Shown here piece after piece: positions 1 to 64,000 of a stretch of DNA of 64,000 bases. The position numbers and the translations under genes are program-made. Every line of letters begins with the position of its first letter. The first letter of the stretch is position 1. The stretch comes from an uncultured delta proteobacterium (lineage in GTDB: Bacteria; Desulfobacterota; RBG-13-43-22). Under the pieces are notes generated by a model. It saw only the letters and a list, made by a program, of their open reading frames with translations, did no database searches and was not told where the DNA came from. The stretch spans positions 384,001-448,000 of the forward strand of contig CAWBOS010000012.1 in assembly GCA_963790475.1 (NCBI GenBank), written 5' to 3'.

Positions 1-1494
1 CCGTTCTCCCCACTTCTCATCAGGGACACCAACATAGGTGGCTTCCAGAACAAAGTCGGCATTGGCGGTCAGGTTCTCCAGAAGTACGGTGGGGACCATC
101 TCGGCACCGCTCCGGATGACGTCGGTTATCCGATCGGCGATAATGATGTAGCCGTCCGTGTCCACTTTGGCGGCGTCACCGGTATGGAACCAGCCGTCCC
201 GCCAGGCGGCGGCGGTCTTCTCCGGGTCGTCGAAATATTGTTCCATAATCCAGTGACCTCTCAGGATGATTTCACCCATGGTCTGGTTGTCGTGGGGCAC
301 CGGTTTTCCATCCTCACCGATCACTTCAGCTTCGATGCCCATTGCCGGTAGACCGGTTTTGACCCTGACCTGATCCAGATCCTCTTTGCTCCAATTGACC
401 ATGTAGCGTTTAATGGCCGTATTCAAGACCCCGGCTGCGGTTTCAGTCATCCCATATCCCGAAGCGGCGGTTATCCCGGGGAAGACCTTCTCTGCCTTGG
501 CTTTCAAACCAAAGGGCAGTGCGGCCCCGCCGGCCACGATAGAGGTCAGGCTGCTCAAGTCATACTTGTTGAAGTCGGGATATTCCAGGAGCATGGCCAG
601 CATAGTCGGCACTACCGCCGTGCTGGTCACTTTCTCTCTTTCCACCAGCTCACAGAAACTCTCCGGGGTAAACCGGCTGGGGAAGACGATCTTACAGCAG
701 GTAAACACGTAATACCAGGGTGCTCCCCAGGCATGGATGTGAAAAAGCGGGATATTCACCAATGGCACATTAATCACCGGATCCGGGGGGTCGCTGGGCA
801 GCCTCGGAGCCATTTGAATACCGGCAATCAGGTGGACGCTCTGCAGATAGAGTTGACGGTGGTTAAAGGTGACCCCCTTAGGCAGGCCGGTCGTGCCGGT
901 CGTGTAATAGAGGACCGCCGGGGTATCTTCAGACAAATACGGCCAATCAAATTCCTTGGGTTGATTTTTGATCAACTCTTCGTATTCGTAAAGGGGTTCC
1001 ACTTTGCTTTGGGGTTTTCCCGGGCGGTCGGACATATAGACAAACATTTTGACCGTGGATTTTATTCTATCGTAAATCATCTCCACCAGAGGGAGGATCA
1101 GGTCGTCGACAAAAATGACCTTGTCTCCGGAGTGGGTTATGGTGTGAACCATATGATCTAGTGAAAGGCGCATATTGATCGGGTGGGCAACCGCGCCGAT
1201 ACAGGTGGGTGCGTAGCAAAGTTCCAGGTGCCGATGGTGATTGAGGGCCATGGTGGCCACCCGGTCGCCGGGCTCCCCCGGCTTTCCCGGCTTGATTCCC
1301 AATTCCAATAGAGCCTGGGCCAACCGGCAGGTCCGCTCGTACCACTGCCGCCAGGTAAATCTGAAATATTCACCGGCATCATTCCGATAGACGATGCCGA
1401 TATCCTCCGGATACAGGTTCACCGGCCTTTTCATGAAGGAGGTTAAAAGCAAGGGATACCTTGAACTGAATTCGGGAAATGTATTTTTTGCCAT
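1..1494 (-). CDS. Long-chain-fatty-acid--CoA ligase / acyl-CoA synthetase (AMP-forming), 3' end runs off the window
   Basis: Not in the ORF track because it is open at the window edge. Manual translation from ATG at 1494 gives MAKNTFPEFSSRYPLLL..., with YTTGTTGLPKGV (AMP-binding loop), GYGMTET, DGWFHTGD, DRITDVIRSG and VGVPDEKWGER. Confidence 0.9.
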   Translation of the reverse strand, partial: MAKNTFPEFSSRYPLLLTSFMKRPVNLYPEDIGIVYRNDAGEYFRFTWRQWYERTCRLAQALLELGIKPGKPGEPGDRVATMALNHHRHLELCYAPTCIGAVAHPINMRLSLDHMVHTITHSGDKVIFVDDLILPLVEMIYDRIKSTVKMFVYMSDRPGKPQSKVEPLYEYEELIKNQPKEFDWPYLSEDTPAVLYYTTGTTGLPKGVTFNHRQLYLQSVHLIAGIQMAPRLPSDPPDPVINVPLVNIPLFHIHAWGAPWYYVFTCCKIVFPSRFTPESFCELVEREKVTSTAVVPTMLAMLLEYPDFNKYDLSSLTSIVAGGAALPFGLKAKAEKVFPGITAASGYGMTETAAGVLNTAIKRYMVNWSKEDLDQVRVKTGLPAMGIEAEVIGEDGKPVPHDNQTMGEIILRGHWIMEQYFDDPEKTAAAWRDGWFHTGDAAKVDTDGYIIIADRITDVIRSGAEMVPTVLLENLTANADFVLEATYVGVPDEKWGER

Positions 1495-1713
1495 TATATT
1501 AAATTGCTCCCTTCATTATGTTTTTTCCATAAATTGAATATTCCAAAAGTGACCATTTATTTAGGTCTGATTATAAAAAAAGCCTCTGAATATTGGATAA
1601 ATGGATTGAAATAAAGAATTTCTATTTAAGTTGGCGCAGGAATGATTGTCAAGCTAAAATTAAAACCCCGACTTATTGAAACAAGCGGACTTTTCAGGCG
1701 GGACAATATCTTC

Positions 1714-1742
1714 TTGACACCCCCCAAGGTCTTTTTTATACT
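1714..1742 (+). promoter_or_regulatory. sigma70-type promoter
   Basis: TTGACA (1714-1719), 17 bp spacer, TATACT (1737-1742), upstream of ORF 1886. Confidence 0.65.
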
Positions 1743-1885
1743 TTAGCCTTTCGATTGAGATAAAGCCAAAGACGAGGATTGGCTTGGCGGAGAAATAACC
1801 CTTTTTCTCAAGGTGTGCGGGGATGCCTTTTTACCGGGAACAAGGGTTTGAGAAAAATAAAGAGGGAAAGAAGGGAGGTAAATGA

Positions 1886-2125
1886 ATGCCCCAAAGTGAA
1901 TATGTAAAACTTTTTGAGTACATCGAAACCCAAGTCGCTCAATTGGGCGGAGGGGTAAAAAGAGGGGTAATAACGAAGAAGGAGCTTGAGGGGGCTCAAG
2001 AAATCAGGGTGTCCATACGACCGACTAACCACATCGGCAGCACGGAGCTCTTTACCCTTCGGAAGCTGGACCCCGAAGAATATCATCTGATGCTTGTCGC
2101 AGTTCCAAGAAAAAAAAAGAAGTAG
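1886..2125 (+). CDS. Small hypothetical protein (79 aa)
   Basis: Strong RBS (GGGAGGT) before ATG and a consensus promoter upstream; no family recognised. Confidence 0.55.
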   Translation: MPQSEYVKLFEYIETQVAQLGGGVKRGVITKKELEGAQEIRVSIRPTNHIGSTELFTLRKLDPEEYHLMLVAVPRKKKK

Positions 2126-2274
2126 TGTTTGTTGACCAACTTAACATTAGTATAAGATGTCCTGAAACGCCCATGGAAGAGGCTGCTTTTCTGCAAAAGA
2201 AGAAATTGTATCCTGTCTGGTTTCCATTAGGATTTAATCAGAAACCTTAACTAGCCTAACTGAAGGAGGTTCCT

Positions 2275-3765
2275 ATGATTAGGACAATAAAACAGTATGT
2301 GGAAAGCCTAAATGATGGAAGAGAGATTTATCTCGAGGGGAAAAAGATACCCGATATCACCAAAGACCCGTTTTTCAGGGGAGGGATCAACGCCAGGGCC
2401 TACTCCTATGAACTTTGTAATCACCCGGCCTTTAAAGACCTGCTCACCTTAGGAGAGGGCAAGGACAAATACCTGTTCCTCTGGAACCAGCCCAAGACGA
2501 AGGAAGATCTTATAAGACGGAGGGACGTTTATATCACCTGTATGCGCTGGGGTGCCGCTATGAGCGGCATGGGACCGGATGCCCTGGCCGCCTCCGGGGT
2601 TACCGCGGCGAGATGCGATAAAGCTTTGGGAACTCATTATACGGATGCGGTTGAGGATTACCGCAAGCATTTGAGAGAAACAGACCCGGCCATTACCGGG
2701 GCTATTACCGACGTCAAGGGAAACCGAAGTCTTCGGCCCTCGGCCCAGGAACAGCACAAGGATTTCTATGTGCGGGTGGTAGACAGGCAGAAAGACGGGA
2801 TTTATGTCCAGGGGGCCAAGATTCATATCAGCGCCACCCCGACTTGTAATGAATTGATCGTTTCCCCTTCTCGTGCCCACCGTGAGGAGGATAAGGATTA
2901 TGCCCTGGTTTTCGCCACTCCGGTGAATGCCCCGGGCATTAAACTCATTACCACGCCCCCCCATGTCCATGATGTCGATGACGAAGAAGCGGTCTGGAAT
3001 TGGCCGTTACATGGACGGGGGAAAGGAGTCAGTGAATGTCTGATCGTTTTTGACAATGTTTTTGTCCCCTGGAACAGGGTTTTTCTGTGTGGCGAATATC
3101 AGTTTTCCCGGGATCAGGCCTGGATGTTCGGCGTTTTCCATCGGCTTTTCGGTACCTGCCATAAGGTCATATCCACCGAAGAGGCGGCCGGCGCCGCGGC
3201 CCTGATGGCCGAATATAACGGTCTGGATCGCTATCCCCACATCCAGGAAAAGCTGGCCTGGCTGGCCATGCACGCCCAACTGGTGGATGCCATGTCCAGG
3301 GCCGGCGTCGAGCATCCTGATATTTTCCCGGATATCGGTTTGGCCACTCCCGGCCAGATGTATACCAATATCGCCAAATACCTTTTTGCTAATGATCAAC
3401 ATGAGCAATCCAAGGTCCTGGCGGATATTGCCGGCGGGTTGGCCACCACGGTCTTTTCCTATAAGGATTGGATGAATCCGGAAGAAAGGCCCTATATTGA
3501 AAAATATCTGGCCGGAAAAGATGGCATTCCGACGGAACACCGGCTTAAGGCCTTTCGCCTGGTCAAAGATTTAGTCGGGCATGGTCTGGATGGGGCCTAT
3601 ATTCACACCGAAGGTTCCCTGGCGGCGCAGAAAATGGCCATCTTTGCCAATACTCCCTGGGAAAAATATAAGGCCATTGCCAAAAGAGTTGCCCATATCC
3701 CGGGTTGGGAAAAGGATCCCGATTTAAAAGATCTGCCCCCGCTTCCGACTAAATGGGTTATCTAA
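2275..3765 (+). CDS. 4-hydroxybutyryl-CoA dehydratase / 4-hydroxyphenylacetate 3-hydroxylase family flavoprotein (AbfD/HpaB-like)
   Basis: Motifs YVESLNDGREIYLEG, GAITDVKGNRS, GAKIHIS, VFDNVFVPWNRVF, DIAGG, HTEGSLAAQK; RBS AAGGAGGT. Confidence 0.88.
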   Translation: MIRTIKQYVESLNDGREIYLEGKKIPDITKDPFFRGGINARAYSYELCNHPAFKDLLTLGEGKDKYLFLWNQPKTKEDLIRRRDVYITCMRWGAAMSGMGPDALAASGVTAARCDKALGTHYTDAVEDYRKHLRETDPAITGAITDVKGNRSLRPSAQEQHKDFYVRVVDRQKDGIYVQGAKIHISATPTCNELIVSPSRAHREEDKDYALVFATPVNAPGIKLITTPPHVHDVDDEEAVWNWPLHGRGKGVSECLIVFDNVFVPWNRVFLCGEYQFSRDQAWMFGVFHRLFGTCHKVISTEEAAGAAALMAEYNGLDRYPHIQEKLAWLAMHAQLVDAMSRAGVEHPDIFPDIGLATPGQMYTNIAKYLFANDQHEQSKVLADIAGGLATTVFSYKDWMNPEERPYIEKYLAGKDGIPTEHRLKAFRLVKDLVGHGLDGAYIHTEGSLAAQKMAIFANTPWEKYKAIAKRVAHIPGWEKDPDLKDLPPLPTKWVI

Positions 3766-3785
3766 TTTAACAAGAGAACTGGTTA

Positions 3786-3823
3786 AGGAAGCCCCGGCTT
3801 GCAAGGCGGGGCTTCCTGTTTTT
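3786..3823 (+). terminator. Rho-independent terminator
   Basis: AGGAAGCCCCG-loop-CGGGGCTTCCT followed by GTTTTT. Confidence 0.8.
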
Positions 3824-3862
3824 AAATGTTTTTCTTAAGCGGTGGTTCTTTTTTCCCGACGG

Positions 3863-3987
3863 GGTCAACCCCGAGCAGTAAACAAACCCCAGCCTTCTTC
3901 ATTTGCCGCATTGGCCAATTTCTCCCTGGTTTCTGCCGGAACCAATCCTTATTTCCCGGATACCTGGTGAGCCCCAATTTTCTATAG
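3863..3987 (-). pseudogene. Degenerate 3' remnant of a glycyl-radical activating enzyme gene
   Basis: Frameshifted minus-strand translation YRKLGL..GLVPAETREKLANAANEEG..FVYCSGLT matches the C-terminus of the activase at 11886-12857 (YQRLGL..LIPEETMEKLAGTARGEGLDFVLWSGLT). The DNA block GCCAATTTCTCCmTGGTTTC is shared. Confidence 0.75.
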
Positions 3988-4034
3988 TTTTAGTTGCCGG
4001 AATTCTTAAAGTTGAGTAGAGGGAATAATTTTCC

Positions 4035-4085
4035 TTGACAAGGCAACCGACACAATGTTACTTAGGATCGCTAAATTAATTAGCG
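4035..4085 (+). promoter_or_regulatory. Promoter with palindromic operator for ABC operon 1
   Basis: TTGACA at 4035-4040; palindrome CGCTAA-ATTAA-TTAGCG at 4069-4085 just downstream of the -10 region. Confidence 0.55.
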
Positions 4086-4217
4086 TTAATTAATAAATGA
4101 AAATATTGATAAGACTATTATCCTAACCTTGGAATAAATGGAGCCTTGATGCGATCAAGGGGGGGCAGCGGTCAAGTTGCCGGAGTAGTAAAAAAAACCA
4201 ATCCACGAGGAGTCTGA

Positions 4218-5009
4218 TTGAAGGCCCAAACCCAAAAAGATAACTCCATCCTCAGCATTCGCCAGGTCACCATGAAATTCGGAGGTATCATCGGCTTATT
4301 AGAGGTCTCTTTCGATGTGGAAGAGGGTTTTATCGTCGGCTTGATCGGACCGAACGGTTCCGGGAAAACCACTTTGTTCAACTGCCTCAGTTGTCTGTAT
4401 CGGCCCAGTGAAGGAGAAATTTTGTTTCAGGGAAAGCCGATTTTAGGTCTGTCTCCCCACCATATCCCTGAAATCGGTCTGGGTCGCACCTTCCAAAATC
4501 TGGCGTTGTTTCCAACTCTGTCTGTCCTCCAGAATGTCATGATCGGCATGCACAGTCGATCCAAAGGGGGGTTCTTCAGCAATTCCCTTAGACTGCCTAT
4601 GGTCAAAAGTGAAGAACAAAAAATTAAAAACAAGGCCAGGGAACTGCTTGCTCTTATGGAGCTTGAATCAGTGGCCGATCATCCGGCGGTTGGTTTGCCC
4701 TTTGGGACCTTAAAAAGGGTGGAACTGGCCCGAGCTCTGGCCAGCGAACCCAAACTCCTGTTGTTGGATGAACCGGCCGGGGGGCTCAATCATGAAGAGG
4801 TTGGAGAATTAAGTAATTTGATCCGAAATTTTCGAGACAAAAGAGGCATAACTATTTTACTGGTTGAACACCACATGAATCTGGTTATGCAGGTTTCCGA
4901 CAAAGTGGTTGTTCTGAACTTTGGGCAAAAAATAGCCGAGGGCACACCGGAAGAAGTACAAAAAAATTCGGAAGTCATCCAGGCTTACCTTGGGAATGGG
5001 CATAAATGA
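4218..5009 (+). CDS. Branched-chain amino acid-type ABC transporter ATP-binding protein (LivG-like)
   Basis: Walker A GPNGSGKTT, GLGRTFQN, LLLLDEPAGG, VIQAYLG. Confidence 0.92.
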   Translation: MKAQTQKDNSILSIRQVTMKFGGIIGLLEVSFDVEEGFIVGLIGPNGSGKTTLFNCLSCLYRPSEGEILFQGKPILGLSPHHIPEIGLGRTFQNLALFPTLSVLQNVMIGMHSRSKGGFFSNSLRLPMVKSEEQKIKNKARELLALMELESVADHPAVGLPFGTLKRVELARALASEPKLLLLDEPAGGLNHEEVGELSNLIRNFRDKRGITILLVEHHMNLVMQVSDKVVVLNFGQKIAEGTPEEVQKNSEVIQAYLGNGHK

Positions 5010-5719
5010 CGGCACTATTAGAAATAGAAAATCTGGAAGCCAGTTATGGATGGATAAAAGTCCTGCATGGAGTAAGTTTCCAGGTGGAAAAAGGCGGGGT
5101 GACCGCCATCCTCGGGGCTAATGGGGCCGGTAAGACCACCAGTTTGCGCGCTATTTGCGGGATGGTCAAGACCTCCGGCGATATTCGCTTTAATGGGCAA
5201 CGGATCAATGGAAAAGCCACCGAAGATATTGTCCGACTTGGGATTGCCCACATCCAGGAGGGTAGGGGCACCTTTGAAAATCTCACCGTCGAGGAAAACT
5301 TGCGCCTGGGAGCTTATGCCCGAAAAGATAAAACAAATCTGGCTGGAGACATAGACCGAATGTATGAATATTTTAGGGTGTTGGGAGATCGAAAGAAACA
5401 AATGGCCGGCACTTTGAGCGGCGGCGAGCAACAGATGCTGGCCCTGGCTCGAGGGTTGATGCTGCAACCCCAACTCCTCCTGCTCGATGAACCTTCCCTG
5501 GGTCTGGCTCCCTTAATTATGCGGGAGATCTTTCGTATCGTCACTACCATCAATAAAAAGGAAGGCGTTAGTGTCCTCCTGGTCGAACAAAACGCCTCTA
5601 TGGCCCTGGATGTTGCCGATCAGGCCTATCTCCTGGAGACCGGTAGGGTGGTCTTGTCCGGTCTGGCCAGGGATTTTTTAAAAGACGATTCCATCCGGAG
5701 ATCGTATCTTGGATACTGA
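5006..5719 (+). CDS. ABC transporter ATP-binding protein (LivF-like)
   Basis: GANGAGKTT, LSGGEQQMLA, LLDEPSLGLAP, LVEQNA. Confidence 0.92.
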   Translation: MTALLEIENLEASYGWIKVLHGVSFQVEKGGVTAILGANGAGKTTSLRAICGMVKTSGDIRFNGQRINGKATEDIVRLGIAHIQEGRGTFENLTVEENLRLGAYARKDKTNLAGDIDRMYEYFRVLGDRKKQMAGTLSGGEQQMLALARGLMLQPQLLLLDEPSLGLAPLIMREIFRIVTTINKKEGVSVLLVEQNASMALDVADQAYLLETGRVVLSGLARDFLKDDSIRRSYLGY

Positions 5720-5722
5720 TCG

Positions 5723-5856
5723 AAGGTTCAAGGTACAAGGATTAAAGTTTTGGTTTTTGGATTTCAGACAAGTCACTAAAAATAAGGTTCAAGGTACAAG
5801 GTCTAAGGTTTAGATTTTACCTTACACCTTACACCTTACACCTTACACCTTATACC
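5723..5856. repeat. Intergenic heptamer tandem/inverted repeat
   Basis: Runs of AAGGTNN (AAGGTTC AAGGTAC ..., twice) followed by the complementary run (CCTTACA)x4 CCTTATA. Confidence 0.85.
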
Positions 5857-5876
5857 AGAAATTTAAAAGGACAGCA

Positions 5877-6758
5877 TTGGAAACCCTCATTCAACAAATA
5901 ATTTCCGGCCTGGCCAGCGGAAGCATCTATGCCAGTGTGGCCCTGGCCCTGGTCATGATCTATCAGGCCACCGACGTTGTCAATTTTGCCCAGGGTGAAA
6001 TGGCGATGTTCAGTACCTACCTGGCCTGGACCCTGATTCATGCCGGCCTACCCTATTGGGTGGCTTTTTTTCTCACCGTCGGCTTGTCTTTCATAGGCGG
6101 ACTGGTGATAGAACGCCTGATCATCCGGCCGGTGGAAAGCGCACCCATCCTGACCATAGTCATTGTCTGCATGGGTTTGCTGGTTATCCTCAACAGTATC
6201 GCCGGTTGGGTCTATTCCTACCTCATCAAACCCTTTCCCAGCCCTTTCCCGAAACAACCCATGAAAATCGGCAATATTGTTTTGGCCTTCCATGATTTGG
6301 GGGCTATCGGAGTCACTCTTATCATGCTGATCTTGCTCTTTTTATTTTTTCGTTTTACCCCTCTCGGCTTGACCTTGCGGGCAGCCGCTCAGAATCCTGG
6401 ATCCAGCCGTTTGGTGGGTATTCGGGTGAGCCAAATGTTGATGCTCGGCTGGGGGTTGGCCGCCGCACTCGGGGCCGTGGCCGGTATGATGGTGGCGCCG
6501 GTAGTTTTTCTCGACCCCAATATGATGGGCGGCATTTTAATTTATGCCTTTGCCTCGGCCACCCTGGGTGGGTTTACCAGTCCCGTCGGGGCTGTTTTGG
6601 GTGGATTCATCGTCGGTATCACTGAAAATTTAGTGGGCACTTATGTTTCATTTATCGGGCCGGAACTCAAGTTAACCGTAGCCCTGGTCCTAATCATTGT
6701 TGTTCTTCTTGTAAAACCAAGCGGCCTCTTGGGAAAAGCTGTGGTCAAAAGGGTATAG
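5877..6758 (+). CDS. ABC transporter permease (LivH-like)
   Basis: QQIISGLASGSIYASVALAL, VVNFAQGE; hydrophobic; KPSGLLG. Confidence 0.92.
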   Translation: METLIQQIISGLASGSIYASVALALVMIYQATDVVNFAQGEMAMFSTYLAWTLIHAGLPYWVAFFLTVGLSFIGGLVIERLIIRPVESAPILTIVIVCMGLLVILNSIAGWVYSYLIKPFPSPFPKQPMKIGNIVLAFHDLGAIGVTLIMLILLFLFFRFTPLGLTLRAAAQNPGSSRLVGIRVSQMLMLGWGLAAALGAVAGMMVAPVVFLDPNMMGGILIYAFASATLGGFTSPVGAVLGGFIVGITENLVGTYVSFIGPELKLTVALVLIIVVLLVKPSGLLGKAVVKRV

Positions 6759-6760
6759 AG

Positions 6761-7786
6761 ATGGAGCCTAACACGGAAAGCACCCTTTCGGGGGCAGGAG
6801 AAGGGTCTACCTATCAGGAAAAACCGGTCCAATTTTGGAAGATCGCCGGGTTGATCGCTTTGTTGGCGGCGGCCTCTCTAATCCCGTTTATGCTAAGCAG
6901 TTATCGCCTTTTTCAATTTTCCCTGGCCTATGTTTATGCCATAGCCCTCTTCGGCCTCAATTTGCTGACCGGGTACAACGGCCAGATTTCTCTGGGGCAT
7001 GGAGCTTTCTACGCCATCGGCGCCTATACCTCGGCCATTATGACGACACACTTTGGAATTTCGTATCTTTGGACCATACCGGCGGCCGGTCTGGTTTGTT
7101 TAGTCGTCGGCTTTCTCTTCGGAATTCCGGCCCTTCGCTTGGAAGGACTTTACCTGGCCCTGGCCACATTTGCCCTGGCTATTGCCACACCCCAGATCTT
7201 GAAATATTTCGAAACCTGGACCGGTGGTGTTCAGGGGATTGTTCTGGCCGAACCCCAAGCCCCTTTTGGATTGCCTCTGACCAAGGACCAATGGCTCTAT
7301 TATTTGACCTTAGCCATCCTGTTGGTCCTCTTACTGATCGGCTGGAATCTGCTTCGAGGGCGGGTCGGAAGGGCCATCATCGCCATCCGGGACAACCACA
7401 TTGCCGCCGAATCCATGGGCATCAACCTCCCCCTTTACAAATCACTCACCTTTGGGGTCAGCGCCATGTACACCGGAATGGCCGGGGCTTTAGGAGCCAT
7501 CGTAGTTCAATATGTTGCCCCCGATAGTTTTAACAGCCTGCTGTCCATTTCATTTCTTACCGGCGTGGTGATCGGGGGCCTGGCTTCCGTCTCCGGGGCG
7601 ATCTTTGGGGCCTTTTTCATTCAATTCATTCCGAACTATACCCAGGCAATCTCCGATGCGGCCCCCTGGGCCATTTATGGGAGCTTTTTAATTATCTTCA
7701 TGTACACCATGCCCACTGGGATAACTGGTTTCATCGCCGGGAAGTGGACCCGGCTCAGGCAAAAACGGTCTCTATCTAACAAATAG
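6761..7786 (+). CDS. ABC transporter permease (LivM-like)
   Basis: LNLLTGYNGQISLGHGAFYAIGAY, ALRLEGLYLALATFA, AIRDNHIAAESMGI. Confidence 0.92.
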   Translation: MEPNTESTLSGAGEGSTYQEKPVQFWKIAGLIALLAAASLIPFMLSSYRLFQFSLAYVYAIALFGLNLLTGYNGQISLGHGAFYAIGAYTSAIMTTHFGISYLWTIPAAGLVCLVVGFLFGIPALRLEGLYLALATFALAIATPQILKYFETWTGGVQGIVLAEPQAPFGLPLTKDQWLYYLTLAILLVLLLIGWNLLRGRVGRAIIAIRDNHIAAESMGINLPLYKSLTFGVSAMYTGMAGALGAIVVQYVAPDSFNSLLSISFLTGVVIGGLASVSGAIFGAFFIQFIPNYTQAISDAAPWAIYGSFLIIFMYTMPTGITGFIAGKWTRLRQKRSLSNK

Positions 7787-7824
7787 AGAAGTAATTAACC
7801 CCATTCAAAAAGAGGAGGAAAATC

Positions 7825-9045
7825 ATGGTCAGAAAACGAACGATCTTTTTATGTTTCATTACCCTCGGTCTGTTTTTGGTTAGCAGCTTGGCCTACGGAA
7901 AAGGCAAGTACGGACCCGGAGCCAGCGACACCGAAATAAAAATCGGTCATACCGGTCCCTACAGCGGGCCGGCCTCGGCTTATGGTACCATCGGCAAGGC
8001 CGAAGCGGCTTATTTCAAAATGATCAACGACAAAGGCGGAATAAACGGGCGAAAGATCAATTTTATCAGTTATGATGACGCTTACAGCCCTCCTAAAATT
8101 GTGGAGCAGGTGCGCCGACTGGTAGAGCAGGATCAGGTCTTGTTGTTGTTTCAGACCTTAGGAACCCCCAATAACACGGCCATCTGGGCTTATTGTAATA
8201 TGAAAAAGGTGCCCCAACTCTTCGTAGCCACTGGGGCCACCAAATGGGGAGATCCTAAGGGGCACCCCTGGACCATGGGTTGGCAGCCCAACTACCAGAG
8301 TGAAGGCCGGATTTATGCCAAATATATCCTCGAGAACCTGCCCAAGGCCAAGATAGGCATTCTCTACCAGAACGATGATTACGGAAAGGACTTGCTGAAA
8401 GGCTTGATGGACGGGCTGGGCAGCAAGGCAAAGGGTTTGATCGTCTCCCAACAGACCTATGAGGTCTCCGATCCCACGGTAGATTCGCAAATCGTCAACT
8501 TAAAGAACAGCGGGGCCGATGTCTTTATCAATATCACCACCCCCAAATTTGCCGCCCAGGCCATCAAAAAGGCTCATGAAATCGGCTGGAAGCCGGTTCA
8601 TTTTGTCAACCAGGTATCTAACTCCGAGGGAGCAGTGTTGAAGCCGGCCGGGTTAGAGGCCTCCAAAGGTGTGATATCCCTTTTTTACCTGAAAGATCCT
8701 GATGACCCAGAGTGGCAAAATGATCCGGCCCTTAAAGAATGGCAAGACTGGATGAAGAAATATTATCCCGATGGAAGCCTCCACGATATCTTCAATGTCT
8801 TTGGTTACACCTGCGCCCAGACCATGGTCCAGGTCCTCAAACAGTGTGGCGATGACCTGACCAGAGAAAACATCATGAGACAGGCGGCCAATCTGAAGAA
8901 CCTGGCGCAGCCCCTGTTTCTGCCGGGGATAAAGATCAATACCAGTCCTACAGACTTTTTCCCCCTGGAGCAAGAACAGCTTGGCAAATTTGACGGCCAG
9001 AAGTGGGTATTGTTTGGAAAAATAATTGATGCCCCGGTGAGGTAA
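7825..9045 (+). CDS. ABC transporter substrate-binding protein (LivK / Peripla_BP_6 family)
   Basis: Signal peptide; [46 protein letters not shown]. Confidence 0.92.
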
Positions 9046-9047
9046 CC

Positions 9048-10670
9048 ATGAAAGGCTTGATGCAGGATCAACCGCTTTTGATCTCCTCTCTCATCTCCTA
9101 TGCCGGCCTGTACCACGGCGAGGTGGAAATCGTCTCCCGGACCGTAGAGGGTTCCATACACCGCTACGGCTATCAACAGGCCCATAGGCGCTCGAAGCAG
9201 GTGGCCCAGGCGCTCCTGTCCCTGGGGGTGGAACCCGGTGATCGAATTGGCACCCTGGCCTGGAACGGGTACCGGCACTTCGAGCTGTACTTCGGCATTT
9301 CCGGCCTGGGTGCGGTTATGCACACCATCAACCCCAGGCTTTTTCCGGAACAGATCGTCTACATTGCCAACCATGCCGAAGACAGCTACCTGTTCCTGGA
9401 CCTGACCTTTGTCCCCCTGGTCGAATCCATCGCCCACGAACTGGCGACGGTCAAGGGCTTCGTCATCATGACCGACGAGGCCCACATGCCCAAGACCCGG
9501 CTGCCTAATGTCTCGTGTTATGAAACCCTGATCGGAGGCCAGAGCGGCAAATATGACTGGCCTAAGTTAGACGAACAGACGGCCTCCAGCCTGTGTTATA
9601 CCTCGGGGACGACCGGCAATCCCAAAGGGGTTCTCTACTCGCACCGCTCCACCGTGCTCCACAGTTATTGTGTCTGCACGGTGGACGCCCTGGGCCTTTC
9701 CAGCAGTGAGGTGGTTATGCCCGTGGTGCCCATGTTTCACGCCAACGCCTGGGGCAATCCCTATGGGGCGGCCATGTGCGGGGCCAAGATGGTCTTCCCC
9801 GGAGACAGAATGGATGGGCAGTCTATCTACGAACTTTTGGACCAGGAGAAGGTGACCCTGACCCTGGCTGTGCCTACCGTCTGGCTGATGCTTCTCCAGT
9901 ACCTCCGGGAGACCGGCCGGAAGCTGCCCTTTCTGAAACGGGTGCTGATCGGAGGGTCGGCCGTCCCGAAGTCCATGATCCAGACCTTCGAGCAGGAATA
10001 CGATGTCCAGGTCATTCACGGCTGGGGCATGACCGAGATGAGCCCTCTGGGAACGGTTGGCACTCTGAAGTGTAAATTCCGGGACCTGCCCTATGACGAA
10101 AAGCTGAACATCAAGGCCAAGCAGGGCCGGGCCATTTACGGCGTCGATATGAAAATCGTCGATGCCCAGGGCAAAGAGCTGCCTCGGGACGGAAAGGCCT
10201 TCGGACATCTTCTGGTCCGAGGTCCCTGGATCGTCAGCGGTTATTTCAAAGGCGAAGGCGGCCGGATTATTGACGATGAAGGCTGGTTCGACACTGGGGA
10301 CGTGGCCACCCTGGACCCGGACGGTTACATGCAGATCACCGATCGGGCTAAGGATGTGATCAAGTCGGGTGGTGAGTGGATCAGCTCCATCGATCTTGAA
10401 AACGACGCCATGGGGCACCCGGGAGTAGCCGAGGCCGCGGTCATTGGTGTGCCCCATCCGAAATGGGACGAACGTCCCCTTTTGCTGGTGGTCAGAAATA
10501 ATGGGGCGGCGGTCTCCGGAGAGGAAATCCTTGACTACCTGCGGGGCCGGGTGGCCAAATGGCAGGTCCCGGACGCGGTGATCTTCGTCGAGGAACTTCC
10601 CCATACAGCCACCGGCAAACTTCTCAAAACCAAGCTGCGGGAGGATTACAAGGATTTTAAATTGCCCTGA
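9048..10670 (+). CDS. Acyl-CoA ligase, 3-(methylthio)propionyl-CoA ligase (DmdB)/medium-chain fatty acid-CoA ligase-like
   Basis: [16 protein letters not shown]-terminus, [58 protein letters not shown]. Confidence 0.9.
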
Positions 10671-11147
10671 GATCGGCTATGATCATCGAAATCGGAGACG
10701 TCCCCTTGGCGAAATAGGCATGGCCAGCGCATTCCCTTCAGTTGGCTTAAGGGTCGGCGAGCGGACTGACCAAAAATAGAAGTTTATTTTTGAATGAAGC
10801 TCCCCGCACCAAGGTATGGGGAGTTCGATAAACAAGTTTGACTGATCCCTAAAGGGTCATTCAAAAGCCATCTTCGTCATTGCGGGTTTGATTAAGCCTA
10901 CCTTCAATCCGATCCGGGTTTGACCACGTTGACGGCGGAAGCGATTTTTTGGAGATTACCCAGTTTTATTCTAACCCTAACATACCACTTAAAGGCTTAC
11001 CTATTTCTCAGGGGAGGGGTAAGCCCTTTTAGGCTTGATTTTCCCCCTTTCCATTGACAATTGTTTTCTATATCCATTATGATCCTTCTAGAAAAAATAC
11101 GATTTAATATCGTCCCACCATAACAATGGAAGGGAGTCGATTGAATC

Positions 11148-11783
11148 ATGATTCAAAAAAGCAAACCCCAAAGGGAGAGGATGTTGGCCGTTGCCGGGGA
11201 CCTGTTTTGGAAGAAGGGCTACGAAGGCACGACGATGCGGGACATCGCCAAGGCCTGCAGATGCAAGCCCCCCAATATTTATAATTTCTTCCTCAACAAA
11301 GAAACCATCCTTTATGAGATACTCCGGTCACAGTTGGAAAGCCTGATTTCCAGTGTCAGCCATCTGGAAAAGGATGAGACTACACCGCCGGTGGAACAGT
11401 TACGCCTCTTTATAACCGGCCACGCCGATTACATCTTCAGGGTGATCAAAACTTCCAAGTTAGTATTCGATGTTGAATTGGATAGCCTGTCCCCGGCCAA
11501 CCGGAAACGCATTATCAAAATGCGTGATGCCTATGAACATATTCTCAACAAGATTATTCGCCGGGGAATAGAATCAGGTGATTTTGCCCCGATAGACGAG
11601 AAGCTGGCGGCCTACAGCATCATCTCCATGATCATGCGGTCCATAATCTGGTTTTCCCCTGAGGGAAGATTGACCGTCCCCCAGTTGATCGATTTTATGG
11701 TTGATTTTTCCTTGAACGGATTGAGTGGAAAAAGGGACCTGGGCAGGGGGGCGGTTCGTTCCCGATCATCTGTGGTAAAATGA
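11148..11783 (+). CDS. TetR/AcrR family transcriptional regulator (KstR2-like C-terminus)
   Basis: HTH LFWKKGYEGTTMRDIAKAC..IYNFFLNKETIL; C-terminal WFSPEGRLT. Confidence 0.88.
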   Translation: MIQKSKPQRERMLAVAGDLFWKKGYEGTTMRDIAKACRCKPPNIYNFFLNKETILYEILRSQLESLISSVSHLEKDETTPPVEQLRLFITGHADYIFRVIKTSKLVFDVELDSLSPANRKRIIKMRDAYEHILNKIIRRGIESGDFAPIDEKLAAYSIISMIMRSIIWFSPEGRLTVPQLIDFMVDFSLNGLSGKRDLGRGAVRSRSSVVK

Positions 11784-11798
11784 CCGAAATCAAGTCAG

Positions 11799-11832
11799 CC
11801 CCTGTCCAACTTTTTGCCAAGCCGGACAGGGG
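11799..11832. terminator. Hairpin between the convergent TetR and activase genes
   Basis: CCCCTGTCC...GGACAGGGG inverted repeat. Confidence 0.45.
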
Positions 11833-11885
11833 AGTTACTGAGTAGATCAATCGGTGAGCTCAGGGACGGATTCAATAAACAATTG

Positions 11886-12857
11886 TTAACCCTTTTCTTT
11901 GGTCAGCCCTGACCAAAGGACGAAGTCCAATCCTTCGCCTCTTGCCGTCCCAGCCAATTTCTCCATGGTTTCCTCCGGAATCAGGCTCTCATTTTCCAGA
12001 TTCCAGTTGAGCCCTAATCTTTGATATTTTGAAGTGCAGGTATTATTAAATGCCAGAAGATCGTATCGTTCAACGGTAGGAAGGTTTTCCCTTATGAACC
12101 GAGCCGTCTGTCTGATATTTTCCACCGAGTCATTGACCCCCGGGATAATGGGCGTACGTACCCAAATGGGCTTGCCTGTTTTCGATATCCTGCGGGCGTT
12201 TTCCAACACCAAATTTAAAGAGATGCCGGTAAGTTTTCGGTGATTGGCGGTGTTCATTATTTTGAGATCGTAGAGGACCAGGTCGGCCAGGTTCACCAGC
12301 CTTTGCAAGGTCGGCCACTTTGTTCCCCCGCAGGTGTCCAGGGCCAGGTGTATTCTTTCCTTCCTCAATCTCTCCATCAGGGCCACGGAAAAATCGGCCT
12401 GCAAGGAGGCTTCGCCGCCGGACAAGGTTACCCCGCCGCCTGATTTTTCATAAAACACCCGGTCCTGCAAAGCCCTGGCAGCCAGTTCATCGACCGTATA
12501 CTGTTTCCCGATCACCTCCAAGGCGCAGGCTGGGCATACCGTTTCACATTTTCCACAGGCATCGCAAAGGCTCCGATCGATGATCAGCCCTTCAGTAGTC
12601 AAATTCAGGGCCTCATTGGGGCAGACCTTCAGACATTCCTTGGCTCCCAGGCAACGCATTTCATACCAGATCAGTTCCGGAGAAGGTTTTATCCCTTCGG
12701 GATTATGGCACCAGGGACAGTGCATGGGGCAGCCTTTCATGAATAAGGAGGTGCGTATCCCCGGCCCGTCCTCGGTGGAATGAAGCTGGATGTTAAAGAT
12801 GAGGCCCTTCGGGCCGGTTTCCCCGTTTGTTATGGGATTGACAATCGAGTGAGACAT
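11886..12857 (-). CDS. Glycyl-radical enzyme activating protein (radical SAM with ferredoxin insert)
   Basis: IFNIQLHSTEDGPGIRT, GCPMHCPWCHNPE (CxxxCxxC), insert CLGAKECLKVCP..CDACGKCETVCP, SGGGVTLSGGE, LYDLK, RTPIIPGVND. Confidence 0.95.
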   Translation of the reverse strand: MSHSIVNPITNGETGPKGLIFNIQLHSTEDGPGIRTSLFMKGCPMHCPWCHNPEGIKPSPELIWYEMRCLGAKECLKVCPNEALNLTTEGLIIDRSLCDACGKCETVCPACALEVIGKQYTVDELAARALQDRVFYEKSGGGVTLSGGEASLQADFSVALMERLRKERIHLALDTCGGTKWPTLQRLVNLADLVLYDLKIMNTANHRKLTGISLNLVLENARRISKTGKPIWVRTPIIPGVNDSVENIRQTARFIRENLPTVERYDLLAFNNTCTSKYQRLGLNWNLENESLIPEETMEKLAGTARGEGLDFVLWSGLTKEKG

Positions 12858-12870
12858 AGTGGTCAGATTG

Positions 12871-12945
12871 GCGAGTTACGGGTTACGGGTTTAAAAGGTG
12901 GGCCCTTTTTCTATTCACCCGCAACCCGGAACCCGCAACATGCAA
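12871..12945. repeat. Intergenic heptamer tandem/inverted repeat
   Basis: GAGTTAC GGGTTAC GGGTTT ... CCCGCAA CCCGGAA CCCGCAA CATGCAA. Confidence 0.75.
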
Positions 12946-12953
12946 AGGATTAG

Positions 12954-15401
12954 TTAAATATCAAATTCCGTCCGGGCGATAATATCGTCCTGAAGGCCCT
13001 TGGACAGGTCCACAAAGCGATAGGAATATCCTGAAACCTTGACCATCAAATCAGGATAATTCCCCGGATTTTTTTGCGCGTCTAACAGGGTTTCCCGGCC
13101 CATGGGATTAAACTGGACCTGCCTGCCCCCCATTTCAAAATAACCTTCAATCAGGGCAGCAAATTTTTCTAAATTCTCTTCCGATTTTAGGGTCAGAGGA
13201 TTCAGGTTCATGTTCAAGGCTGTGCCACCGGATAATTTCGCCTGGCAGGCCTGCGCGGCCGAATGGAACACGGCAGTCATTCCATTGATATCCGTGCCGT
13301 TTGTGGGAGACATGCCATTGGATACAGCATCTCGGGCCAATCGACCGTCCGGCGTAGCGCCGAGGGCGTGGCCGGCCAAAACCTGTCCGCCGGCTGAAAT
13401 CATGAGCCCCCTGTAGGTACCGCCGTCCATAGGGCGTTTGTGTTTCCGGGATTCCTTGTCCAATAAATCTGTGACCCACAGGGCAATGGCGTCGGCCTTC
13501 GGATCGTTGGTACCGTACTTGGGCGCTTTGCGGAGCAATTGCTGTCTCAATTCTTCAGCACCTTTGAAATTATTGCGCAGATGTCTGACCAATTCCGCCA
13601 AGGTCACCAAATTTTCATCAAAAACAGCCCATTGGATCGCGGCCAGAGAATTGACCACCGTGGCCAGACCGTGGGCTGACACGGTACTATGATTGTATTT
13701 GGCCCCTCCCTGGGTAATGTCTCGGCCCGACTCGATGCAACCCTCGATGGTGGAGGATATAAGCGGCGTGGGGAAACCTTTGGCGAAGACCTCGTCCTTC
13801 ACGTCGCTGATCTTGACCATCATGGATACGGAATTGGACAACTGGGCGGCAAAGGCTTTTTTCACATCCTCAAATGACTTCATTTCAGAGACGGTCGGGG
13901 TCTTGACGCCGACCTCTTCCCACTTAGCCGCATACAGGCGGCCTTCGTTCAAGGTCGACTCAATGACCCGTTCGAAATGGCAAGAACTACCTGAACAATA
14001 ACCGTTACTGTTTCCCGTGCCGGCCAGTTCGGCGCAGCCAATGATGCTGTAATCCCTGGCGTCTTCGAGTGCGTAGCCATCCGCCATCAAGTCCTGGGTG
14101 GCCACCGTGTCGTTGTAAAAGGCGATGCCGGCTGTCCGCCTATGAACTTCGCAGGCCTTTAGCAGGAATTCCCGGGGCGTAACAGGGGCAATCCGGACGG
14201 CCAAACCGTTACGCAGGCCCTTCAAACGTCTTAAGCTTTCCAGCATCAGGTAGGAGACGTCGTTGACGGCATTTTTTCCGTTTCGATCCATCCCCCCGAT
14301 AGTGACGTTATTGGGACCGAACCCGTTGTAATGCGATAGCTTAATAAAATATTCTTCGACGATCTCCAGGCCTTCGTCTGGAGTGATCCGCCCGGCTTCC
14401 AAGTCTGCCTTGAAATAGGAGCAAAGGAACTGATCCATACGGCCGGGACAAAATATGGAGTCCTCGCCGTAGCTGATGGTCATCAGGACCTGGGTCATCC
14501 AGACGGATTGGACGGCCTCGATAAAAGTGCGGGGAGGCTCCGCCGGCACGCGGCGGCAGCGATCGGCGATGGCCAGCAGTTCCATTTTCCTGGCCCCTTC
14601 CGACTTTCGGGCCATCTCTTCCGCCAGGTCGGCATAGCGTTCGGTGTGCTCGCACACCGCATTGGCCGCCTCTTGGACCGATTCCAGGAAGTCCTGGCGC
14701 TGTTCGTAGTCTTGGTCTCCCTCTTTGAGCAGTCTTAGTTGTACGGCCGCCTGATCGGCAATGCCTTTGAAGCCCATCTCGAGAACTTTCTTCATACCGA
14801 TGGTGACATGCCCCTGCATATCAGCAACACCGGCAACGCTGGGTGTTGGCTGTTCCTTGGAAATTAAGCCTTCTTTCAGCCATTGGGCATGCATGAGACT
14901 CGACATGTTTTTGCCCAGCCAGTAAGGGTTGATTTCCTCCTTCATTTCCCTAATTTCGTCATCCGGCATGGTGAGCAGTTCTTTCAGCCACTCCGGGTTG
15001 CCGCCGTGACCGTTCTCCAACCAGCCGATGGAATTGACGTCCTGGCCGTGAAAAGGCATGGCAATCATGTTTACACGGTCCATATAGGTTCTTTCAATTC
15101 CCATGGGGCCGGCGATATTCTTACTCGCCTTTGCCCCGACCAGCCTCGCCTCATCATCAATCCTGATGGACATATAGCGAAGTGTTTCCGTAAGCCCCAG
15201 AGCTGCGCGCTTGCAGGGCGGACCACCTTCCGTACGCTTATAAGCCCTGGTATAATATCTGGCCCGCTCAATATCCCCTTCATAGGGACTGGCCAGTAAA
15301 GTCTCTCTCATCCGGCCGATCCTTTCGGAATATAATAAATCCTGGTCAGACGTTTCAAATACCTCTCGATTTATTTCTCTGGCTGCGGTTGTTGCTTCCA
15401 T
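12954..15401 (-). CDS. Glycyl radical enzyme (PFL2/dehydratase-like superfamily), paralog 2
   Basis: Start moved to ATG 15401 (RBS AAGGAG). Cys loop YSIIGCAE, PGRMDQ, PKYGTND, ATPDGR, QVQFN, Gly loop LMVKVSGYS, C-terminal QDDIIART. Confidence 0.93.
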   Translation of the reverse strand: MEATTAAREINREVFETSDQDLLYSERIGRMRETLLASPYEGDIERARYYTRAYKRTEGGPPCKRAALGLTETLRYMSIRIDDEARLVGAKASKNIAGPMGIERTYMDRVNMIAMPFHGQDVNSIGWLENGHGGNPEWLKELLTMPDDEIREMKEEINPYWLGKNMSSLMHAQWLKEGLISKEQPTPSVAGVADMQGHVTIGMKKVLEMGFKGIADQAAVQLRLLKEGDQDYEQRQDFLESVQEAANAVCEHTERYADLAEEMARKSEGARKMELLAIADRCRRVPAEPPRTFIEAVQSVWMTQVLMTISYGEDSIFCPGRMDQFLCSYFKADLEAGRITPDEGLEIVEEYFIKLSHYNGFGPNNVTIGGMDRNGKNAVNDVSYLMLESLRRLKGLRNGLAVRIAPVTPREFLLKACEVHRRTAGIAFYNDTVATQDLMADGYALEDARDYSIIGCAELAGTGNSNGYCSGSSCHFERVIESTLNEGRLYAAKWEEVGVKTPTVSEMKSFEDVKKAFAAQLSNSVSMMVKISDVKDEVFAKGFPTPLISSTIEGCIESGRDITQGGAKYNHSTVSAHGLATVVNSLAAIQWAVFDENLVTLAELVRHLRNNFKGAEELRQQLLRKAPKYGTNDPKADAIALWVTDLLDKESRKHKRPMDGGTYRGLMISAGGQVLAGHALGATPDGRLARDAVSNGMSPTNGTDINGMTAVFHSAAQACQAKLSGGTALNMNLNPLTLKSEENLEKFAALIEGYFEMGGRQVQFNPMGRETLLDAQKNPGNYPDLMVKVSGYSYRFVDLSKGLQDDIIARTEFDI

Positions 15402-15522
15402 TTTTTTCTCCTTATGATAAAAGAATTTTTCCTCTCCCTCATTCTTAGAAAACACTATTTGTCATGAGAACTAGGTTGGCTTAATATATTTGAATTATTT
15501 CTTTTTCAGGTCCCGTTTTTTT

Positions 15523-15546
15523 CTCCGAACTCCGAACTCCGAACTT
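15523..15546. repeat. Heptamer tandem repeat
   Basis: (CTCCGAA)x3 between the two GRE genes. Confidence 0.7.
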
Positions 15547-15568
15547 TTAACTCTTTACTTATTTCCCT

Positions 15569-18007
15569 TTACACCTCAAACTCCGTCCGTTCGATGATAT
15601 CGTTTTGAAGGGCCTTTGACAGATCAACAAACCGAAAGGAATAGCCCGAAACCTTGACCATCAGGTCAGGGTAGTTTTTCGGATTTTTCTGGGCATCCTT
15701 CAGGGTCTCTCGGCTCATGGGGTTGAATTGCACCTGCCGGCCGCCCAGGTCGAAATAACCTTCGATCAGCGAAACGAATTTGTCCAGACCCTCATCGGTC
15801 CTTATGGTCAGGGGGTTGAGATTCATATTGAAACCACAGCCATTGGACATGTTGGGAAAGCAGACCTGGGCGACAGAACGCATGGCGGCGGTCATGCCGT
15901 TTCGCTCGGTGCCGTTTGCCGGGGATATACCGTTGGAAACCGGCTGTCTGGCTAATCTCCCATCGGGAGTGGCCCAGCAATCACGGCCTTCGAAAAGCTG
16001 GGTTCCCGAGGCTACCAGTAGGGTGCGGTATACCCCGCCCTGCAGACGTTGATGTTTTCTGGCCTCCCGGCTGTAAAGGTCCGTTACCCAAAGGGCCAGT
16101 TCATCCACTTTGGGGTCGGCGTTACCGTATTTCGGGGCTTTGTGGATGAGCTGCTGCCTAAGGAGATCGGCCCCCTCGAAATTTTTACGCAAGTGTTTAA
16201 CCAGCTCTTCCAGGGTTATCAGTTTTTCCTCGAAAACGGCCCAGCGGATGGCCGCTAGGGAATTGGCGACAGTAGCTATGCCTCTGGCCGAGACGGAACC
16301 GTGGTTGTAAAAAGCACCGCCCCGGGTGATGTCCTGCCCGGATTCGAGGCATCCTTCAATAGTCGATGACAACAGGGGGGCGGGGAAGGAATCGGCGAAA
16401 AGCTGATCCTTGATCGTTGTTTTTTGGGCCATCAGGCCCATACTGTAGGAGAGCTGATCGGCAAAGGCCTTCTTGACTTCTTCAAAGCTCTTGAATTCAC
16501 CGGCCGGTGGGGTCTTGATCCCCAGTTGTTGCCAATTATAGGAGAAGGCCCGGCCCTCGTTCAGGGCCATCTCCAGGACGACTGAAAGGCGGACCCCGCT
16601 GCCGGCCGTATATCCGCTATTGTTTCCGGTGCCGGTGGGTTCCACACACCCGACAATCGAGTAATCCCGGGCATCTTCCAAGGCATAACCGTCTTTGAGC
16701 AAGTCCCTGATGACCACCGCATCATTGTAAAAGGCGACGCCGGCGGTATAGCGATGGGTCTCAGAGGCCTTGACCAGAAAATCACGGGGCGTTTTTTCTG
16801 AAATCCTTACGGCCAGGCCGTTGCGAAGTCCTTTCAGTCGCTGGTGGGCGTCGAGCATCAAATAAGAAAGTTCGTTGACCGCGTTGTCTCCATTCCGGTT
16901 AAGACCGCCGATAGTCACGTTATTAGGACCAAAGGAGATAAAGGTGGACAGTTTGATATAATATTCCTCGACGGCTTCCAGGCTATCTTCATAGGTAATC
17001 AGCGCGCTTTCCCGGTCTTTTTGGTAGTAGGGGTACAAAAATTGATCGACCCGGCCGGGACAGATGATCGAATCTTCACCGTAGCTCAATACCAGCAAGG
17101 CCTGGGTCATCCAGATGGACTGAAGGGCTTCCAGAAATGTACGTGGGGGTTCTGCCGGCACCCGCCAACAGCGAGAAGCAATCTGAAACAGTTCCCTTTT
17201 CCTTTGTCCATCCGCCTTTTGGGCCATCTCTTCAGCCAGGGAGGCATAGCGTTCGGCGTGCTTACACACGGCTGACGCTGTGACCTGAACGGATTCCAGA
17301 AAATCTTTGCGGAGGAAAAACTGGTCATCGTTGGGGTTAAGCTTAGTCAGTTGCCGCGCGGCCTGGGCGGCGATGCCCTTGAAACCCATAGTCAGCACTT
17401 TTCCAAGGCCGGCGGTTACATGCCCTTGCATATCGGCAATCTCGACCGGCGACGCAGACGGCTCATCTTTTTTATATAACCCCGCCTGTTTCCAGCCTAT
17501 GATCATCCTGCTTCTGATATCCTTGCCTTCCCAGTAGGGCAGGATTTCTTTGGTCAGCTCTTTGTGCATTTCTTCCGGCATATTAAGGAGAGACTTTAAA
17601 AATTCAGGACTTTGGCTTCCGGCCTTGTCCAAAAATCCAATATCATCGACGTCCTTGCCGTGAAAATTGGTGCCTATCAGAGTGACCATGCTTTTTGAGG
17701 ATCTTTCGATGCCGATGGGGCCGGCCACCTTCTTGAAGGTTTTTGCGCCCACCAGCCTTTCGTCGTCCTCGATCTTGATGGACATATGACGCAGGGTCTC
17801 CTCCAGTCCTTTGGCCGCCCGCAAGCAGGGAGGATCATTCTCTGTTTGCTTATAGCTCCTGGTATAATACCGGGCCCGCTCGATATCCGCCTCATAAGGG
17901 CTGGACAGCAGGTTTTCCCTTAAGCGGCCAATCCGCTCTGAATAAGGAACACCCCCAAGAACAGCCTTCCCTTCCGAAATTCCGGACCTATTGATTTGAG
18001 TCGTCAT
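15569..18007 (-). CDS. Glycyl radical enzyme (PFL2/dehydratase-like superfamily), paralog 1
   Basis: Cys loop YSIVGCVEP, PGRVDQ, PKYGNAD, ATPDGR, QVQFN, Gly loop LMVKVSGYS, C-terminal QNDIIERT. Confidence 0.93.
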   Translation of the reverse strand: MTTQINRSGISEGKAVLGGVPYSERIGRLRENLLSSPYEADIERARYYTRSYKQTENDPPCLRAAKGLEETLRHMSIKIEDDERLVGAKTFKKVAGPIGIERSSKSMVTLIGTNFHGKDVDDIGFLDKAGSQSPEFLKSLLNMPEEMHKELTKEILPYWEGKDIRSRMIIGWKQAGLYKKDEPSASPVEIADMQGHVTAGLGKVLTMGFKGIAAQAARQLTKLNPNDDQFFLRKDFLESVQVTASAVCKHAERYASLAEEMAQKADGQRKRELFQIASRCWRVPAEPPRTFLEALQSIWMTQALLVLSYGEDSIICPGRVDQFLYPYYQKDRESALITYEDSLEAVEEYYIKLSTFISFGPNNVTIGGLNRNGDNAVNELSYLMLDAHQRLKGLRNGLAVRISEKTPRDFLVKASETHRYTAGVAFYNDAVVIRDLLKDGYALEDARDYSIVGCVEPTGTGNNSGYTAGSGVRLSVVLEMALNEGRAFSYNWQQLGIKTPPAGEFKSFEEVKKAFADQLSYSMGLMAQKTTIKDQLFADSFPAPLLSSTIEGCLESGQDITRGGAFYNHGSVSARGIATVANSLAAIRWAVFEEKLITLEELVKHLRKNFEGADLLRQQLIHKAPKYGNADPKVDELALWVTDLYSREARKHQRLQGGVYRTLLVASGTQLFEGRDCWATPDGRLARQPVSNGISPANGTERNGMTAAMRSVAQVCFPNMSNGCGFNMNLNPLTIRTDEGLDKFVSLIEGYFDLGGRQVQFNPMSRETLKDAQKNPKNYPDLMVKVSGYSFRFVDLSKALQNDIIERTEFEV

Positions 18008-18021
18008 AACTTGATACCCCT

Positions 18022-18240
18022 TCAGTTAACCATAAATTGTGGTCCATTTTTTATAAGTTTGGTCGCCTCCTTGATGATCCGGTCGACCAGGTCCTGGACC
18101 TTAGGCAGGCCTTCCACCCTCTGGCGCATTCTTAGCCAGCCATGAGGGCCTTTCCCCGGTTCCCCCGACCACGGCCTTGATGACCTCCCCTTCTTTGGCC
18201 ACCAGTTCCTCGGCACCGGGGGTGTTATATCCATCGGGTG
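18022..18240 (-). pseudogene. Remnant of a nitronate monooxygenase/FabK-like flavoprotein gene
   Basis: C-terminal QRVEGLPKVQDLVDRIIKEA resembles the end of NMO/FabK-family proteins; the upstream part lies in another frame and there is no intact gene. Confidence 0.45.
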
Positions 18241-18278
18241 TATCCAAATCAATCGAGAGGGAATGGGTTTTTGAATAT

Positions 18279-18328
18279 ATTACTTATGTAATAAGCTTAA
18301 ATTAAATAAATCGAATTGGTATGTCAAG
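18279..18328 (-). promoter_or_regulatory. Promoter and operator of the GRE operon
   Basis: Minus strand reads CTTGACATACCAATTCG ATTTATTTAATTT ... ATTACATAAGTAAT (operator at 18279-18292). Confidence 0.75.
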
Positions 18329-18833
18329 TTAAAAAAACACTGCATCTTATATTAACTTAATAGTTTAAAGTGTGGCAAAAGAAGATCTAGAAAAAGAAAG
18401 GAGATCATTGGGCCTACCGTTTATGCCAGCCGGAAAACCTCCCGTCCCCTTTCAAAAAGATTTTTGACAACCTCCTATGAGAAGATTACCAAAAAAGACG
18501 ATTCGGGGATAACTTATCCCTTTCCTCTTGGTCAGGATATTTTGAAAATCCATCCTTCCATTGATTCTTTTGTATTTATTGGGGGAAGCGATTTATTTGT
18601 GTTACATTATTTCGGTCATCATCGTTTCAATAGTCCATAAAAGGGATCTTCAACAAAACCGCAAGGGATAGGGGCGGAATGAAACCCGGCTTGGTAAATT
18701 TTGGGATACAAGACTATGAAGACCTGAACAATGCCGTAGCTTTGTGAAATTTACAAGTTCCTCTTTACCATCTCTGGGATTTCTGTTAAAGGTTACAAAG
18801 GCGCATGGATGAATTCCAAGGAAATATTTAAAA

Positions 18834-19586
18834 ATGAAAAAAACGACCAGAACCGTTCAACAACCAGAGATTGAAAAAAAAACCTCGATGGTGGAAAAAA
18901 TTGTTTTAACCCTCAGGAAAGAAATAATCTCTGATGATTCATTGGCAGGCAGCTCGCTTTCTGAAAAGAAATTGTCCCTTCGTTTCGGTGCCTCCAACCA
19001 CACTATTCGCGGGGCATTGCAGACCTTGGCCAGAGAGGGATTAGTCGAGATCGCACATGGCCGCGCAACCAAAGTTAATGATTACAAAACTAATGTAGGC
19101 CTTGATGTGTTTCCGGATCTCCTTATCACCTGTCCGGAGATCATAACGCCGGATGTATTTTCCGTGTATTATCAATATATCCTCTGGTTCTATGACAAAA
19201 TCATTATTGCGGCTACCCGAAAAGCGAAGCCCTTCCACAAAAAGAAACTCATGAAAATTGTTTCGGCCTTTAAAGATGATATGACCGGTGAAGAATACTG
19301 GGAAAATCACACCCTTTTTTTTCGCGAGCTTCTAAAAATAGGTGATAATGTCTTGTTAATGATGTTTCACAACTCCCATGTCAGAATACGCCAAAGGCTC
19401 GGGGAGTTGGGGCTTATGAGGGAGCTGAATTTGCCTCCTACTTATCATAAAGAGACCCGTGAGCAACTGGTGGAAGCCATTTGTGGCAACCATGAAAAAC
19501 GGGCCTTGGAGGTTGCCAGGAACTATAGAGAATCGACGGAAAAATCCGTGGAAAGGACCTTTAAAAAAGCCAATGTCTTTTTATAA
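18834..19586 (+). CDS. GntR family (FadR-like) transcriptional regulator
   Basis: wHTH LSEKKLSLRFGASNHTIRGALQTLAREGLVEIAHGRATKV; FCD-like C-terminus. Confidence 0.85.
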   Translation: MKKTTRTVQQPEIEKKTSMVEKIVLTLRKEIISDDSLAGSSLSEKKLSLRFGASNHTIRGALQTLAREGLVEIAHGRATKVNDYKTNVGLDVFPDLLITCPEIITPDVFSVYYQYILWFYDKIIIAATRKAKPFHKKKLMKIVSAFKDDMTGEEYWENHTLFFRELLKIGDNVLLMMFHNSHVRIRQRLGELGLMRELNLPPTYHKETREQLVEAICGNHEKRALEVARNYRESTEKSVERTFKKANVFL

Positions 19587-19691
19587 AGACGGATAAACTC
19601 CCCCGATTTCCTTTGTAACCCCCCTGTTACCTCCTGATATAAACCCCTTTCCTGGGGTATTTTTTCTCTGCGGCCCAAGGCAGTGTTTTCA

Positions 19692-19746
19692 CTTGACAGA
19701 CCAATTCGGATTCATATAATTTGGTTTAACTCATTACATAAGTAAT
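19692..19746 (+). promoter_or_regulatory. Promoter and operator of the Fe-S protein pair
   Basis: CTTGACAGACCAATTCG GATTCA TATAAT ... ATTACATAAGTAAT (operator at 19733-19746), the same operator as at 18279. Confidence 0.8.
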
Positions 19747-19880
19747 GATATTAGATTTAATACTTTTAATTCCCCGACGTGTGCTGCGGGGAATTTTCCC
19801 TTTGAAATCGTTGGCCAAGGTTCAGACCTCCGGGAAAACCCCTTGAATAGACCCTATCATGAAATAAGGAGAGAAGGACG

Positions 19881-21035
19881 ATGGATGAAAACATTCGTAA
19901 GGCCGAGGAAATGATCAAAAAAAAGATCGATCCCATTTATAAAGAAGTGTCCAGACGGGTCCAGGCCGGACTGGAGGACTCCAAATATTTTCCCTGGATC
20001 ATGGAAAGACTGATGAATGTGGACCAGGCCAGGTTGGTCCTGGCCCTGCCGGACCAGGAACGGGATAGTTCCCTGGTCCGATTGGAGGTCTCCCAAAAAT
20101 TTGCTGAGAAGCTGCATCTCGATAAAGAATCGGCGGACAGTTATGTCCGAGAACTATATGAAAAGGGACTTCTTTTTCCGACCAGTAAGGGACCGCAGCT
20201 TCCCCGCAGTATGGGACAATGGCTGGATACCCAGAATAATATTCACTATGACCAGGCCTTGGGAGATGAATATTATGCTCTGATCGGTTTATTCAGCGAT
20301 TTTGAACTGGGGCCTCCCCGGGAGGAGCGAATCGCCCAAAGAATTGCCGCCGGTTTGCGGGGCACCTCGGGGATCATTCCCCGCTGGAAGGCCATCAAGG
20401 ACATCCCCGGGGTTCTGCCGGGAGAAGACGTCCGGGAGCTGCTCAAGGTCCAGGAAGACTTTGCAGTGCTCCACTGCGCCTGCCGGAAAAGATATAAAAA
20501 CCGTGAGTGCGGAGTGCCGGAGGAAATGTGCCTGGTGGTCGGCAAGGCCGCGCTCTACAACATCGACCGGAGGGCCGGCCGGCGGATCAGCCGCGAAGAG
20601 GCCCTGGATCTGCTCAGCAATGTAACGGCCAAGTATCCGGTAGTTCATGTCGGAACTCGAACCAATGACCCGAAAAAATTCCGCGGGGTTATTTGTAACT
20701 GCCACTATGACTGTTGCGAAGTCCTGAGAACACCTTGCCTCATCGGCAGTAAATACCCAATTACCGAATATTATGCCAAAAGCCGTTATCGGGCCACCGT
20801 TGACCCGGCCAAATGCGTCGGCTGCCGGATCTGTGTGGATAAGAGATGCCAGTTCGGGGCGGCCCAGATGAAATTTTATCCCGAATACGGCCAGGAACGG
20901 GCCTTTGTTGACTATGAAAAATGCATGGGCTGCGGCTGCTGTGTGGAGACTTGCCCGAAAGGGGCCCATGGTATGAAGCTGGTTGAGCCCCCGGAATCCT
21001 TTGATGGCGATTCCCGGATGAATTTAGATACCTAA
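19881..21035 (+). CDS. Cys-rich 4Fe-4S dicluster protein (wHTH-like N-terminus, CxCR...CNCHxDCC domain)
   Basis: CACRK, ICNCHYDCC, CVGCRICVDKRCQF, CMGCGCCVETCP. Confidence 0.85.
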   Translation: MDENIRKAEEMIKKKIDPIYKEVSRRVQAGLEDSKYFPWIMERLMNVDQARLVLALPDQERDSSLVRLEVSQKFAEKLHLDKESADSYVRELYEKGLLFPTSKGPQLPRSMGQWLDTQNNIHYDQALGDEYYALIGLFSDFELGPPREERIAQRIAAGLRGTSGIIPRWKAIKDIPGVLPGEDVRELLKVQEDFAVLHCACRKRYKNRECGVPEEMCLVVGKAALYNIDRRAGRRISREEALDLLSNVTAKYPVVHVGTRTNDPKKFRGVICNCHYDCCEVLRTPCLIGSKYPITEYYAKSRYRATVDPAKCVGCRICVDKRCQFGAAQMKFYPEYGQERAFVDYEKCMGCGCCVETCPKGAHGMKLVEPPESFDGDSRMNLDT

Positions 21036-21072
21036 CACCCGGAAAACCCGGGAGTGATTTAGGAGGAATAAA

Positions 21073-22149
21073 ATGAATTTCATTGATCCCGTTTATCAAG
21101 AATTGGCGACAAAAATCGGCAAACCAGATCTAAAGAATTTACCGTACCTTCTGGCCAAACTGGCCGATGAGGAGGAGGCCCGGATACTGAACGAGCTTTC
21201 GGCTTCAAGTGAGGTCATTGCCGGGAGGTTGAATATGGACCGGGAAGTAGTAGACCGGCGTCTGAAGTCCTTATTCGATAAGGGGCTTGTTTTCTCAGGC
21301 AAGACCGGCTGGCACCTGATTCGCTCCTGGGGCGCATTACACGACAGCGCCGGATCGGCCGATGTGGTTAAATACCCCGAGGTTTTAGATAAGGCCTTTT
21401 TTAAATTGTTGCAGGCCACCAGCGAAGAAGACCGGGGGCAGAGGGTTGAGGATGTAATCAGCGGCAAGGCCCCGTTGAAAAGGAGTATGCGAGTCATTCC
21501 CCGCTGGCGGTCGATCAAGGATATGCCCGGCCTGCTGCCTTATGAAGACATCCGGCAGATATTCAAAGCCGCGGAACCGATCGCTATTTTACCTTGCGCC
21601 TGTAAAAGGGCCGAACCGGACAGGGCCTGTCAAGACAACATTCCGGAAGTCACCTGTGTGACCTGCGGCCGGGCGGCCCAATACAACCTCAACCGCGGGG
21701 CCGGGAAAAAGCTCAGCTACGATGAGGTCCTGGAGGTTTTTGAAGGATTTGACCAGCTTCAGCTCGTTCATTTGGTCGGGAATAGCAACCGAATGCCCTC
21801 GTTGATCTGCAATTGCCACCATGATTGCTGCGGGCAGTTTTTGGTCAACGCCAAGGCCCAGGAACGTCTCAGTCAGGATGTCATAGTAAAGAGCCGGTTC
21901 ATCGCCACCATCGACCCGGAAAAGTGCAGTGGCTGCGGGCTGTGCCAGGAAAAGGGATGTCCGATCAAAGCAGACGAAATCCGTTTTTACCCGGAGCTTG
22001 GCCGGGAAAGGGCCTCTATCGATGCTGAAAAATGCATCGGCTGCGGACTGTGCGTGATTAACTGCCCTTCGGAGGCACGAACAATGAAGATGGTCCGGCC
22101 GCCGGATTATATTCCAGCACCCGATGGGATGAGCGGGGAAGCGGACTAA
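21073..22149 (+). CDS. Cys-rich 4Fe-4S dicluster protein, paralog of 19881
   Basis: CACKR, ICNCHHDCC, CSGCGLCQEKGCP, CIGCGLCVINCP; shares IPRWxxIKDxPGxLP with 19881. Confidence 0.85.
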   Translation: MNFIDPVYQELATKIGKPDLKNLPYLLAKLADEEEARILNELSASSEVIAGRLNMDREVVDRRLKSLFDKGLVFSGKTGWHLIRSWGALHDSAGSADVVKYPEVLDKAFFKLLQATSEEDRGQRVEDVISGKAPLKRSMRVIPRWRSIKDMPGLLPYEDIRQIFKAAEPIAILPCACKRAEPDRACQDNIPEVTCVTCGRAAQYNLNRGAGKKLSYDEVLEVFEGFDQLQLVHLVGNSNRMPSLICNCHHDCCGQFLVNAKAQERLSQDVIVKSRFIATIDPEKCSGCGLCQEKGCPIKADEIRFYPELGRERASIDAEKCIGCGLCVINCPSEARTMKMVRPPDYIPAPDGMSGEAD

Positions 22150-22851
22150 GACGCAAAGGAGAAAAAGCCTATCCGGAACCAAAATTTTTCTTTGAAAAAA
22201 TGACGTAAATTCGGAAAGGAAAATGAGATGTCTGACAAGCTCGAAATTAGAGACGGGCAGATTTTTGGGGCCTGGCGCCGAACGGTCAATTCGGCCATAA
22301 TGAGAAAAGGTTCGATCCATGATGCTTCGCATATTGAGAACGATAAAATAAAAACGATAGAAGGGCGGAAGATCATATTCCTGCCTAAGGGAACCCTTTC
22401 CAGTCAAACTGGAGAGAACCGATACGGATCGCGGAGCGCCATGGGTGTCCAATGTAATTTCTGCTGAAGCGTCGGTAAAAATCGATCTTTTCCCTTGGGC
22501 GATATCAATAAAATGAACAGGTAAAAAGTGGTCCTTCCCCCACCAGAGGTAATTCAGGCTTTCGATCCCACTTAAAACCATAGGATCGGCTTTTTTGCGG
22601 GAATTAGATCAATGGGGTTTCGACGATTTTTTGCGAACTCAGCAAATAGTGTCGGGTGTTTTTCGGGGTCTCCAATTAATTTTCCTGAGCGTTTTTTTTC
22701 GCTTGACAACACTGGGGGACCGTACTATTAAACTCTGTTAAACCCTACCTGCCGGTCGACTTTGAACAAAAAATGATAAAGAAATAGTGAGGTAAGTTCG
22801 GCAAAAGAACGTTTTGTCTTTAACATCAAAATTTTAAAGAGGAGGTTTAAC

Positions 22852-24273
22852 ATGAAAACGGGTAAAGGAATTTTAATGCTTTTCTGTGTTCTTTCTTTTT
22901 TCTTCCTTTTAACAGCCCTGAGTTCGACCCAGGCCACGGCGGCGGTGAAAGCCAGATTTGATGTCAACAAAATGGCTGACATGTCCGACTTCGATCCCAA
23001 CAACTTTCCGAACCCCACTGGCGATACCATCAAGATCGCTATTGTGGCTACCTTTTCCGGTCCGGCAGCGGCGGTGGGGGAAGGTTTCTGGCTCGATGCG
23101 ACCTGGGCCGCCTATGACATCAACAAGAGGGGCGGCCTCATGGTAGACGGCAAAAAGAAGCTGGTTCAGCTTTTCAAGGCCGATACCATGTCGAGACCTG
23201 ACCAGGCCAAGAGAATCTGTGAGCAGATGGTCCTGCAGGATGGGGTCAAGTTCCTTTGGGGCGCCGACGGCAGCCACATCGTGAAAGTCATGAACCAGGT
23301 GGCCAATAAATATAAGGTCATTTCCGTGAACATGATTTCCTTATCCGATGAACTTCAGGATTCCCAGAATTTTTCCCGCTACGCCTTTATGACCTGGTGG
23401 CAGACTTCACAGGTCGGCCGTGCTTTCGCCCATTTTTACGCTCAAAGGAAAAAAGAGAAAAAATTTTACATTATGTGTCAGGACTACATGTTCGGCCATG
23501 ATATGGGAGAAAACTTCAAAAAAGCCTTAAAAGAATACTATCCCGAGGCCCAGGTAGTTGGCGAGGATTATCATAAACTCTTCCTGACCGATTATGCCCC
23601 TTATATTTCCAAGATCAAGGCCTCCGGCGCCGAGGTCGTATTCACCGGGGATTGGGATCCGGATGCCACCAACCTGCTCAAACAATCCCGAAACATGGGG
23701 CTCAACATTCCTTTTGCCCATATTTATATGGGTAACCCGGCCACCCTGGCTTCCCTGGGGGTTAAAGCGACCACAGGCCTGGTGATTGCAGGCCCTTATG
23801 GGAGAAAGAATCCTGCTTTCCCCGCCAATGATCCGAATAACTATGTTAAATACTGGAAAATGATGGAGGATGCCCATAAAAGATTCAAAGCGCCTTATAA
23901 TGGAGTGCAGTACTCGCTGGGGTGGGATCCCTTGGCGATGGAGTTTGATTGGCTTCTCAGCGTCATCGAAAGGGCCGGGAGTACGGACCCCGAAAAGATC
24001 ATCAAGACCTGGGAGGGAGATAGTTATGAATATGTAAACGGCCATATCAAAACCATGCGGGCCTGCGATCACAATACGATCGAGGATTTTTATGTCACTG
24101 AATATGTCCCACCCGATCAGCAAAAAGTCTCTTACAATATTCCGCCCTACCATTGGACCGATAAAAGTGCCTATTTTGGACCCACTGTCGTGATACCGGC
24201 GGAAAAAGACCTTCCCTGGATGGACCCGAAGCTGGACCGCTGCCGGGGGAAGAATCCCGCTTCGGCGAATTAA
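22852..24273 (+). CDS. ABC transporter substrate-binding protein (branched-chain/Peripla_BP_6 type)
   Basis: Signal peptide; TIKIAIVATFSGPAA, DINKRGG, QDYMFG, DYAPYISKIKASGAEV, MRACDH. Confidence 0.88.
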   Translation: MKTGKGILMLFCVLSFFFLLTALSSTQATAAVKARFDVNKMADMSDFDPNNFPNPTGDTIKIAIVATFSGPAAAVGEGFWLDATWAAYDINKRGGLMVDGKKKLVQLFKADTMSRPDQAKRICEQMVLQDGVKFLWGADGSHIVKVMNQVANKYKVISVNMISLSDELQDSQNFSRYAFMTWWQTSQVGRAFAHFYAQRKKEKKFYIMCQDYMFGHDMGENFKKALKEYYPEAQVVGEDYHKLFLTDYAPYISKIKASGAEVVFTGDWDPDATNLLKQSRNMGLNIPFAHIYMGNPATLASLGVKATTGLVIAGPYGRKNPAFPANDPNNYVKYWKMMEDAHKRFKAPYNGVQYSLGWDPLAMEFDWLLSVIERAGSTDPEKIIKTWEGDSYEYVNGHIKTMRACDHNTIEDFYVTEYVPPDQQKVSYNIPPYHWTDKSAYFGPTVVIPAEKDLPWMDPKLDRCRGKNPASAN

Positions 24274-24355
24274 ACAAAAATCCGGAGCGTGAGGTGTTTG
24301 GTGCCTCGATTGAATAACTAAAAAAATAAATTTGAAAAACAAAGCAAAACCGTCA

Positions 24356-24394
24356 CCCCAGCGAACCCAGGACCTAATCGGCGGTTCGCTGGGG
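24356..24394 (+). terminator. Intergenic stem-loop after the binding-protein gene (terminator or mRNA stabiliser)
   Basis: CCCCAGCGAACC...GGTTCGCTGGGG perfect 12-bp stem. Confidence 0.55.
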
Positions 24395-24540
24395 AACAAG
24401 ATTAATAAAATATCCCCCAAAAGTGGATTTCGGTTTAGCCGGAAAGGCATGAAAAGATTTTGATCACTTTTCAGCCGGAGTCGCTTAATTTTGCACAGGT
24501 GCGTAGCCATTCGGCCATTTTTTTTGAAAGGTCCTAACCA

Positions 24541-25419
24541 ATGAGTCCAACAACTGCCATGTATGTTTCCCAGGGGATACATGGGATCGCTTACGGCATG
24601 GTGCTGTTTCTGGTGTCATCCGGCGTTACCCTGATCATCGGCATGATGAACATATTAAATTTGGCCCATGCAGCCTTCTTCATGCTTGCGGCCTATTTTT
24701 GCTATGAGGTCATAGCACTAACCGGAAATTTCTGGTTGGGTTTGCTCCTGGCCCCGATCTTCACCGCTATCTGCGGAATGCTCATGGAAAGATTTTTGCT
24801 CCGACCATTAAGAGGTTATGGGACCATAGGGGAATTGATCCTAACCGTAGGGGTCAGCTTTATCATCATAGCCATGGTCAAGGTCATCTGGGGCACTTCC
24901 AGCCTTCAGGTTAAGGTTCCTCCTTTGCTGGCTGGATTAATCACTATTTCCGGTCTGGAATATCCGATCTATCGACTTTTTGTGATTGGAATGGCCCTGC
25001 TGGTTTTGGGGTTTATGGCCCTGTTTCTGTATAAGACCCGGGTGGGCACTATCGTTCGGGCGGCGGTTTCCGACGGGGATATGGTCAATGCCCTGGGGAT
25101 TAATATCCCTTTGCTCTTTACCTTCGTTTTCGGCGTGGGTATCTGGCTGGCCGGGGTGGCCGGGGTGGCCATAGCCCCCATATTGACCGTTTTTCCCGGC
25201 CTGGCCGACCAAATGGGTATGGATGCCTTTATTGTGGTGGTAGTGGGAGGATTCGGAAGCCTTACCGGGGCATTTATGGTGTCCATTATTTTCGGCTTGC
25301 TAAGTTCCTACGGTGTTCAGTTCCTTTCCGGGATGGCGCCTCTGTTGATGTTTATCTTTATGGCCATTGTCATGATTTTTTGGCCCCATGGTTTTTTCGG
25401 AGAAGGTGAAGAAGAATGA
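24541..25419 (+). CDS. ABC transporter permease (LivH-like)
   Basis: GIAYGMVLFLVSSGVTLI, LNLAHAAF, AFIVVVVGGFGS. Confidence 0.9.
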   Translation: MSPTTAMYVSQGIHGIAYGMVLFLVSSGVTLIIGMMNILNLAHAAFFMLAAYFCYEVIALTGNFWLGLLLAPIFTAICGMLMERFLLRPLRGYGTIGELILTVGVSFIIIAMVKVIWGTSSLQVKVPPLLAGLITISGLEYPIYRLFVIGMALLVLGFMALFLYKTRVGTIVRAAVSDGDMVNALGINIPLLFTFVFGVGIWLAGVAGVAIAPILTVFPGLADQMGMDAFIVVVVGGFGSLTGAFMVSIIFGLLSSYGVQFLSGMAPLLMFIFMAIVMIFWPHGFFGEGEEE

Positions 25420-26387
25420 AAAAAACCTTAATATGGATTTTGTGGATCGCCCTGGGTGTGGCCTTGTTATTCATTCCCAAAATTTTTGGGATCTACTATA
25501 CCAATTTCTTTGTGAGCTTTGCCATTATGGCCGTTTTTTCCCAGTCTCTCAATATAGAGCTGGGTTACGCCCGGCTTCTTAATTTCGCGCCTGCCATGTT
25601 TTTTGGGACGGGGGGCTATGGGACGGCCCTGGCCCTGCAGCATATCCCCGGGTATGCCTCTTTTAGGGGCCGTTTTATGCGGTATGTTTCTGGCCGCCTT
25701 ATTGGCCCTGATTTTATACACCCCTGATCGTCCGGGTCAGCGGTACCGCCTTCGCTATGCTCCACGTCGCCTTTTCCATGCTCCTGTATATGATGGCCCT
25801 GAAATTGAGGGGCATCACCGGCGGGGAAGACGGGATCGGAGGGTTTCCGACGCCGCCGTTCAACATCCCCGGAATTATATCCATAGACATGACGAATCCC
25901 CTTAATTTTTATTACTTTGCCGTAGCCGTCCTGGGGATCTGCTCTGTGGCTCATGTGGTTTATCACCAAGACTCCCTTTGGGCAGGTTATGGTCGGCATA
26001 CGGGATAATCCCAAGCGCATCGGTTATCTTGGCTTCAGGGTGCCGGAAAGCAAGGGCGTGGTCTATATTATAGGAGGGGCCTTTGCCGGGGTGGCCGGTG
26101 CCGTCTATGCCCTGTTTCAGAACCTGATTTCCGTGGACGCCATCAGTATGGTGAACTCCTTTATGCCGATTTTGATGGCCCTGGTCGGCGGGATAGGGAC
26201 TTTTTTCGGTCCGATCCTGGGTGCAGCGTTTTTTCAAGTGGTTGAGGAAGTAGCCCGTCACTATACGGATCGGATTGAGATGGTGATGGGCCTGATGCTC
26301 GTCATTATTGTTCTGTTCGCCCCCATGGGGTTTATGGGGGTATACCGGGATTTAAAGGCAAAATGGGCAGCCGCCCCCAAGAGTTAA
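25416..26387 (+). pseudogene. ABC transporter permease (LivM-like), split by three +1 frameshifts (pseudogene or sequencing error)
   Basis: LivM motifs are spread over the frames of ORFs 25416, 25603, 25757 and 25953. Removing one base near each of 25653, 25719 and 25942 restores one ORF. Confidence 0.8.
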
Positions 26388-26402
26388 TTCGGAGAAGGTC
26401 GG

Positions 26403-27176
26403 ATGAATATACTGGAAACAAAAGGTCTTTTTCATGATTACAGCGGTTTGAAGGTGTTGTTTGATGTCAACCTGCAGGTTAAAGAAGGGGAACGGCATGC
26501 CATCATAGGTCCCAATGGAGCCGGGAAAACGACCCTCTTTAACACCATAACCGGGACTTGCTGCCCCACTACGGGAAAAGTGTTCTTTAAGGGCAAAGAG
26601 ATAACCGGGTTCCCTCCTTATAAATTGACCCGTTTGGGTATGGGGCGTTCTTTTCAGCTTACCAGTACTTTTGATCGGTTAGTGACCTTTCAAAATGTAC
26701 GACTGGCCATCCTTTCCCAGAAAGGCGTCCGCTTTAATTTGTTCCGCAAGGTGGATAAAATGATGGATGTAAACCAGGAGACTATGGAAATCTTAAAACG
26801 GATTAATCTGGAAAAGGAAATGATGATGCCGGCCTCCTTATTGTCCTATGGAAAACATCGGTCGCTGGAGATCAGCATGGCCCTGGCCACCAATCCGGAT
26901 CTGATCCTTCTGGACGAACCCACTGCCGGCATGTCCCGGGATGAAACGCATACCGCCGTTGAAATGATCAAGCGGCTGACCGAGGGTAAAACTGTGGTCA
27001 TTATCGAACACGATATGGATGTCGTCTTCTCCCTGGCGGACCGCATTACGGTCCTTCATTATGGACAGATTCTGACCACCGGAACCCCGAACGAGATTCG
27101 GCACAATCAAGCGGTCAAGGATGCCTATCTGGGAGATTCGGAAAACGGCGGCATAACAACTAGGCATAGTGCATAA
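26403..27176 (+). CDS. ABC transporter ATP-binding protein (LivG-like)
   Basis: GPNGAGKTT, MGRSFQ, LLDEPTAGMS, IEHDM. Confidence 0.92.
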   Translation: MNILETKGLFHDYSGLKVLFDVNLQVKEGERHAIIGPNGAGKTTLFNTITGTCCPTTGKVFFKGKEITGFPPYKLTRLGMGRSFQLTSTFDRLVTFQNVRLAILSQKGVRFNLFRKVDKMMDVNQETMEILKRINLEKEMMMPASLLSYGKHRSLEISMALATNPDLILLDEPTAGMSRDETHTAVEMIKRLTEGKTVVIIEHDMDVVFSLADRITVLHYGQILTTGTPNEIRHNQAVKDAYLGDSENGGITTRHSA

Positions 27177-27248
27177 TAATTAAGAGGCTACAATAGCCGA
27201 TCTGATATGCGAAAATCATAGTTTGTGCGCTCTGCGCAAGGAGCAAAA

Positions 27249-27962
27249 ATGCTACTGGAAGTCGATGATCTGAATACCTACTATGGAACGAGCCATGTCT
27301 TACAAGGCATCTCTTTAAACGTTGATGAAGGTGAAATTGTCGCCCTTCTGGGTCGAAACGGCATGGGGAAAAGTACCACTCTGAAAAGTATCATGGGCCT
27401 GGTCAAACCGAAATCTGGAAAGGTCGTTTTTCAAGGAAATGAAGTTACCGGTTTTCCACCTTTCAAAGTGGCCAAGGCCGGTATCGGCTACGTCCCGGAA
27501 GAGAGGAGGATATTCCCGAAGCTTACTGTTTTGGAAAACCTGAATTTGGGAATAAAAGGAGGGAAAATTTCCTCGGGAAAGAATCCTTGGACCGTAGAGA
27601 GGATCTTCGAACATTTTCCCAAGTTGAAGGAAAGGACCGAGCAGAAAGGAAGGTTTTTATCCGGCGGTGAACAGCAGATGTTAACCATTGGTCGTGCCCT
27701 GATGGGGAATCCCGCTCTTCTGCTGGTGGATGAACCTACGGAAGGGCTGGCCCCGCTTATGGTAAAGGAGGTCAGGGATATCCTGGGAGAAATCAATAAA
27801 AAAGCCGGCGTTTCCATTCTTCTGGTGGAGCACAATATTAGCGTGGCCATGTCTCTGGCTAACCGGATTTACCTGATGGGCAAGGCCCATGTTGGATTTT
27901 CCGGTACCAAGGAGGAGTTAGAAGCCAATAAAGAGGCCCGGGAGAAATATCTGGAAGTTTAA
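27249..27962 (+). CDS. ABC transporter ATP-binding protein (LivF-like)
   Basis: GRNGMGKST, LSGGEQQML, DEPTEGLAP; ATG 27249 has RBS AAGGAG. Confidence 0.92.
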   Translation: MLLEVDDLNTYYGTSHVLQGISLNVDEGEIVALLGRNGMGKSTTLKSIMGLVKPKSGKVVFQGNEVTGFPPFKVAKAGIGYVPEERRIFPKLTVLENLNLGIKGGKISSGKNPWTVERIFEHFPKLKERTEQKGRFLSGGEQQMLTIGRALMGNPALLLVDEPTEGLAPLMVKEVRDILGEINKKAGVSILLVEHNISVAMSLANRIYLMGKAHVGFSGTKEELEANKEAREKYLEV

Positions 27963-28235
27963 ATCAAATAATATGTGGAAAACTATCTAAGAAAATATTA
28001 CTTGCCATTTGAAAACCCGATTTTCTGATTCAAAAATCTTCTATCTCATTTTCCCTGTCCAATGAATTTAGCAGCGCCAAGGCCGTGATATGTCCTCTTT
28101 TGTTTCCTGGGAGGACTTTTACTCCTTGACACCGAATGGATTTATTCGATAAAGTTTTAATCAAAGCGTGTTGAATTTGGGTGGTTAAGTTTGATCTTTT
28201 AAGAATAGAGTGCGGTCTTATTTTTTTGAAATGAA

Positions 28236-28340
28236 ACTGGATACTGGATACTGGATGCTGGATTGACTTTATCCAGAATCGAGTATCGCTTTTTGTTTTT
28301 TTCAAGTATCGGTAGTTTGATCCTGCATCGAGTATCGTCC
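28236..28340. repeat. Intergenic heptamer tandem/inverted repeat
   Basis: (ACTGGAT)x3 GCTGGAT ... ATCCAGA ATCGAGT ... ATCCTGC ATCGAGT. Confidence 0.75.
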
Positions 28341-28435
28341 GGCCAGAAGTCGTCGATCTCGCGTTTCAGAAAACGTGAGAGATAAATTCTCAGATAACAA
28401 ATTGTAAGAATCAAATATTCAACAAGGAGAAACGG

Positions 28436-28852
28436 ATGGAACGTACATTGTCAATTATTAAACCCGACGGTGTGGCCAAGGGGCTGATCGGAGAGGTCCT
28501 TAGACGATTTGAATCCAACGGGCTTAAGGTGGCGGCCATGAAGATGATTGCTATGAGTAAGAAACAGGCCGAGGGCTTTTATGACGTCCATCGGGAAAAA
28601 CCATTTTTTGAAAGTCTGACCGATTTTATGTCCTCCGGACCCTGTGTAGTGCTGATCCTCGAAGGAGAAGGGGCTATCGACAAAAATCGAAAACTGATGG
28701 GGGCTACCGATTATACTAAGGCCGACCCCGGGACCATCCGGGCCGATTTCGCCAGCAGTATCGAGAAAAATATCGTCCATGGTTCCGACGGCCCGGACAC
28801 GGCCCGTTATGAAATCGGGTATTTCTTCAATGCCCTGGAGATTGTTGGGTAG
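28436..28852 (+). CDS. ndk: Nucleoside diphosphate kinase
   Basis: [34 protein letters not shown]. Confidence 0.97.
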
Positions 28853-28862
28853 TTTCGTACCG

Positions 28863-29781
28863 ATGATGAAAAGAACAAACCAAAAGGTTTTTTTTGTTTG
28901 TGGTTTTTTGGCGTTTTTATCTTTACTCTGCACGGATCAAACCTGGGCCTCCTATTATTATACCTTCCCCTCCACCCTTACCATCTGCGATGAAGCGGTC
29001 CCCTTGTGGGAACGAAAGGATCCGGGAGCGAATGGACCGGGAATTCACGCTCAATGTCTATGACCGCGGTCAGGTCTATCTATGGTTAAAAAGGAGCAAG
29101 CGTTTTTTCCCTTATGTCGAGGCCCGTTTGAAAGAGAAAGGAATGCCCGATGATCTGAAGTATCTGTTGGTAGCGGAAAGCGCCCTTCGCCCTCAGGCCC
29201 TTTCCACCAAGGGTGCGGCAGGATTTTGGCAATTCCTTGAAAGAACGGGGAAGAGATTCAATCTACAAAAAAAGCCCTGGATTGATGAACGACTTGATTT
29301 GGCCAAATCCACCGATGCGGCTATCAGTTACCTGAAAATATTATACGATCAATTCGGGAAATGGACTCTGGCTATGGCGGCCTATAATTGCGGGGAAGAC
29401 CGGGTTAGGGAGGAAATCCTCCAACAGGGCGAAAATGAATATTATCGTTTGGCCCTGCCCCAGGAGACCGAGCGTTATATTTTTCGTATTTTAGCTGCCA
29501 AAGTTATCTTGAGCGATCCCCTGAGATACGGCTTTGACCTTCCGGAAGAAGAAGGTTATCCCATCATTGAAACAGATTCTGTGATCCTGCAGCTTCCCTA
29601 TCCGGTCCTCCTGCGGGATATTGCCAAGGCCTGCGGGTCTTTTTTTAAGGAATTAAAAGAGCTGAACCCTGAAATTCAGGGATATACCCTGCCGCCTGGT
29701 GTTCATCAACTTAAGATACCGGCAGGGAGGAAACCCCTTCTGGAAAAGCAGTATAAGGATTTCATCAAGAGCACTCCCTAA
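28863..29781 (+). CDS. Lytic transglycosylase (SLT/MltD-like) with one +1 frameshift near 29010
   Basis: The signal peptide lies in the frame of ORF 28779 (MMKRTNQKVFFVCGFLAFL); the SLT domain lies in the frame of ORF 28894 (LVAESAL, AAGFWQF, AMAAYNCGE, LPQETERY). Confidence 0.8.
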
Positions 29782-29841
29782 TCCCGGTGCCTTAATAAGA
29801 AAAATCCCCCCTTTTTACAAATCACGTTATTTTTGATTGAC

Positions 29842-29889
29842 ACGCTATATATAGTGTAGTAATTAAATCCTATATACTATATAAAGCAA
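29842..29889 (+). promoter_or_regulatory. Tandem NrdR-box-like operators overlapping a TTGACA promoter
   Basis: ACGCTATATATAGTGT (29842-29857) and ATACTATATAAAGCAA (29874-29889), starts 32 bp apart; compare the recalled NrdR consensus acaCwAtATaTwGtgt. Confidence 0.6.
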
Positions 29890-29919
29890 AGGTGAACCCT
29901 TTTCCAGGAAGGAGAAGCG

Positions 29920-30105
29920 ATGGAGGAAAAATCAGAAAAACCCCCGTTTTGTTACAATTTAAAACTCCCGGATACCCAGTGTCATCAATGTATCTGGCTG
30001 GAATGGAATCAAAAGGGGTTGAACTGCCTCAACCGAAAACGCATGGTTTGCACCCTTTATATTGAAGAAGTCTTTGGGAATCTGGTGACGAAAACCATTA
30101 ATTAA
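29920..30105 (+). CDS. Small Cys-rich hypothetical protein (61 aa)
   Basis: RBS AAGGAG; five Cys including CxxC; has its own promoter. Confidence 0.6.
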   Translation: MEEKSEKPPFCYNLKLPDTQCHQCIWLEWNQKGLNCLNRKRMVCTLYIEEVFGNLVTKTIN

Positions 30106-30177
30106 TGCCAACCCCATTTCCAAACGATTTTGGATAAGGAAAGGTTCTTCTTGGTATAAAAAATCATTTCTACCCTC

Positions 30178-30879
30178 TTAAATCCGTTTAGTCAAATCCA
30201 GAAGCCAGCGGTGCAGGGGAAGCATATTTTTATAGTGTTCGAAGCACAAATCCACCAATCCTTCTGAAAATAATTCCTCGGAGACAGGCAATTCCACTCC
30301 GGCATAAAGGCCGGAGTAAAGGAGGAATTCGGCATTTTTATGAGCCGGATCATATCCGGGCGGGGTCTTTTTATAATGCGCCTCGCCCACATAATACTCT
30401 TTATTTTTTTTGATGGCCGTAACCGCTTTAGTCAGGGCTGGTCCATACTTGGGATGGACACCAGATTGACGATAGGCCTCCAGCATATCCTTGGGGAAGC
30501 AATATAATCCGACGCCCAGCATAAATTTCAGCGGTTCCAGATGAAAATAGAAACCGGAACATTCCATCCTGGGCCGGGAACCTTCCCAGAACCAGAGGCC
30601 CAGATGAGTCTTATAGGGAGTTTTGTCCGAGCTGAAACGGATATCCCGGTTGAGACGAAAAAGGGATTTATTGACCCGTGGATCGGCCTGGACCCCCGGG
30701 GCGATCGTTTTCAGCCGGTCGCCCATGGCCAGTATGAAATCCCGGGATGGGGCCAGGACCTGTTGTTCATACATCGCCTTGTTTTGATCAAACCACATCT
30801 TGGTATTGTTTTGGGCCAGTTTGCGGAAAAAGGCGACGGTCTGCTTGGAAAAACCGTTAAAAGCGACGGATGAGGTCAT
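30178..30879 (-). CDS. DUF2461 / TIGR02453 family protein
   Basis: FFRKLAQNNTKMWF, FRLNRDIRFSSDKTPYKT, GFYFHLEP. Confidence 0.88.
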   Translation of the reverse strand: MTSSVAFNGFSKQTVAFFRKLAQNNTKMWFDQNKAMYEQQVLAPSRDFILAMGDRLKTIAPGVQADPRVNKSLFRLNRDIRFSSDKTPYKTHLGLWFWEGSRPRMECSGFYFHLEPLKFMLGVGLYCFPKDMLEAYRQSGVHPKYGPALTKAVTAIKKNKEYYVGEAHYKKTPPGYDPAHKNAEFLLYSGLYAGVELPVSEELFSEGLVDLCFEHYKNMLPLHRWLLDLTKRI

Positions 30880-30953
30880 AGGTTTGTTCCTTAGGAGTTA
30901 GTATAAAAGAGTATCACACCTTCGCTGCGATAACACATCAGCGTAGGGTCTGA

Positions 30954-33371
30954 TTACCGGCCGATGTCTGCATCCCCATAACGCATGTCGGGCCAATGGA
31001 TGCTCCCCTCTTCAAAGAGAACGGTAAACACCTGGTCGGGATCGGTGCTTTCCTGAACATTGGGAAGGTCCATTCCGCCGACTCCGGCCGGGACATAAAA
31101 GGTGAAATCCAAAGGGTTCATTTGGCCCTCACGCACCGCTTCCACATACATCTGCGGCCCCTTGGGGTTGGCAAGTCCGGATATCTTGCCCATAAATTTC
31201 CGGTCATTTTGTCGAAAGTCGGCGTAGGTGCACGCCACCCCATAGAGACAGGCGATTCCAACCCTGGCTGGATATTTAAATCCGAAAATGAGTTGCTTAA
31301 GATAACGGTCATAGGCCAGGGAATAGCTGGGCCATTTTCCTTTGCCCCACATAAGACCGGAAACGAAGGGGTCTTCCTGTTCAACCGGGGAAAGGGACAT
31401 GAGCTGGGCAACTCCGCAGACCGAACCATAGACTTGTTCTCTGTTGATGGTATGACCTTCCGGGTTCCATTCCGGATTGGAACAGCGCAGGGAATTGGAC
31501 ATCAAAGCATAAGCGGCCCGGAAAGGTTCCGATTCATTCTCCTCCGCCCGGAGACTTATCCGTAGCCCGCCTAAAAACATGGTTGTTCCGTAGAGCCCTT
31601 TTTTCCCATATTCTTCGTAAGTCACAATGCCGTTGCCGTCTTCATCGTAGGTGTCGAGAAAGCTTTTTTTCAATGAAGTCCCCTGCAGTTGATCCACGGC
31701 ATCCAAGTAGGCGAAAAAGGTTTTCTGCATATCCCAGGGCATCTTGTGAGAGTCGGTATACAAGGCCGTTGTGACGATCTCCTTGAAGTTGTCGCCCTCC
31801 AGATAACCAAGCCTTCCCCGGAAGGAGGCCAGCAGTTGGCCGGTGATATCATCGCTTCCGACCACATAATAAAGTCGTCGGCCCAATCTGCGTTTTTCAG
31901 CCCGCTCGAGACTAAAATCCCGGCTTAATGGGCAGTCGTATCCCTTGGTGGTCATGATGGCCTTTTCTTTAAGCAGGGGCAGGGGAACCGCCTGAGGGAA
32001 GTGGCCGCCGGCCCTGTCCGCCAACCCGGCCTCTTCGGATTCCTTCAGGCCGACATTGCTGAAGATGTAGCGGGCGCAGAATAAATCGGTGGCCACCGGA
32101 TCCAAACCGGCGATGACCAGTCCCTCACGCTCCTTGATGCCCAAGCCGACCCCCGTGTGATCCCTGTTTATAGCTTCCACGGCATCGACAATGTGCATCA
32201 TGAAAATATCCTGTTGGACCACGGCGGCGATGATATCGAGCATGGTACCCGTCAGTCCGCCGGTCTTTTTCACCCGGTAGGTCCCATCGGGATTTTTTAA
32301 GGGGATACTGGTCTTCGGGTCCAATTCAGGGATCCAGACCTGATGGGGAATGGCGCCTTTCATCCCCGGGATTTTCATCTTGGGTGGGGTGGCATATTCC
32401 CAGTTGCAATCGTTTGATCGGGACACTTCCATGGGATAAAGCCCGATTCCCAGATTCTTGATCACATTGGTGAAAAGGGCCTGGGCATGAATCTTTAATT
32501 TAGGCAGGTTGATGAGAATGCATCCCGGATAGAGGACCCGATCGCCGGGATCGGTGGGATCGCCTCCGATTATGACCTTATGGAGAATGATCGACTCGAA
32601 ATTTTCATGGTCCGGGACCGGGATATCTCTTCCTTTGGACATGTCGTCGCAGATTCGGTTCAGGTCGTAGACCATCAGCTTATCTTGGACCTTCCCTGGA
32701 GGCAGATAGGTACCAGCCATGCTTTCTTCCAACCCTTTCATCGGATCATCTCCTCGGGAGGATTCGGAGACCTCGGAAAGGTACTTGCGGACGAAATAGA
32801 ATCCAAAGCCGCCGTAAAAATCATCGGACCGGCCTTCAATGGCCGCCTCGGTGGTCACGGGGCGGCCTGTCTTTTTAAGATGCCGAAAGCCGGCGGTAAT
32901 TCCTGACATGGCTGTGGCGGCCTCCCCGATACACATCTGATAGTAGCTGATGCCGGCCTTATCGTGGAACCACCTCATCCCAGCGGCGACAAAGGCCCAT
33001 TCCGTGATGGCGGAGCTGCCGGGGCTGGGTCCGAAGGTATAGGGCTCAAAGCTCTCGACAGAAACGATGTTCGGTTTGAAAAGAAGTTTCTGCCCCTTTT
33101 GGAGTCTTTCATTGATTCGGGAAAGGAAGGGGGTTTCCTGCTCCAAGGCCGACAAAGCCCTATCCAGGTTTTCATAGGTATAATTGATCTTGGTTTTGAT
33201 CTCTCCCCAGGCTGCCTTATCGGAATCACGAATGAATTTTTGGAGCAGGAGACCAATCCCACCGTAGGCCTTATCGACATCCATCCGGGCAACGGCCACG
33301 GCTGAGCCTTTGCTGTCTATCTTCCCATCACCTATGGCCGTATGAACCCGGCCGTCGGTTGCTTTATTCAT
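30954..33371 (-). CDS. Large DUF362-domain protein with an EF-hand-like motif
   Basis: LLFKPNIV, IGEAA, INLPKLKIH..TNVIKNLGIG, DPVATD (DUF362); DEDGNGIVTYEE (EF-hand loop). Confidence 0.75.
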   Translation of the reverse strand: MNKATDGRVHTAIGDGKIDSKGSAVAVARMDVDKAYGGIGLLLQKFIRDSDKAAWGEIKTKINYTYENLDRALSALEQETPFLSRINERLQKGQKLLFKPNIVSVESFEPYTFGPSPGSSAITEWAFVAAGMRWFHDKAGISYYQMCIGEAATAMSGITAGFRHLKKTGRPVTTEAAIEGRSDDFYGGFGFYFVRKYLSEVSESSRGDDPMKGLEESMAGTYLPPGKVQDKLMVYDLNRICDDMSKGRDIPVPDHENFESIILHKVIIGGDPTDPGDRVLYPGCILINLPKLKIHAQALFTNVIKNLGIGLYPMEVSRSNDCNWEYATPPKMKIPGMKGAIPHQVWIPELDPKTSIPLKNPDGTYRVKKTGGLTGTMLDIIAAVVQQDIFMMHIVDAVEAINRDHTGVGLGIKEREGLVIAGLDPVATDLFCARYIFSNVGLKESEEAGLADRAGGHFPQAVPLPLLKEKAIMTTKGYDCPLSRDFSLERAEKRRLGRRLYYVVGSDDITGQLLASFRGRLGYLEGDNFKEIVTTALYTDSHKMPWDMQKTFFAYLDAVDQLQGTSLKKSFLDTYDEDGNGIVTYEEYGKKGLYGTTMFLGGLRISLRAEENESEPFRAAYALMSNSLRCSNPEWNPEGHTINREQVYGSVCGVAQLMSLSPVEQEDPFVSGLMWGKGKWPSYSLAYDRYLKQLIFGFKYPARVGIACLYGVACTYADFRQNDRKFMGKISGLANPKGPQMYVEAVREGQMNPLDFTFYVPAGVGGMDLPNVQESTDPDQVFTVLFEEGSIHWPDMRYGDADIGR

Positions 33372-33508
33372 TGGCTCTTCTCCTTTTGAGTTAAGGGTAA
33401 AGGATTCAGATATTTTTGTACCAACGTTTTATTTTACATCTCCGCACGGATTTTAAAAGCTTTTTTTGCGAAAATGGGTATTGGATGACTTTTTGAAGGT
33501 TATCGGAT

Positions 33509-33919
33509 TTATTGTTTCATTCTGCCGCAACTATAGCAATATCCTTTATGCACACAAACAGTGCCCCCGCATTCAGAACAAGCCCATCTTGATTTTTCAT
33601 CGGCAACAAATTTTTTAAGACCAAAATTTTTAATATGCTCAAGATTTTCAATCATGCTCATCCTGTATTTGGTTCGATATCTTTTATCCAAATGTTTTAA
33701 TCGGTCACAGGGAAACCTTTCGCACTCAAAACAAAATAACGATTTTCGTCCTTTGAAAGTTGAACAGTTTTTGATTTTGCATTGAGAGCGAGTAACCGGC
33801 TTATGAAGGTCAATTCCCCGACAACCGGGGCATTTATTTTTTACCCTTAAATGGGCCATGCAAATACCACAATTCATCCCACAGGGCGCAACGAGTGACA
33901 ATTTAGTGGAGGATTTCAT
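33509..33919 (-). CDS. DUF3795 Cys-rich protein
   Basis: APCGMNCGIC, CPGC, CKIKNC, FCFECERFPC, CSECGG..CYSCG. Confidence 0.8.
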   Translation of the reverse strand: MKSSTKLSLVAPCGMNCGICMAHLRVKNKCPGCRGIDLHKPVTRSQCKIKNCSTFKGRKSLFCFECERFPCDRLKHLDKRYRTKYRMSMIENLEHIKNFGLKKFVADEKSRWACSECGGTVCVHKGYCYSCGRMKQ

Positions 33920-34094
33920 AATATTTATCCGACAAAAGCCATCCTATAATAATTTGAGGTTGATGGTGACTTCCATACTGGGAGAATCCACCTGAAATTT
34001 GATACCTTACACTTTATTTTATTGTTTTAATTTCGGGCCCGACCAGACATTTTTCGCTTCGATTAAAAGACCAGGATTGCCTTTTTATAAGCCT

Positions 34095-34637
34095 TTAATC
34101 CTGTCCAATCAATATCTTTTCTCCAGAATAATTTGGCAACTTTCCCCCTTTCTCCTTGGCGATAAGATGAGGAATCAAGCCGCGGTCGGCGATGATCTCC
34201 AGAAGAAAGTCCGGCAGCCGGGACCCTGAGAATTCCATGACTTTCGCCGGTATTCTTATTTTACCCGAAGTAGGATGAATTTCAACAGTATCTCCCTGTT
34301 GCACCTGTTCGTAGACAGCCGCGCACTCCAAAACGGGAATCCCCAGGTTAATAGCGTTTCGAAAAAAGATCCTGGCAAAACTGACGGCCACTATGGCTTT
34401 GATCCCCAGGTCCCGGAGGACGGCGGGGGCCTGTTCCCGGCTTGAGCCGCACCCGAAATTTCGGCCGCCTACAATCACACCTCCCGGATTGACCTTGCCG
34501 GCGAATTCCGGATCGATCGGCTCCATGGCCTTTTCCTTCATTTCTTCCAGGGGCAGAATCAGGTAACGTGCGGGAATAATGATGTCCGTATCGATCCCAT
34601 GGCCAAATTTCCAAATTTTTCCGATTATCACTGACAT
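34095..34637 (-). CDS. leuD: 3-isopropylmalate dehydratase small subunit (LeuD/HacB family)
   Basis: [48 protein letters not shown]. The real start is probably ATG 34637 (or 34646), not 34979. Confidence 0.88.
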
Positions 34638-34653
34638 TTTCCTCATCCTTTCT

Positions 34654-35889
34654 TCATCCCCGAGGGTCTTCAATCCGTCCGGCAATGGCCGATACGGCCA
34701 CAGTCTCGGGTGATGCCAGATAAACTTTGGAATCTTTGTGACCCATTCTGGCTTTAAAATTTCTGTTGTGGGTTCCGACGCAAACCTCGCCCTCCGACAA
34801 CATCCCCTGCCCCCCGAAACAGGCAGAACACCCGGGGTTGCAGACCACGGCCCCGGCTTCAATAAAGATTTGGATAAGCCTTTCCGTAACGGCTTGAATA
34901 AAAATGTCCTGTGAGGCAGGGGTAACCAGAAGGCGGACTTCGGGATGGATCTTCTTCCCTTTGAGTATTTGGGCCGCAATCCGTAAATCCCCGATCCTTC
35001 CGTTAGTGCAAGACCCGATAAAGGCCTGGTCGATCCGGGTTCCCCGGACTTCTTCCACGGGGACGACCTGGTCCACCGACCAGGGGCAGGATATCTGCGG
35101 ACTTAACCGATCCAGGGCAATAGTCATTTGCCGGCAATATTCGGCATCCGGATCGCTCTTGAAAAAAATGCCCTTTCCCTCCCGGGCTCGTGTGAATTTC
35201 AAGGTTACTTCATCAGGTTCAAAGATGCCTGTCTTAGCCCCGGCCTCGATGGCCATGTTGCACATAGTAAGGCGTCCTTCGTTGGGAATACCGGCAACTC
35301 CTCCCCCGGAGAACTGGAGGGCCTGGTAGGCGGCCCCCTCGGCTCCAAGGTCCCCGATCACCTTTAAGATGATATCTTTCGGGTGCAAGTGGTCGGGTAG
35401 TTTGCCCTGGAGTTCGATTCGTATAGTTTCCGGAATTTTTAGCCATATCTCTCCGGTTGCCATAACAGCGGCCCCGTCGGTGGACCCCACACCGGTAGCG
35501 AAGGCTCCAATACCCCCATAGGTGCAGGTGTGTGAATCGGTGCCGATGACCAGATCGCCGGGTAATACAAATTTTTCCACCATTAGCTGATGACAGACGC
35601 CCTGTTGGTCAAACAAGTGCAGGCCGTATTTTCTGGCGAAATCCCGGAGCAGCTTATGTGTTCTGGCCGCATTTTCCGTGGTCGCCGGGATGTAATGGTC
35701 CAGCACAACAGCGATCCGGTCCTTGTCCCAGGGCATCCTTCCCAGGGTTTCAAAGGCCTGAACCGTCAATTCACCCACGGCATCGTTGGTCATCAAAAAC
35801 GACACCCGGGCGTTGACGATTTCTCCGGCCGATAAATCCCGGCTCCCGCCGGCCTGATTAAGAATTTTTTCCAAGATGGTCTTTCCCAT
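34654..35889 (-). CDS. leuC: 3-isopropylmalate dehydratase large subunit (LeuC/HacA family)
   Basis: MGKTILEKIL (RBS AGGAGG), GVCHQ, DSHTCTYG, CNMAIEAGAK, FIGSCTNGR, PGCSACFG, THNRNF. Confidence 0.9.
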   Translation of the reverse strand: MGKTILEKILNQAGGSRDLSAGEIVNARVSFLMTNDAVGELTVQAFETLGRMPWDKDRIAVVLDHYIPATTENAARTHKLLRDFARKYGLHLFDQQGVCHQLMVEKFVLPGDLVIGTDSHTCTYGGIGAFATGVGSTDGAAVMATGEIWLKIPETIRIELQGKLPDHLHPKDIILKVIGDLGAEGAAYQALQFSGGGVAGIPNEGRLTMCNMAIEAGAKTGIFEPDEVTLKFTRAREGKGIFFKSDPDAEYCRQMTIALDRLSPQISCPWSVDQVVPVEEVRGTRIDQAFIGSCTNGRIGDLRIAAQILKGKKIHPEVRLLVTPASQDIFIQAVTERLIQIFIEAGAVVCNPGCSACFGGQGMLSEGEVCVGTHNRNFKARMGHKDSKVYLASPETVAVSAIAGRIEDPRG

Positions 35890-35986
35890 GTTCCATAGCC
35901 TCCTGGTTTCATTTTTTTGCCAATCCCGATCTTGCGGACTCCGACAGTGCCGGGACTGAATTTCCTTCGACAATAAGGAAATTTTT

Positions 35987-36040
35987 TTATTGCGTAAAGT
36001 GATATGTTTTCAATATAATGATGTATAATATGCAACAACG
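35987..36040. promoter_or_regulatory. IlvY-type tandem LysR operators and divergent promoters
   Basis: Minus strand GTTGCATATTATACAT ... ATATCACTTTACGCAATAA, similar to the recalled E. coli ilvY-ilvC O1/O2 region (ATATCAATTTCCGCAATAA). Confidence 0.6.
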
Positions 36041-36060
36041 AAATTTTAAAGGCATTCGAT

Positions 36061-36933
36061 ATGGACCAATATTCATTAAAATTGTTTCTTCATCTGACGG
36101 AAACGCTTCATTTTGGAAAAACCAGTCAGGCCGGTAATATCAGTCCGTCGGCCCTCAGCCGGCAGATACAACGGATGGAAGAAGAGGTGGGGCAAAGGTT
36201 GTTTGAACGGGACAACCGGATAGTGCAGCTTACCCGGGCGGGTCTTCTTTTCCGGGATTACGCTAAAACCGTTCTGGAAAAATGGCAGTCCCTTAGGGAT
36301 GATCTGATGGTGGAAGAAGGGAGCCTGAAAGGGGAAATAAGTCTCTATTGCTCGGTAACGGCCAGCCTGAGCATCCTCCCCGATCTACTGAATGCTTTTC
36401 GAACCGCCTATCCGGCCGTCCATATTCGTTTGCAGACCGGCGATGCCGGCATGGCCATACAAAAAGTGGTAGAAGGGGAGACGGACATCGCCGTGTCCGC
36501 CTTGCCGGAACGTATTCCAAAAGAACTAATGTTCAAGGTCTTGACTGAAACGGCTTTGGTGTTTGTCGCTCCCAAAAATCCCTGGGAATTCTCCGGGTCC
36601 CTTAAGAAGGAAATCCCCTGGAAAAAAATTCCTATAATAATATCTGAGCATGGACTGGCCCGAAAGAGGATTGATGCCTGGTTTAAGAAAAAGGGGATTC
36701 AACCGAATATCTATGCCCAGGTGGCCGGAAATGAGGCCATCCTTTCCATGGTCAGTCTAGGGTGCGGGATCGGGGTCGTCCCACGGCTCGTTTTTGAAAA
36801 CAGCCCCTTACAAAAAAATATTTCCATTCTTGATATCAAACCGGAACTGACTCCTTATGCCGTTGGTATCTGTATCCGGAAAAGAAAAATAAACTCCCGG
36901 CTGGTCCGAGCCTTTTGGGAGGTCAGGGATTAA
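36061..36933 (+). CDS. ilvY: LysR-family activator IlvY
   Basis: LFLHL..LHFGKTS..SPSALSRQIQR, LFERDNR, YCSVTAS, LQTGDA, NIYAQVAGNEAILSMVSLGCGIGVVP are IlvY-like. Confidence 0.8.
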   Translation: MDQYSLKLFLHLTETLHFGKTSQAGNISPSALSRQIQRMEEEVGQRLFERDNRIVQLTRAGLLFRDYAKTVLEKWQSLRDDLMVEEGSLKGEISLYCSVTASLSILPDLLNAFRTAYPAVHIRLQTGDAGMAIQKVVEGETDIAVSALPERIPKELMFKVLTETALVFVAPKNPWEFSGSLKKEIPWKKIPIIISEHGLARKRIDAWFKKKGIQPNIYAQVAGNEAILSMVSLGCGIGVVPRLVFENSPLQKNISILDIKPELTPYAVGICIRKRKINSRLVRAFWEVRD

Positions 36934-37235
36934 AACAAGTTTTCTGCCAAAAAACTTTTACATGAAATCAGTCAACTCTACCTCCAACAAGCCCATAGCT
37001 CCTCACGACCCACACCGGTAACAGCCAGTTCTTTCCCTCACCTCGGAAGCTTGTATTCGATGTGCCAGTTATCATGAGTTGGCCCTGAAGATAAAAAAGA
37101 GGCCTTTGGATAGGGGTTGTTCTAAGGAAAAACAAAAGGAATGCGTTACTGAAGAATGCCAAAATTAACTGAGGCTAAAAGCCTATGGTTTTGGGAGGGC
37201 TTTGGAAAAAATCTAGAAAGTTGGAAGTGGTTGAT

Positions 37236-38573
37236 CTAAGAGTATTCTCTTGTCCTGCCATAAGCCGAAATTCCCCGCAGAGGCTGTGGAGGTCTAGCGA
37301 AGAAAACAGCCACAATTGCCGACAGGCTGGTTATCCCAAAGATAGTGAAGGCGATTCGGTAATCGTGGGTAGCGTCAAAAATAAGACCGGCAATGGTCGG
37401 GCCGAAAGCAGCCCCCAGTTGGGTAAACAATCCGGAAAAACCGATTATCCTGCCGAAGGAAACCATGCCGAAACAATCGCCGACCAGAAGAGACTGCATC
37501 ATAACGATTCCGCCCATAGTCAGACCGAAGGCAAAGGTACCCAGGTAAAGAACCGCCACCTGGTGGAATCGGGCCATAAAAAGAACGGCTATCCCCTGGA
37601 TTAAAAAACAAAATATCGCCACAAACCGCTTATCAAAGCGGTCGGCGATAGATCCAAGAAATAGACGACTGATAATACTGGCCCCGGTCGTAACACTCAC
37701 CGCCTTGGCCGCCCCGGCTACACCCAGGGTCAGACTTAAGAAAGAGACCTGGTGCACGAGAAAGGCGAGCTGGCCGGTCATGGCCAGCAAAAAACCTATG
37801 ACAATGGCCCAGAAGGCGGTGGTGTGCATCGCTTCAACCCGTGTCCAGACACGCATCTGGGGACCAAAGGAGATCCGTCTGCCTGATGAGTCAACGGATA
37901 AGGGAACCTTCTGCCGGCCATCGGGGAATTGGCCCACATCTGCCGGATGTTGTTTTATAAGGAATGAAGCGATTGGTATGATCACCAGGCAAAACAGCCC
38001 CCCCAGGGTGGGTAATGCCGTCCGGAGACCCCAATGGGAGATCAGGTAAACGGTAAAAGGCACCATGATCATTCCCCCCAGGCTTAATCCACTCATGGTC
38101 AATCCCATAGCCAACCCTCTCTTCGAGACAAACCAATTGGCGATTAAGGTGGTAATTGTCATCGGGGACGCACAACTGGTTCCCACAGCCAGGAACAGGT
38201 AGACCGCATACAATTGCCAGAGTTGGGTTATACGGCTCAAGAGAAAGAACCCAATTCCGGTAATAATAGAACCCAGAATAAGAAGAGGTTTGGAGCCGAA
38301 CCGATCAATGGCCTGCCCAACCACCATACCCAAGACCCCGGAGACGGCAAAATACATAGTAAGTGCGGTTGAGATAGTGCCTTTGGACCATCCGTAATGG
38401 ATCCTCAGGGGGTCTAAGATAGCACCGTGGCTGTAAAAACCAATGCCGCAGGAAAAAACCAGGGTAATTGTACTCCCTAAAACGATCCACCAACCGTAAA
38501 AAACGCGTCGGGGCATAGGAGGGGTTGGTCCTACCGGCGGAGTGGAAGATGAATTTTTATCAGATTCAGACAT
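37236..38573 (-). CDS. MFS transporter (oxalate/formate antiporter-like)
   Basis: VFYGWWIV, about 12 hydrophobic segments, GQAIDRFGSK, WFVSKRGLAMG, GSIADRFDKR. Confidence 0.88.
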   Translation of the reverse strand: MSESDKNSSSTPPVGPTPPMPRRVFYGWWIVLGSTITLVFSCGIGFYSHGAILDPLRIHYGWSKGTISTALTMYFAVSGVLGMVVGQAIDRFGSKPLLILGSIITGIGFFLLSRITQLWQLYAVYLFLAVGTSCASPMTITTLIANWFVSKRGLAMGLTMSGLSLGGMIMVPFTVYLISHWGLRTALPTLGGLFCLVIIPIASFLIKQHPADVGQFPDGRQKVPLSVDSSGRRISFGPQMRVWTRVEAMHTTAFWAIVIGFLLAMTGQLAFLVHQVSFLSLTLGVAGAAKAVSVTTGASIISRLFLGSIADRFDKRFVAIFCFLIQGIAVLFMARFHQVAVLYLGTFAFGLTMGGIVMMQSLLVGDCFGMVSFGRIIGFSGLFTQLGAAFGPTIAGLIFDATHDYRIAFTIFGITSLSAIVAVFFARPPQPLRGISAYGRTREYS

Positions 38574-38947
38574 GCGCTTTTTTCATTAATAAAATAATTA
38601 CTTAGGATGGCCTCGCCTCTAATTTTTTCTAAGATGGGAGGCAGGCCCTGCTGTCAAATCACCTAAAAGTTTGGACCGGTTTTTCGACCAAAAGAGGGTT
38701 TCAGATAATTCTAAAGAAAAAAATCTTGCCGGACTTTTAGTGGGATTTATCGAATATGGTGAGGACTTTTTTCTGCGTGATTGCCCTTTATTATCTTCGA
38801 ACCTTTATAATATACATTGTTTCCGGAAAAAAACAAGGAGTTCTTTAAGAAGGATTAATTTCGATCACCTTATTCCCTTGACCGGATTTAGTTTTCCGCT
38901 CTCGAGGTCAACAAACCTCCTGCGCACAACCCAGCGCGGATCTTTCC

Positions 38948-39050
38948 GGGGAGAATCTTCAAGACGAGCGTAAACCAAAAGATTGGTGTCGATGGCGATC
39001 GTCCCCGTCCCTCATAACTCTTTCCCGAATTTGGTCCCAGGAGGCCTCCG
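38948..39050 (-). pseudogene. Remnant of a VapBC toxin-antitoxin junction
   Basis: Minus strand encodes EASWDQIRE/SYEGRG (antitoxin-like C-terminus), immediately followed by IAIDTNLLVYARLEDSP (PIN N-terminus; compare ILVDANILLYAEDRQSP at 60076). Confidence 0.6.
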
Positions 39051-39311
39051 AACGGTTATTCAGTTACCCGCGTAAGCCTTGGAGAAGTTCTTCTTTTATG
39101 AATAGCATAATTTATAATTAATTAATTTATAAAGAAGTTTGAGACTGAAGACTATTTTTTGCCACCGCCTGACCTGTTCCCTTTTCTCCAATATCCGATC
39201 TAAGAAAATAAATAAAAATCACTGAGAAAAGGCTATCCCCAGGAATCAGGAACTGGGACTTAAGAGGCTATCACCTTTCAATATTATAAGAACTTTTTTT
39301 TTAAAAAACCT

Positions 39312-39374
39312 TTGACATGGGGCAAAAAATACGATAAGAAGGCTTTTGTTTATGTTGTGTGAAAAAAGTCATAA
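39312..39374 (+). promoter_or_regulatory. atp operon promoter with a possible Rex operator
   Basis: TTGACA at 39312-39317; GTGTGAA-AAAA-GTCATAA at 39357-39374 versus the Rex consensus TTGTGAA-N4-TTCACAA. Confidence 0.45.
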
Positions 39375-39442
39375 ACCTCATAAACACTTCTTTTATTACT
39401 TCCGGATTAATCTTTTTTTAACTATGCAGGGAGGGCAAAAAA

Positions 39443-39865
39443 ATGATTCCTGATCAATCCCTTTTCTATCAAATCATTAACGTTCTTTTATTAATACTTA
39501 TTTTAAATACCTTTCTGTATAAGCCGATTAGAACCATCTTGAAACAACGGGCGGAAAAGGTGGGCGGTCTGACTTCAGAGGCCCAGAAAGCCCATTCCGA
39601 AATGATTCAAAAGGAACAGGACTACCAAGCCCGGTTGCAACAGGCCCGGAAAGAGGGCTTTGAGCAAAAAAATCTCTTTAAATTAGAAGGCCAGGAAGAA
39701 GAAAAAAGACTTCTCCAACAAGCTAACCTGAAGATTGAAGCCGAACTGACCCAGAATCGGCAAAAGATCGCCCTGCAGGTTGAAGAAGCCCGGGAAAAAC
39801 TCTCCGGTGAAGTAGCCTCCTTCTCTCAGGAAATAGCCCAAAAGATCTTAGGGAGGACGATTTAA
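39443..39865 (+). CDS. ATP synthase F0 subunit b'
   Basis: One N-terminal TM segment, FLYKPI..ILKQR, coiled coil, KILGR; first gene of the atp operon. Confidence 0.88.
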   Translation: MIPDQSLFYQIINVLLLILILNTFLYKPIRTILKQRAEKVGGLTSEAQKAHSEMIQKEQDYQARLQQARKEGFEQKNLFKLEGQEEEKRLLQQANLKIEAELTQNRQKIALQVEEAREKLSGEVASFSQEIAQKILGRTI

Positions 39866-40528
39866 ATGTCCCATCTTCGTTTTTCATCCTCAGAAAGAAA
39901 AGCCTTTTTTCACGGCCTGGCAAAATACCTTGTATCTTACCTTCCTTTGATTGCTGTCCTGGTTCTTTATGGGGGGCTGGTCTATGCCGCTTCGGGGGGG
40001 GAAGGCGGGGCCGCCGGACATGAAGCCGCAGCTCACGGCGGGGAAACTCCGGAAAGAATATGGGAACTTATATACCGGTCGATCAATTTTATCATCTTTT
40101 TCGGGATCCTTTTTTTCCTGCTCAGAAAACCCTTGAAACAAGTATTGGCCGACCGGCGGGATTCCATCCAGAAAGAACTGCAGGATTTGGAAGCCAAAAA
40201 AGAAGAGGCCACCCGGGAATTTCAGGCCCTGGAAAATCGGATTTCCAATATCAAAGAAGAACGTTCGGCCATCCTGGCCGAATATAAAGTCGAAGCGGAA
40301 AAAGAAAAACAGAAGATCATAGAGAACGCCCAAAAAACAGCCACCCGGATCATCGATCAATCCCAACTAACCATCCAGCAGGAAATGCGGAAGGCCAATC
40401 AGGCCTTGCGGCAGGAAATGTCCGATATGGCCGTCCGAATGGCTGAAGAGCTATTGAAGAAGAATATCACCGAGAACGACCAAAAGGTCCTGATCGGTGA
40501 ATACTTAGCAAAGGTGGTGACCCATTAA
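39866..40528 (+). CDS. atpF: ATP synthase F0 subunit b
   Basis: INFIIFFGILFFLLRKPL..RRDSI, coiled coil, DQKVLIGEYL. Confidence 0.88.
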   Translation: MSHLRFSSSERKAFFHGLAKYLVSYLPLIAVLVLYGGLVYAASGGEGGAAGHEAAAHGGETPERIWELIYRSINFIIFFGILFFLLRKPLKQVLADRRDSIQKELQDLEAKKEEATREFQALENRISNIKEERSAILAEYKVEAEKEKQKIIENAQKTATRIIDQSQLTIQQEMRKANQALRQEMSDMAVRMAEELLKKNITENDQKVLIGEYLAKVVTH

Positions 40529-41080
40529 TTGAGAAACTTTACTATTTCCCGAAGATACGCCAAGGCCCTTCTGTCCCTGGGAAAAGAAGACGGGAACTAT
40601 CTTAAGTATGGGGAAGAGTTGAAGGCCTTCAGTGATTTGCTGAATAAGGAAACCCAGGCCCGTTATATCCTTCAAAGCCCGATCTATGATTTTACCAGCC
40701 GGAACAAGCTATTGAAGGCTATTCTGGAAAAGACCGGGTTTTCTATAACGGTGAACAATTTTATTCAACTTCTCTTGGTCAAGGGTCGCATTCGTTATGT
40801 GGATGATATCGTGGTCTATTATTCCCAATTGACCGATGAGTTGTCCAACATCAAAAGGGCCGTGGTCACTGCTGCGGTCCATCTTAGCGATGATATTATA
40901 GAAAAAATACAGGCGGCTTTGAAAAAGGTCGTTCAAAAAGAGGTTATGGTTACGGTCAATGAGGACCCTTCCATTATTGGCGGGATTGTCGCCCGGGTAG
41001 GGGATTTGACCCTGGATGGAAGTTTAAAAACTCAACTTAAGAGTTTAACAGAATCCTTAAGAAGGGGTGAGGGTGTCTAA
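40529..41080 (+). CDS. atpH: ATP synthase F1 subunit delta
   Basis: [38 protein letters not shown]; TTG start. Confidence 0.93.
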
Positions 41081-41082
41081 GT

Positions 41083-42600
41083 ATGGAAATCAGAGCTGAA
41101 GAGATCAGTCAGGTCATAAGACAGCAGATTCAAGATTTTGATAAAAAAGTGGAACTCAGCGAGACGGGGACCGTGCTTTCCGTCGGCGATGGTATTGCCC
41201 GGGTCTATGGGGTGGAAAAGACCATGGCCATGGAGCTTTTGGAATTTCCCGGAGGGATATACGGCATTGCCCTGAACTTGGAAGAGGACAATGTCGGTTG
41301 TGCCGTCCTTGGGGAAGACTTCCATATTAAAGAAGGAGATGTGGTCAAACGGACCGGCCGAATCGCCGAAGTCCCGGTGGGAGAGGCTGTCCTGGGCCGG
41401 GTCATTGACGCCGTGGGCCAACCCATCGACGGTCTGGGACCGCTCAATGCCAAGGAATTCCGGAAGATCGAGTTGAAGGCCCCCGGGGTTATCGAACGCC
41501 AGCCGGTGAAAGAGCCCATGTACACCGGGTATAAGGCCATTGATGCCATGACCGCCATCGGCCGGGGTCAACGGGAGCTGATCATCGGTGACCGTCAGAT
41601 CGGTAAAACCGCCCTGTGCGTAGACGCCATCATCAATCAGAAAGATTCGGATATTTTTTGCATTTATGTGGCCATCGGCCAGAAGAAATCCACAGTGGCC
41701 CAGGTGGTTGAGGCTTTGCGGCGCAACGGAGTTTTAGAGAAAACCGTGGTGGTTGCCGCCTGTGCCAGTGACCCGGCCCCCATGCAGTATGTCGCTGCCT
41801 TTGCCGGCTGCACCATGGGAGAATATTTCCGGGATTCAGGCCGACATGCCTTGGTGATTTACGATGACCTGTCTAAACAGGCCGTGGCCTATCGGCAGCT
41901 TTCCCTGCTCCTTCGACGTCCTCCCGGACGGGAGGCTTTCCCGGGGGACATTTTTTACAACCATTCCCGTCTGCTGGAAAGGGCGGCCAAGGTTCGGGAT
42001 GACTTGGGAGGAGGCAGTTTGACGGCTTTGCCGATCATTGAAACCCAGGCCGGTGACCTCTCGGCCTACATCCCGACCAATGTTATTTCCATTACCGACG
42101 GGCAGGTTTTTCTGGAACCGAGTCTGTTCTTCTCCGGGGTACGTCCGGCCATCAACGTGGGACTTTCAGTTTCCAGGGTCGGCGGAAATGCCCAGGTCAA
42201 AGCCATGAAGCAAGTGGCCGGGAGCCTGCGTTTAGACCTGGCCCAATACCGGGAACTGGCGGCCTTTGCCCAGTTCGGAAGTGAACTCGATAAATCCACC
42301 CAGGCCCAGTTGAACCGCGGGGTTCGTTTGGTGGAGATCCTGAAACAGCCCCAGTATCAACCCATGCCCATGGAAAAGATGATTATTAGCCTATTTGCCG
42401 GGGCCCGGGGATTTCTGGATGACCTTCCGGTGGAAACCTTGCAGGATTTTGAGCTTCAAATGATCGCCTTTATCGAATCCAAACATCAGGATATTCTTTC
42501 CGAAATCAAAGAAAAGAAGGAAATAAGTCCGGAATTGGAAGAAAAGATGAAAAAGGCCATTGGGGAATTCAAGACCCAATTTCAATCACAACAAAAATAG
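41083..42600 (+). CDS. atpA: ATP synthase F1 subunit alpha
   Basis: [38 protein letters not shown]. Confidence 0.98.
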
Positions 42601-42603
42601 ACC

Positions 42604-42645
42604 TTCAAGCTCATAGCTCAAAGCTGAAAGCTCACAGAAAGCTTT
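42604..42645. repeat. Heptamer tandem repeat between atpA and atpG
   Basis: AAGCTCA TAGCTCA AAGCTGA AAGCTCA. Confidence 0.7.
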
Positions 42646-42671
42646 AAATAAATAAATAGAGAGTCATTAGC

Positions 42672-43541
42672 ATGGCGACACTTCAGGATATCAGAAGAAA
42701 AATCGGGGGGGTAAAAAAGACCCAGCAGATTACTAAAGCCATGAACATGGTGGCCGCGGCCAAACTGCGGGGCGCCCAGATGCGGATGGAAAATTTCCGT
42801 CCCTATGCCGGCAAATTTTTAGAAGTCATTAATAATCTTTCCTCCCGGATCGATCCCGAGGCTTTCCCATTGATGACCCAGAGGCCGGTAAAAAAGGTGG
42901 AATTGATTTCCCTTACCGCCGACCGGGGACTTTGCGGAAGTTTCAATGTCAATCTGATCAATGCCGGGGAAAAGTTTATTAAAGCCCGAATGAAAGAACA
43001 GGTAGAGGTGTCCCTGGCACCGGTCGGCAAAAAAGGGGGAGAATACTATAAACGCCGAAAATACAATGTTCGCATCCGCTATATGGATATATTTAATTCC
43101 TTTGATATGGTTACTGCAGCCGGTATCGGCCGGGATGTCATCGATAACTTCCTGGCCGGCGGATCGGATGAGGTCTATATCCTTTACGGCGAATTTATAA
43201 ACATGGGTGTTCAAAGACCCAAAGTGCTTCGTTTGCTGCCCATTGCTCCCTTGACCCAAAAAGGGGAGGAGAAACAGGGATTGGAATATCTCTATGAGCC
43301 CTCGGTGGAAGGAATTTTCAATGATCTGTTACCCCGTTATATCAATGTGCAAATCTACCGGGGCATGCTGGAAAATGCGGCCAGCGAACAGGCCGCCCGG
43401 ATGACGGCCATGGACAATGCCACCCGAAATTGTAAGGAGCTGATCACCAGCTTGTCCTTAATTTACAACAAGGCCCGCCAGAGTGCTATTACCAAGGAAC
43501 TGATGGATATTGTCGGCGGGACTGAGGCCTTAAAGAAATAA
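42672..43541 (+). CDS. atpG: ATP synthase F1 subunit gamma
   Basis: QITKAMNMVAAAK, DRGLCGSFN, ARMTAMDNAT, RQSAITKEL. Confidence 0.98.
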   Translation: MATLQDIRRKIGGVKKTQQITKAMNMVAAAKLRGAQMRMENFRPYAGKFLEVINNLSSRIDPEAFPLMTQRPVKKVELISLTADRGLCGSFNVNLINAGEKFIKARMKEQVEVSLAPVGKKGGEYYKRRKYNVRIRYMDIFNSFDMVTAAGIGRDVIDNFLAGGSDEVYILYGEFINMGVQRPKVLRLLPIAPLTQKGEEKQGLEYLYEPSVEGIFNDLLPRYINVQIYRGMLENAASEQAARMTAMDNATRNCKELITSLSLIYNKARQSAITKELMDIVGGTEALKK

Positions 43542-43549
43542 ATAGGTAA

Positions 43550-45010
<1,461 letters not shown>

Positions 45011-45034
45011 CAAAAAAAGAGGCGATAAAACATC

Positions 45035-45445
45035 ATGGCGGACAAGCTTGAATTAGAAGTGGTTACTCCTGATCGACTGGTGGCTCAAGAAACGGTGGAC
45101 ATTGTCATGGCGGTAGGTGCCTTGGGTGAATTCGGCATCCTGCCCAATCACATTCCTTTTTTGACCACCCTTCAACCCGGAGAACTGCGCTATCGTAAGA
45201 ACGGTCAGTTGGAGTATATGGCCGTTACCGGCGGATTTGCTGAGGTCTCAAATAATAAAGTCACCATCCTGGCCGAGGCGGCCGAAAGGGCCAGAGAGAT
45301 CGATGTAGATAGGGCCAAACGGGCCAAAGAGCGGGCTGAAAAACGCCTGGCTATGGCCAAGACCGAGGCCATTGATTATCTACGGGCCGAAGCAGCCTTG
45401 AAAAGGTCTTTGGTCCGTTTAAGCATTGTGGAAAAAGGCCGGTAA
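45035..45445 (+). CDS. atpC: ATP synthase F1 subunit epsilon
   Basis: [28 protein letters not shown]. Confidence 0.96.
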
Positions 45446-45472
45446 AGTTTTAACCTAATATCAATAAAATCT

Positions 45473-45506
45473 GAAAGGCAAGTCTGAAAGACTTGCCTTT
45501 TTTATT
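45473..45506 (+). terminator. Rho-independent terminator of the atp operon
   Basis: AAAGGCAAGTC-TGAAA-GACTTGCCTTT followed by a T-tract. Confidence 0.85.
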
Positions 45507-45611
45507 TGTAGACCAAGACAACTATTTTGAATTAATTTGACAGAGAATTATGATTCCGATAATATTATTAAAAAGTTAACCGCGGTCTTAGAAGAAAATA
45601 AAAAGGATAAC

Positions 45612-46055
45612 GTGATCAATATAAGGAAGGCAAGCTCGTCGGACCGAGAGAGTTGGATCGGCATGAGAAAGGCACTATGGCCTGATTGCCCCGATAGCCG
45701 GCATGAAATGGAAGTCGATCAGATTCTCTCTTCCAATGGGATCGTGCTCATCGCGGAATCATTGTCATCTGGCCTGGTCGGTTTTGCCGAGATTTCCATA
45801 CGGATTGACCATGTTGAAGGAACAACCATCACCCCAATTCCCTATCTCGAGGGATGGTATGTTGATCCTGCTTACAGGGGACAGGGAATCGGCAAGGCCC
45901 TGATTCGCTCAGCCGAAGAATTTGCATTACAGGCCGGTTTCACAGAGCTGGCCAGTGATGCCGAAATCAATAATCAGACCGGGATCGAAAGGCACATCCG
46001 GTTAGGATTTAGAGAAGTTGAGAGAACGGTTCACTTCTTAAAGTCATTGTCTTGA
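45612..46055 (+). CDS. GNAT acetyltransferase, aminoglycoside 6'-N-acetyltransferase type I (AAC(6')-Iy-like)
   Basis: WIGMRKALWP, GFAEISIR.DHVEG, YLEGWYV, ELASDA..N..H..LGFREVER; likely GTG start at 45612. Confidence 0.8.
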   Translation: MINIRKASSSDRESWIGMRKALWPDCPDSRHEMEVDQILSSNGIVLIAESLSSGLVGFAEISIRIDHVEGTTITPIPYLEGWYVDPAYRGQGIGKALIRSAEEFALQAGFTELASDAEINNQTGIERHIRLGFREVERTVHFLKSLS

Positions 46056-46459
46056 AACAATTCGTGACCTATCCTTCATGAACTGATTCTCAATATTTTA
46101 GAATTCTGTATAATATTATTAGTAATAGAATTCTTTCCGAGTTTCAGAAGTTTCTACTGACTTAGAAACCTAGGCCGAGGAACTCCTCCCTCCATTCTTT
46201 ATCCACATTGGGCCGATACCATTCTTGCTTATCAAAGAACTCCAATTTTCAATCCGGCGACTTTTTTTCGGAGTTGGATTCTGCCTAATTACTCAGGGGC
46301 TCATAATTTGAGAGGAGCAAACTAATTTTGGTTTTTAATTTTTTGGGGGGGGGAAAATTAAGGCACAGCCAGGTCAAAATAAAGAGAGGCCGTGTCTTGT
46401 AGTTGACAGAGAAGATGAAGAATGATAAATAAGGACAACAGCCGCAATCAGCTAAGGAG

Positions 46460-46547
46460 GGAGGGATGGCCGAGTGGTTTAAGGCGGCGGTCTTGAAAAC
46501 CGCTTTCCTTCCGGGGAACGGGGGTTCGAATCCCTCTCCCTCCGCCA
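46460..46547 (+). tRNA. tRNA-Ser (anticodon TGA)
   Basis: Acceptor stem GGAGGGA/TCCCTCC, anticodon loop CT-TGA-AA, long variable arm, GGTTCGAATCC, encoded CCA. Confidence 0.95.
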
Positions 46548-46612
46548 TGCACCAGGTCAAACCCGTGGCTGCAAAAAAATGACCAACTGATTACTGACTG
46601 CCAATCCTATGC

Positions 46613-46705
46613 GGAGAGATGACCGAGTAGGCTTAAGGTGCTCGCCTGCTAAGCGAGTGTAGGGGGAAACTTCTACCGAGGGTTCGAATCCCTCTCTCTC
46701 CGCCA
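46613..46705 (+). tRNA. tRNA-Ser (anticodon GCT)
   Basis: Acceptor stem GGAGAGA/TCTCTCC, loop CT-GCT-AA, long variable arm, GGTTCGAATCC, CCA. Confidence 0.95.
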
Positions 46706-46867
46706 TTCCCAAGTTTGGATTTCCTTTTGCGGATTGTGGCTTACAATTCCCTAATCCAAACAGGTTGAAAAGAGAATAGATTTCTCTCTCTTTTTCCTAA
46801 TCCCTTATCTTTATAAAACGATATCCCAAGATACCCGGGACCAGCCTTTTACCTCCAGCTATCGATT

Positions 46868-47590
46868 TCAAGGGGCTTTTATTTTTTGAGGTTGGGTTTG
46901 AGCCAATTTTTCTTTGCAGATTTCAATATAATTTTTCAGTTTAGGGGGGTGGGAGGTGTCGGGATACTGCTGAAGAATATTTTCAAACCGTCCCAGAGCG
47001 GCTTCATAATTTTTTTGATGAAAATAAAATTCTCCTATGAAAAATTCATGAGAGGCCAGGTTTTTTTTAGCGATTATCAGATTGGATTCGGCCTGGGAAA
47101 CATATTCGCTCCGGGGATAATTCTTAATCAATCGTTCAAATTCCTGAGCCGCCTGGAGAGCATAACTCTGGTCTCTGTCAATAGTGGGCATTTGTTTGAA
47201 GTAACACATGGCCAGTTGAAAGATTACATAGGGGATGATTTCATTAGACGGATGCAGCTTTTCAAATTCCTTATAAGCCGTGGCCGCCAGCAGATAATCC
47301 TTATTTAAGAAATGACTGTCGGCCAATTTCAATTCGGCTACGATCGCATAGGGATTGTAAGGAAAACGATCTTTCAAGTTTTGGAAGGCTTCTCCGGCCT
47401 TCTCATATTTTTTCCGCTGGTAGGCATCGAGACCTTCCGCGATCAGGGATTCAGGGGTTTTTTCCAGTTCTTTGGTTTCTTTACTTTTAAACAACCCGCA
47501 ACCCATCAGGGATAATAAAAACCATACGATAACCATCCAGATCAGGCCGTATTTGCAGCAGGAATATTTAAAAAGGGGATATTTTTTCAT
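46868..47590 (-). CDS. bamD: Outer membrane protein assembly factor BamD
   Basis: Lipobox LMGC, TPR-like repeats, AELKLAD, FEKLHP, DRDQ, LASHEFFIGEFY. Confidence 0.9.
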   Translation of the reverse strand: MKKYPLFKYSCCKYGLIWMVIVWFLLSLMGCGLFKSKETKELEKTPESLIAEGLDAYQRKKYEKAGEAFQNLKDRFPYNPYAIVAELKLADSHFLNKDYLLAATAYKEFEKLHPSNEIIPYVIFQLAMCYFKQMPTIDRDQSYALQAAQEFERLIKNYPRSEYVSQAESNLIIAKKNLASHEFFIGEFYFHQKNYEAALGRFENILQQYPDTSHPPKLKNYIEICKEKLAQTQPQKIKAP

Positions 47591-48510
47591 AGGGTCTCCA
47601 GGTATCTTTCAGCGGCGAAAACCGCCGTTGCTCCATCTCCTACCGCCGTGGAAATCTGTCTTAACAATTTTTTGCGGACATCCCCGGCGGCAAAGATTCC
47701 CCGGACGGAGGTTGCCAGACTATCATTGGTTCGGATAAATCCTTGGGTATCCAGGGACAAGGTCCCTTTCAACCAATCGGTATTGGGCAGGATGCCGACA
47801 AAAACAAATATTCCCTTTACCGGGAGGGTCAGGTCAGGGGAACCGTCCGCCTTTTTGATCCGGACCTCTTCCACGCCGTCGGTCCCCAAGATGGATTCCA
47901 CCTGGGCATTCCAAACTGGTTGGATGAGGGGATTGGCCAAGGCCTTCTCCTGCAGGATCTTGCAGGCCCGGAGTTGATCCCTTCTATGGATCAAATAAAT
48001 TTTTTTTGCAAAACGGGTCAAGAAAAGGGCTTCCTGAACAGCGGTGTCCCCGCCTCCGACCACGGCGATCTCCTGATCTCTGAAAAAAGGTCCATCGCAG
48101 GTAGCGCAATAGGAAACCCCTTTACCGCCTAGATCTCCTTCTCCGGGGACCCCGAGTTTTTTATGTACGGCCCCACAGGCGATGACCAAGGTCTTGGCCC
48201 TGTAAGCCCCCTGGATTCCTTTCAGTATTTTTTCCTGACCTTGAAGAGACAGGGAGACGATCTCATCATTGATAACCGGCAATTCAAATCGTTCCGCTTG
48301 AAGGCGCATCTTATCCACCAGGTCAAAACCGGAAATTCCTTCAGGAAACCCGGGATAATTGTCCACCCAGTCGGTGGTCAAAACCTGACCTCCGGGTATG
48401 AGCCTTTCAATAAGAAGGGTATTAAGCCGGGCACGTCGGGCGTACAATCCAGCGGTCAGGCCGGCTGGACCTCCACCCACGATGATCATATCGTAAACAG
48501 GCTTTTCCAC
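47587..48510 (-). CDS. trxB: Thioredoxin-disulfide reductase
   Basis: GGGPAGLTAG, GVSYCATCDG, GGGDTAVQEA, HRRD, AAGDV. Confidence 0.96.
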   Translation of the reverse strand: MEKPVYDMIIVGGGPAGLTAGLYARRARLNTLLIERLIPGGQVLTTDWVDNYPGFPEGISGFDLVDKMRLQAERFELPVINDEIVSLSLQGQEKILKGIQGAYRAKTLVIACGAVHKKLGVPGEGDLGGKGVSYCATCDGPFFRDQEIAVVGGGDTAVQEALFLTRFAKKIYLIHRRDQLRACKILQEKALANPLIQPVWNAQVESILGTDGVEEVRIKKADGSPDLTLPVKGIFVFVGILPNTDWLKGTLSLDTQGFIRTNDSLATSVRGIFAAGDVRKKLLRQISTAVGDGATAVFAAERYLETL

Positions 48511-48517
48511 AGACGCG

Positions 48518-48847
48518 TTAAAGGGCTTTTTTTATAGCGGACTCTAAAGTAGTTTTGGAAACCGCTCCGGTGATCTGTTCGACCACTGTTCCGTTTTTAA
48601 AGAGGATCAGAGTGGGGATGGCCCGAATTCCATATTGGCCCGGTGTCTTAGGATTCTCATCCACATTCAGTTTGCCTATTTTAAGCTGCCCCTGAAATTG
48701 AACGGCCAACTCTTCGACCACCGGGGCAATCGCTCTGCAGGGACCGCACCACGTGGCCCAAAAGTCGACCAGAGCCGGGGTGGAAGCCTCCATTATTTCC
48801 GCTTTAAAATTTTCATCGGTAACTTCGGTGATATTTTTTTCAGCCAT
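48518..48847 (-). CDS. trxA: Thioredoxin
   Basis: DFWATWCGPC, IPTL. Confidence 0.97.
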   Translation of the reverse strand: MAEKNITEVTDENFKAEIMEASTPALVDFWATWCGPCRAIAPVVEELAVQFQGQLKIGKLNVDENPKTPGQYGIRAIPTLILFKNGTVVEQITGAVSKTTLESAIKKAL

Positions 48848-49027
48848 GTTTTCTCCCTTCCTATTCTTATGGTTTAACTTTTAGGGTAGTAGCTAGGAAT
48901 TCTAATTCCCTTTCCTTCCGTTGTCAATACTTACCCAAAATCCCTAAGTAAAAATAAGGAAAAATTTTGACTTTAGAGACATTTTTAGTTTAAAGTGCTT
49001 TATTATCACAAAAAAGAGGAGATGGAT

Positions 49028-50203
49028 ATGGAAGAATTCAGACGCATGAATCGTCTTCCCCCGTATGTCTTCGCCACTGTCAACACCTTAAAGATGGAAT
49101 TGCGGCGCCAGGGGGAAGATATCATCGATTTGGGGATGGGGAACCCCGACCTGGCCACCCCCAAACATATCGTGGATAAACTTCGGGAAGCCTCGTTGAA
49201 GGCGCATAATCACCGCTATTCGGCTTCCAAAGGGATCACCAGGCTCCGTACGGCAATTTGTGACTGGTATAAAAGGCGTTATCAGGTGAACCTGGATCCG
49301 GAATCCGAAGCCATTGTAACTATTGGAGCCAAGGAGGGGATATCTCATCTGGTTTTGGCCACAACCAGTCCCGGCGATGTGGTCTTCGCGCCTGATCCTA
49401 CCTATCCGATCCACCCCTTTTCCGTCATCATTGCCGGAGGGGATTTGAGAAGTATCCCCATGAGCCATGACCGGAATTTTTTTGAGGACTTATTGACCGC
49501 CACCAAACAAACCTGGCCCAATCCGAAAATGTTGATTATTTCCTTTCCCCACAACCCCACCACTATGGTTGTGGATAAGGATTTTTTTAAAAAGATCGTG
49601 GCCTTTGCCAAGGAACACCACCTGATGGTCATCCATGACTTCGCCTATGCCGATCTGGTTTTTGATGGGTATAAGGCCCCGAGTTTTATGCAGGTGCCCG
49701 GAGCAAAGGATGTCGGTGTCGAACTGTTTTCTCTGTCCAAGAGTTACAGCATGGCCGGGTGGCGGGTAGGTTTCGCAGTCGGGAATCCTGATCTGATTCA
49801 TGCCCTGACCCGTATAAAAAGTTATCTGGACTATGGGGTCTTTCAGCCGATCCAGATTGCCTCCATTATTGCCTTAAATGGTCCTCAAGAGTGTGTTCAG
49901 GAGATCGTCAGCACCTACAAAGAAAGAAGAGATACTTTGATCCGAGGGCTGAACCGGATAGGATGGAAGATGGAAAAGCCCAAAGGGACTATGTTCGTCT
50001 GGTCCAAGATCCCGGAGCCGTTCAGGAAAATGGGGTCAGTGGAATTTTCCAAGTTTCTTATCCGGGAGGGAAAGGTGGCCGTATCCCCAGGACGGGGTTT
50101 TGGAGAATACGGGGATGAATATGTCCGGTTCGCTCTGGTCGAAAACTCACATCGGATCCAACAGGCGGTCAGGGGTATCAAAAAGGCTTTGGACAAAGGC
50201 TGA
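49028..50203 (+). CDS. alaC: PLP-dependent class I aminotransferase (AlaC-like)
   Basis: [42 protein letters not shown]; RBS GAGGAG before ATG 49028. Confidence 0.85.
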
Positions 50204-50330
50204 CGGTTTTTAGCAAAGAGAGTTTTTTTGACCCGGTAGGAATAGGTGGTCACCTTTCTGGGGACAAACAAGAAGGAGAATTTGGAATTATTTTTCATAT
50301 ATAAAGGGCTAAGGGTCAAGTGAGGGAATC

Positions 50331-51635
50331 ATGAAAGAAATTCAGGTGGGTTTAATCGGTTTTGGCACGGTGGGAACCGGCATGGTGAAGATTTTAATTG
50401 AGAAAGAAAAGCTTCTTCAATCCCTGGTCGGGGCGCCTTTGAAATTAAAACGGATCGCCGATCTCGATTTGAACCGGGATCGCGGGGTACCGATTCCCAA
50501 GGGGCTCTTAGTGGACAAAGCCGAAGACATTTTTAATGATCCGGATATTTCCATTGTCGTGGAACTGATCGGGGGTCTGGAACCGGCCCGAAGTTTTATT
50601 ATAAAGGCCCTGGAAAAAGGGAAACACGTAGTTACAGCCAACAAGGCCCTGCTGGCCCACAAGGGGGATGAAATCTTTCAAAAGGCGGAAGACTGCAAAC
50701 TGGACGTCGGCTTTGAAGCCAGTGTCTGCGGCGGCATCCCGGTTATCCTGGCCCTGCAACAGGGGCTGGTAGCCAATGAAATCGAAAGCATCCTGGGGAT
50801 ATTTAACGGGACTTCCAATTACATCTTGACTCGAATGACCGAAGAAGGACTGCCTTATTCGGAGGCCTTGAAAGAAGCCCAGCAAAAGGGGTACGCCGAG
50901 GCCGATCCCACCCTGGATGTAGAGGGTCTGGATACAGCTCATAAGCTTTCCATTTTAATGCATCTGGCTTATGGAGCTCCCTTAAATCCTGAGGCTATTT
51001 TTGTGGAAGGTATTACTCGAATCGGGGCCTTGGACATCGCCTTTGCCCGGGAATTCGGCTACTCGATTAAGCTGCTGGCTATCTGCCGCAAAGAAGGGGA
51101 CCTGTTGGAAGCCAGGGTCCACCCGACCATGATCCCTAAGGGACATATGCTGGCCGGTGTGCAGGGGGCCTACAATGCCCTTCTTATCAAGGGAGATTCG
51201 GTGGGAGATGTTTTGCTTTACGGCCAAGGGGCCGGCATGATGCCGACCGGAAGTGCCGTAGTCAGCGACCTGGTCAATATGGGCCGTAATATCAATAAGG
51301 GGATTACCCAAAGGATTCCCCGGAACCTGTCAATACAAGGGCTTAAGGAAAAGGGTTTGGCCTTAAAACCGTTTTCAGGGGTGATCGGTCGTTATTATTT
51401 TCGGTTTTCCGCGCTGGATCGCCCCGGTGTCCTTTCCACCATTGCCGGTATTCTCGGGGCCAATAAAATCAGTGTGGCCTCCGTGATCCAAAAAGGCCGA
51501 GAGGTTGAGGGGCCGGTCCCCATAGTCATGATGACCCATGAGGCCAAAGAATCCGCCGTCCAAAAGGCCATTCAGGAGATTGACCGCTTGACCGTGATTA
51601 CCGACCGAACGGTGATTATTAGGGTGGAAAATTAA
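50331..51635 (+). CDS. hom: Homoserine dehydrogenase with C-terminal ACT domain
   Basis: GFGTVGTG, VVTANKA, FEASVCGGIP, GYAEADPT.DVEG.D, DRPGVL. Confidence 0.96.
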   Translation: MKEIQVGLIGFGTVGTGMVKILIEKEKLLQSLVGAPLKLKRIADLDLNRDRGVPIPKGLLVDKAEDIFNDPDISIVVELIGGLEPARSFIIKALEKGKHVVTANKALLAHKGDEIFQKAEDCKLDVGFEASVCGGIPVILALQQGLVANEIESILGIFNGTSNYILTRMTEEGLPYSEALKEAQQKGYAEADPTLDVEGLDTAHKLSILMHLAYGAPLNPEAIFVEGITRIGALDIAFAREFGYSIKLLAICRKEGDLLEARVHPTMIPKGHMLAGVQGAYNALLIKGDSVGDVLLYGQGAGMMPTGSAVVSDLVNMGRNINKGITQRIPRNLSIQGLKEKGLALKPFSGVIGRYYFRFSALDRPGVLSTIAGILGANKISVASVIQKGREVEGPVPIVMMTHEAKESAVQKAIQEIDRLTVITDRTVIIRVEN

Positions 51636-51640
51636 AAGTT

Positions 51641-52879
51641 ATGAATTCGAAAGGCAGGAAATATATCATTCTGGTCGGAGACGGGATGGGCGATTACCCC
51701 CAGGAAAACCTGGACGGAAAGACCCCTCTGGAAGCGGCCCATACCCCCCACATGGATGCAGTAGCTTCCCAAGGACTAATGGGTTGGGCTCAAACCGTAC
51801 CCTCGGGTTGTGAACCGGGAAGCGATATTGCCAACCTTTCACTCCTGGGTTATGACCCCCTGGTCTACCATACCGGCCGCGCCCCCCTTGAAGCGGTCAG
51901 CATGGGGATCCGACTAAAGGAAAAGGATGTGGCCTTCCGCTGCAATCTGGTTTACCTGGATCACCCGGGCAATGAAGACGTGAGGATGAACTCTTATAGC
52001 GCAGGGCATATCACTACGGAAGAAGCCAGGATTTTAGTCAACGACCTTAATGGATTTTTAGCTCATCCCCAATTGTCTTTCCATCCCGGGGTCAGTTATC
52101 GACATATCCTGATCTGGGCCGGGGCCGATCCATCGGCCAAGACTACCGCGCCCCATGACCTGACCGGGCAGGATGTGACTGACTATTTGAATACCGCGGG
52201 AGAGTTAGGACCGATTGTGGATCTGATGCGCCGTTCCTGGCTATTCCTAAGCCAACACCCGGTTAATAAATCCAGGCAGGAGCGCGGTCTGGTTCCAGCC
52301 AACTCCATTTGGCTGTGGGGACAGGGGAAAAGCCCGGACATGCCCGCTTTCCAGAAAAGGTTCGGCCTTCGAGGAGGAGTAATTTCGGCCGTGGATCTTT
52401 TGAAGGGAATAGGACTGTCCGCCGGTCTGGAACCCCTTTTTGTGGAAGGGATGACCGGCTATTTAGACTCTAATTTCCGGGGAAAGGCCGATAAGGCCCT
52501 GGGCGTTCTAAATGAAAAAGACCTGGTGTATGTCCATATCGAGGCCCCGGATGAGGCCTCTCACGAGGGAAGTCTGGAGAAAAAGATCCAGGCCATTGAG
52601 GCCTTTGATCGAGAGGTTGTGGGGCCTGTTGTGGAAGGGCTCAATCGTTTTGAAGCCTATTCCCTATTGATCGTCACCGATCATTTCACCCCTATTCAGG
52701 TTATGACCCATACCCGGGAACCGGTTCCTTTTGCCGTCTTCCGATCAGAAGATCAACGCCGTCATTCCCGAAGAAGGGGTTTTTCAGAAAGATCGGCTTT
52801 TGAGGGGGAAGTCTCCTTCCTGAAAGGAGACCGGTTGATGCCCTGGTTCATACATTCTCATCAGGAGTTATCCAAATGA
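51641..52879 (+). CDS. Cofactor-independent phosphoglycerate mutase family protein (ApgM-like; proposed homoserine kinase)
   Basis: GDGMGD, KTPLEAA, GSDIAN, GRAPLEA, HIEAPDEASH, DHFTP..TH. Confidence 0.85.
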   Translation: MNSKGRKYIILVGDGMGDYPQENLDGKTPLEAAHTPHMDAVASQGLMGWAQTVPSGCEPGSDIANLSLLGYDPLVYHTGRAPLEAVSMGIRLKEKDVAFRCNLVYLDHPGNEDVRMNSYSAGHITTEEARILVNDLNGFLAHPQLSFHPGVSYRHILIWAGADPSAKTTAPHDLTGQDVTDYLNTAGELGPIVDLMRRSWLFLSQHPVNKSRQERGLVPANSIWLWGQGKSPDMPAFQKRFGLRGGVISAVDLLKGIGLSAGLEPLFVEGMTGYLDSNFRGKADKALGVLNEKDLVYVHIEAPDEASHEGSLEKKIQAIEAFDREVVGPVVEGLNRFEAYSLLIVTDHFTPIQVMTHTREPVPFAVFRSEDQRRHSRRRGFSERSAFEGEVSFLKGDRLMPWFIHSHQELSK

Positions 52880-53277
52880 AATTCTTTCAGACGACCTACC
52901 GGGTAATTTACGGCGACGTGGATGCCATGAAAATGGCCTATTATGCCAATTATCTACGCTGGTTTGAAATCGGCCGTTCGGAATTGATCCGTCATTTGGG
53001 TCTTCCTTATGCCGGGATAGAGGCTCTGGGTTATCTGTTGCCGGTTACTGAGGCCTTCTGCAAATATAATAAGCCGGCCCGTTATGATGAAATCATTTTG
53101 ATCAATACCGGCGTAGGGTTCATTCGCAAGGCCTCTATGCGTTTTGATTATCGAATTTTGAATCAGGAGAACGATCTTCTGGCTCAAGGACACACCATCC
53201 ATGCCTGTCTGGATGGGGAAGGTAAATTAGTCCGTCTTCCTGAACCCGTAGTTACCCTTTTGGGGAAGTGGGATTAG
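52876..53277 (+). CDS. Acyl-CoA thioesterase (YbgC/FadM family)
   Basis: RVIYGDVDAM..YYANYLRWFEIGR, PARYD. Confidence 0.88.
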   Translation: MKFFQTTYRVIYGDVDAMKMAYYANYLRWFEIGRSELIRHLGLPYAGIEALGYLLPVTEAFCKYNKPARYDEIILINTGVGFIRKASMRFDYRILNQENDLLAQGHTIHACLDGEGKLVRLPEPVVTLLGKWD

Positions 53278-53367
53278 TTATGCTGTATGGCTTAGAATTC
53301 AGGAGATAGTAGTTACTCGGAAAAGTAATCACTATTTCAAGATGGGTTAATAGTTTGGAGAAAACCT

Positions 53368-53751
53368 ATGTCGGCAATCGAAGCCGCTAAAGCCGTTGAG
53401 GCCTTTTTTGAAGCCTTTAACGCCCATGACGGCGAGGCACACCTGAACACCCATCATTTTCCTCATATCCGCATCAACGACAAAGGCCAGGTACGTATCG
53501 TTCAAAATGCTTCCGAAACCCAGCCCCTGGACTCGGTACTCGAATATCTGACCAAGCGCGAGGGATGGCATCACAGCACTCTGGATTCGGTGGAAGTCAT
53601 TCACGCTTCACCGCTGAAGGTACATTTTAATATCCAATTCAGCCGATACAAGGCCGACGGGTCCAGGTACGCGGTTCATAAATCCCTGTGGGTAGTCACC
53701 AATAAAGACGAACGTTGGGGCATATTGGCTCGTTCCAGTTACGCCCCCTAA
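53368..53751 (+). CDS. Hypothetical protein, NTF2/SnoaL-like fold
   Basis: VEAFFEAFNAHD, HFPH, FSRY..DG, WGILARSSYAP; RBS GGAG. Confidence 0.65.
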   Translation: MSAIEAAKAVEAFFEAFNAHDGEAHLNTHHFPHIRINDKGQVRIVQNASETQPLDSVLEYLTKREGWHHSTLDSVEVIHASPLKVHFNIQFSRYKADGSRYAVHKSLWVVTNKDERWGILARSSYAP

Positions 53752-54178
53752 AGAATAAATCTCGAAGTCGCAGAACATACCAATAGGTCAAAAATGAAGA
53801 CTCCGCTGGGGTTTCCCGTGAAGTTAATAAAATGGGGTCTCCAGGGCCTCTTGAAAAAAAAGTGTACTCGAATTTAATTTTAACCCCCCTGCCCTCGGTG
53901 ATTAGCCGCCAATGTTTTTTTAAATATTGCTTTAATTCTTGACACAAAATATTGTTTTTAATATCATGATTCCATCTTTGTTGAGAAACCTTTCCCAGAT
54001 AATGCTTGATGGTTTGAATAGTTTCAAGCGAAGCGCTGGTCCTATCCCTAGTTGTAAAATAGAAGGTGAATCGCCGTAAATATCTTCCTTCTCCGCTTTT
54101 TCACTGGCGGATTGCCGATAAATTTTCATAGTCACCCATTAGTTAAAACAGAATAGCTAAAATTCAAAAGGTGGTGCC

Positions 54179-55723
54179 ATGGTAAAACCAACCCTGTCGG
54201 AAAATGGCCTTCTCTTGAATGTCGGTGTGGTGGCCAAGGGAGAGCAATGTGTAACCCTCATGAGGGATCTTGGTGCCATTAAGCTTTCACGGCTGAGGAT
54301 CAGGCTGGCGGCAATCGCTACCACCACAAAGTCCGCGTCCTGTTATAAATACGCCGGAGAATTGGGGATCAGGGTATTTGAAAATTATCTTGACCTCTTA
54401 TCTTTGGAATATCTGGATCTAATTCTTGAGCTTACCGGAAGTAATCAAATTCTTTCGGAAATCATAAAACGCAAACCCGCCGCTATCGGCATTCTGGATC
54501 AGAAGTCTTCCTCGTTGTTTTTTGATATCGCCCACCTTTATGATCATATGGGGCAAAAGGATACGGAGATTACCCTGGCAACCTCCTTTGCTTCAACTTT
54601 ACTGGAGGCTTCCCCGGACGGCGTTCTTGTCCTTGACCGGGATTACCGCATCATCAACAGCAATAATTCACCTCTGGTCACCGGAGGGCTGGATCGAAAT
54701 GCCATTCTCGGTAAATTCTGTCATGAGGTGATGAGTCTGGTGCGGACGCCCTGTTACAATATAGATGCCTGTTGCTCGGTCCAGGAAACAATTAAAACCG
54801 GAAAGCCCGCCCGCAGAGTTAATGATCTGGCCCTTTCCGATGGGAGCACTCGAATCTGCCAGATCACGGCCTATCCCATCTTCAATCGCTTCAATGAGAT
54901 GGTGCAGTTTGTCATTACCGTAAGGGATATGACCCAGGAACTCAGCGAAAGAATCCTGTTACAAACTGAGGTCATTAAGAAAGACCTGACCCGTGTGGTC
55001 AAAGAAGACCGGCTGTCCTCTCTGGGCAGGCTTGTGGCTTCGGTTTGCCATGAGATCAACAATCCCATAACCAGCATTGTTACGTTTACTAAACTGGTTT
55101 TATCTTATCTTAAGGATAAGGATTCAACCGCCAGGCCGCCGGACCTGGAACGTTACCTGGAATTGTCTTTTCGTGAAGCGCTTCGATGCGGCGGCATCGT
55201 AAAAAACCTGCTGACTTTCGCCCGCCAGGATAATGTCGAGGCCACCCATATCGACATCATAGAAATGATAAACACCATATCGCTGTTGACCAGCCATCAG
55301 CTTCAACTGGCCGACGTGGTCTTTAGCGTTGAACTGCCAACTCCACCGTTCACTGCCTGGGGGGATTACGGTCAGATTCAGCAATGCCTGCTAAACCTGA
55401 TTTTTAATGCCATCGATGCCATGCCCAAAGGCGGGAGCCTGGTTATCAAAGGGGAGGAAGACGAGACCAAAGATTTCATTCGCCTGGAAGTGACGGACAC
55501 CGGCCAGGGGATCGATCCGGAACATTTGCATCAAATTTTTGAACCTTTTTTTACCACCAAAACTGATGGGAAAGGGGTTGGATTGGGGCTGGCCATGGTG
55601 TACGGTATCATTCATGAACATCATGGGGTAATAGAAGTTGACAGCATCCCCGAAAGGGGAACGACCTTTCGCATCAAGCTTCCTAAAAGTCCGATTGAGG
55701 AAGAGAGAGGAGCAGCGGCATGA
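54179..55723 (+). CDS. Sensor histidine kinase (Rossmann-like N-terminus, Cys-rich PAS, HisKA/HATPase)
   Basis: H-box CHEINNP, NLIFNAIDA, DTGQG, FEPFFTTK, GVGLGL; PAS with CHE..PC..CC. Confidence 0.93.
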   Translation: MVKPTLSENGLLLNVGVVAKGEQCVTLMRDLGAIKLSRLRIRLAAIATTTKSASCYKYAGELGIRVFENYLDLLSLEYLDLILELTGSNQILSEIIKRKPAAIGILDQKSSSLFFDIAHLYDHMGQKDTEITLATSFASTLLEASPDGVLVLDRDYRIINSNNSPLVTGGLDRNAILGKFCHEVMSLVRTPCYNIDACCSVQETIKTGKPARRVNDLALSDGSTRICQITAYPIFNRFNEMVQFVITVRDMTQELSERILLQTEVIKKDLTRVVKEDRLSSLGRLVASVCHEINNPITSIVTFTKLVLSYLKDKDSTARPPDLERYLELSFREALRCGGIVKNLLTFARQDNVEATHIDIIEMINTISLLTSHQLQLADVVFSVELPTPPFTAWGDYGQIQQCLLNLIFNAIDAMPKGGSLVIKGEEDETKDFIRLEVTDTGQGIDPEHLHQIFEPFFTTKTDGKGVGLGLAMVYGIIHEHHGVIEVDSIPERGTTFRIKLPKSPIEEERGAAA

Positions 55724-57063
55724 AAGCATCCACTCATATAATGGTTGTAGACGATGAGGAGACAATCTGTGAAGCGCTCATGGCCTGGTTCATCAAAGAC
55801 GGATATAAGGTTGACACCGCCTTATCCGGTGCAGAGGCCTTGGTCCATCTTGAAGAGAAAGATTTTGATATTTTCCTGGTGGATGTCAAAATGCCGGGGA
55901 TGGACGGCATCGAACTCCTGTCCCGAATCAAAGAAAAACATCCGGAAGCGGTTGTTATTATGATGACGGCCTATGGCTCGATCCAGACGGCAGTGGAAGC
56001 CATGAAGCGGGGGGCAGGAGACTACTTATGCAAACCATTTGATCCCGATTCATTGTCTCTGCTCATGGAGCGGGTGATGATGCATAAAAAATTGAAAAAA
56101 GAAAACATCGTCTTAAAAGAAAGGCTGCTTGAACAACAGGAAGAAGCCCTGGATGTTTTTATCGTTCATTCCGAACCCATGCGGAAAATATTTTCTACAG
56201 TGGATGAAGTGGCCCAATCTTCCGCTCCCATCCTGATTACCGGAGAAACGGGGGTCGGAAAGGATCTGGTTGCCAGAGCGATCCATCTAAGGAGTCCGCG
56301 GTCTTTCGGACCTTTTGTGGCAATCAATTGCGGGGCATTATCCGAGTCTCTCCTGGAAAGCGAACTGTTCGGTCATGAAAAGGGAGCTTTTACCGGTGCC
56401 CTTAAAACTAGGCGGGGGTGTTTGGAGATGGCGGACAATGGGACTCTTTTTTTAGACGAGATCGGAGAAATTTCATCCAAAGTGCAGATCAGTTTGTTAC
56501 GGGTGTTGGAAGAGAAGCGCTTTTTAAGGCTGGGCGGAAGCAATTCCGTGTCTTCGGATTTCAGGTTGATCACCGCCACCCATCGGGATCTTCCTCCCTT
56601 GATCAAGGAGAATCAATTCAGAGAGGATTTTTACTACCGCATCAATGTTATCACGATCCATATCCCCCCGTTGCGAGAACGTAAGGAAGACATTCCTGTC
56701 CTTTCTGATCATTTTCTCAAACGATACGTGGAAGAAACGGGAAAACATCTGGAAGGTTTTAGCGCAGGGGCCCTTGAACATCTGACGGCCTACCCCTGGC
56801 CCGGAAATGTCAGGGAATTGAAAAACGTTATCGAACGAGCTGTGGTAATAGCCAGGGGTCGGATGATCGGTGTCGAGGAGCTTAAGTTCTTAGATCCCGG
56901 GAAGAAGACAGTCGTTCCGTCGTCCGTTACCCTTGAGGAACTGGAAAAGAATCATATCGAATCAATCCTGGAATCATGCGATGGGAATATCAGCCATGCG
57001 GCGAAAAAACTGGGAATCAACCGGAGTACCCTGTCTCGAAAAATGAAACGATACCTTAAATAA
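55720..57063 (+). CDS. sigma54-dependent response regulator (NtrC family)
   Basis: REC (VVDD, DVKMP, KP), GETGVGK, ESELFGHEKGAFTGA, WPGNVREL, Fis-type HTH. Confidence 0.95.
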   Translation: MKASTHIMVVDDEETICEALMAWFIKDGYKVDTALSGAEALVHLEEKDFDIFLVDVKMPGMDGIELLSRIKEKHPEAVVIMMTAYGSIQTAVEAMKRGAGDYLCKPFDPDSLSLLMERVMMHKKLKKENIVLKERLLEQQEEALDVFIVHSEPMRKIFSTVDEVAQSSAPILITGETGVGKDLVARAIHLRSPRSFGPFVAINCGALSESLLESELFGHEKGAFTGALKTRRGCLEMADNGTLFLDEIGEISSKVQISLLRVLEEKRFLRLGGSNSVSSDFRLITATHRDLPPLIKENQFREDFYYRINVITIHIPPLRERKEDIPVLSDHFLKRYVEETGKHLEGFSAGALEHLTAYPWPGNVRELKNVIERAVVIARGRMIGVEELKFLDPGKKTVVPSSVTLEELEKNHIESILESCDGNISHAAKKLGINRSTLSRKMKRYLK

Positions 57064-57110
57064 AATTGAACATTTTTCAAAAGTTCTCTCGGAAAGAGAC
57101 GTAAAAACAG

Positions 57111-57671
57111 TTGACTGCAGACCCACCGGTATCCGTTGAAGAAACCCATGTGGATCTTTTCCCCCTGGGCAGGATGGATATGACGGCCGTATCGGTAGTT
57201 GCGGCCAACTTGCAGGCGATCCTGGGGCTCAATACCCAGATTCACCAGGTTCAACCGGAACCTGACTATGCGTTCCTTCCCCGCAGGGGGCAATATGAGG
57301 CCGGAAAAATTATTAATGCCCTGGCGGCCCTTCCTGGTGGGCCCTGGCTCAGACTGGCAGTGGTTGGTGTTGATATTTACACGCCAATCCTGACCTTTGT
57401 TTTCGGAGAATCACAATTGGGCGGAAAAGCTGCCGTTATTTCTTTGTTTCGAGTCCATAGCAAAAACAGGGATAAGACCTACAACAGAATCGCAAAAATA
57501 GCTATTCATGAAATCGGGCACCTGTTGGGCATTGTCCACTGCCAGACGATGGATTGCCTGATGAGATTTTCCAACAGTCTGGAAAAGCTGGATGACCTGC
57601 CCCTGAGGTTCTGTCCGGCCTGTGAATACGAAGCCAGGAGACGTTTGAGACATCTGTTCGGCAAACTTTAA
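57111..57671 (+). CDS. Archaemetzincin (peptidase M54) family Zn metalloprotease
   Basis: RRGQY, LTFVFGE, HEIGHLLGIVHC..CLM.FSNS..D...FCPAC. Confidence 0.9.
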   Translation: MTADPPVSVEETHVDLFPLGRMDMTAVSVVAANLQAILGLNTQIHQVQPEPDYAFLPRRGQYEAGKIINALAALPGGPWLRLAVVGVDIYTPILTFVFGESQLGGKAAVISLFRVHSKNRDKTYNRIAKIAIHEIGHLLGIVHCQTMDCLMRFSNSLEKLDDLPLRFCPACEYEARRRLRHLFGKL

Positions 57672-57728
57672 GGGTAAGGTCTAAGGTATAAGGTTTAAGG
57701 AAAACCTTAAACCTTATACCTCCTACCA
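57670..57728. repeat. Heptamer tandem/inverted repeat between convergent genes
   Basis: TAAGGTC TAAGGTA TAAGGTT TAAGG ... CCTTAAA CCTTATA CCTCCTA. Confidence 0.75.
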
Positions 57729-57770
57729 GTATTTTTGGACACTCGAACTCTTGCCCCCCCTTTTTTCATT

Positions 57771-58694
57771 CTATAGTGAGTGCAGAAATTCATTCACCAA
57801 CCGTTCCCAACCGATTTCAGGAACTTCGCTAAATATATCTTTAAGGGCCTCGCCGCCTGTGGCTGCCATTTTATACTGCATTTCCTCCCCGCGAACCTCA
57901 CCCATCAATGTTTGAAGACGGAAGAATTCGTCATCGATCCAGGAAAGACTTTCCTGGCCGAAGAAGAGATTTTTGAGGTTATTGCGAAGGGAAGAGGGTT
58001 GGATCACCATTAGCCATCCTTCTCCGTAAGGATCCTCGTTGGCAATGGTGGTTTTATTCAGCAGTTTTTGATTTACGGCAACGACTTTTCCATCCACGGG
58101 GCTGAGGACCGGAGCTTCTTTCCCATTGCGTTTTAACACGGCCTGAGGACGGTTTTGACCGACGCTGGATCCCAGACCCGGAATTTGAATTTCATTCTGG
58201 GGTCCCAGCAGTCGAAGGGCGAAGTCGTCGATGCCGATCCGAACCCGTCCCCCGTATTCCACCCTGGCCCAGGCGTGTCCGTAATGATAATAATGATCGC
58301 GGGCGACATTGAAACCGGAAGCGGCATCCACAACGGGCGGTTTAAGATTCGGCAGATAACTGGCATCTTCAATCATCTGATCAAAAGGACATTTTACACA
58401 GTTATATCCTTGCGAACATAACCCGTAAGATATGCGTCCGCTCAGCATATGTCGGCATTTGCCCTGGTTCATGAGAAGAAGCATTCTGGGGGGCCTGGGG
58501 TCTGTTTTCCCATCAACTTTTCTCTTCTCCTCGAATTTGGCCAGCACCTGATTATCCATAACGCATCCGAGACAGTCAAAAGCATTGATGCATTTGGTAG
58601 GCTTGATTACCCCGGCTCGTCCCCATACACATTGATTATTGACCATTGAAAAAACTACAGGCTGTCTGACCCCTTTTTGTTCATTCTTTTTCAT
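57771..58694 (-). CDS. GcvH-like protein with two N-terminal Cx12Cx5Cx2C repeats and no lipoyl-Lys
   Basis: YYHYGHAWA, VRIGIDDFA, SPVDGKVVAVN, DPYGEGWL; N-terminal CVW..CINAFDCLGC and CRHM..CSQGYNCVKC. Confidence 0.85.
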   Translation of the reverse strand: MKKNEQKGVRQPVVFSMVNNQCVWGRAGVIKPTKCINAFDCLGCVMDNQVLAKFEEKRKVDGKTDPRPPRMLLLMNQGKCRHMLSGRISYGLCSQGYNCVKCPFDQMIEDASYLPNLKPPVVDAASGFNVARDHYYHYGHAWARVEYGGRVRIGIDDFALRLLGPQNEIQIPGLGSSVGQNRPQAVLKRNGKEAPVLSPVDGKVVAVNQKLLNKTTIANEDPYGEGWLMVIQPSSLRNNLKNLFFGQESLSWIDDEFFRLQTLMGEVRGEEMQYKMAATGGEALKDIFSEVPEIGWERLVNEFLHSL

Positions 58695-58759
58695 GGGACT
58701 CTCCTTTAAGCTGAATATAAAAAGATTTTCTTATTCGGAATTTTAAAATGCTTTCACTG

Positions 58760-58880
58760 GAGGTTCTTGCAAATCTCCCAAATTTCGTCACACCGGCGAA
58801 AGCCGGTGTCCAGAATGCATTGAAAAGACTGGATTCCGGCTTTCGCCGGAATGACATCACTGGACTTTTGCAAGAGGCTC
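58760..58880. mobile_element. MITE-like element with an internal REP-like double palindrome
   Basis: Imperfect TIRs GAGGTTCTTGCAAATCTC / GACTTTTGCAAGAGGCTC, flanking 4-bp direct repeat ACTG, internal CGTCACACCGGCGAAAGCCGGTGTCCAG...CTGGATTCCGGCTTTCGCCGGAATGAC. Confidence 0.7.
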
Positions 58881-58892
58881 ACTGATCATCCA

Positions 58893-58910
58893 TTGCAGGT
58901 TCTGGGCCAA
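58893..58910 (-). promoter_or_regulatory. sigma54 (-24/-12) promoter of the GcvH-like gene
   Basis: Minus strand TTGGCCCAGAACCTGCAA = GG-N10-GC; TGCA-rich candidate enhancer sites at about 59080-59126. Confidence 0.7.
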
Positions 58911-59218
58911 TCATTGAAACAAAAGAGTTCCCATCATGTAACTGATTAAAGTCATAATGAATATTAAAACAGGGGCCAAATGGGATTAGGCGAGAAAAGG
59001 ACTTGACCGGAGACTGTTCTCTGCTTCATTTCACAGCAGATTTTTAAAGGAAAGTTGTTATTTAATAAATTTCAATGAGTTGTAATGATGCCACATTCTG
59101 CATAGCGCGATGCATAATGCGGCATCCGAAAGAGAAACCTAGTTTATGGGGCAACGGTAGTGATGAGGGGATTTAAATTCTTTTTCTGGGGAACCTTGGG
59201 GAAATCGGGTATGACTTA

Positions 59219-59560
59219 TTACTTTTTCTTTTTCTTGACCGGTAGCGATATGGCGAATTCAACGCCTTTCATAACCCATTTTCTCAGATCCTTATCGGAC
59301 TCAGTTCCTTTCTCACCAACGTAAAGAAAACCCTTCAACGGTTTCCCGGTAAAATCCATTTTTCGCACATAGGGTTGGTAAAGCATTTTTTCAGAGGAGT
59401 CCGGTTCCATACGGATCATCAGGTCATCGTTCACCAAGCCTAAGGCCATATTGCCGTTAACCAGGAAACAAAGCCCCCCGAACATTTTCTTTTCTGACAG
59501 ACCTTCAACTTTTTCGAGGATCTTTCGAACACGAATCGCAAGTTCATCGTCAAATGACAT
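59219..59560 (-). CDS. TfoX/Sxy N-terminal domain protein
   Basis: MSFDDELAIRVR, EKKMFGGLCFLVNGNM, MDFTGKPLKGFLYV. Confidence 0.85.
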   Translation of the reverse strand: MSFDDELAIRVRKILEKVEGLSEKKMFGGLCFLVNGNMALGLVNDDLMIRMEPDSSEKMLYQPYVRKMDFTGKPLKGFLYVGEKGTESDKDLRKWVMKGVEFAISLPVKKKKK

Positions 59561-59566
59561 TTTTTC

Positions 59567-59637
59567 CCTCAAGGGTATGCTTCACCGGCATGTTCGATGT
59601 CCCCATATAGAACCTACGGTGGAAGCGATGGTTTGCC
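59567..59637 (-). mobile_element. Degenerate integron attC site
   Basis: R'' GGCAAAC, 5 bp, L'' CTTCCACC ... L' GGTGAAG, 6 bp, R' CTTGAGG (GTT mutated to CTT). Confidence 0.6.
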
Positions 59638-59647
59638 AGAATGTTCG

Positions 59648-60076
59648 TTACTTCAACGGGTTTCTCCACTTGATCCCAGGAAAGCGAGAGAAGTCGGTAT
59701 CGGTGGAAATTAGTTCACAACCGTGTTCACTTGCCAGAGCGGCCAGATGCGCATCGGTCACAAGGTTGGCAATGGCTTGGCCCTCAACCAACATTTTTTG
59801 AAAGATGATCCAGTGCCGGTCGGTAGGATGAATGATGCGCGTGCAGGGTTGATCCAACCAGCTCTGCACACGAGAGAGCGCCTGGTCGAGAGACAGGGGG
59901 TGCTCAAAGACACGCGGATTCGTGCCGATGCGGATGAACGCCCCAAGGACGGTCCAGCAAAGACATACCGGCGAGGCACCAGACAACTGGGCATCCCACC
60001 ATTCGCGGGCCTCCATATGGTGAGGACTCTGCCGGTCTTCGGCATACAAAAGGATATTGGCATCCACGAGGATCAC
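59648..60076 (-). CDS. VapC-family PIN domain toxin
   Basis: MILVDANILLYA, FIRIGTNPR, LVTDAHLAALA.EH, STDTDFSRFPG...NPL. Confidence 0.92.
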   Translation of the reverse strand: MILVDANILLYAEDRQSPHHMEAREWWDAQLSGASPVCLCWTVLGAFIRIGTNPRVFEHPLSLDQALSRVQSWLDQPCTRIIHPTDRHWIIFQKMLVEGQAIANLVTDAHLAALASEHGCELISTDTDFSRFPGIKWRNPLK

Positions 60077-60321
60077 CGGTGATCTTCCCCTTCGATCTGA
60101 GATAGGAGCGCCTGGATGTTGTCCAGATTCCTCCCGGCTTTCAATCCCATCTTGTGGGGGCGGGTGTGATAGGGTCGGGTTTGCGGAGAGGTTTCTTCAA
60201 CGATCTGCAATCCGGTACGCAGCGCCTCATTAACCACACGCCGAAAGGGCGCACGGAGTTTTGCCGCAACGGCTTTCGCTTTGTCCAGAACATCGTCGTC
60301 TATGGTAAGTGTTGTTCTCAT
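60073..60321 (-). CDS. VapB-family antitoxin (RHH)
   Basis: MRTTLTIDDDVL..VVNEALRTGL; overlaps the toxin start; promoter TTGACA with palindrome CATCACGACGCATGATG upstream. Confidence 0.9.
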   Translation of the reverse strand: MRTTLTIDDDVLDKAKAVAAKLRAPFRRVVNEALRTGLQIVEETSPQTRPYHTRPHKMGLKAGRNLDNIQALLSQIEGEDHR

Positions 60322-60372
60322 AATATCATCATAGCATCATGCGTCGTGATGTCAAGGCATCATTTTTTGTTG

Positions 60373-60438
60373 GGCGAACGGTGAACCTGACCAGCAGGCG
60401 CAGTTTTTAGCCCGTCTGCGTACAGGCACTGGTTATGT
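60373..60438 (-). mobile_element. Integron attC site
   Basis: R'' ACATAAC, 5 bp, L'' CCTGTACG ... L' GGTCAGG, 6 bp, R' GTTCGCC; extrahelical base in L''. Confidence 0.65.
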
Positions 60439-60455
60439 ATTAATGTTTCAACTAT

Positions 60456-61088
60456 TCAATATGTCTCTCTTAACTCGTTAAAAACAAGACTATTTTCAAG
60501 AGAAGAGTTTTTCGCTATGATCTCCCAAGGAGGAAGGAGCTTATCTTCTGTTCCTTTAGTTAGGTTTCTTTGGAACCAGTACCCATTTTCGAAAGAAAGC
60601 TGTATCTTTTTTCCACCGACTGGACGCTCTGAATAATGCCCCAGTCGCTCAATACCCCTACCAGAAATTTTTATTGCTGGATATAAACCACCAACAGTCA
60701 TTTCTCCTTGTTTTTCAAGATATCTTCGAATAACGCCACGCAGTTCCAATGCTTCGTAAAATGAATTTCCACAATCAAAGGCAAATATGGAGTCGTAGTA
60801 CATATCTATAACTTCTCTCGCTTTTTCACCAGACCCGATTACAACGTAGTTCAGCGGTTTAAAAGGAACCATTTTAGAAGAAGGAGATTGGAGAACGTAC
60901 AATATCCCTGTTGAAGTACCAGACAACGAGATTTTCTCATATTGGTCCGGTATTTTTAGTAGTTCTATTATGAAATAGGGGATATCACTACACAAAAGAG
61001 GTTCTTCCTGATTTTCAGAAGTTCCTATTGGCCAAGAAACTGGTATCTTAAAAGAAGCCCCTTTTTTAAAATTTTTTATGGTTGACAA
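60456..61088 (-). CDS. Low-GC hypothetical protein, probably a 5'-truncated gene cassette
   Basis: Long AT-rich ORF ending just before an attC site; its TTG start overlaps the rplU -35 box, so the true start is uncertain. Confidence 0.5.
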   Translation of the reverse strand: MSTIKNFKKGASFKIPVSWPIGTSENQEEPLLCSDIPYFIIELLKIPDQYEKISLSGTSTGILYVLQSPSSKMVPFKPLNYVVIGSGEKAREVIDMYYDSIFAFDCGNSFYEALELRGVIRRYLEKQGEMTVGGLYPAIKISGRGIERLGHYSERPVGGKKIQLSFENGYWFQRNLTKGTEDKLLPPWEIIAKNSSLENSLVFNELRETY

Positions 61089-61142
61089 AAATTGTATTTG
61101 AAGTTATTATTTCCATTTAAAAATTTTTACGAGGGAATAGCC

Positions 61143-61457
61143 ATGTATGCCATTATTCAAACCGGGGGAAAACAGTACCAGGTTGCCCCTGGAGATGTGA
61201 TTCGGATCGAAACCTTAGAGGGCGAAAAAGGGACAACGGTATCCATACCCAAGGTCCTGTTTGTCGCCCGGGACCAGGAAATTATGGTCGGTAAACCTTA
61301 TTTGGAAGGGGTTTCGGTGGTAGGGGAAATCCTGCACCAGGGTCGAGATCGTAAGATTTTGATTTTTAAACATAAGAGAAGAAAAGGGTACAAGAAAATG
61401 GTCGGGCATCGGCAGCCCTATACCCAGTTTAAAATAAACGAAATCCAAGGGATTTAG
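61143..61457 (+). CDS. rplU: 50S ribosomal protein L21
   Basis: [27 protein letters not shown]. Confidence 0.97.
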
Positions 61458-61467
61458 AGGGGTTTTT

Positions 61468-61716
61468 ATGGCACATAAAAAAGCAGGCGGCAGTTCCAGA
61501 AACGGCCGGGACAGCGAAGGACAACGGTTTGGAATCAAGCGATATGGCGGCCAGAAGGTCAAGGCCGGGAATATCCTGGTCCGGCAGGTGGGAACCAAAT
61601 TTCATCCTGGTGAAAATGTAGGGTTGGGAAAGGATTTTACGATCTTTGCCAAAATAGATGGGGTGGTAACCTTCGAGCGCTGGGGAAAAGACCGAAAAAG
61701 GATCAGCGTCTATTGA
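61468..61716 (+). CDS. rpmA: 50S ribosomal protein L27
   Basis: [25 protein letters not shown]. Confidence 0.98.
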
Positions 61717-61827
61717 TGATTTCATCCTCCCTTGCAGCTTAGACCATAACCCCATTTTGTTTCTAACCTTTCCAATCTACCCGGTTGCCAGACCTTAGTG
61801 GGTAGGGAATAAGCTCGCCAGATATCT

Positions 61828-62856
61828 TTGAAATTCTTTGATGAGGCCAAGATTTTTGTTCGATCCGGAGATGGGGGCAATGGATGCCTCAGCTTCCGAC
61901 GGGAGAAGTTCATACCCCGGGGAGGGCCGGATGGCGGAGACGGGGGCAAGGGCGGCGATGTCCTGATTACCGCCTCCTCCCAGAGCCAGACCCTCCAGGA
62001 TTATCACTTTCACCAGCATTTCAAGGCCCCCAAAGGGGCCCACGGTCAGGGGAATGATCGACATGGCCGAAATGGACGGGACATCCGGCTCATCGTTCCC
62101 TTGGGGACCCTGGTTCGGGAAGCGGAAACCAAGCAGATCCTGGCGGATTTAACCCAAGAAGGGCAGACCCTGGTCGTCGCCCAGGGAGGGAGAGGGGGCA
62201 AGGGGAATAAACACTTTGCCACGGCCACCCATCGGACCCCGAGATTCGCCCAAAAAGGAGAGCCGGGGACTGAGGCCTGGTTGTTATTGGAGTTAAAAGT
62301 ATTGGCCCACATTGGCTTGGTGGGCCTGCCCAATGCCGGGAAATCAACCCTCCTTTCCCAGCTTTCAGCAGCCAAACCCAAAATTTCCGACTACCCCTTT
62401 ACTACACTGACCCCCAATTTGGGGATTCTCGAAGACGATCATGGCCAGCGTTTGACCATTGCCGATATTCCGGGAATTATCGCCGGTGCCAGCGCCGGGG
62501 CCGGTCTGGGACTCAAATTTCTCAAACACATTGAACGCACTCAGGTCCTTTTGTTTTTGATTGACGGCTCCTTAACCGGGGAAGAACCTTTTCTTTCCTA
62601 TCAGACTCTGAATAAAGAATTGGAGGCCTATAATCCAGACCTCTTGAGTAAATCCCGACTGGTGGTAGTCAATAAAATGGACTTGCCCGGTGCGAAGGCC
62701 CATTTGGCCAATATCCAAAAAGCCTTTAAAAAACTCCGCCTGGAGGTCATCCCGATATCGGCAAAAACCGGCGAAGGTATCCCCGCCCTTATTGAACGTC
62801 TGTTTACTATACATGCTAACCGGACTTTGGCGGGCACCTCGAAGAAGGAAAGTTAA
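61828..62856 (+). CDS. obgE: GTPase ObgE
   Basis: GDGGNG..SFRREKFIPRGGPDGGDGG, GLPNAGKST, YPFTT, DIPG, NKMD. Confidence 0.97.
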   Translation: MKFFDEAKIFVRSGDGGNGCLSFRREKFIPRGGPDGGDGGKGGDVLITASSQSQTLQDYHFHQHFKAPKGAHGQGNDRHGRNGRDIRLIVPLGTLVREAETKQILADLTQEGQTLVVAQGGRGGKGNKHFATATHRTPRFAQKGEPGTEAWLLLELKVLAHIGLVGLPNAGKSTLLSQLSAAKPKISDYPFTTLTPNLGILEDDHGQRLTIADIPGIIAGASAGAGLGLKFLKHIERTQVLLFLIDGSLTGEEPFLSYQTLNKELEAYNPDLLSKSRLVVVNKMDLPGAKAHLANIQKAFKKLRLEVIPISAKTGEGIPALIERLFTIHANRTLAGTSKKES

Positions 62857-62884
62857 ACAAGGGATTCAATGCAAGGTAATAGCA

Positions 62885-64000
62885 ATGGATAAACAGAACG
62901 GATTGACCGATCAACGGAAGGCCTTGCTCAAAGGGATAAAAAAGATCGTCATCAAAATCGGCAGTGCAGTCCTGACCGATAACGGGGTCTTGCATCATCC
63001 GACTATAGTCCGTCTGGCCGCTGATATCGCTTTTTTGAGAAAGAAAGGGTATCAAACGGTCATTGTCAGTTCCGGGGCCATTGCCTCCGGAGTGGGCAAG
63101 CTGGGTCTGAGCCGGAAACCCGATACGATTCCCCGGAAACAGGCCGTGGCGGCTATCGGGCAAGGAAGTTTGATGTATGCCTATGAAGAGGCCTTCAATA
63201 CCCATCAGTTGCTGGTGGCCCAGATACTATTGACCCGTGAAGACCTGACCAATCGTCAACGGTACTTGAATGCTCATAACACCTTGATCACCCTTCTGGA
63301 GTGGGGAATCATACCGATTATCAACGAAAATGATACCGTCGCGGTGGACGAAATCAAATTCGGAGATAATGACAATCTTTCAGCCTTGATCGCCCATTTA
63401 ATAGAAAGCGATTTGTTAATCGTCCTCACCGATACCGATGGACTTTATGATCGGGACCCCCGGGACGATTCCCGTGCCCGTTTAATTCCCGTGGTGGAAG
63501 AGGTGGATGATACGGTCGTCGAATACACATCGAATTTTTCAGGGCAATGGGGATTGGGAGGGATGCGCTCCAAGATTATGGCAGCCCGAAAGGTCACCGC
63601 CGGGGGTATTCCGGTCATTGTCGCCAGCGGCCGGAAAGAGGGGGTTTTACAGGAGATCATCAAAGGGAAACCCTTGGGCACCCTTTTTCTTCCTCAAAAA
63701 CCGACCCTGAGCCGGAAGAAACATTGGATCGCCTTTACCCTTAAACACAAAGGGGATATCATCGTCGATGAAGGGGCCAAAAAGGCGGTGCTGGAAAAGG
63801 GCAAGAGTTTGCTCCCTTCCGGGGTGATAGAAGTGAAGGGGCGTTTTGGGATCGGGGCCTGTGTCCGCCTGTTGGATCAAAAAGCCTGTGTGATCGGAAA
63901 AGGGTTGGTCAATTATTCGTCTTCGGATATAATAAAAATTCGCGGACTGAAAACCTCGGAAATCGAAGAGAGACTGGAATTTAAACATTCCGATGAAGTG
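62885..64000 (+). CDS. proB: Glutamate 5-kinase (3' end runs off the window)
   Basis: Manual translation from ATG 62885: IVIKIGSAVL, VSSGAIASG, AAIGQ, PIINENDTV, FGDNDNLSA, PUA domain SLLPSG..KGLVNY. Confidence 0.95.
   Translation, partial: MDKQNGLTDQRKALLKGIKKIVIKIGSAVLTDNGVLHHPTIVRLAADIAFLRKKGYQTVIVSSGAIASGVGKLGLSRKPDTIPRKQAVAAIGQGSLMYAYEEAFNTHQLLVAQILLTREDLTNRQRYLNAHNTLITLLEWGIIPIINENDTVAVDEIKFGDNDNLSALIAHLIESDLLIVLTDTDGLYDRDPRDDSRARLIPVVEEVDDTVVEYTSNFSGQWGLGGMRSKIMAARKVTAGGIPVIVASGRKEGVLQEIIKGKPLGTLFLPQKPTLSRKKHWIAFTLKHKGDIIVDEGAKKAVLEKGKSLLPSGVIEVKGRFGIGACVRLLDQKACVIGKGLVNYSSSDIIKIRGLKTSEIEERLEFKHSDEV

Follow-up and report, generated by a model that had tools for sequence, protein, structure and literature searches.

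A candidate glycyl radical enzyme system with a co-encoded, putative iron–sulfur redox module in an uncultured delta proteobacterium

Two glycyl radical enzymes (GRE-A and GRE-B), one activase and two cysteine-rich iron–sulfur proteins (FeS1 and FeS2) may form a single two-operon unit in the 64,000-nucleotide stretch of DNA analysed here, hereafter the window. We read this unit as a GRE pathway equipped with an Fe–S redox module; in its entirety this explanation is quite possible rather than probable. Distant relatives of FeS1 and FeS2 recur near the same GRE clade in other genomes, as seen in a comparison set of 61 related loci, in which neighbours within 10 kb of the clade GREs were considered.

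An open reading frame and domain check found all six genes of the locus within positions 11886–22149, in the arrangement described by a first-pass annotation, with the GRE pair and activase leftward, the Fe–S pair rightward and a GntR-type gene between them. The minus strand encodes the activase (11886–12857), GRE-B (12954–15455) and GRE-A (15569–18007), and the plus strand the GntR-family regulator (18834–19586), FeS1 (19881–21035) and FeS2 (21073–22149). The activase matches TIGR02494 with 328 bits (cut-off 174.35); its Radical_SAM, Fer4_12 and Fer4 domains mark it as a radical SAM protein that carries a ferredoxin-like auxiliary-cluster insert. GRE-A (812 aa) and GRE-B share 63% identity across 792 residues and score 517 and 494 bits, respectively, for the PFL-like domain and 98 and 94 bits for Gly_radical. 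Read from a GTG, GRE-B has 833 aa; the ATG at codon 19 (position 15401) is probably the true start and gives 815 aa. FeS1 (384 aa) and FeS2 (358 aa) are paralogues with the same cysteine pattern (35% identity, E = 4e-79). The earlier statement that BssB/C-like, HpdC-like and microcompartment genes are missing also held, since none of the 23 intergenic ORFs of at least 45 aa in the region 1–30000 matched small-subunit or microcompartment families. The sole match among these ORFs was to a nucleoside diphosphate kinase.

To judge from their residues, both GREs are catalytically complete; they are members of a large clade, as yet uncharacterised, within the eliminase/isomerase class. Each keeps the radical glycine, the thiyl (catalytic) cysteine, the CXE glutamate and a histidine aligned with His164, the general acid of glycerol dehydratase, within the motifs QGH, GCVE and KVSGYS in GRE-A and QGH, GCAE and KVSGYS in GRE-B. 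When aligned to glycerol dehydratase 1r8w, residues H196, C454 and E456 fall opposite His164, Cys433 and Glu435, respectively, whose roles are described in section 5.6 of a 2026 review (PMC13450708). Across the clade, QGH and GC[AVT]E occur in 66/66 members and the VSG glycine motif in 65/66, the one miss being a contig-end truncation. The leaving group is not fixed by the His and CXE residues. For both GREs the best PDB match is the B12-independent glycerol dehydratase (448 and 419 bits), and the initial idea that they lie far from characterised enzymes is borne out by the subfamily models: both fall below every NCBIfam equivalog cut-off, each score being less than half its cut-off (506/483 against 1100 for HypD, 441/387 against 1050 for CutC), and both also miss the PFL2-3 subfamily model (546/532 against 678). 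The clade has motifs of its own, MQGH, SYG(ED)S and KVSGYS, and environmental hosts among Thermodesulfobacteriota, Dehalococcoidia, Syntrophomonadaceae, Actinomycetota and archaea.

The two operons are probably controlled by the intervening GntR-type regulator, a prediction based on the operator common to both. About 60 nt of promoter and operator are duplicated, in inverted orientation, ahead of GRE-A and FeS1. The copy 5′ of GRE-A (18279–18334, minus strand), which comprises a TTGACA box and the palindrome ATTACATAAGTAAT, sits 272–327 nt upstream of the start codon; the copy 5′ of FeS1 (19686–19746, plus strand) comprises TTGACA-16-TATAAT (19693–19720, 12/12 promoter consensus positions matched) followed by ATTACATAAGTAAT. 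The two inverted copies form the inverted-repeat pairs I1 and I2, whose arms measure 23 nt (91% identity) and 33 nt (76%); 53 of 96 alignment columns are identical, and within the 64 kb window the 14-nt palindrome has exact matches only at these two places. The view that both units carry the same promoter/operator, with the GntR gene between them, therefore stands. The GntR gene, followed by a terminator-like hairpin (19643–19658), is a separate transcription unit; its product matches PF00392 with 49.7 bits and shows weak FadR/NanR-like similarity, the FadR models scoring 46–49 bits, far under their cut-offs. None of the 61 related loci yielded a GntR homologue, and 12 of them have a MerR–TetR fusion regulator instead, so that the regulon wiring is specific to this genome.

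FeS1 and FeS2 represent a family that has no name yet, in which a winged-helix-like N-terminus is followed by eight invariant cysteines and then a 2×[4Fe–4S] domain. Both proteins contain CxC[RK]...C...C, CNCHxDCC and two motifs of the form CxxCxxCxxx(x)C. The invariant residues of FeS1 are C199, C201, C210, C217, C272, C274, H275, C278 and C279 plus the eight ferredoxin cysteines, and a strongly conserved IPRW...PG.LP.ED motif adjoins the invariant Cys/His residues of the family. Pfam recognises only Fer4-type domains in FeS1 (residues 305–362), and the domain search revealed no flavin, molybdopterin or nucleotide domain in either protein. FeS1, in which no hydrophobic segment was found, is predicted to be a soluble Cys-rich Fe–S protein. 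Its AF2 model has a pLDDT of 92.5; PDB sequence and Foldseek matches were confined to the ferredoxin domain, with no Foldseek match at E ≤ 1e-3 and no PDB relative found for the Cys-rich part.

In 12 of the 61 loci a gene of this family stands no more than 10 kb from a clade GRE, and in 10 of these its Cys-rich domain is clear. This places the family next in neighbour frequency after the activase (a homologue in 37 loci) and ABC ATPases (16 loci and the window). The loci concerned belong mostly to Thermodesulfobacteriota-type genomes; of the 18 loci whose record titles place them in Thermodesulfobacteriota or 'delta' genomes, 10 have the gene. It directly adjoins the activase gene in five loci (L009, L022, L023, L033 and L059; directly 3′ of it in L033) and is the final gene of the GRE–activase operon in L009, L023 and L033. 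FeS2 shares 51–53% identity with the Fe–S genes of L029 and L033. The co-occurrence of the Fe–S family with the GRE clade is thus supported but partial: the neighbouring genes are mostly distant paralogues (17–32% identity to FeS1/FeS2) and none lies within 10 kb in L001, L002 and L004, which have the A–B pair and full 10-kb flanks. In the syntenic loci L003 and L057 the gene occupies the same relative position, but at 28–32% identity, which looks like paralogue displacement. FeS1-like proteins at 44–62% identity come from Dehalococcoidales and Chloroflexota, and only two Chloroflexota loci (L012 and L023) have a family member, in both cases without some conserved cysteines; members of the family must therefore also occur outside GRE loci. 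Most of the association falls in a single GRE subclade, the 'SYGED' rows (11/29 rows versus 2/37 elsewhere). A substrate-specific pathway role explains this at least as well as a general role as activase donor, and perhaps better.

On sequence grounds, GRE-A and GRE-B belong to two old groups of orthologues, both supported locally at 100%: GRE-A groups with L001_9965, L003_3498, L002_10001 and L004_9959, and GRE-B with L003_5979, L057_3527, L011_2189, L004_12460, L002_12510 and L001_12378. Their Cys-loop sequences are near-constant within the groups and distinct between them (GCVEPTGTGNNSGYTA in 5/5 A rows, GCAE[LI]AGTGNSNGYCS in 7/7 B rows). The first-pass annotation gave a heterodimer as one option; an obligate one would be a new GRE architecture. 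It could account for the conservation of the A–B tandem with a single activase in the window and in L001–L004, and for the independent tandems of two distinct clades in the Dehalococcoidia loci L015, L017, L018, L019, L030 and L031. However, L011 has a B-type gene without A, adjoining a regulator and an activase, and L057 has an intact B beside an internally deleted A, of which residues 13–183 and 702–812 remain. Because B thus occurs without an intact A, two substrates are a better fit. Moreover, the catalytic Gly, Cys, Glu and His are kept across the 66 clade members (apart from the contig-end truncation), so that neither partner resembles a degenerate regulatory subunit, and the dimerisation interface is given as conserved among GREs in section 4.4 of the review (PMC13450708). 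We consequently regard an obligate heterodimer as quite unlikely. PflD/YbiW and HypD/HplG/HpyG/HpzG are precedents for GRE paralogues whose substrates are epimers or stereoisomers (PMC13450708, sections 5.6 and 5.7). It is still more improbable, to a very high degree, that the two GREs act on hydrocarbons as fumarate-adding X-succinate synthases. Annotations of this kind exist for archaeal PFL2-like GREs at 29–33% identity (PMC8163825), and MasD (243 and 220 bits) and TutD (234 and 212 bits) are weakly similar, but the eliminases are far ahead (419–448 bits), the CXE Glu and the His164 equivalent are kept, and no gene was found among the 23 intergenic ORFs for the beta/gamma small subunits that BSS and MASS need for solubility (PMC13450708, section 4.2).

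Our best guess for FeS1 and FeS2 is that they are electron-transfer partners of the GRE/activase system. Alternatively, they may be pathway oxidoreductases, in which CxC...C...C and CNCHxxCC would form either a catalytic cluster or a centre that pairs a cluster with a disulfide, acting on the GRE substrate, product or leaving group, wired to ferredoxin by the 2×[4Fe–4S] domain. The eight invariant cysteines and one histidine outside the ferredoxin domain exceed the needs of a simple electron carrier, the 'SYGED' association suggests a particular substrate, and the CxC/CxCH pattern presumably resembles the motif of ferredoxin:thioredoxin reductase. This possibility deserves serious weight but is doubtful, given that the PDB sequence and Foldseek searches found no enzyme similar in sequence or fold beyond the ferredoxin domain, that flavin, molybdopterin and nucleotide domains are absent and that in five loci the gene directly adjoins the activase rather than catabolic genes. 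The N-terminal ~100 residues may instead hint at winged-helix transcription factors that sense redox state or oxygen through their Fe–S clusters and gate an oxygen-sensitive GRE operon: FeS2 has a weak HTH_Crp_2 match there, several homologues in a precomputed list have HTH_11, HTH_20 or MarR-type domains in Pfam, the median net charge of +2 and pI of 9.1 make the region mildly basic, and a low-confidence model gave weak Foldseek matches to MarR-family repressors. All of these Foldseek matches have E > 0.1, however, regulators are already encoded both here and in the 12 loci with the MerR–TetR fusion, and the gene closes the GRE–activase operon in L009, L023 and L033. Four predicted clusters, including a full 2×[4Fe–4S] ferredoxin domain, would also be unusual for a sensor, and we consider such a role unlikely. 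That the Fe–S genes are unrelated to the GREs and stand here by accidental synteny would agree with the 49 of 61 loci that have none within 10 kb, and with the many family members in lineages whose sampled GRE loci have none. Yet a promoter/operator of the same architecture heads both operons, and distant members stand by GRE or activase genes in at least nine genomes with varied gene orders, which inherited synteny does not explain; coincidence is accordingly very unlikely.

In the proposed GRE pathway, the activase would install the glycyl radical, and each GRE, probably a homodimer, would take a hydrogen atom from a small hydroxylated substrate, either an organic acid or a compound akin to an amino acid, that the flanking Liv-type ABC systems bring in. 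The Glu would deprotonate the hydroxyl and the adjacent C–O (possibly another C–X) bond would be cleaved, giving a carbonyl product that could then be CoA-activated and oxidised by CoA ligases and HpaB/AbfD-like or beta-oxidation-type enzymes encoded nearby. Two related substrates or stereoisomers may be divided between GRE-A and GRE-B, with one activase serving both. FeS1 and FeS2, soluble and probably with four clusters, would be the redox module of the system, most likely passing low-potential electrons to the activase clusters for radical installation or re-installation. The suggestion that flanking CoA ligases and ABC transporters supply the substrate gains from the recurrence of both: Liv/Opp ABC systems are recurring neighbours of clade GREs, and AMP-forming CoA ligases recur in eight loci and the window, acyl-CoA dehydrogenases in eight loci and an HpaB/AbfD-like protein in four loci and the window.

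Compared with known systems, the two GREs belong to the same fold family (PFL-like plus Gly_radical) as glycerol dehydratase, PD, HypD, HpyG, HpzG, HpfG, CutC, IslA/IseG, HpsG, HplG, PflD and YbiW. Like the GRE 1,2-eliminases and isomerases they have an adjacent activase with an auxiliary-cluster insert, and they share with glycerol dehydratase (1r8w), their best PDB sequence match, a histidine aligned with His164; unlike these known enzymes, they stay under every curated equivalog and PFL2-3 cut-off and have their own clade motifs. FeS1 and FeS2 recall HPAD gamma, BSS beta/gamma and MASS beta/gamma/delta in being iron–sulfur proteins encoded with a GRE. Those subunits are described as small HiPIP- or rubredoxin-like accessory proteins, with electron transfer or glycyl radical reduction among the proposals for their redox role (PMC13450708, section 4.2). 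FeS1 and FeS2, in contrast, have 384 and 358 aa, with a winged-helix-like N-terminus, an eight-Cys domain without found relative and a bacterial-type 2×[4Fe–4S] ferredoxin domain, and are transcribed divergently from the GREs. Their proposed role, activase cluster reduction, would be that of flavodoxin, which reduces the PFL activase [4Fe–4S] cluster from 2+ to 1+ ahead of SAM cleavage (PMC13450708, section 2.2). Flavodoxin, however, is a general housekeeping carrier encoded apart from the GRE, whereas FeS1 and FeS2 would be a dedicated, co-regulated multi-cluster family. Finally, PflD (8yjo, 354/330 bits) and YbiW (8yjn, 327/329 bits) match the window GREs less well than glycerol dehydratase does; these E. 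coli enzymes and the hydroxyproline GRE paralogues (PMC13450708, sections 5.6 and 5.7) nonetheless offer a model for GRE-A and GRE-B acting on epimers or stereoisomers.

ORF listing and domain scans recovered the gene map drawn in the first-pass annotation. On the minus strand, the gene for the 812-aa glycyl radical enzyme (GRE) GRE-A (15569–18007) is followed by that for its paralogue GRE-B (12954–15455) and, 96 nt downstream of the latter, by a gene of 972 nt (11886–12857) for the activase, the radical SAM enzyme expected to install the glycyl radical, which scores 328 bits against TIGR02494 (cut-off 174.35) and has Radical_SAM and ferredoxin-like insert domains. The GRE-B ORF encodes 833 aa from a GTG; alignments set in near residue 40, and a start at the ATG of codon 19 would shorten the product to 815 aa. 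The plus strand carries a GntR-family gene (18834–19586) and the genes for two Cys-rich Fe-S proteins, FeS1 (19881–21035, 384 aa) and FeS2 (21073–22149, 358 aa). GRE-A and GRE-B are 63% identical across 792 residues, and FeS1 and FeS2 35% identical (E = 4e-79). As the annotation had also noted, microcompartment genes are not visible, no BMC/EutN family being found with Pfam in the 13, 40 and 23 window ORFs scanned.

Flanking these genes are two Liv-type ABC transporter sets (4218–9045 and 22852–27962), a CoA ligase (9048–10670) scoring above the cut-off of the curated 3-(methylthio)propionyl-CoA ligase model (897 bits versus 822), a second, truncated CoA ligase (1–1494), a TetR gene (11148–11783) and an HpaB/AbfD-superfamily protein (2275–3765) that falls below the HpaB cut-offs. 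The remaining window is ordinary chromosome, with an operon for ATP synthase and genes for, among others, thioredoxin, thioredoxin reductase and homoserine dehydrogenase. The second permease gene of the downstream transporter set (25416–26387, plus strand) is split into a 103-aa ORF without a Pfam match and a 144-aa ORF whose match is confined to the C-terminal half of BPD_transp_2 (profile positions 146–266 of 269), a third frame being open between them; either a frameshift or an error in the assembly may account for the split. An 805-aa protein (30954–33371, minus strand) has as its sole Pfam match a partial DUF362 (residues 286–434) and does not match the HMM of the Fe-S family. A longer antisense ORF (28451–28933) overlaps the nucleoside diphosphate kinase gene (28436–28852, plus strand; NDK, 187 bits) and would wrongly be chosen by a longest-ORF rule.

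Their domains, their Gly and Cys motifs and the nearby activase qualify GRE-A and GRE-B as predicted members of the GRE superfamily. They score 517 and 494 bits, respectively, for the PFL-like domain PF02901 and 98 and 94 bits for the glycine radical domain PF01228, and both contain LMVKVSGYS, with the radical glycine, and GC(V/A)E, with the catalytic Cys of the Cys loop. The CXE motif reads C454-V-E456 in GRE-A and C-A-E in GRE-B. When GRE-A is aligned with glycerol dehydratase (1r8w), H196, C454 and E456 stand opposite His164, Cys433 and Glu435; H196, aligned with the His of GVGHVS in 1r8w, is invariant in all 66 clade rows, which speaks to alignment only and not to function. Sections 5.6 and 5.7 of a 2026 review (PMC13450708) state that the CXE motif is kept by all eliminases and isomerases and that glycerol dehydratase uses Glu435 to deprotonate the C1 hydroxyl and His164 to protonate the leaving hydroxyl. 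Since CXE and the equivalent of His164 are kept, GRE-A and GRE-B are predicted to be eliminase/isomerase-class GREs, which most simply would cleave a C–O bond. This placement is based on HMM and PDB scores, the FastTree phylogeny being made up of clade members only.

The suspicion that neither GRE is close to any characterised enzyme is supported, both lying far below every curated NCBIfam equivalog cut-off. The scores of GRE-A/GRE-B are 506/483 for HypD (cut-off 1100), 482/450 for HpsG (1000), 469/427 for HpfG (1000), 441/387 for CutC (1050), 416/399 for the PflD-type PRK09983 (1109), 354/328 for IAD (1100), 296/269 for HPAD (1150) and 132/119 for PFL (994); the PFL2-3 subfamily TIGR01774 was missed too (546/532 versus 678). 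In a PDB sequence search the top match was B12-independent glycerol dehydratase, with 448 bits for GRE-A and 419 bits for GRE-B, followed by CutC, propanediol dehydratase and HypD; PFL scored 107–120 bits. The possibility of an X-succinate synthase was rejected, because MasD and TutD reached only 212–243 bits as against those of glycerol dehydratase and because, in agreement with the earlier remark that no small-subunit gene is visible, none of 23 small intergenic ORFs matched the beta/gamma Fe-S subunit families, nor did the larger ORFs include a small-subunit gene. PMC8163825 has PFL2-like archaeal GREs annotated as alkyl-/benzylsuccinate synthases at ~30% identity, PMC12583861 is about a fumarate-adding enzyme and PMC13101534 concerns an unrelated benzene cluster; the terms glycyl, Pfl and radical have no occurrence in PMC11887813.

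The clade to which the two GREs belong is large. In a large protein database, >120 clusters are at least 56% identical to GRE-A, all with generic names, and two or three paralogues occur together on several contigs among these relatives. Scanning one genome per species with the clade alignment gave 61 related loci (L001–L061) from 51 genomes, counted by isolate name. Clade hosts comprise Thermodesulfobacteriota/'Deltaproteobacteria', Dehalococcoidia and other Chloroflexota, Syntrophomonadaceae and other Bacillota, Actinomycetota, Acidobacteriota and archaea (Freyarchaeota, Promethearchaeota, Nitrososphaerales and Vulcanisaeta); L060 is an outlier at 29% identity. Among 66 near-full-length GREs from the related loci and the window, QGH and GC[AVT]E are kept in 66/66 and the VSG glycine motif in 65/66, the sole miss being cut by a contig end. 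In a Vulcanisaeta sp. (L058, 9998–12498), the GRE homologue is spread over six consecutive ORFs, reflecting either a pseudogene or poor sequence. An Actinomycetota subclade (L045, L047, L048, L052, L061 and others) has the variant motifs SYGMA and RVSGYC; in Actinomycetota loci the activase is usually absent beside the GRE within the fetched flanks, and B12-binding radical SAM proteins and unnamed ~366-aa proteins recur as neighbours. A further family of ~420–450 aa, without a Pfam or NCBIfam match, occurs in seven GRE loci (L002, at 15795–18486; L004, at 20046–21401; L005, L016, L022, L024 and L059) and often adjoins MerR-TetR regulator or ABC transporter genes.

A FastTree phylogeny of the 66 clade GREs resolved an A group (GRE-A with L001_9965, L003_3498, L002_10001 and L004_9959) and a B group (GRE-B with L003_5979, L057_3527, L011_2189, L004_12460, L002_12510 and L001_12378). 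Each has a local support of 100%. The A-then-B tandem is thus old; the window and L001–L004 all retain it, with the activase downstream where present. The Cys loops differ between the groups and are nearly constant inside each, reading GCVEPTGTGNNSGYTA in 5/5 A rows and GCAE[LI]AGTGNSNGYCS in 7/7 B rows. The first-pass annotation had offered a heterodimer or two substrates as explanations for the pair. An obligate GRE-A/GRE-B heterodimer was rejected, since L011 has a lone B-type gene between a regulator and the activase and, in L057, A is reduced to residues 13–183 and 702–812 beside an intact B. These two loci, together with the paralogous GREs documented for epimers or stereoisomers in the consulted sections of PMC13450708 (PflD/YbiW and HypD/HplG/HpyG/HpzG), favour the reading that GRE-A and GRE-B would act on two related substrates and be served by one common activase. 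The L057 locus (168–5974) appears to be decaying, with GRE-B and activase intact; its Fe-S gene consists of two overlapping ORFs (168–836 and 829–1161) and has one ferredoxin Cys replaced by Arg. Independent conserved GRE pairs from two other subclades, with one activase, are found in the Dehalococcoidia loci L015, L017, L018, L019, L030 and L031, where the neighbours include acyl-CoA dehydrogenases, Opp-type binding proteins, a carboxylesterase, a family III CoA-transferase and a CoA ligase.

Segments 18279–18334 and 19686–19746 are mutual inverted copies, with arms of 23 nt at 91% and 33 nt at 76%. Once one of them is reverse-complemented, the two promoter/operator segments align with 53 of 96 columns identical, including CTTGACA.ACCAATTCG and a 16-base identical block that contains the 14-nt palindrome ATTACATAAGTAAT; the FeS1 copy has a perfect TTGACA-16-TATAAT (19693–19720). 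Within the 64-kb window the exact palindrome occurs at these two sites only, and with up to three mismatches it occurs eight times against 3.8 expected, which is chance level. A terminator-like hairpin (19643–19658) stands 3′ of the GntR gene, which thus looks like its own transcription unit between two operator-bearing promoters. We infer that the GntR protein binds the palindrome. Its N-terminal domain is clear (PF00392, 49.7 bits versus a cut-off of 27), the FadR/NanR similarity of its C-terminal part is weak (40–49 bits versus cut-offs of 189–260), and none of the 61 related loci has a homologue. With the shared operator and the FadR-like regulator, the inducing substrate should be straightforward to look for. 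In 12 loci (L001, L002, L003, L004, L009, L011, L014, L016, L022, L024, L057 and L059; twice in L022 and L059) a ~308-aa fusion of an N-terminal MerR HTH to TetR_N is encoded divergently upstream of the GRE; the window has the GntR gene and a plain TetR gene in its place. Between the GRE-A promoter/operator and start codon lies a G+C-rich leader of ~270 nt (18022–18283, minus strand) with two stop-free frames that overlap, of 85 and 60 codons, and no similarity to Pfam, Rfam or the locus proteins. Blastx of this leader and other intergenic stretches against the locus proteins returned nothing useful, and Rfam revealed no riboswitch in the long leaders (17900–19950), its sole match being a chance-level SurA sRNA (15.9 bits versus 100). 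This stretch could be what is left of a gene or, alternatively, a structured leader.

It had been proposed that the Fe-S genes belong with this GRE clade. When the ORFs of all 61 loci, with flanks to 10 kb, were clustered into families, the activase was the most frequent neighbour (37 loci), ahead of ABC ATPases (16 loci and the window) and the Fe-S family (12/61: L003, L006, L009, L012, L022, L023, L024, L029, L033, L041, L057 and L059). A clear Cys-rich domain (N-domain HMM E < 1e-15) is present in 10 of these 12; the match in L023 is weak, L012 has the ferredoxin part only, and some conserved Cys are missing in L012, L023 and L041. The gene occurs in 10/18 Thermodesulfobacteriota/'delta' loci, as assigned from titles, in two Chloroflexota loci and in no Actinomycetota locus. 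The Fe-S proteins of L029 and L033 are 51–53% identical to FeS2, and the others are 17–32% identical to FeS1/FeS2, with the Cys pattern kept. An Fe-S gene directly adjoins the activase gene in L009, L022, L023, L033 and L059, and is co-directional and immediately downstream in L009, L023 and L033; in L003 and L057, which have the A–B synteny in common with the window, a distant family member occupies the same divergent upstream position. That diverged paralogues turn up repeatedly in varied gene orders, and that the window has the shared operator, speaks for a functional link between the Fe-S family and the GREs. The link does not appear to be strict, since 49 of the 61 loci are without an Fe-S gene, among them the A–B loci L001, L002 and L004, where full flanks held none within 10 kb (for L002, those of L009 follow ~17 kb further along the same contig). 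Moreover, Dehalococcoidales, with no such gene in the GRE loci sampled, are the source of many FeS1-like proteins, and 11 of the 13 tree rows from Fe-S loci fall in one 29-row subclade. The proposed association therefore stands for part of the clade only.

In FeS1 and FeS2, Pfam recognised the C-terminal 2x[4Fe-4S] ferredoxin domain only, with Fer4, Fer4_7 and Fer4_10 above their cut-offs. All eight Cys of its two CxxCxxCxxx(x)C motifs are invariant in an alignment of 34 family sequences, as are, outside this domain, C199, C201, C210, C217, C272, C274, H275, C278 and C279 and the motif formed by P167, W169, G177 and P180. Neither protein has a hydrophobic segment. The first ~100 residues resemble a winged helix, judging from a weak HTH_Crp_2 match, HTH Pfam domains in some homologues and weak MarR-like fold matches, the latter obtained (E > 0.1) with an N-terminal-only model from 10 sequences that is itself of low confidence (pLDDT 65). 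The AF2 model of full-length FeS1 is confident (pLDDT 92.5); Foldseek against the PDB gave nothing at E <= 1e-3, and more weakly the ferredoxin domain alone aligned, with HdrA, NuoI and PscB. A PDB sequence search gave the same picture of ferredoxin-domain matches only. The Cys-rich domain may be comparable to the cluster-plus-thiol centres of ferredoxin:thioredoxin reductase (catalytic subunit) or HdrB-like (CCG) proteins; neither the PDB sequence search nor Foldseek found such a match, and the missing fold match weighs little given the low confidence of the N-terminal-only model. Searching 1.84 billion representatives with residues 1–301 of FeS1 (phmmer) yielded 584 clusters at E <= 1e-3; the 150 listed are 71–441 aa long, so that no fusion to another enzyme appears among the matches listed. 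Source names in the family are confined to 'ferredoxin', '4Fe-4S binding protein' and similar, and the ESM Atlas returned unnamed or '4Fe-4S binding' clusters, with no named look-alike for residues 150–300.

What FeS1 and FeS2 do has to be weighed from context. We rank first a role as redox partner of the GRE/activase system, on the grounds of activase adjacency, co-regulation, about four predicted clusters and the lack of a recognisable catalytic domain. A close second is that they are an oxidoreductase of the pathway itself, as would be suggested by their elaborate conserved Cys/His site and by the tie of the Fe-S association to one GRE subclade; a function as sensor-regulator comes third. 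A predicted complex of the activase with FeS2 (score 0.00, mark 0.32) carries no weight either way. It is tempting to speculate, although we consider it rather improbable, that these Cys-rich winged-helix/ferredoxin proteins form a new class of GRE accessory redox partner, be it a dedicated reductase charging the activase, a 'switch' quenching or re-arming the radical, or a source of two electrons per turnover, with which the clade would comprise the first PFL-like GREs with a net reductive reaction, as in class III ribonucleotide reductases. In each case a whole uncharacterised GRE clade, found widely among subsurface anaerobes and archaea, would depend on a family without a known fold relative.

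The locus offers a defined target: its GRE clade has dozens of known members, spread over sulfate reducers, syntrophs, Dehalococcoidia, Actinomycetota and archaea, and its conserved paralogue pair hints at two related substrates. According to section 7 of PMC13450708, entire GRE clades await experimental validation and in vitro activation is the main practical bottleneck. The co-regulated Fe-S family may represent the missing natural electron input of the activase, in which case it could help to reconstitute difficult GREs, or a new pathway enzyme, in which case a new Fe-S enzyme family would be defined. Neither this GRE clade nor an Fe-S partner of the present type is described in the literature consulted, which included sections 2.2, 4.2, 5.6, 5.7 and 7 of that review. 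In summary, the system combines predicted eliminase/isomerase-class GREs, encoded as two conserved paralogues, with an Fe-S family that is co-regulated and uncharacterised. Known GRE Fe-S subunits resemble HiPIP or rubredoxin (PMC13450708, section 4.2); FeS1 and FeS2 differ from these small subunits in their length of 384 and 358 aa and in having ferredoxin-domain fold matches only, with no HiPIP or rubredoxin among the matches listed.
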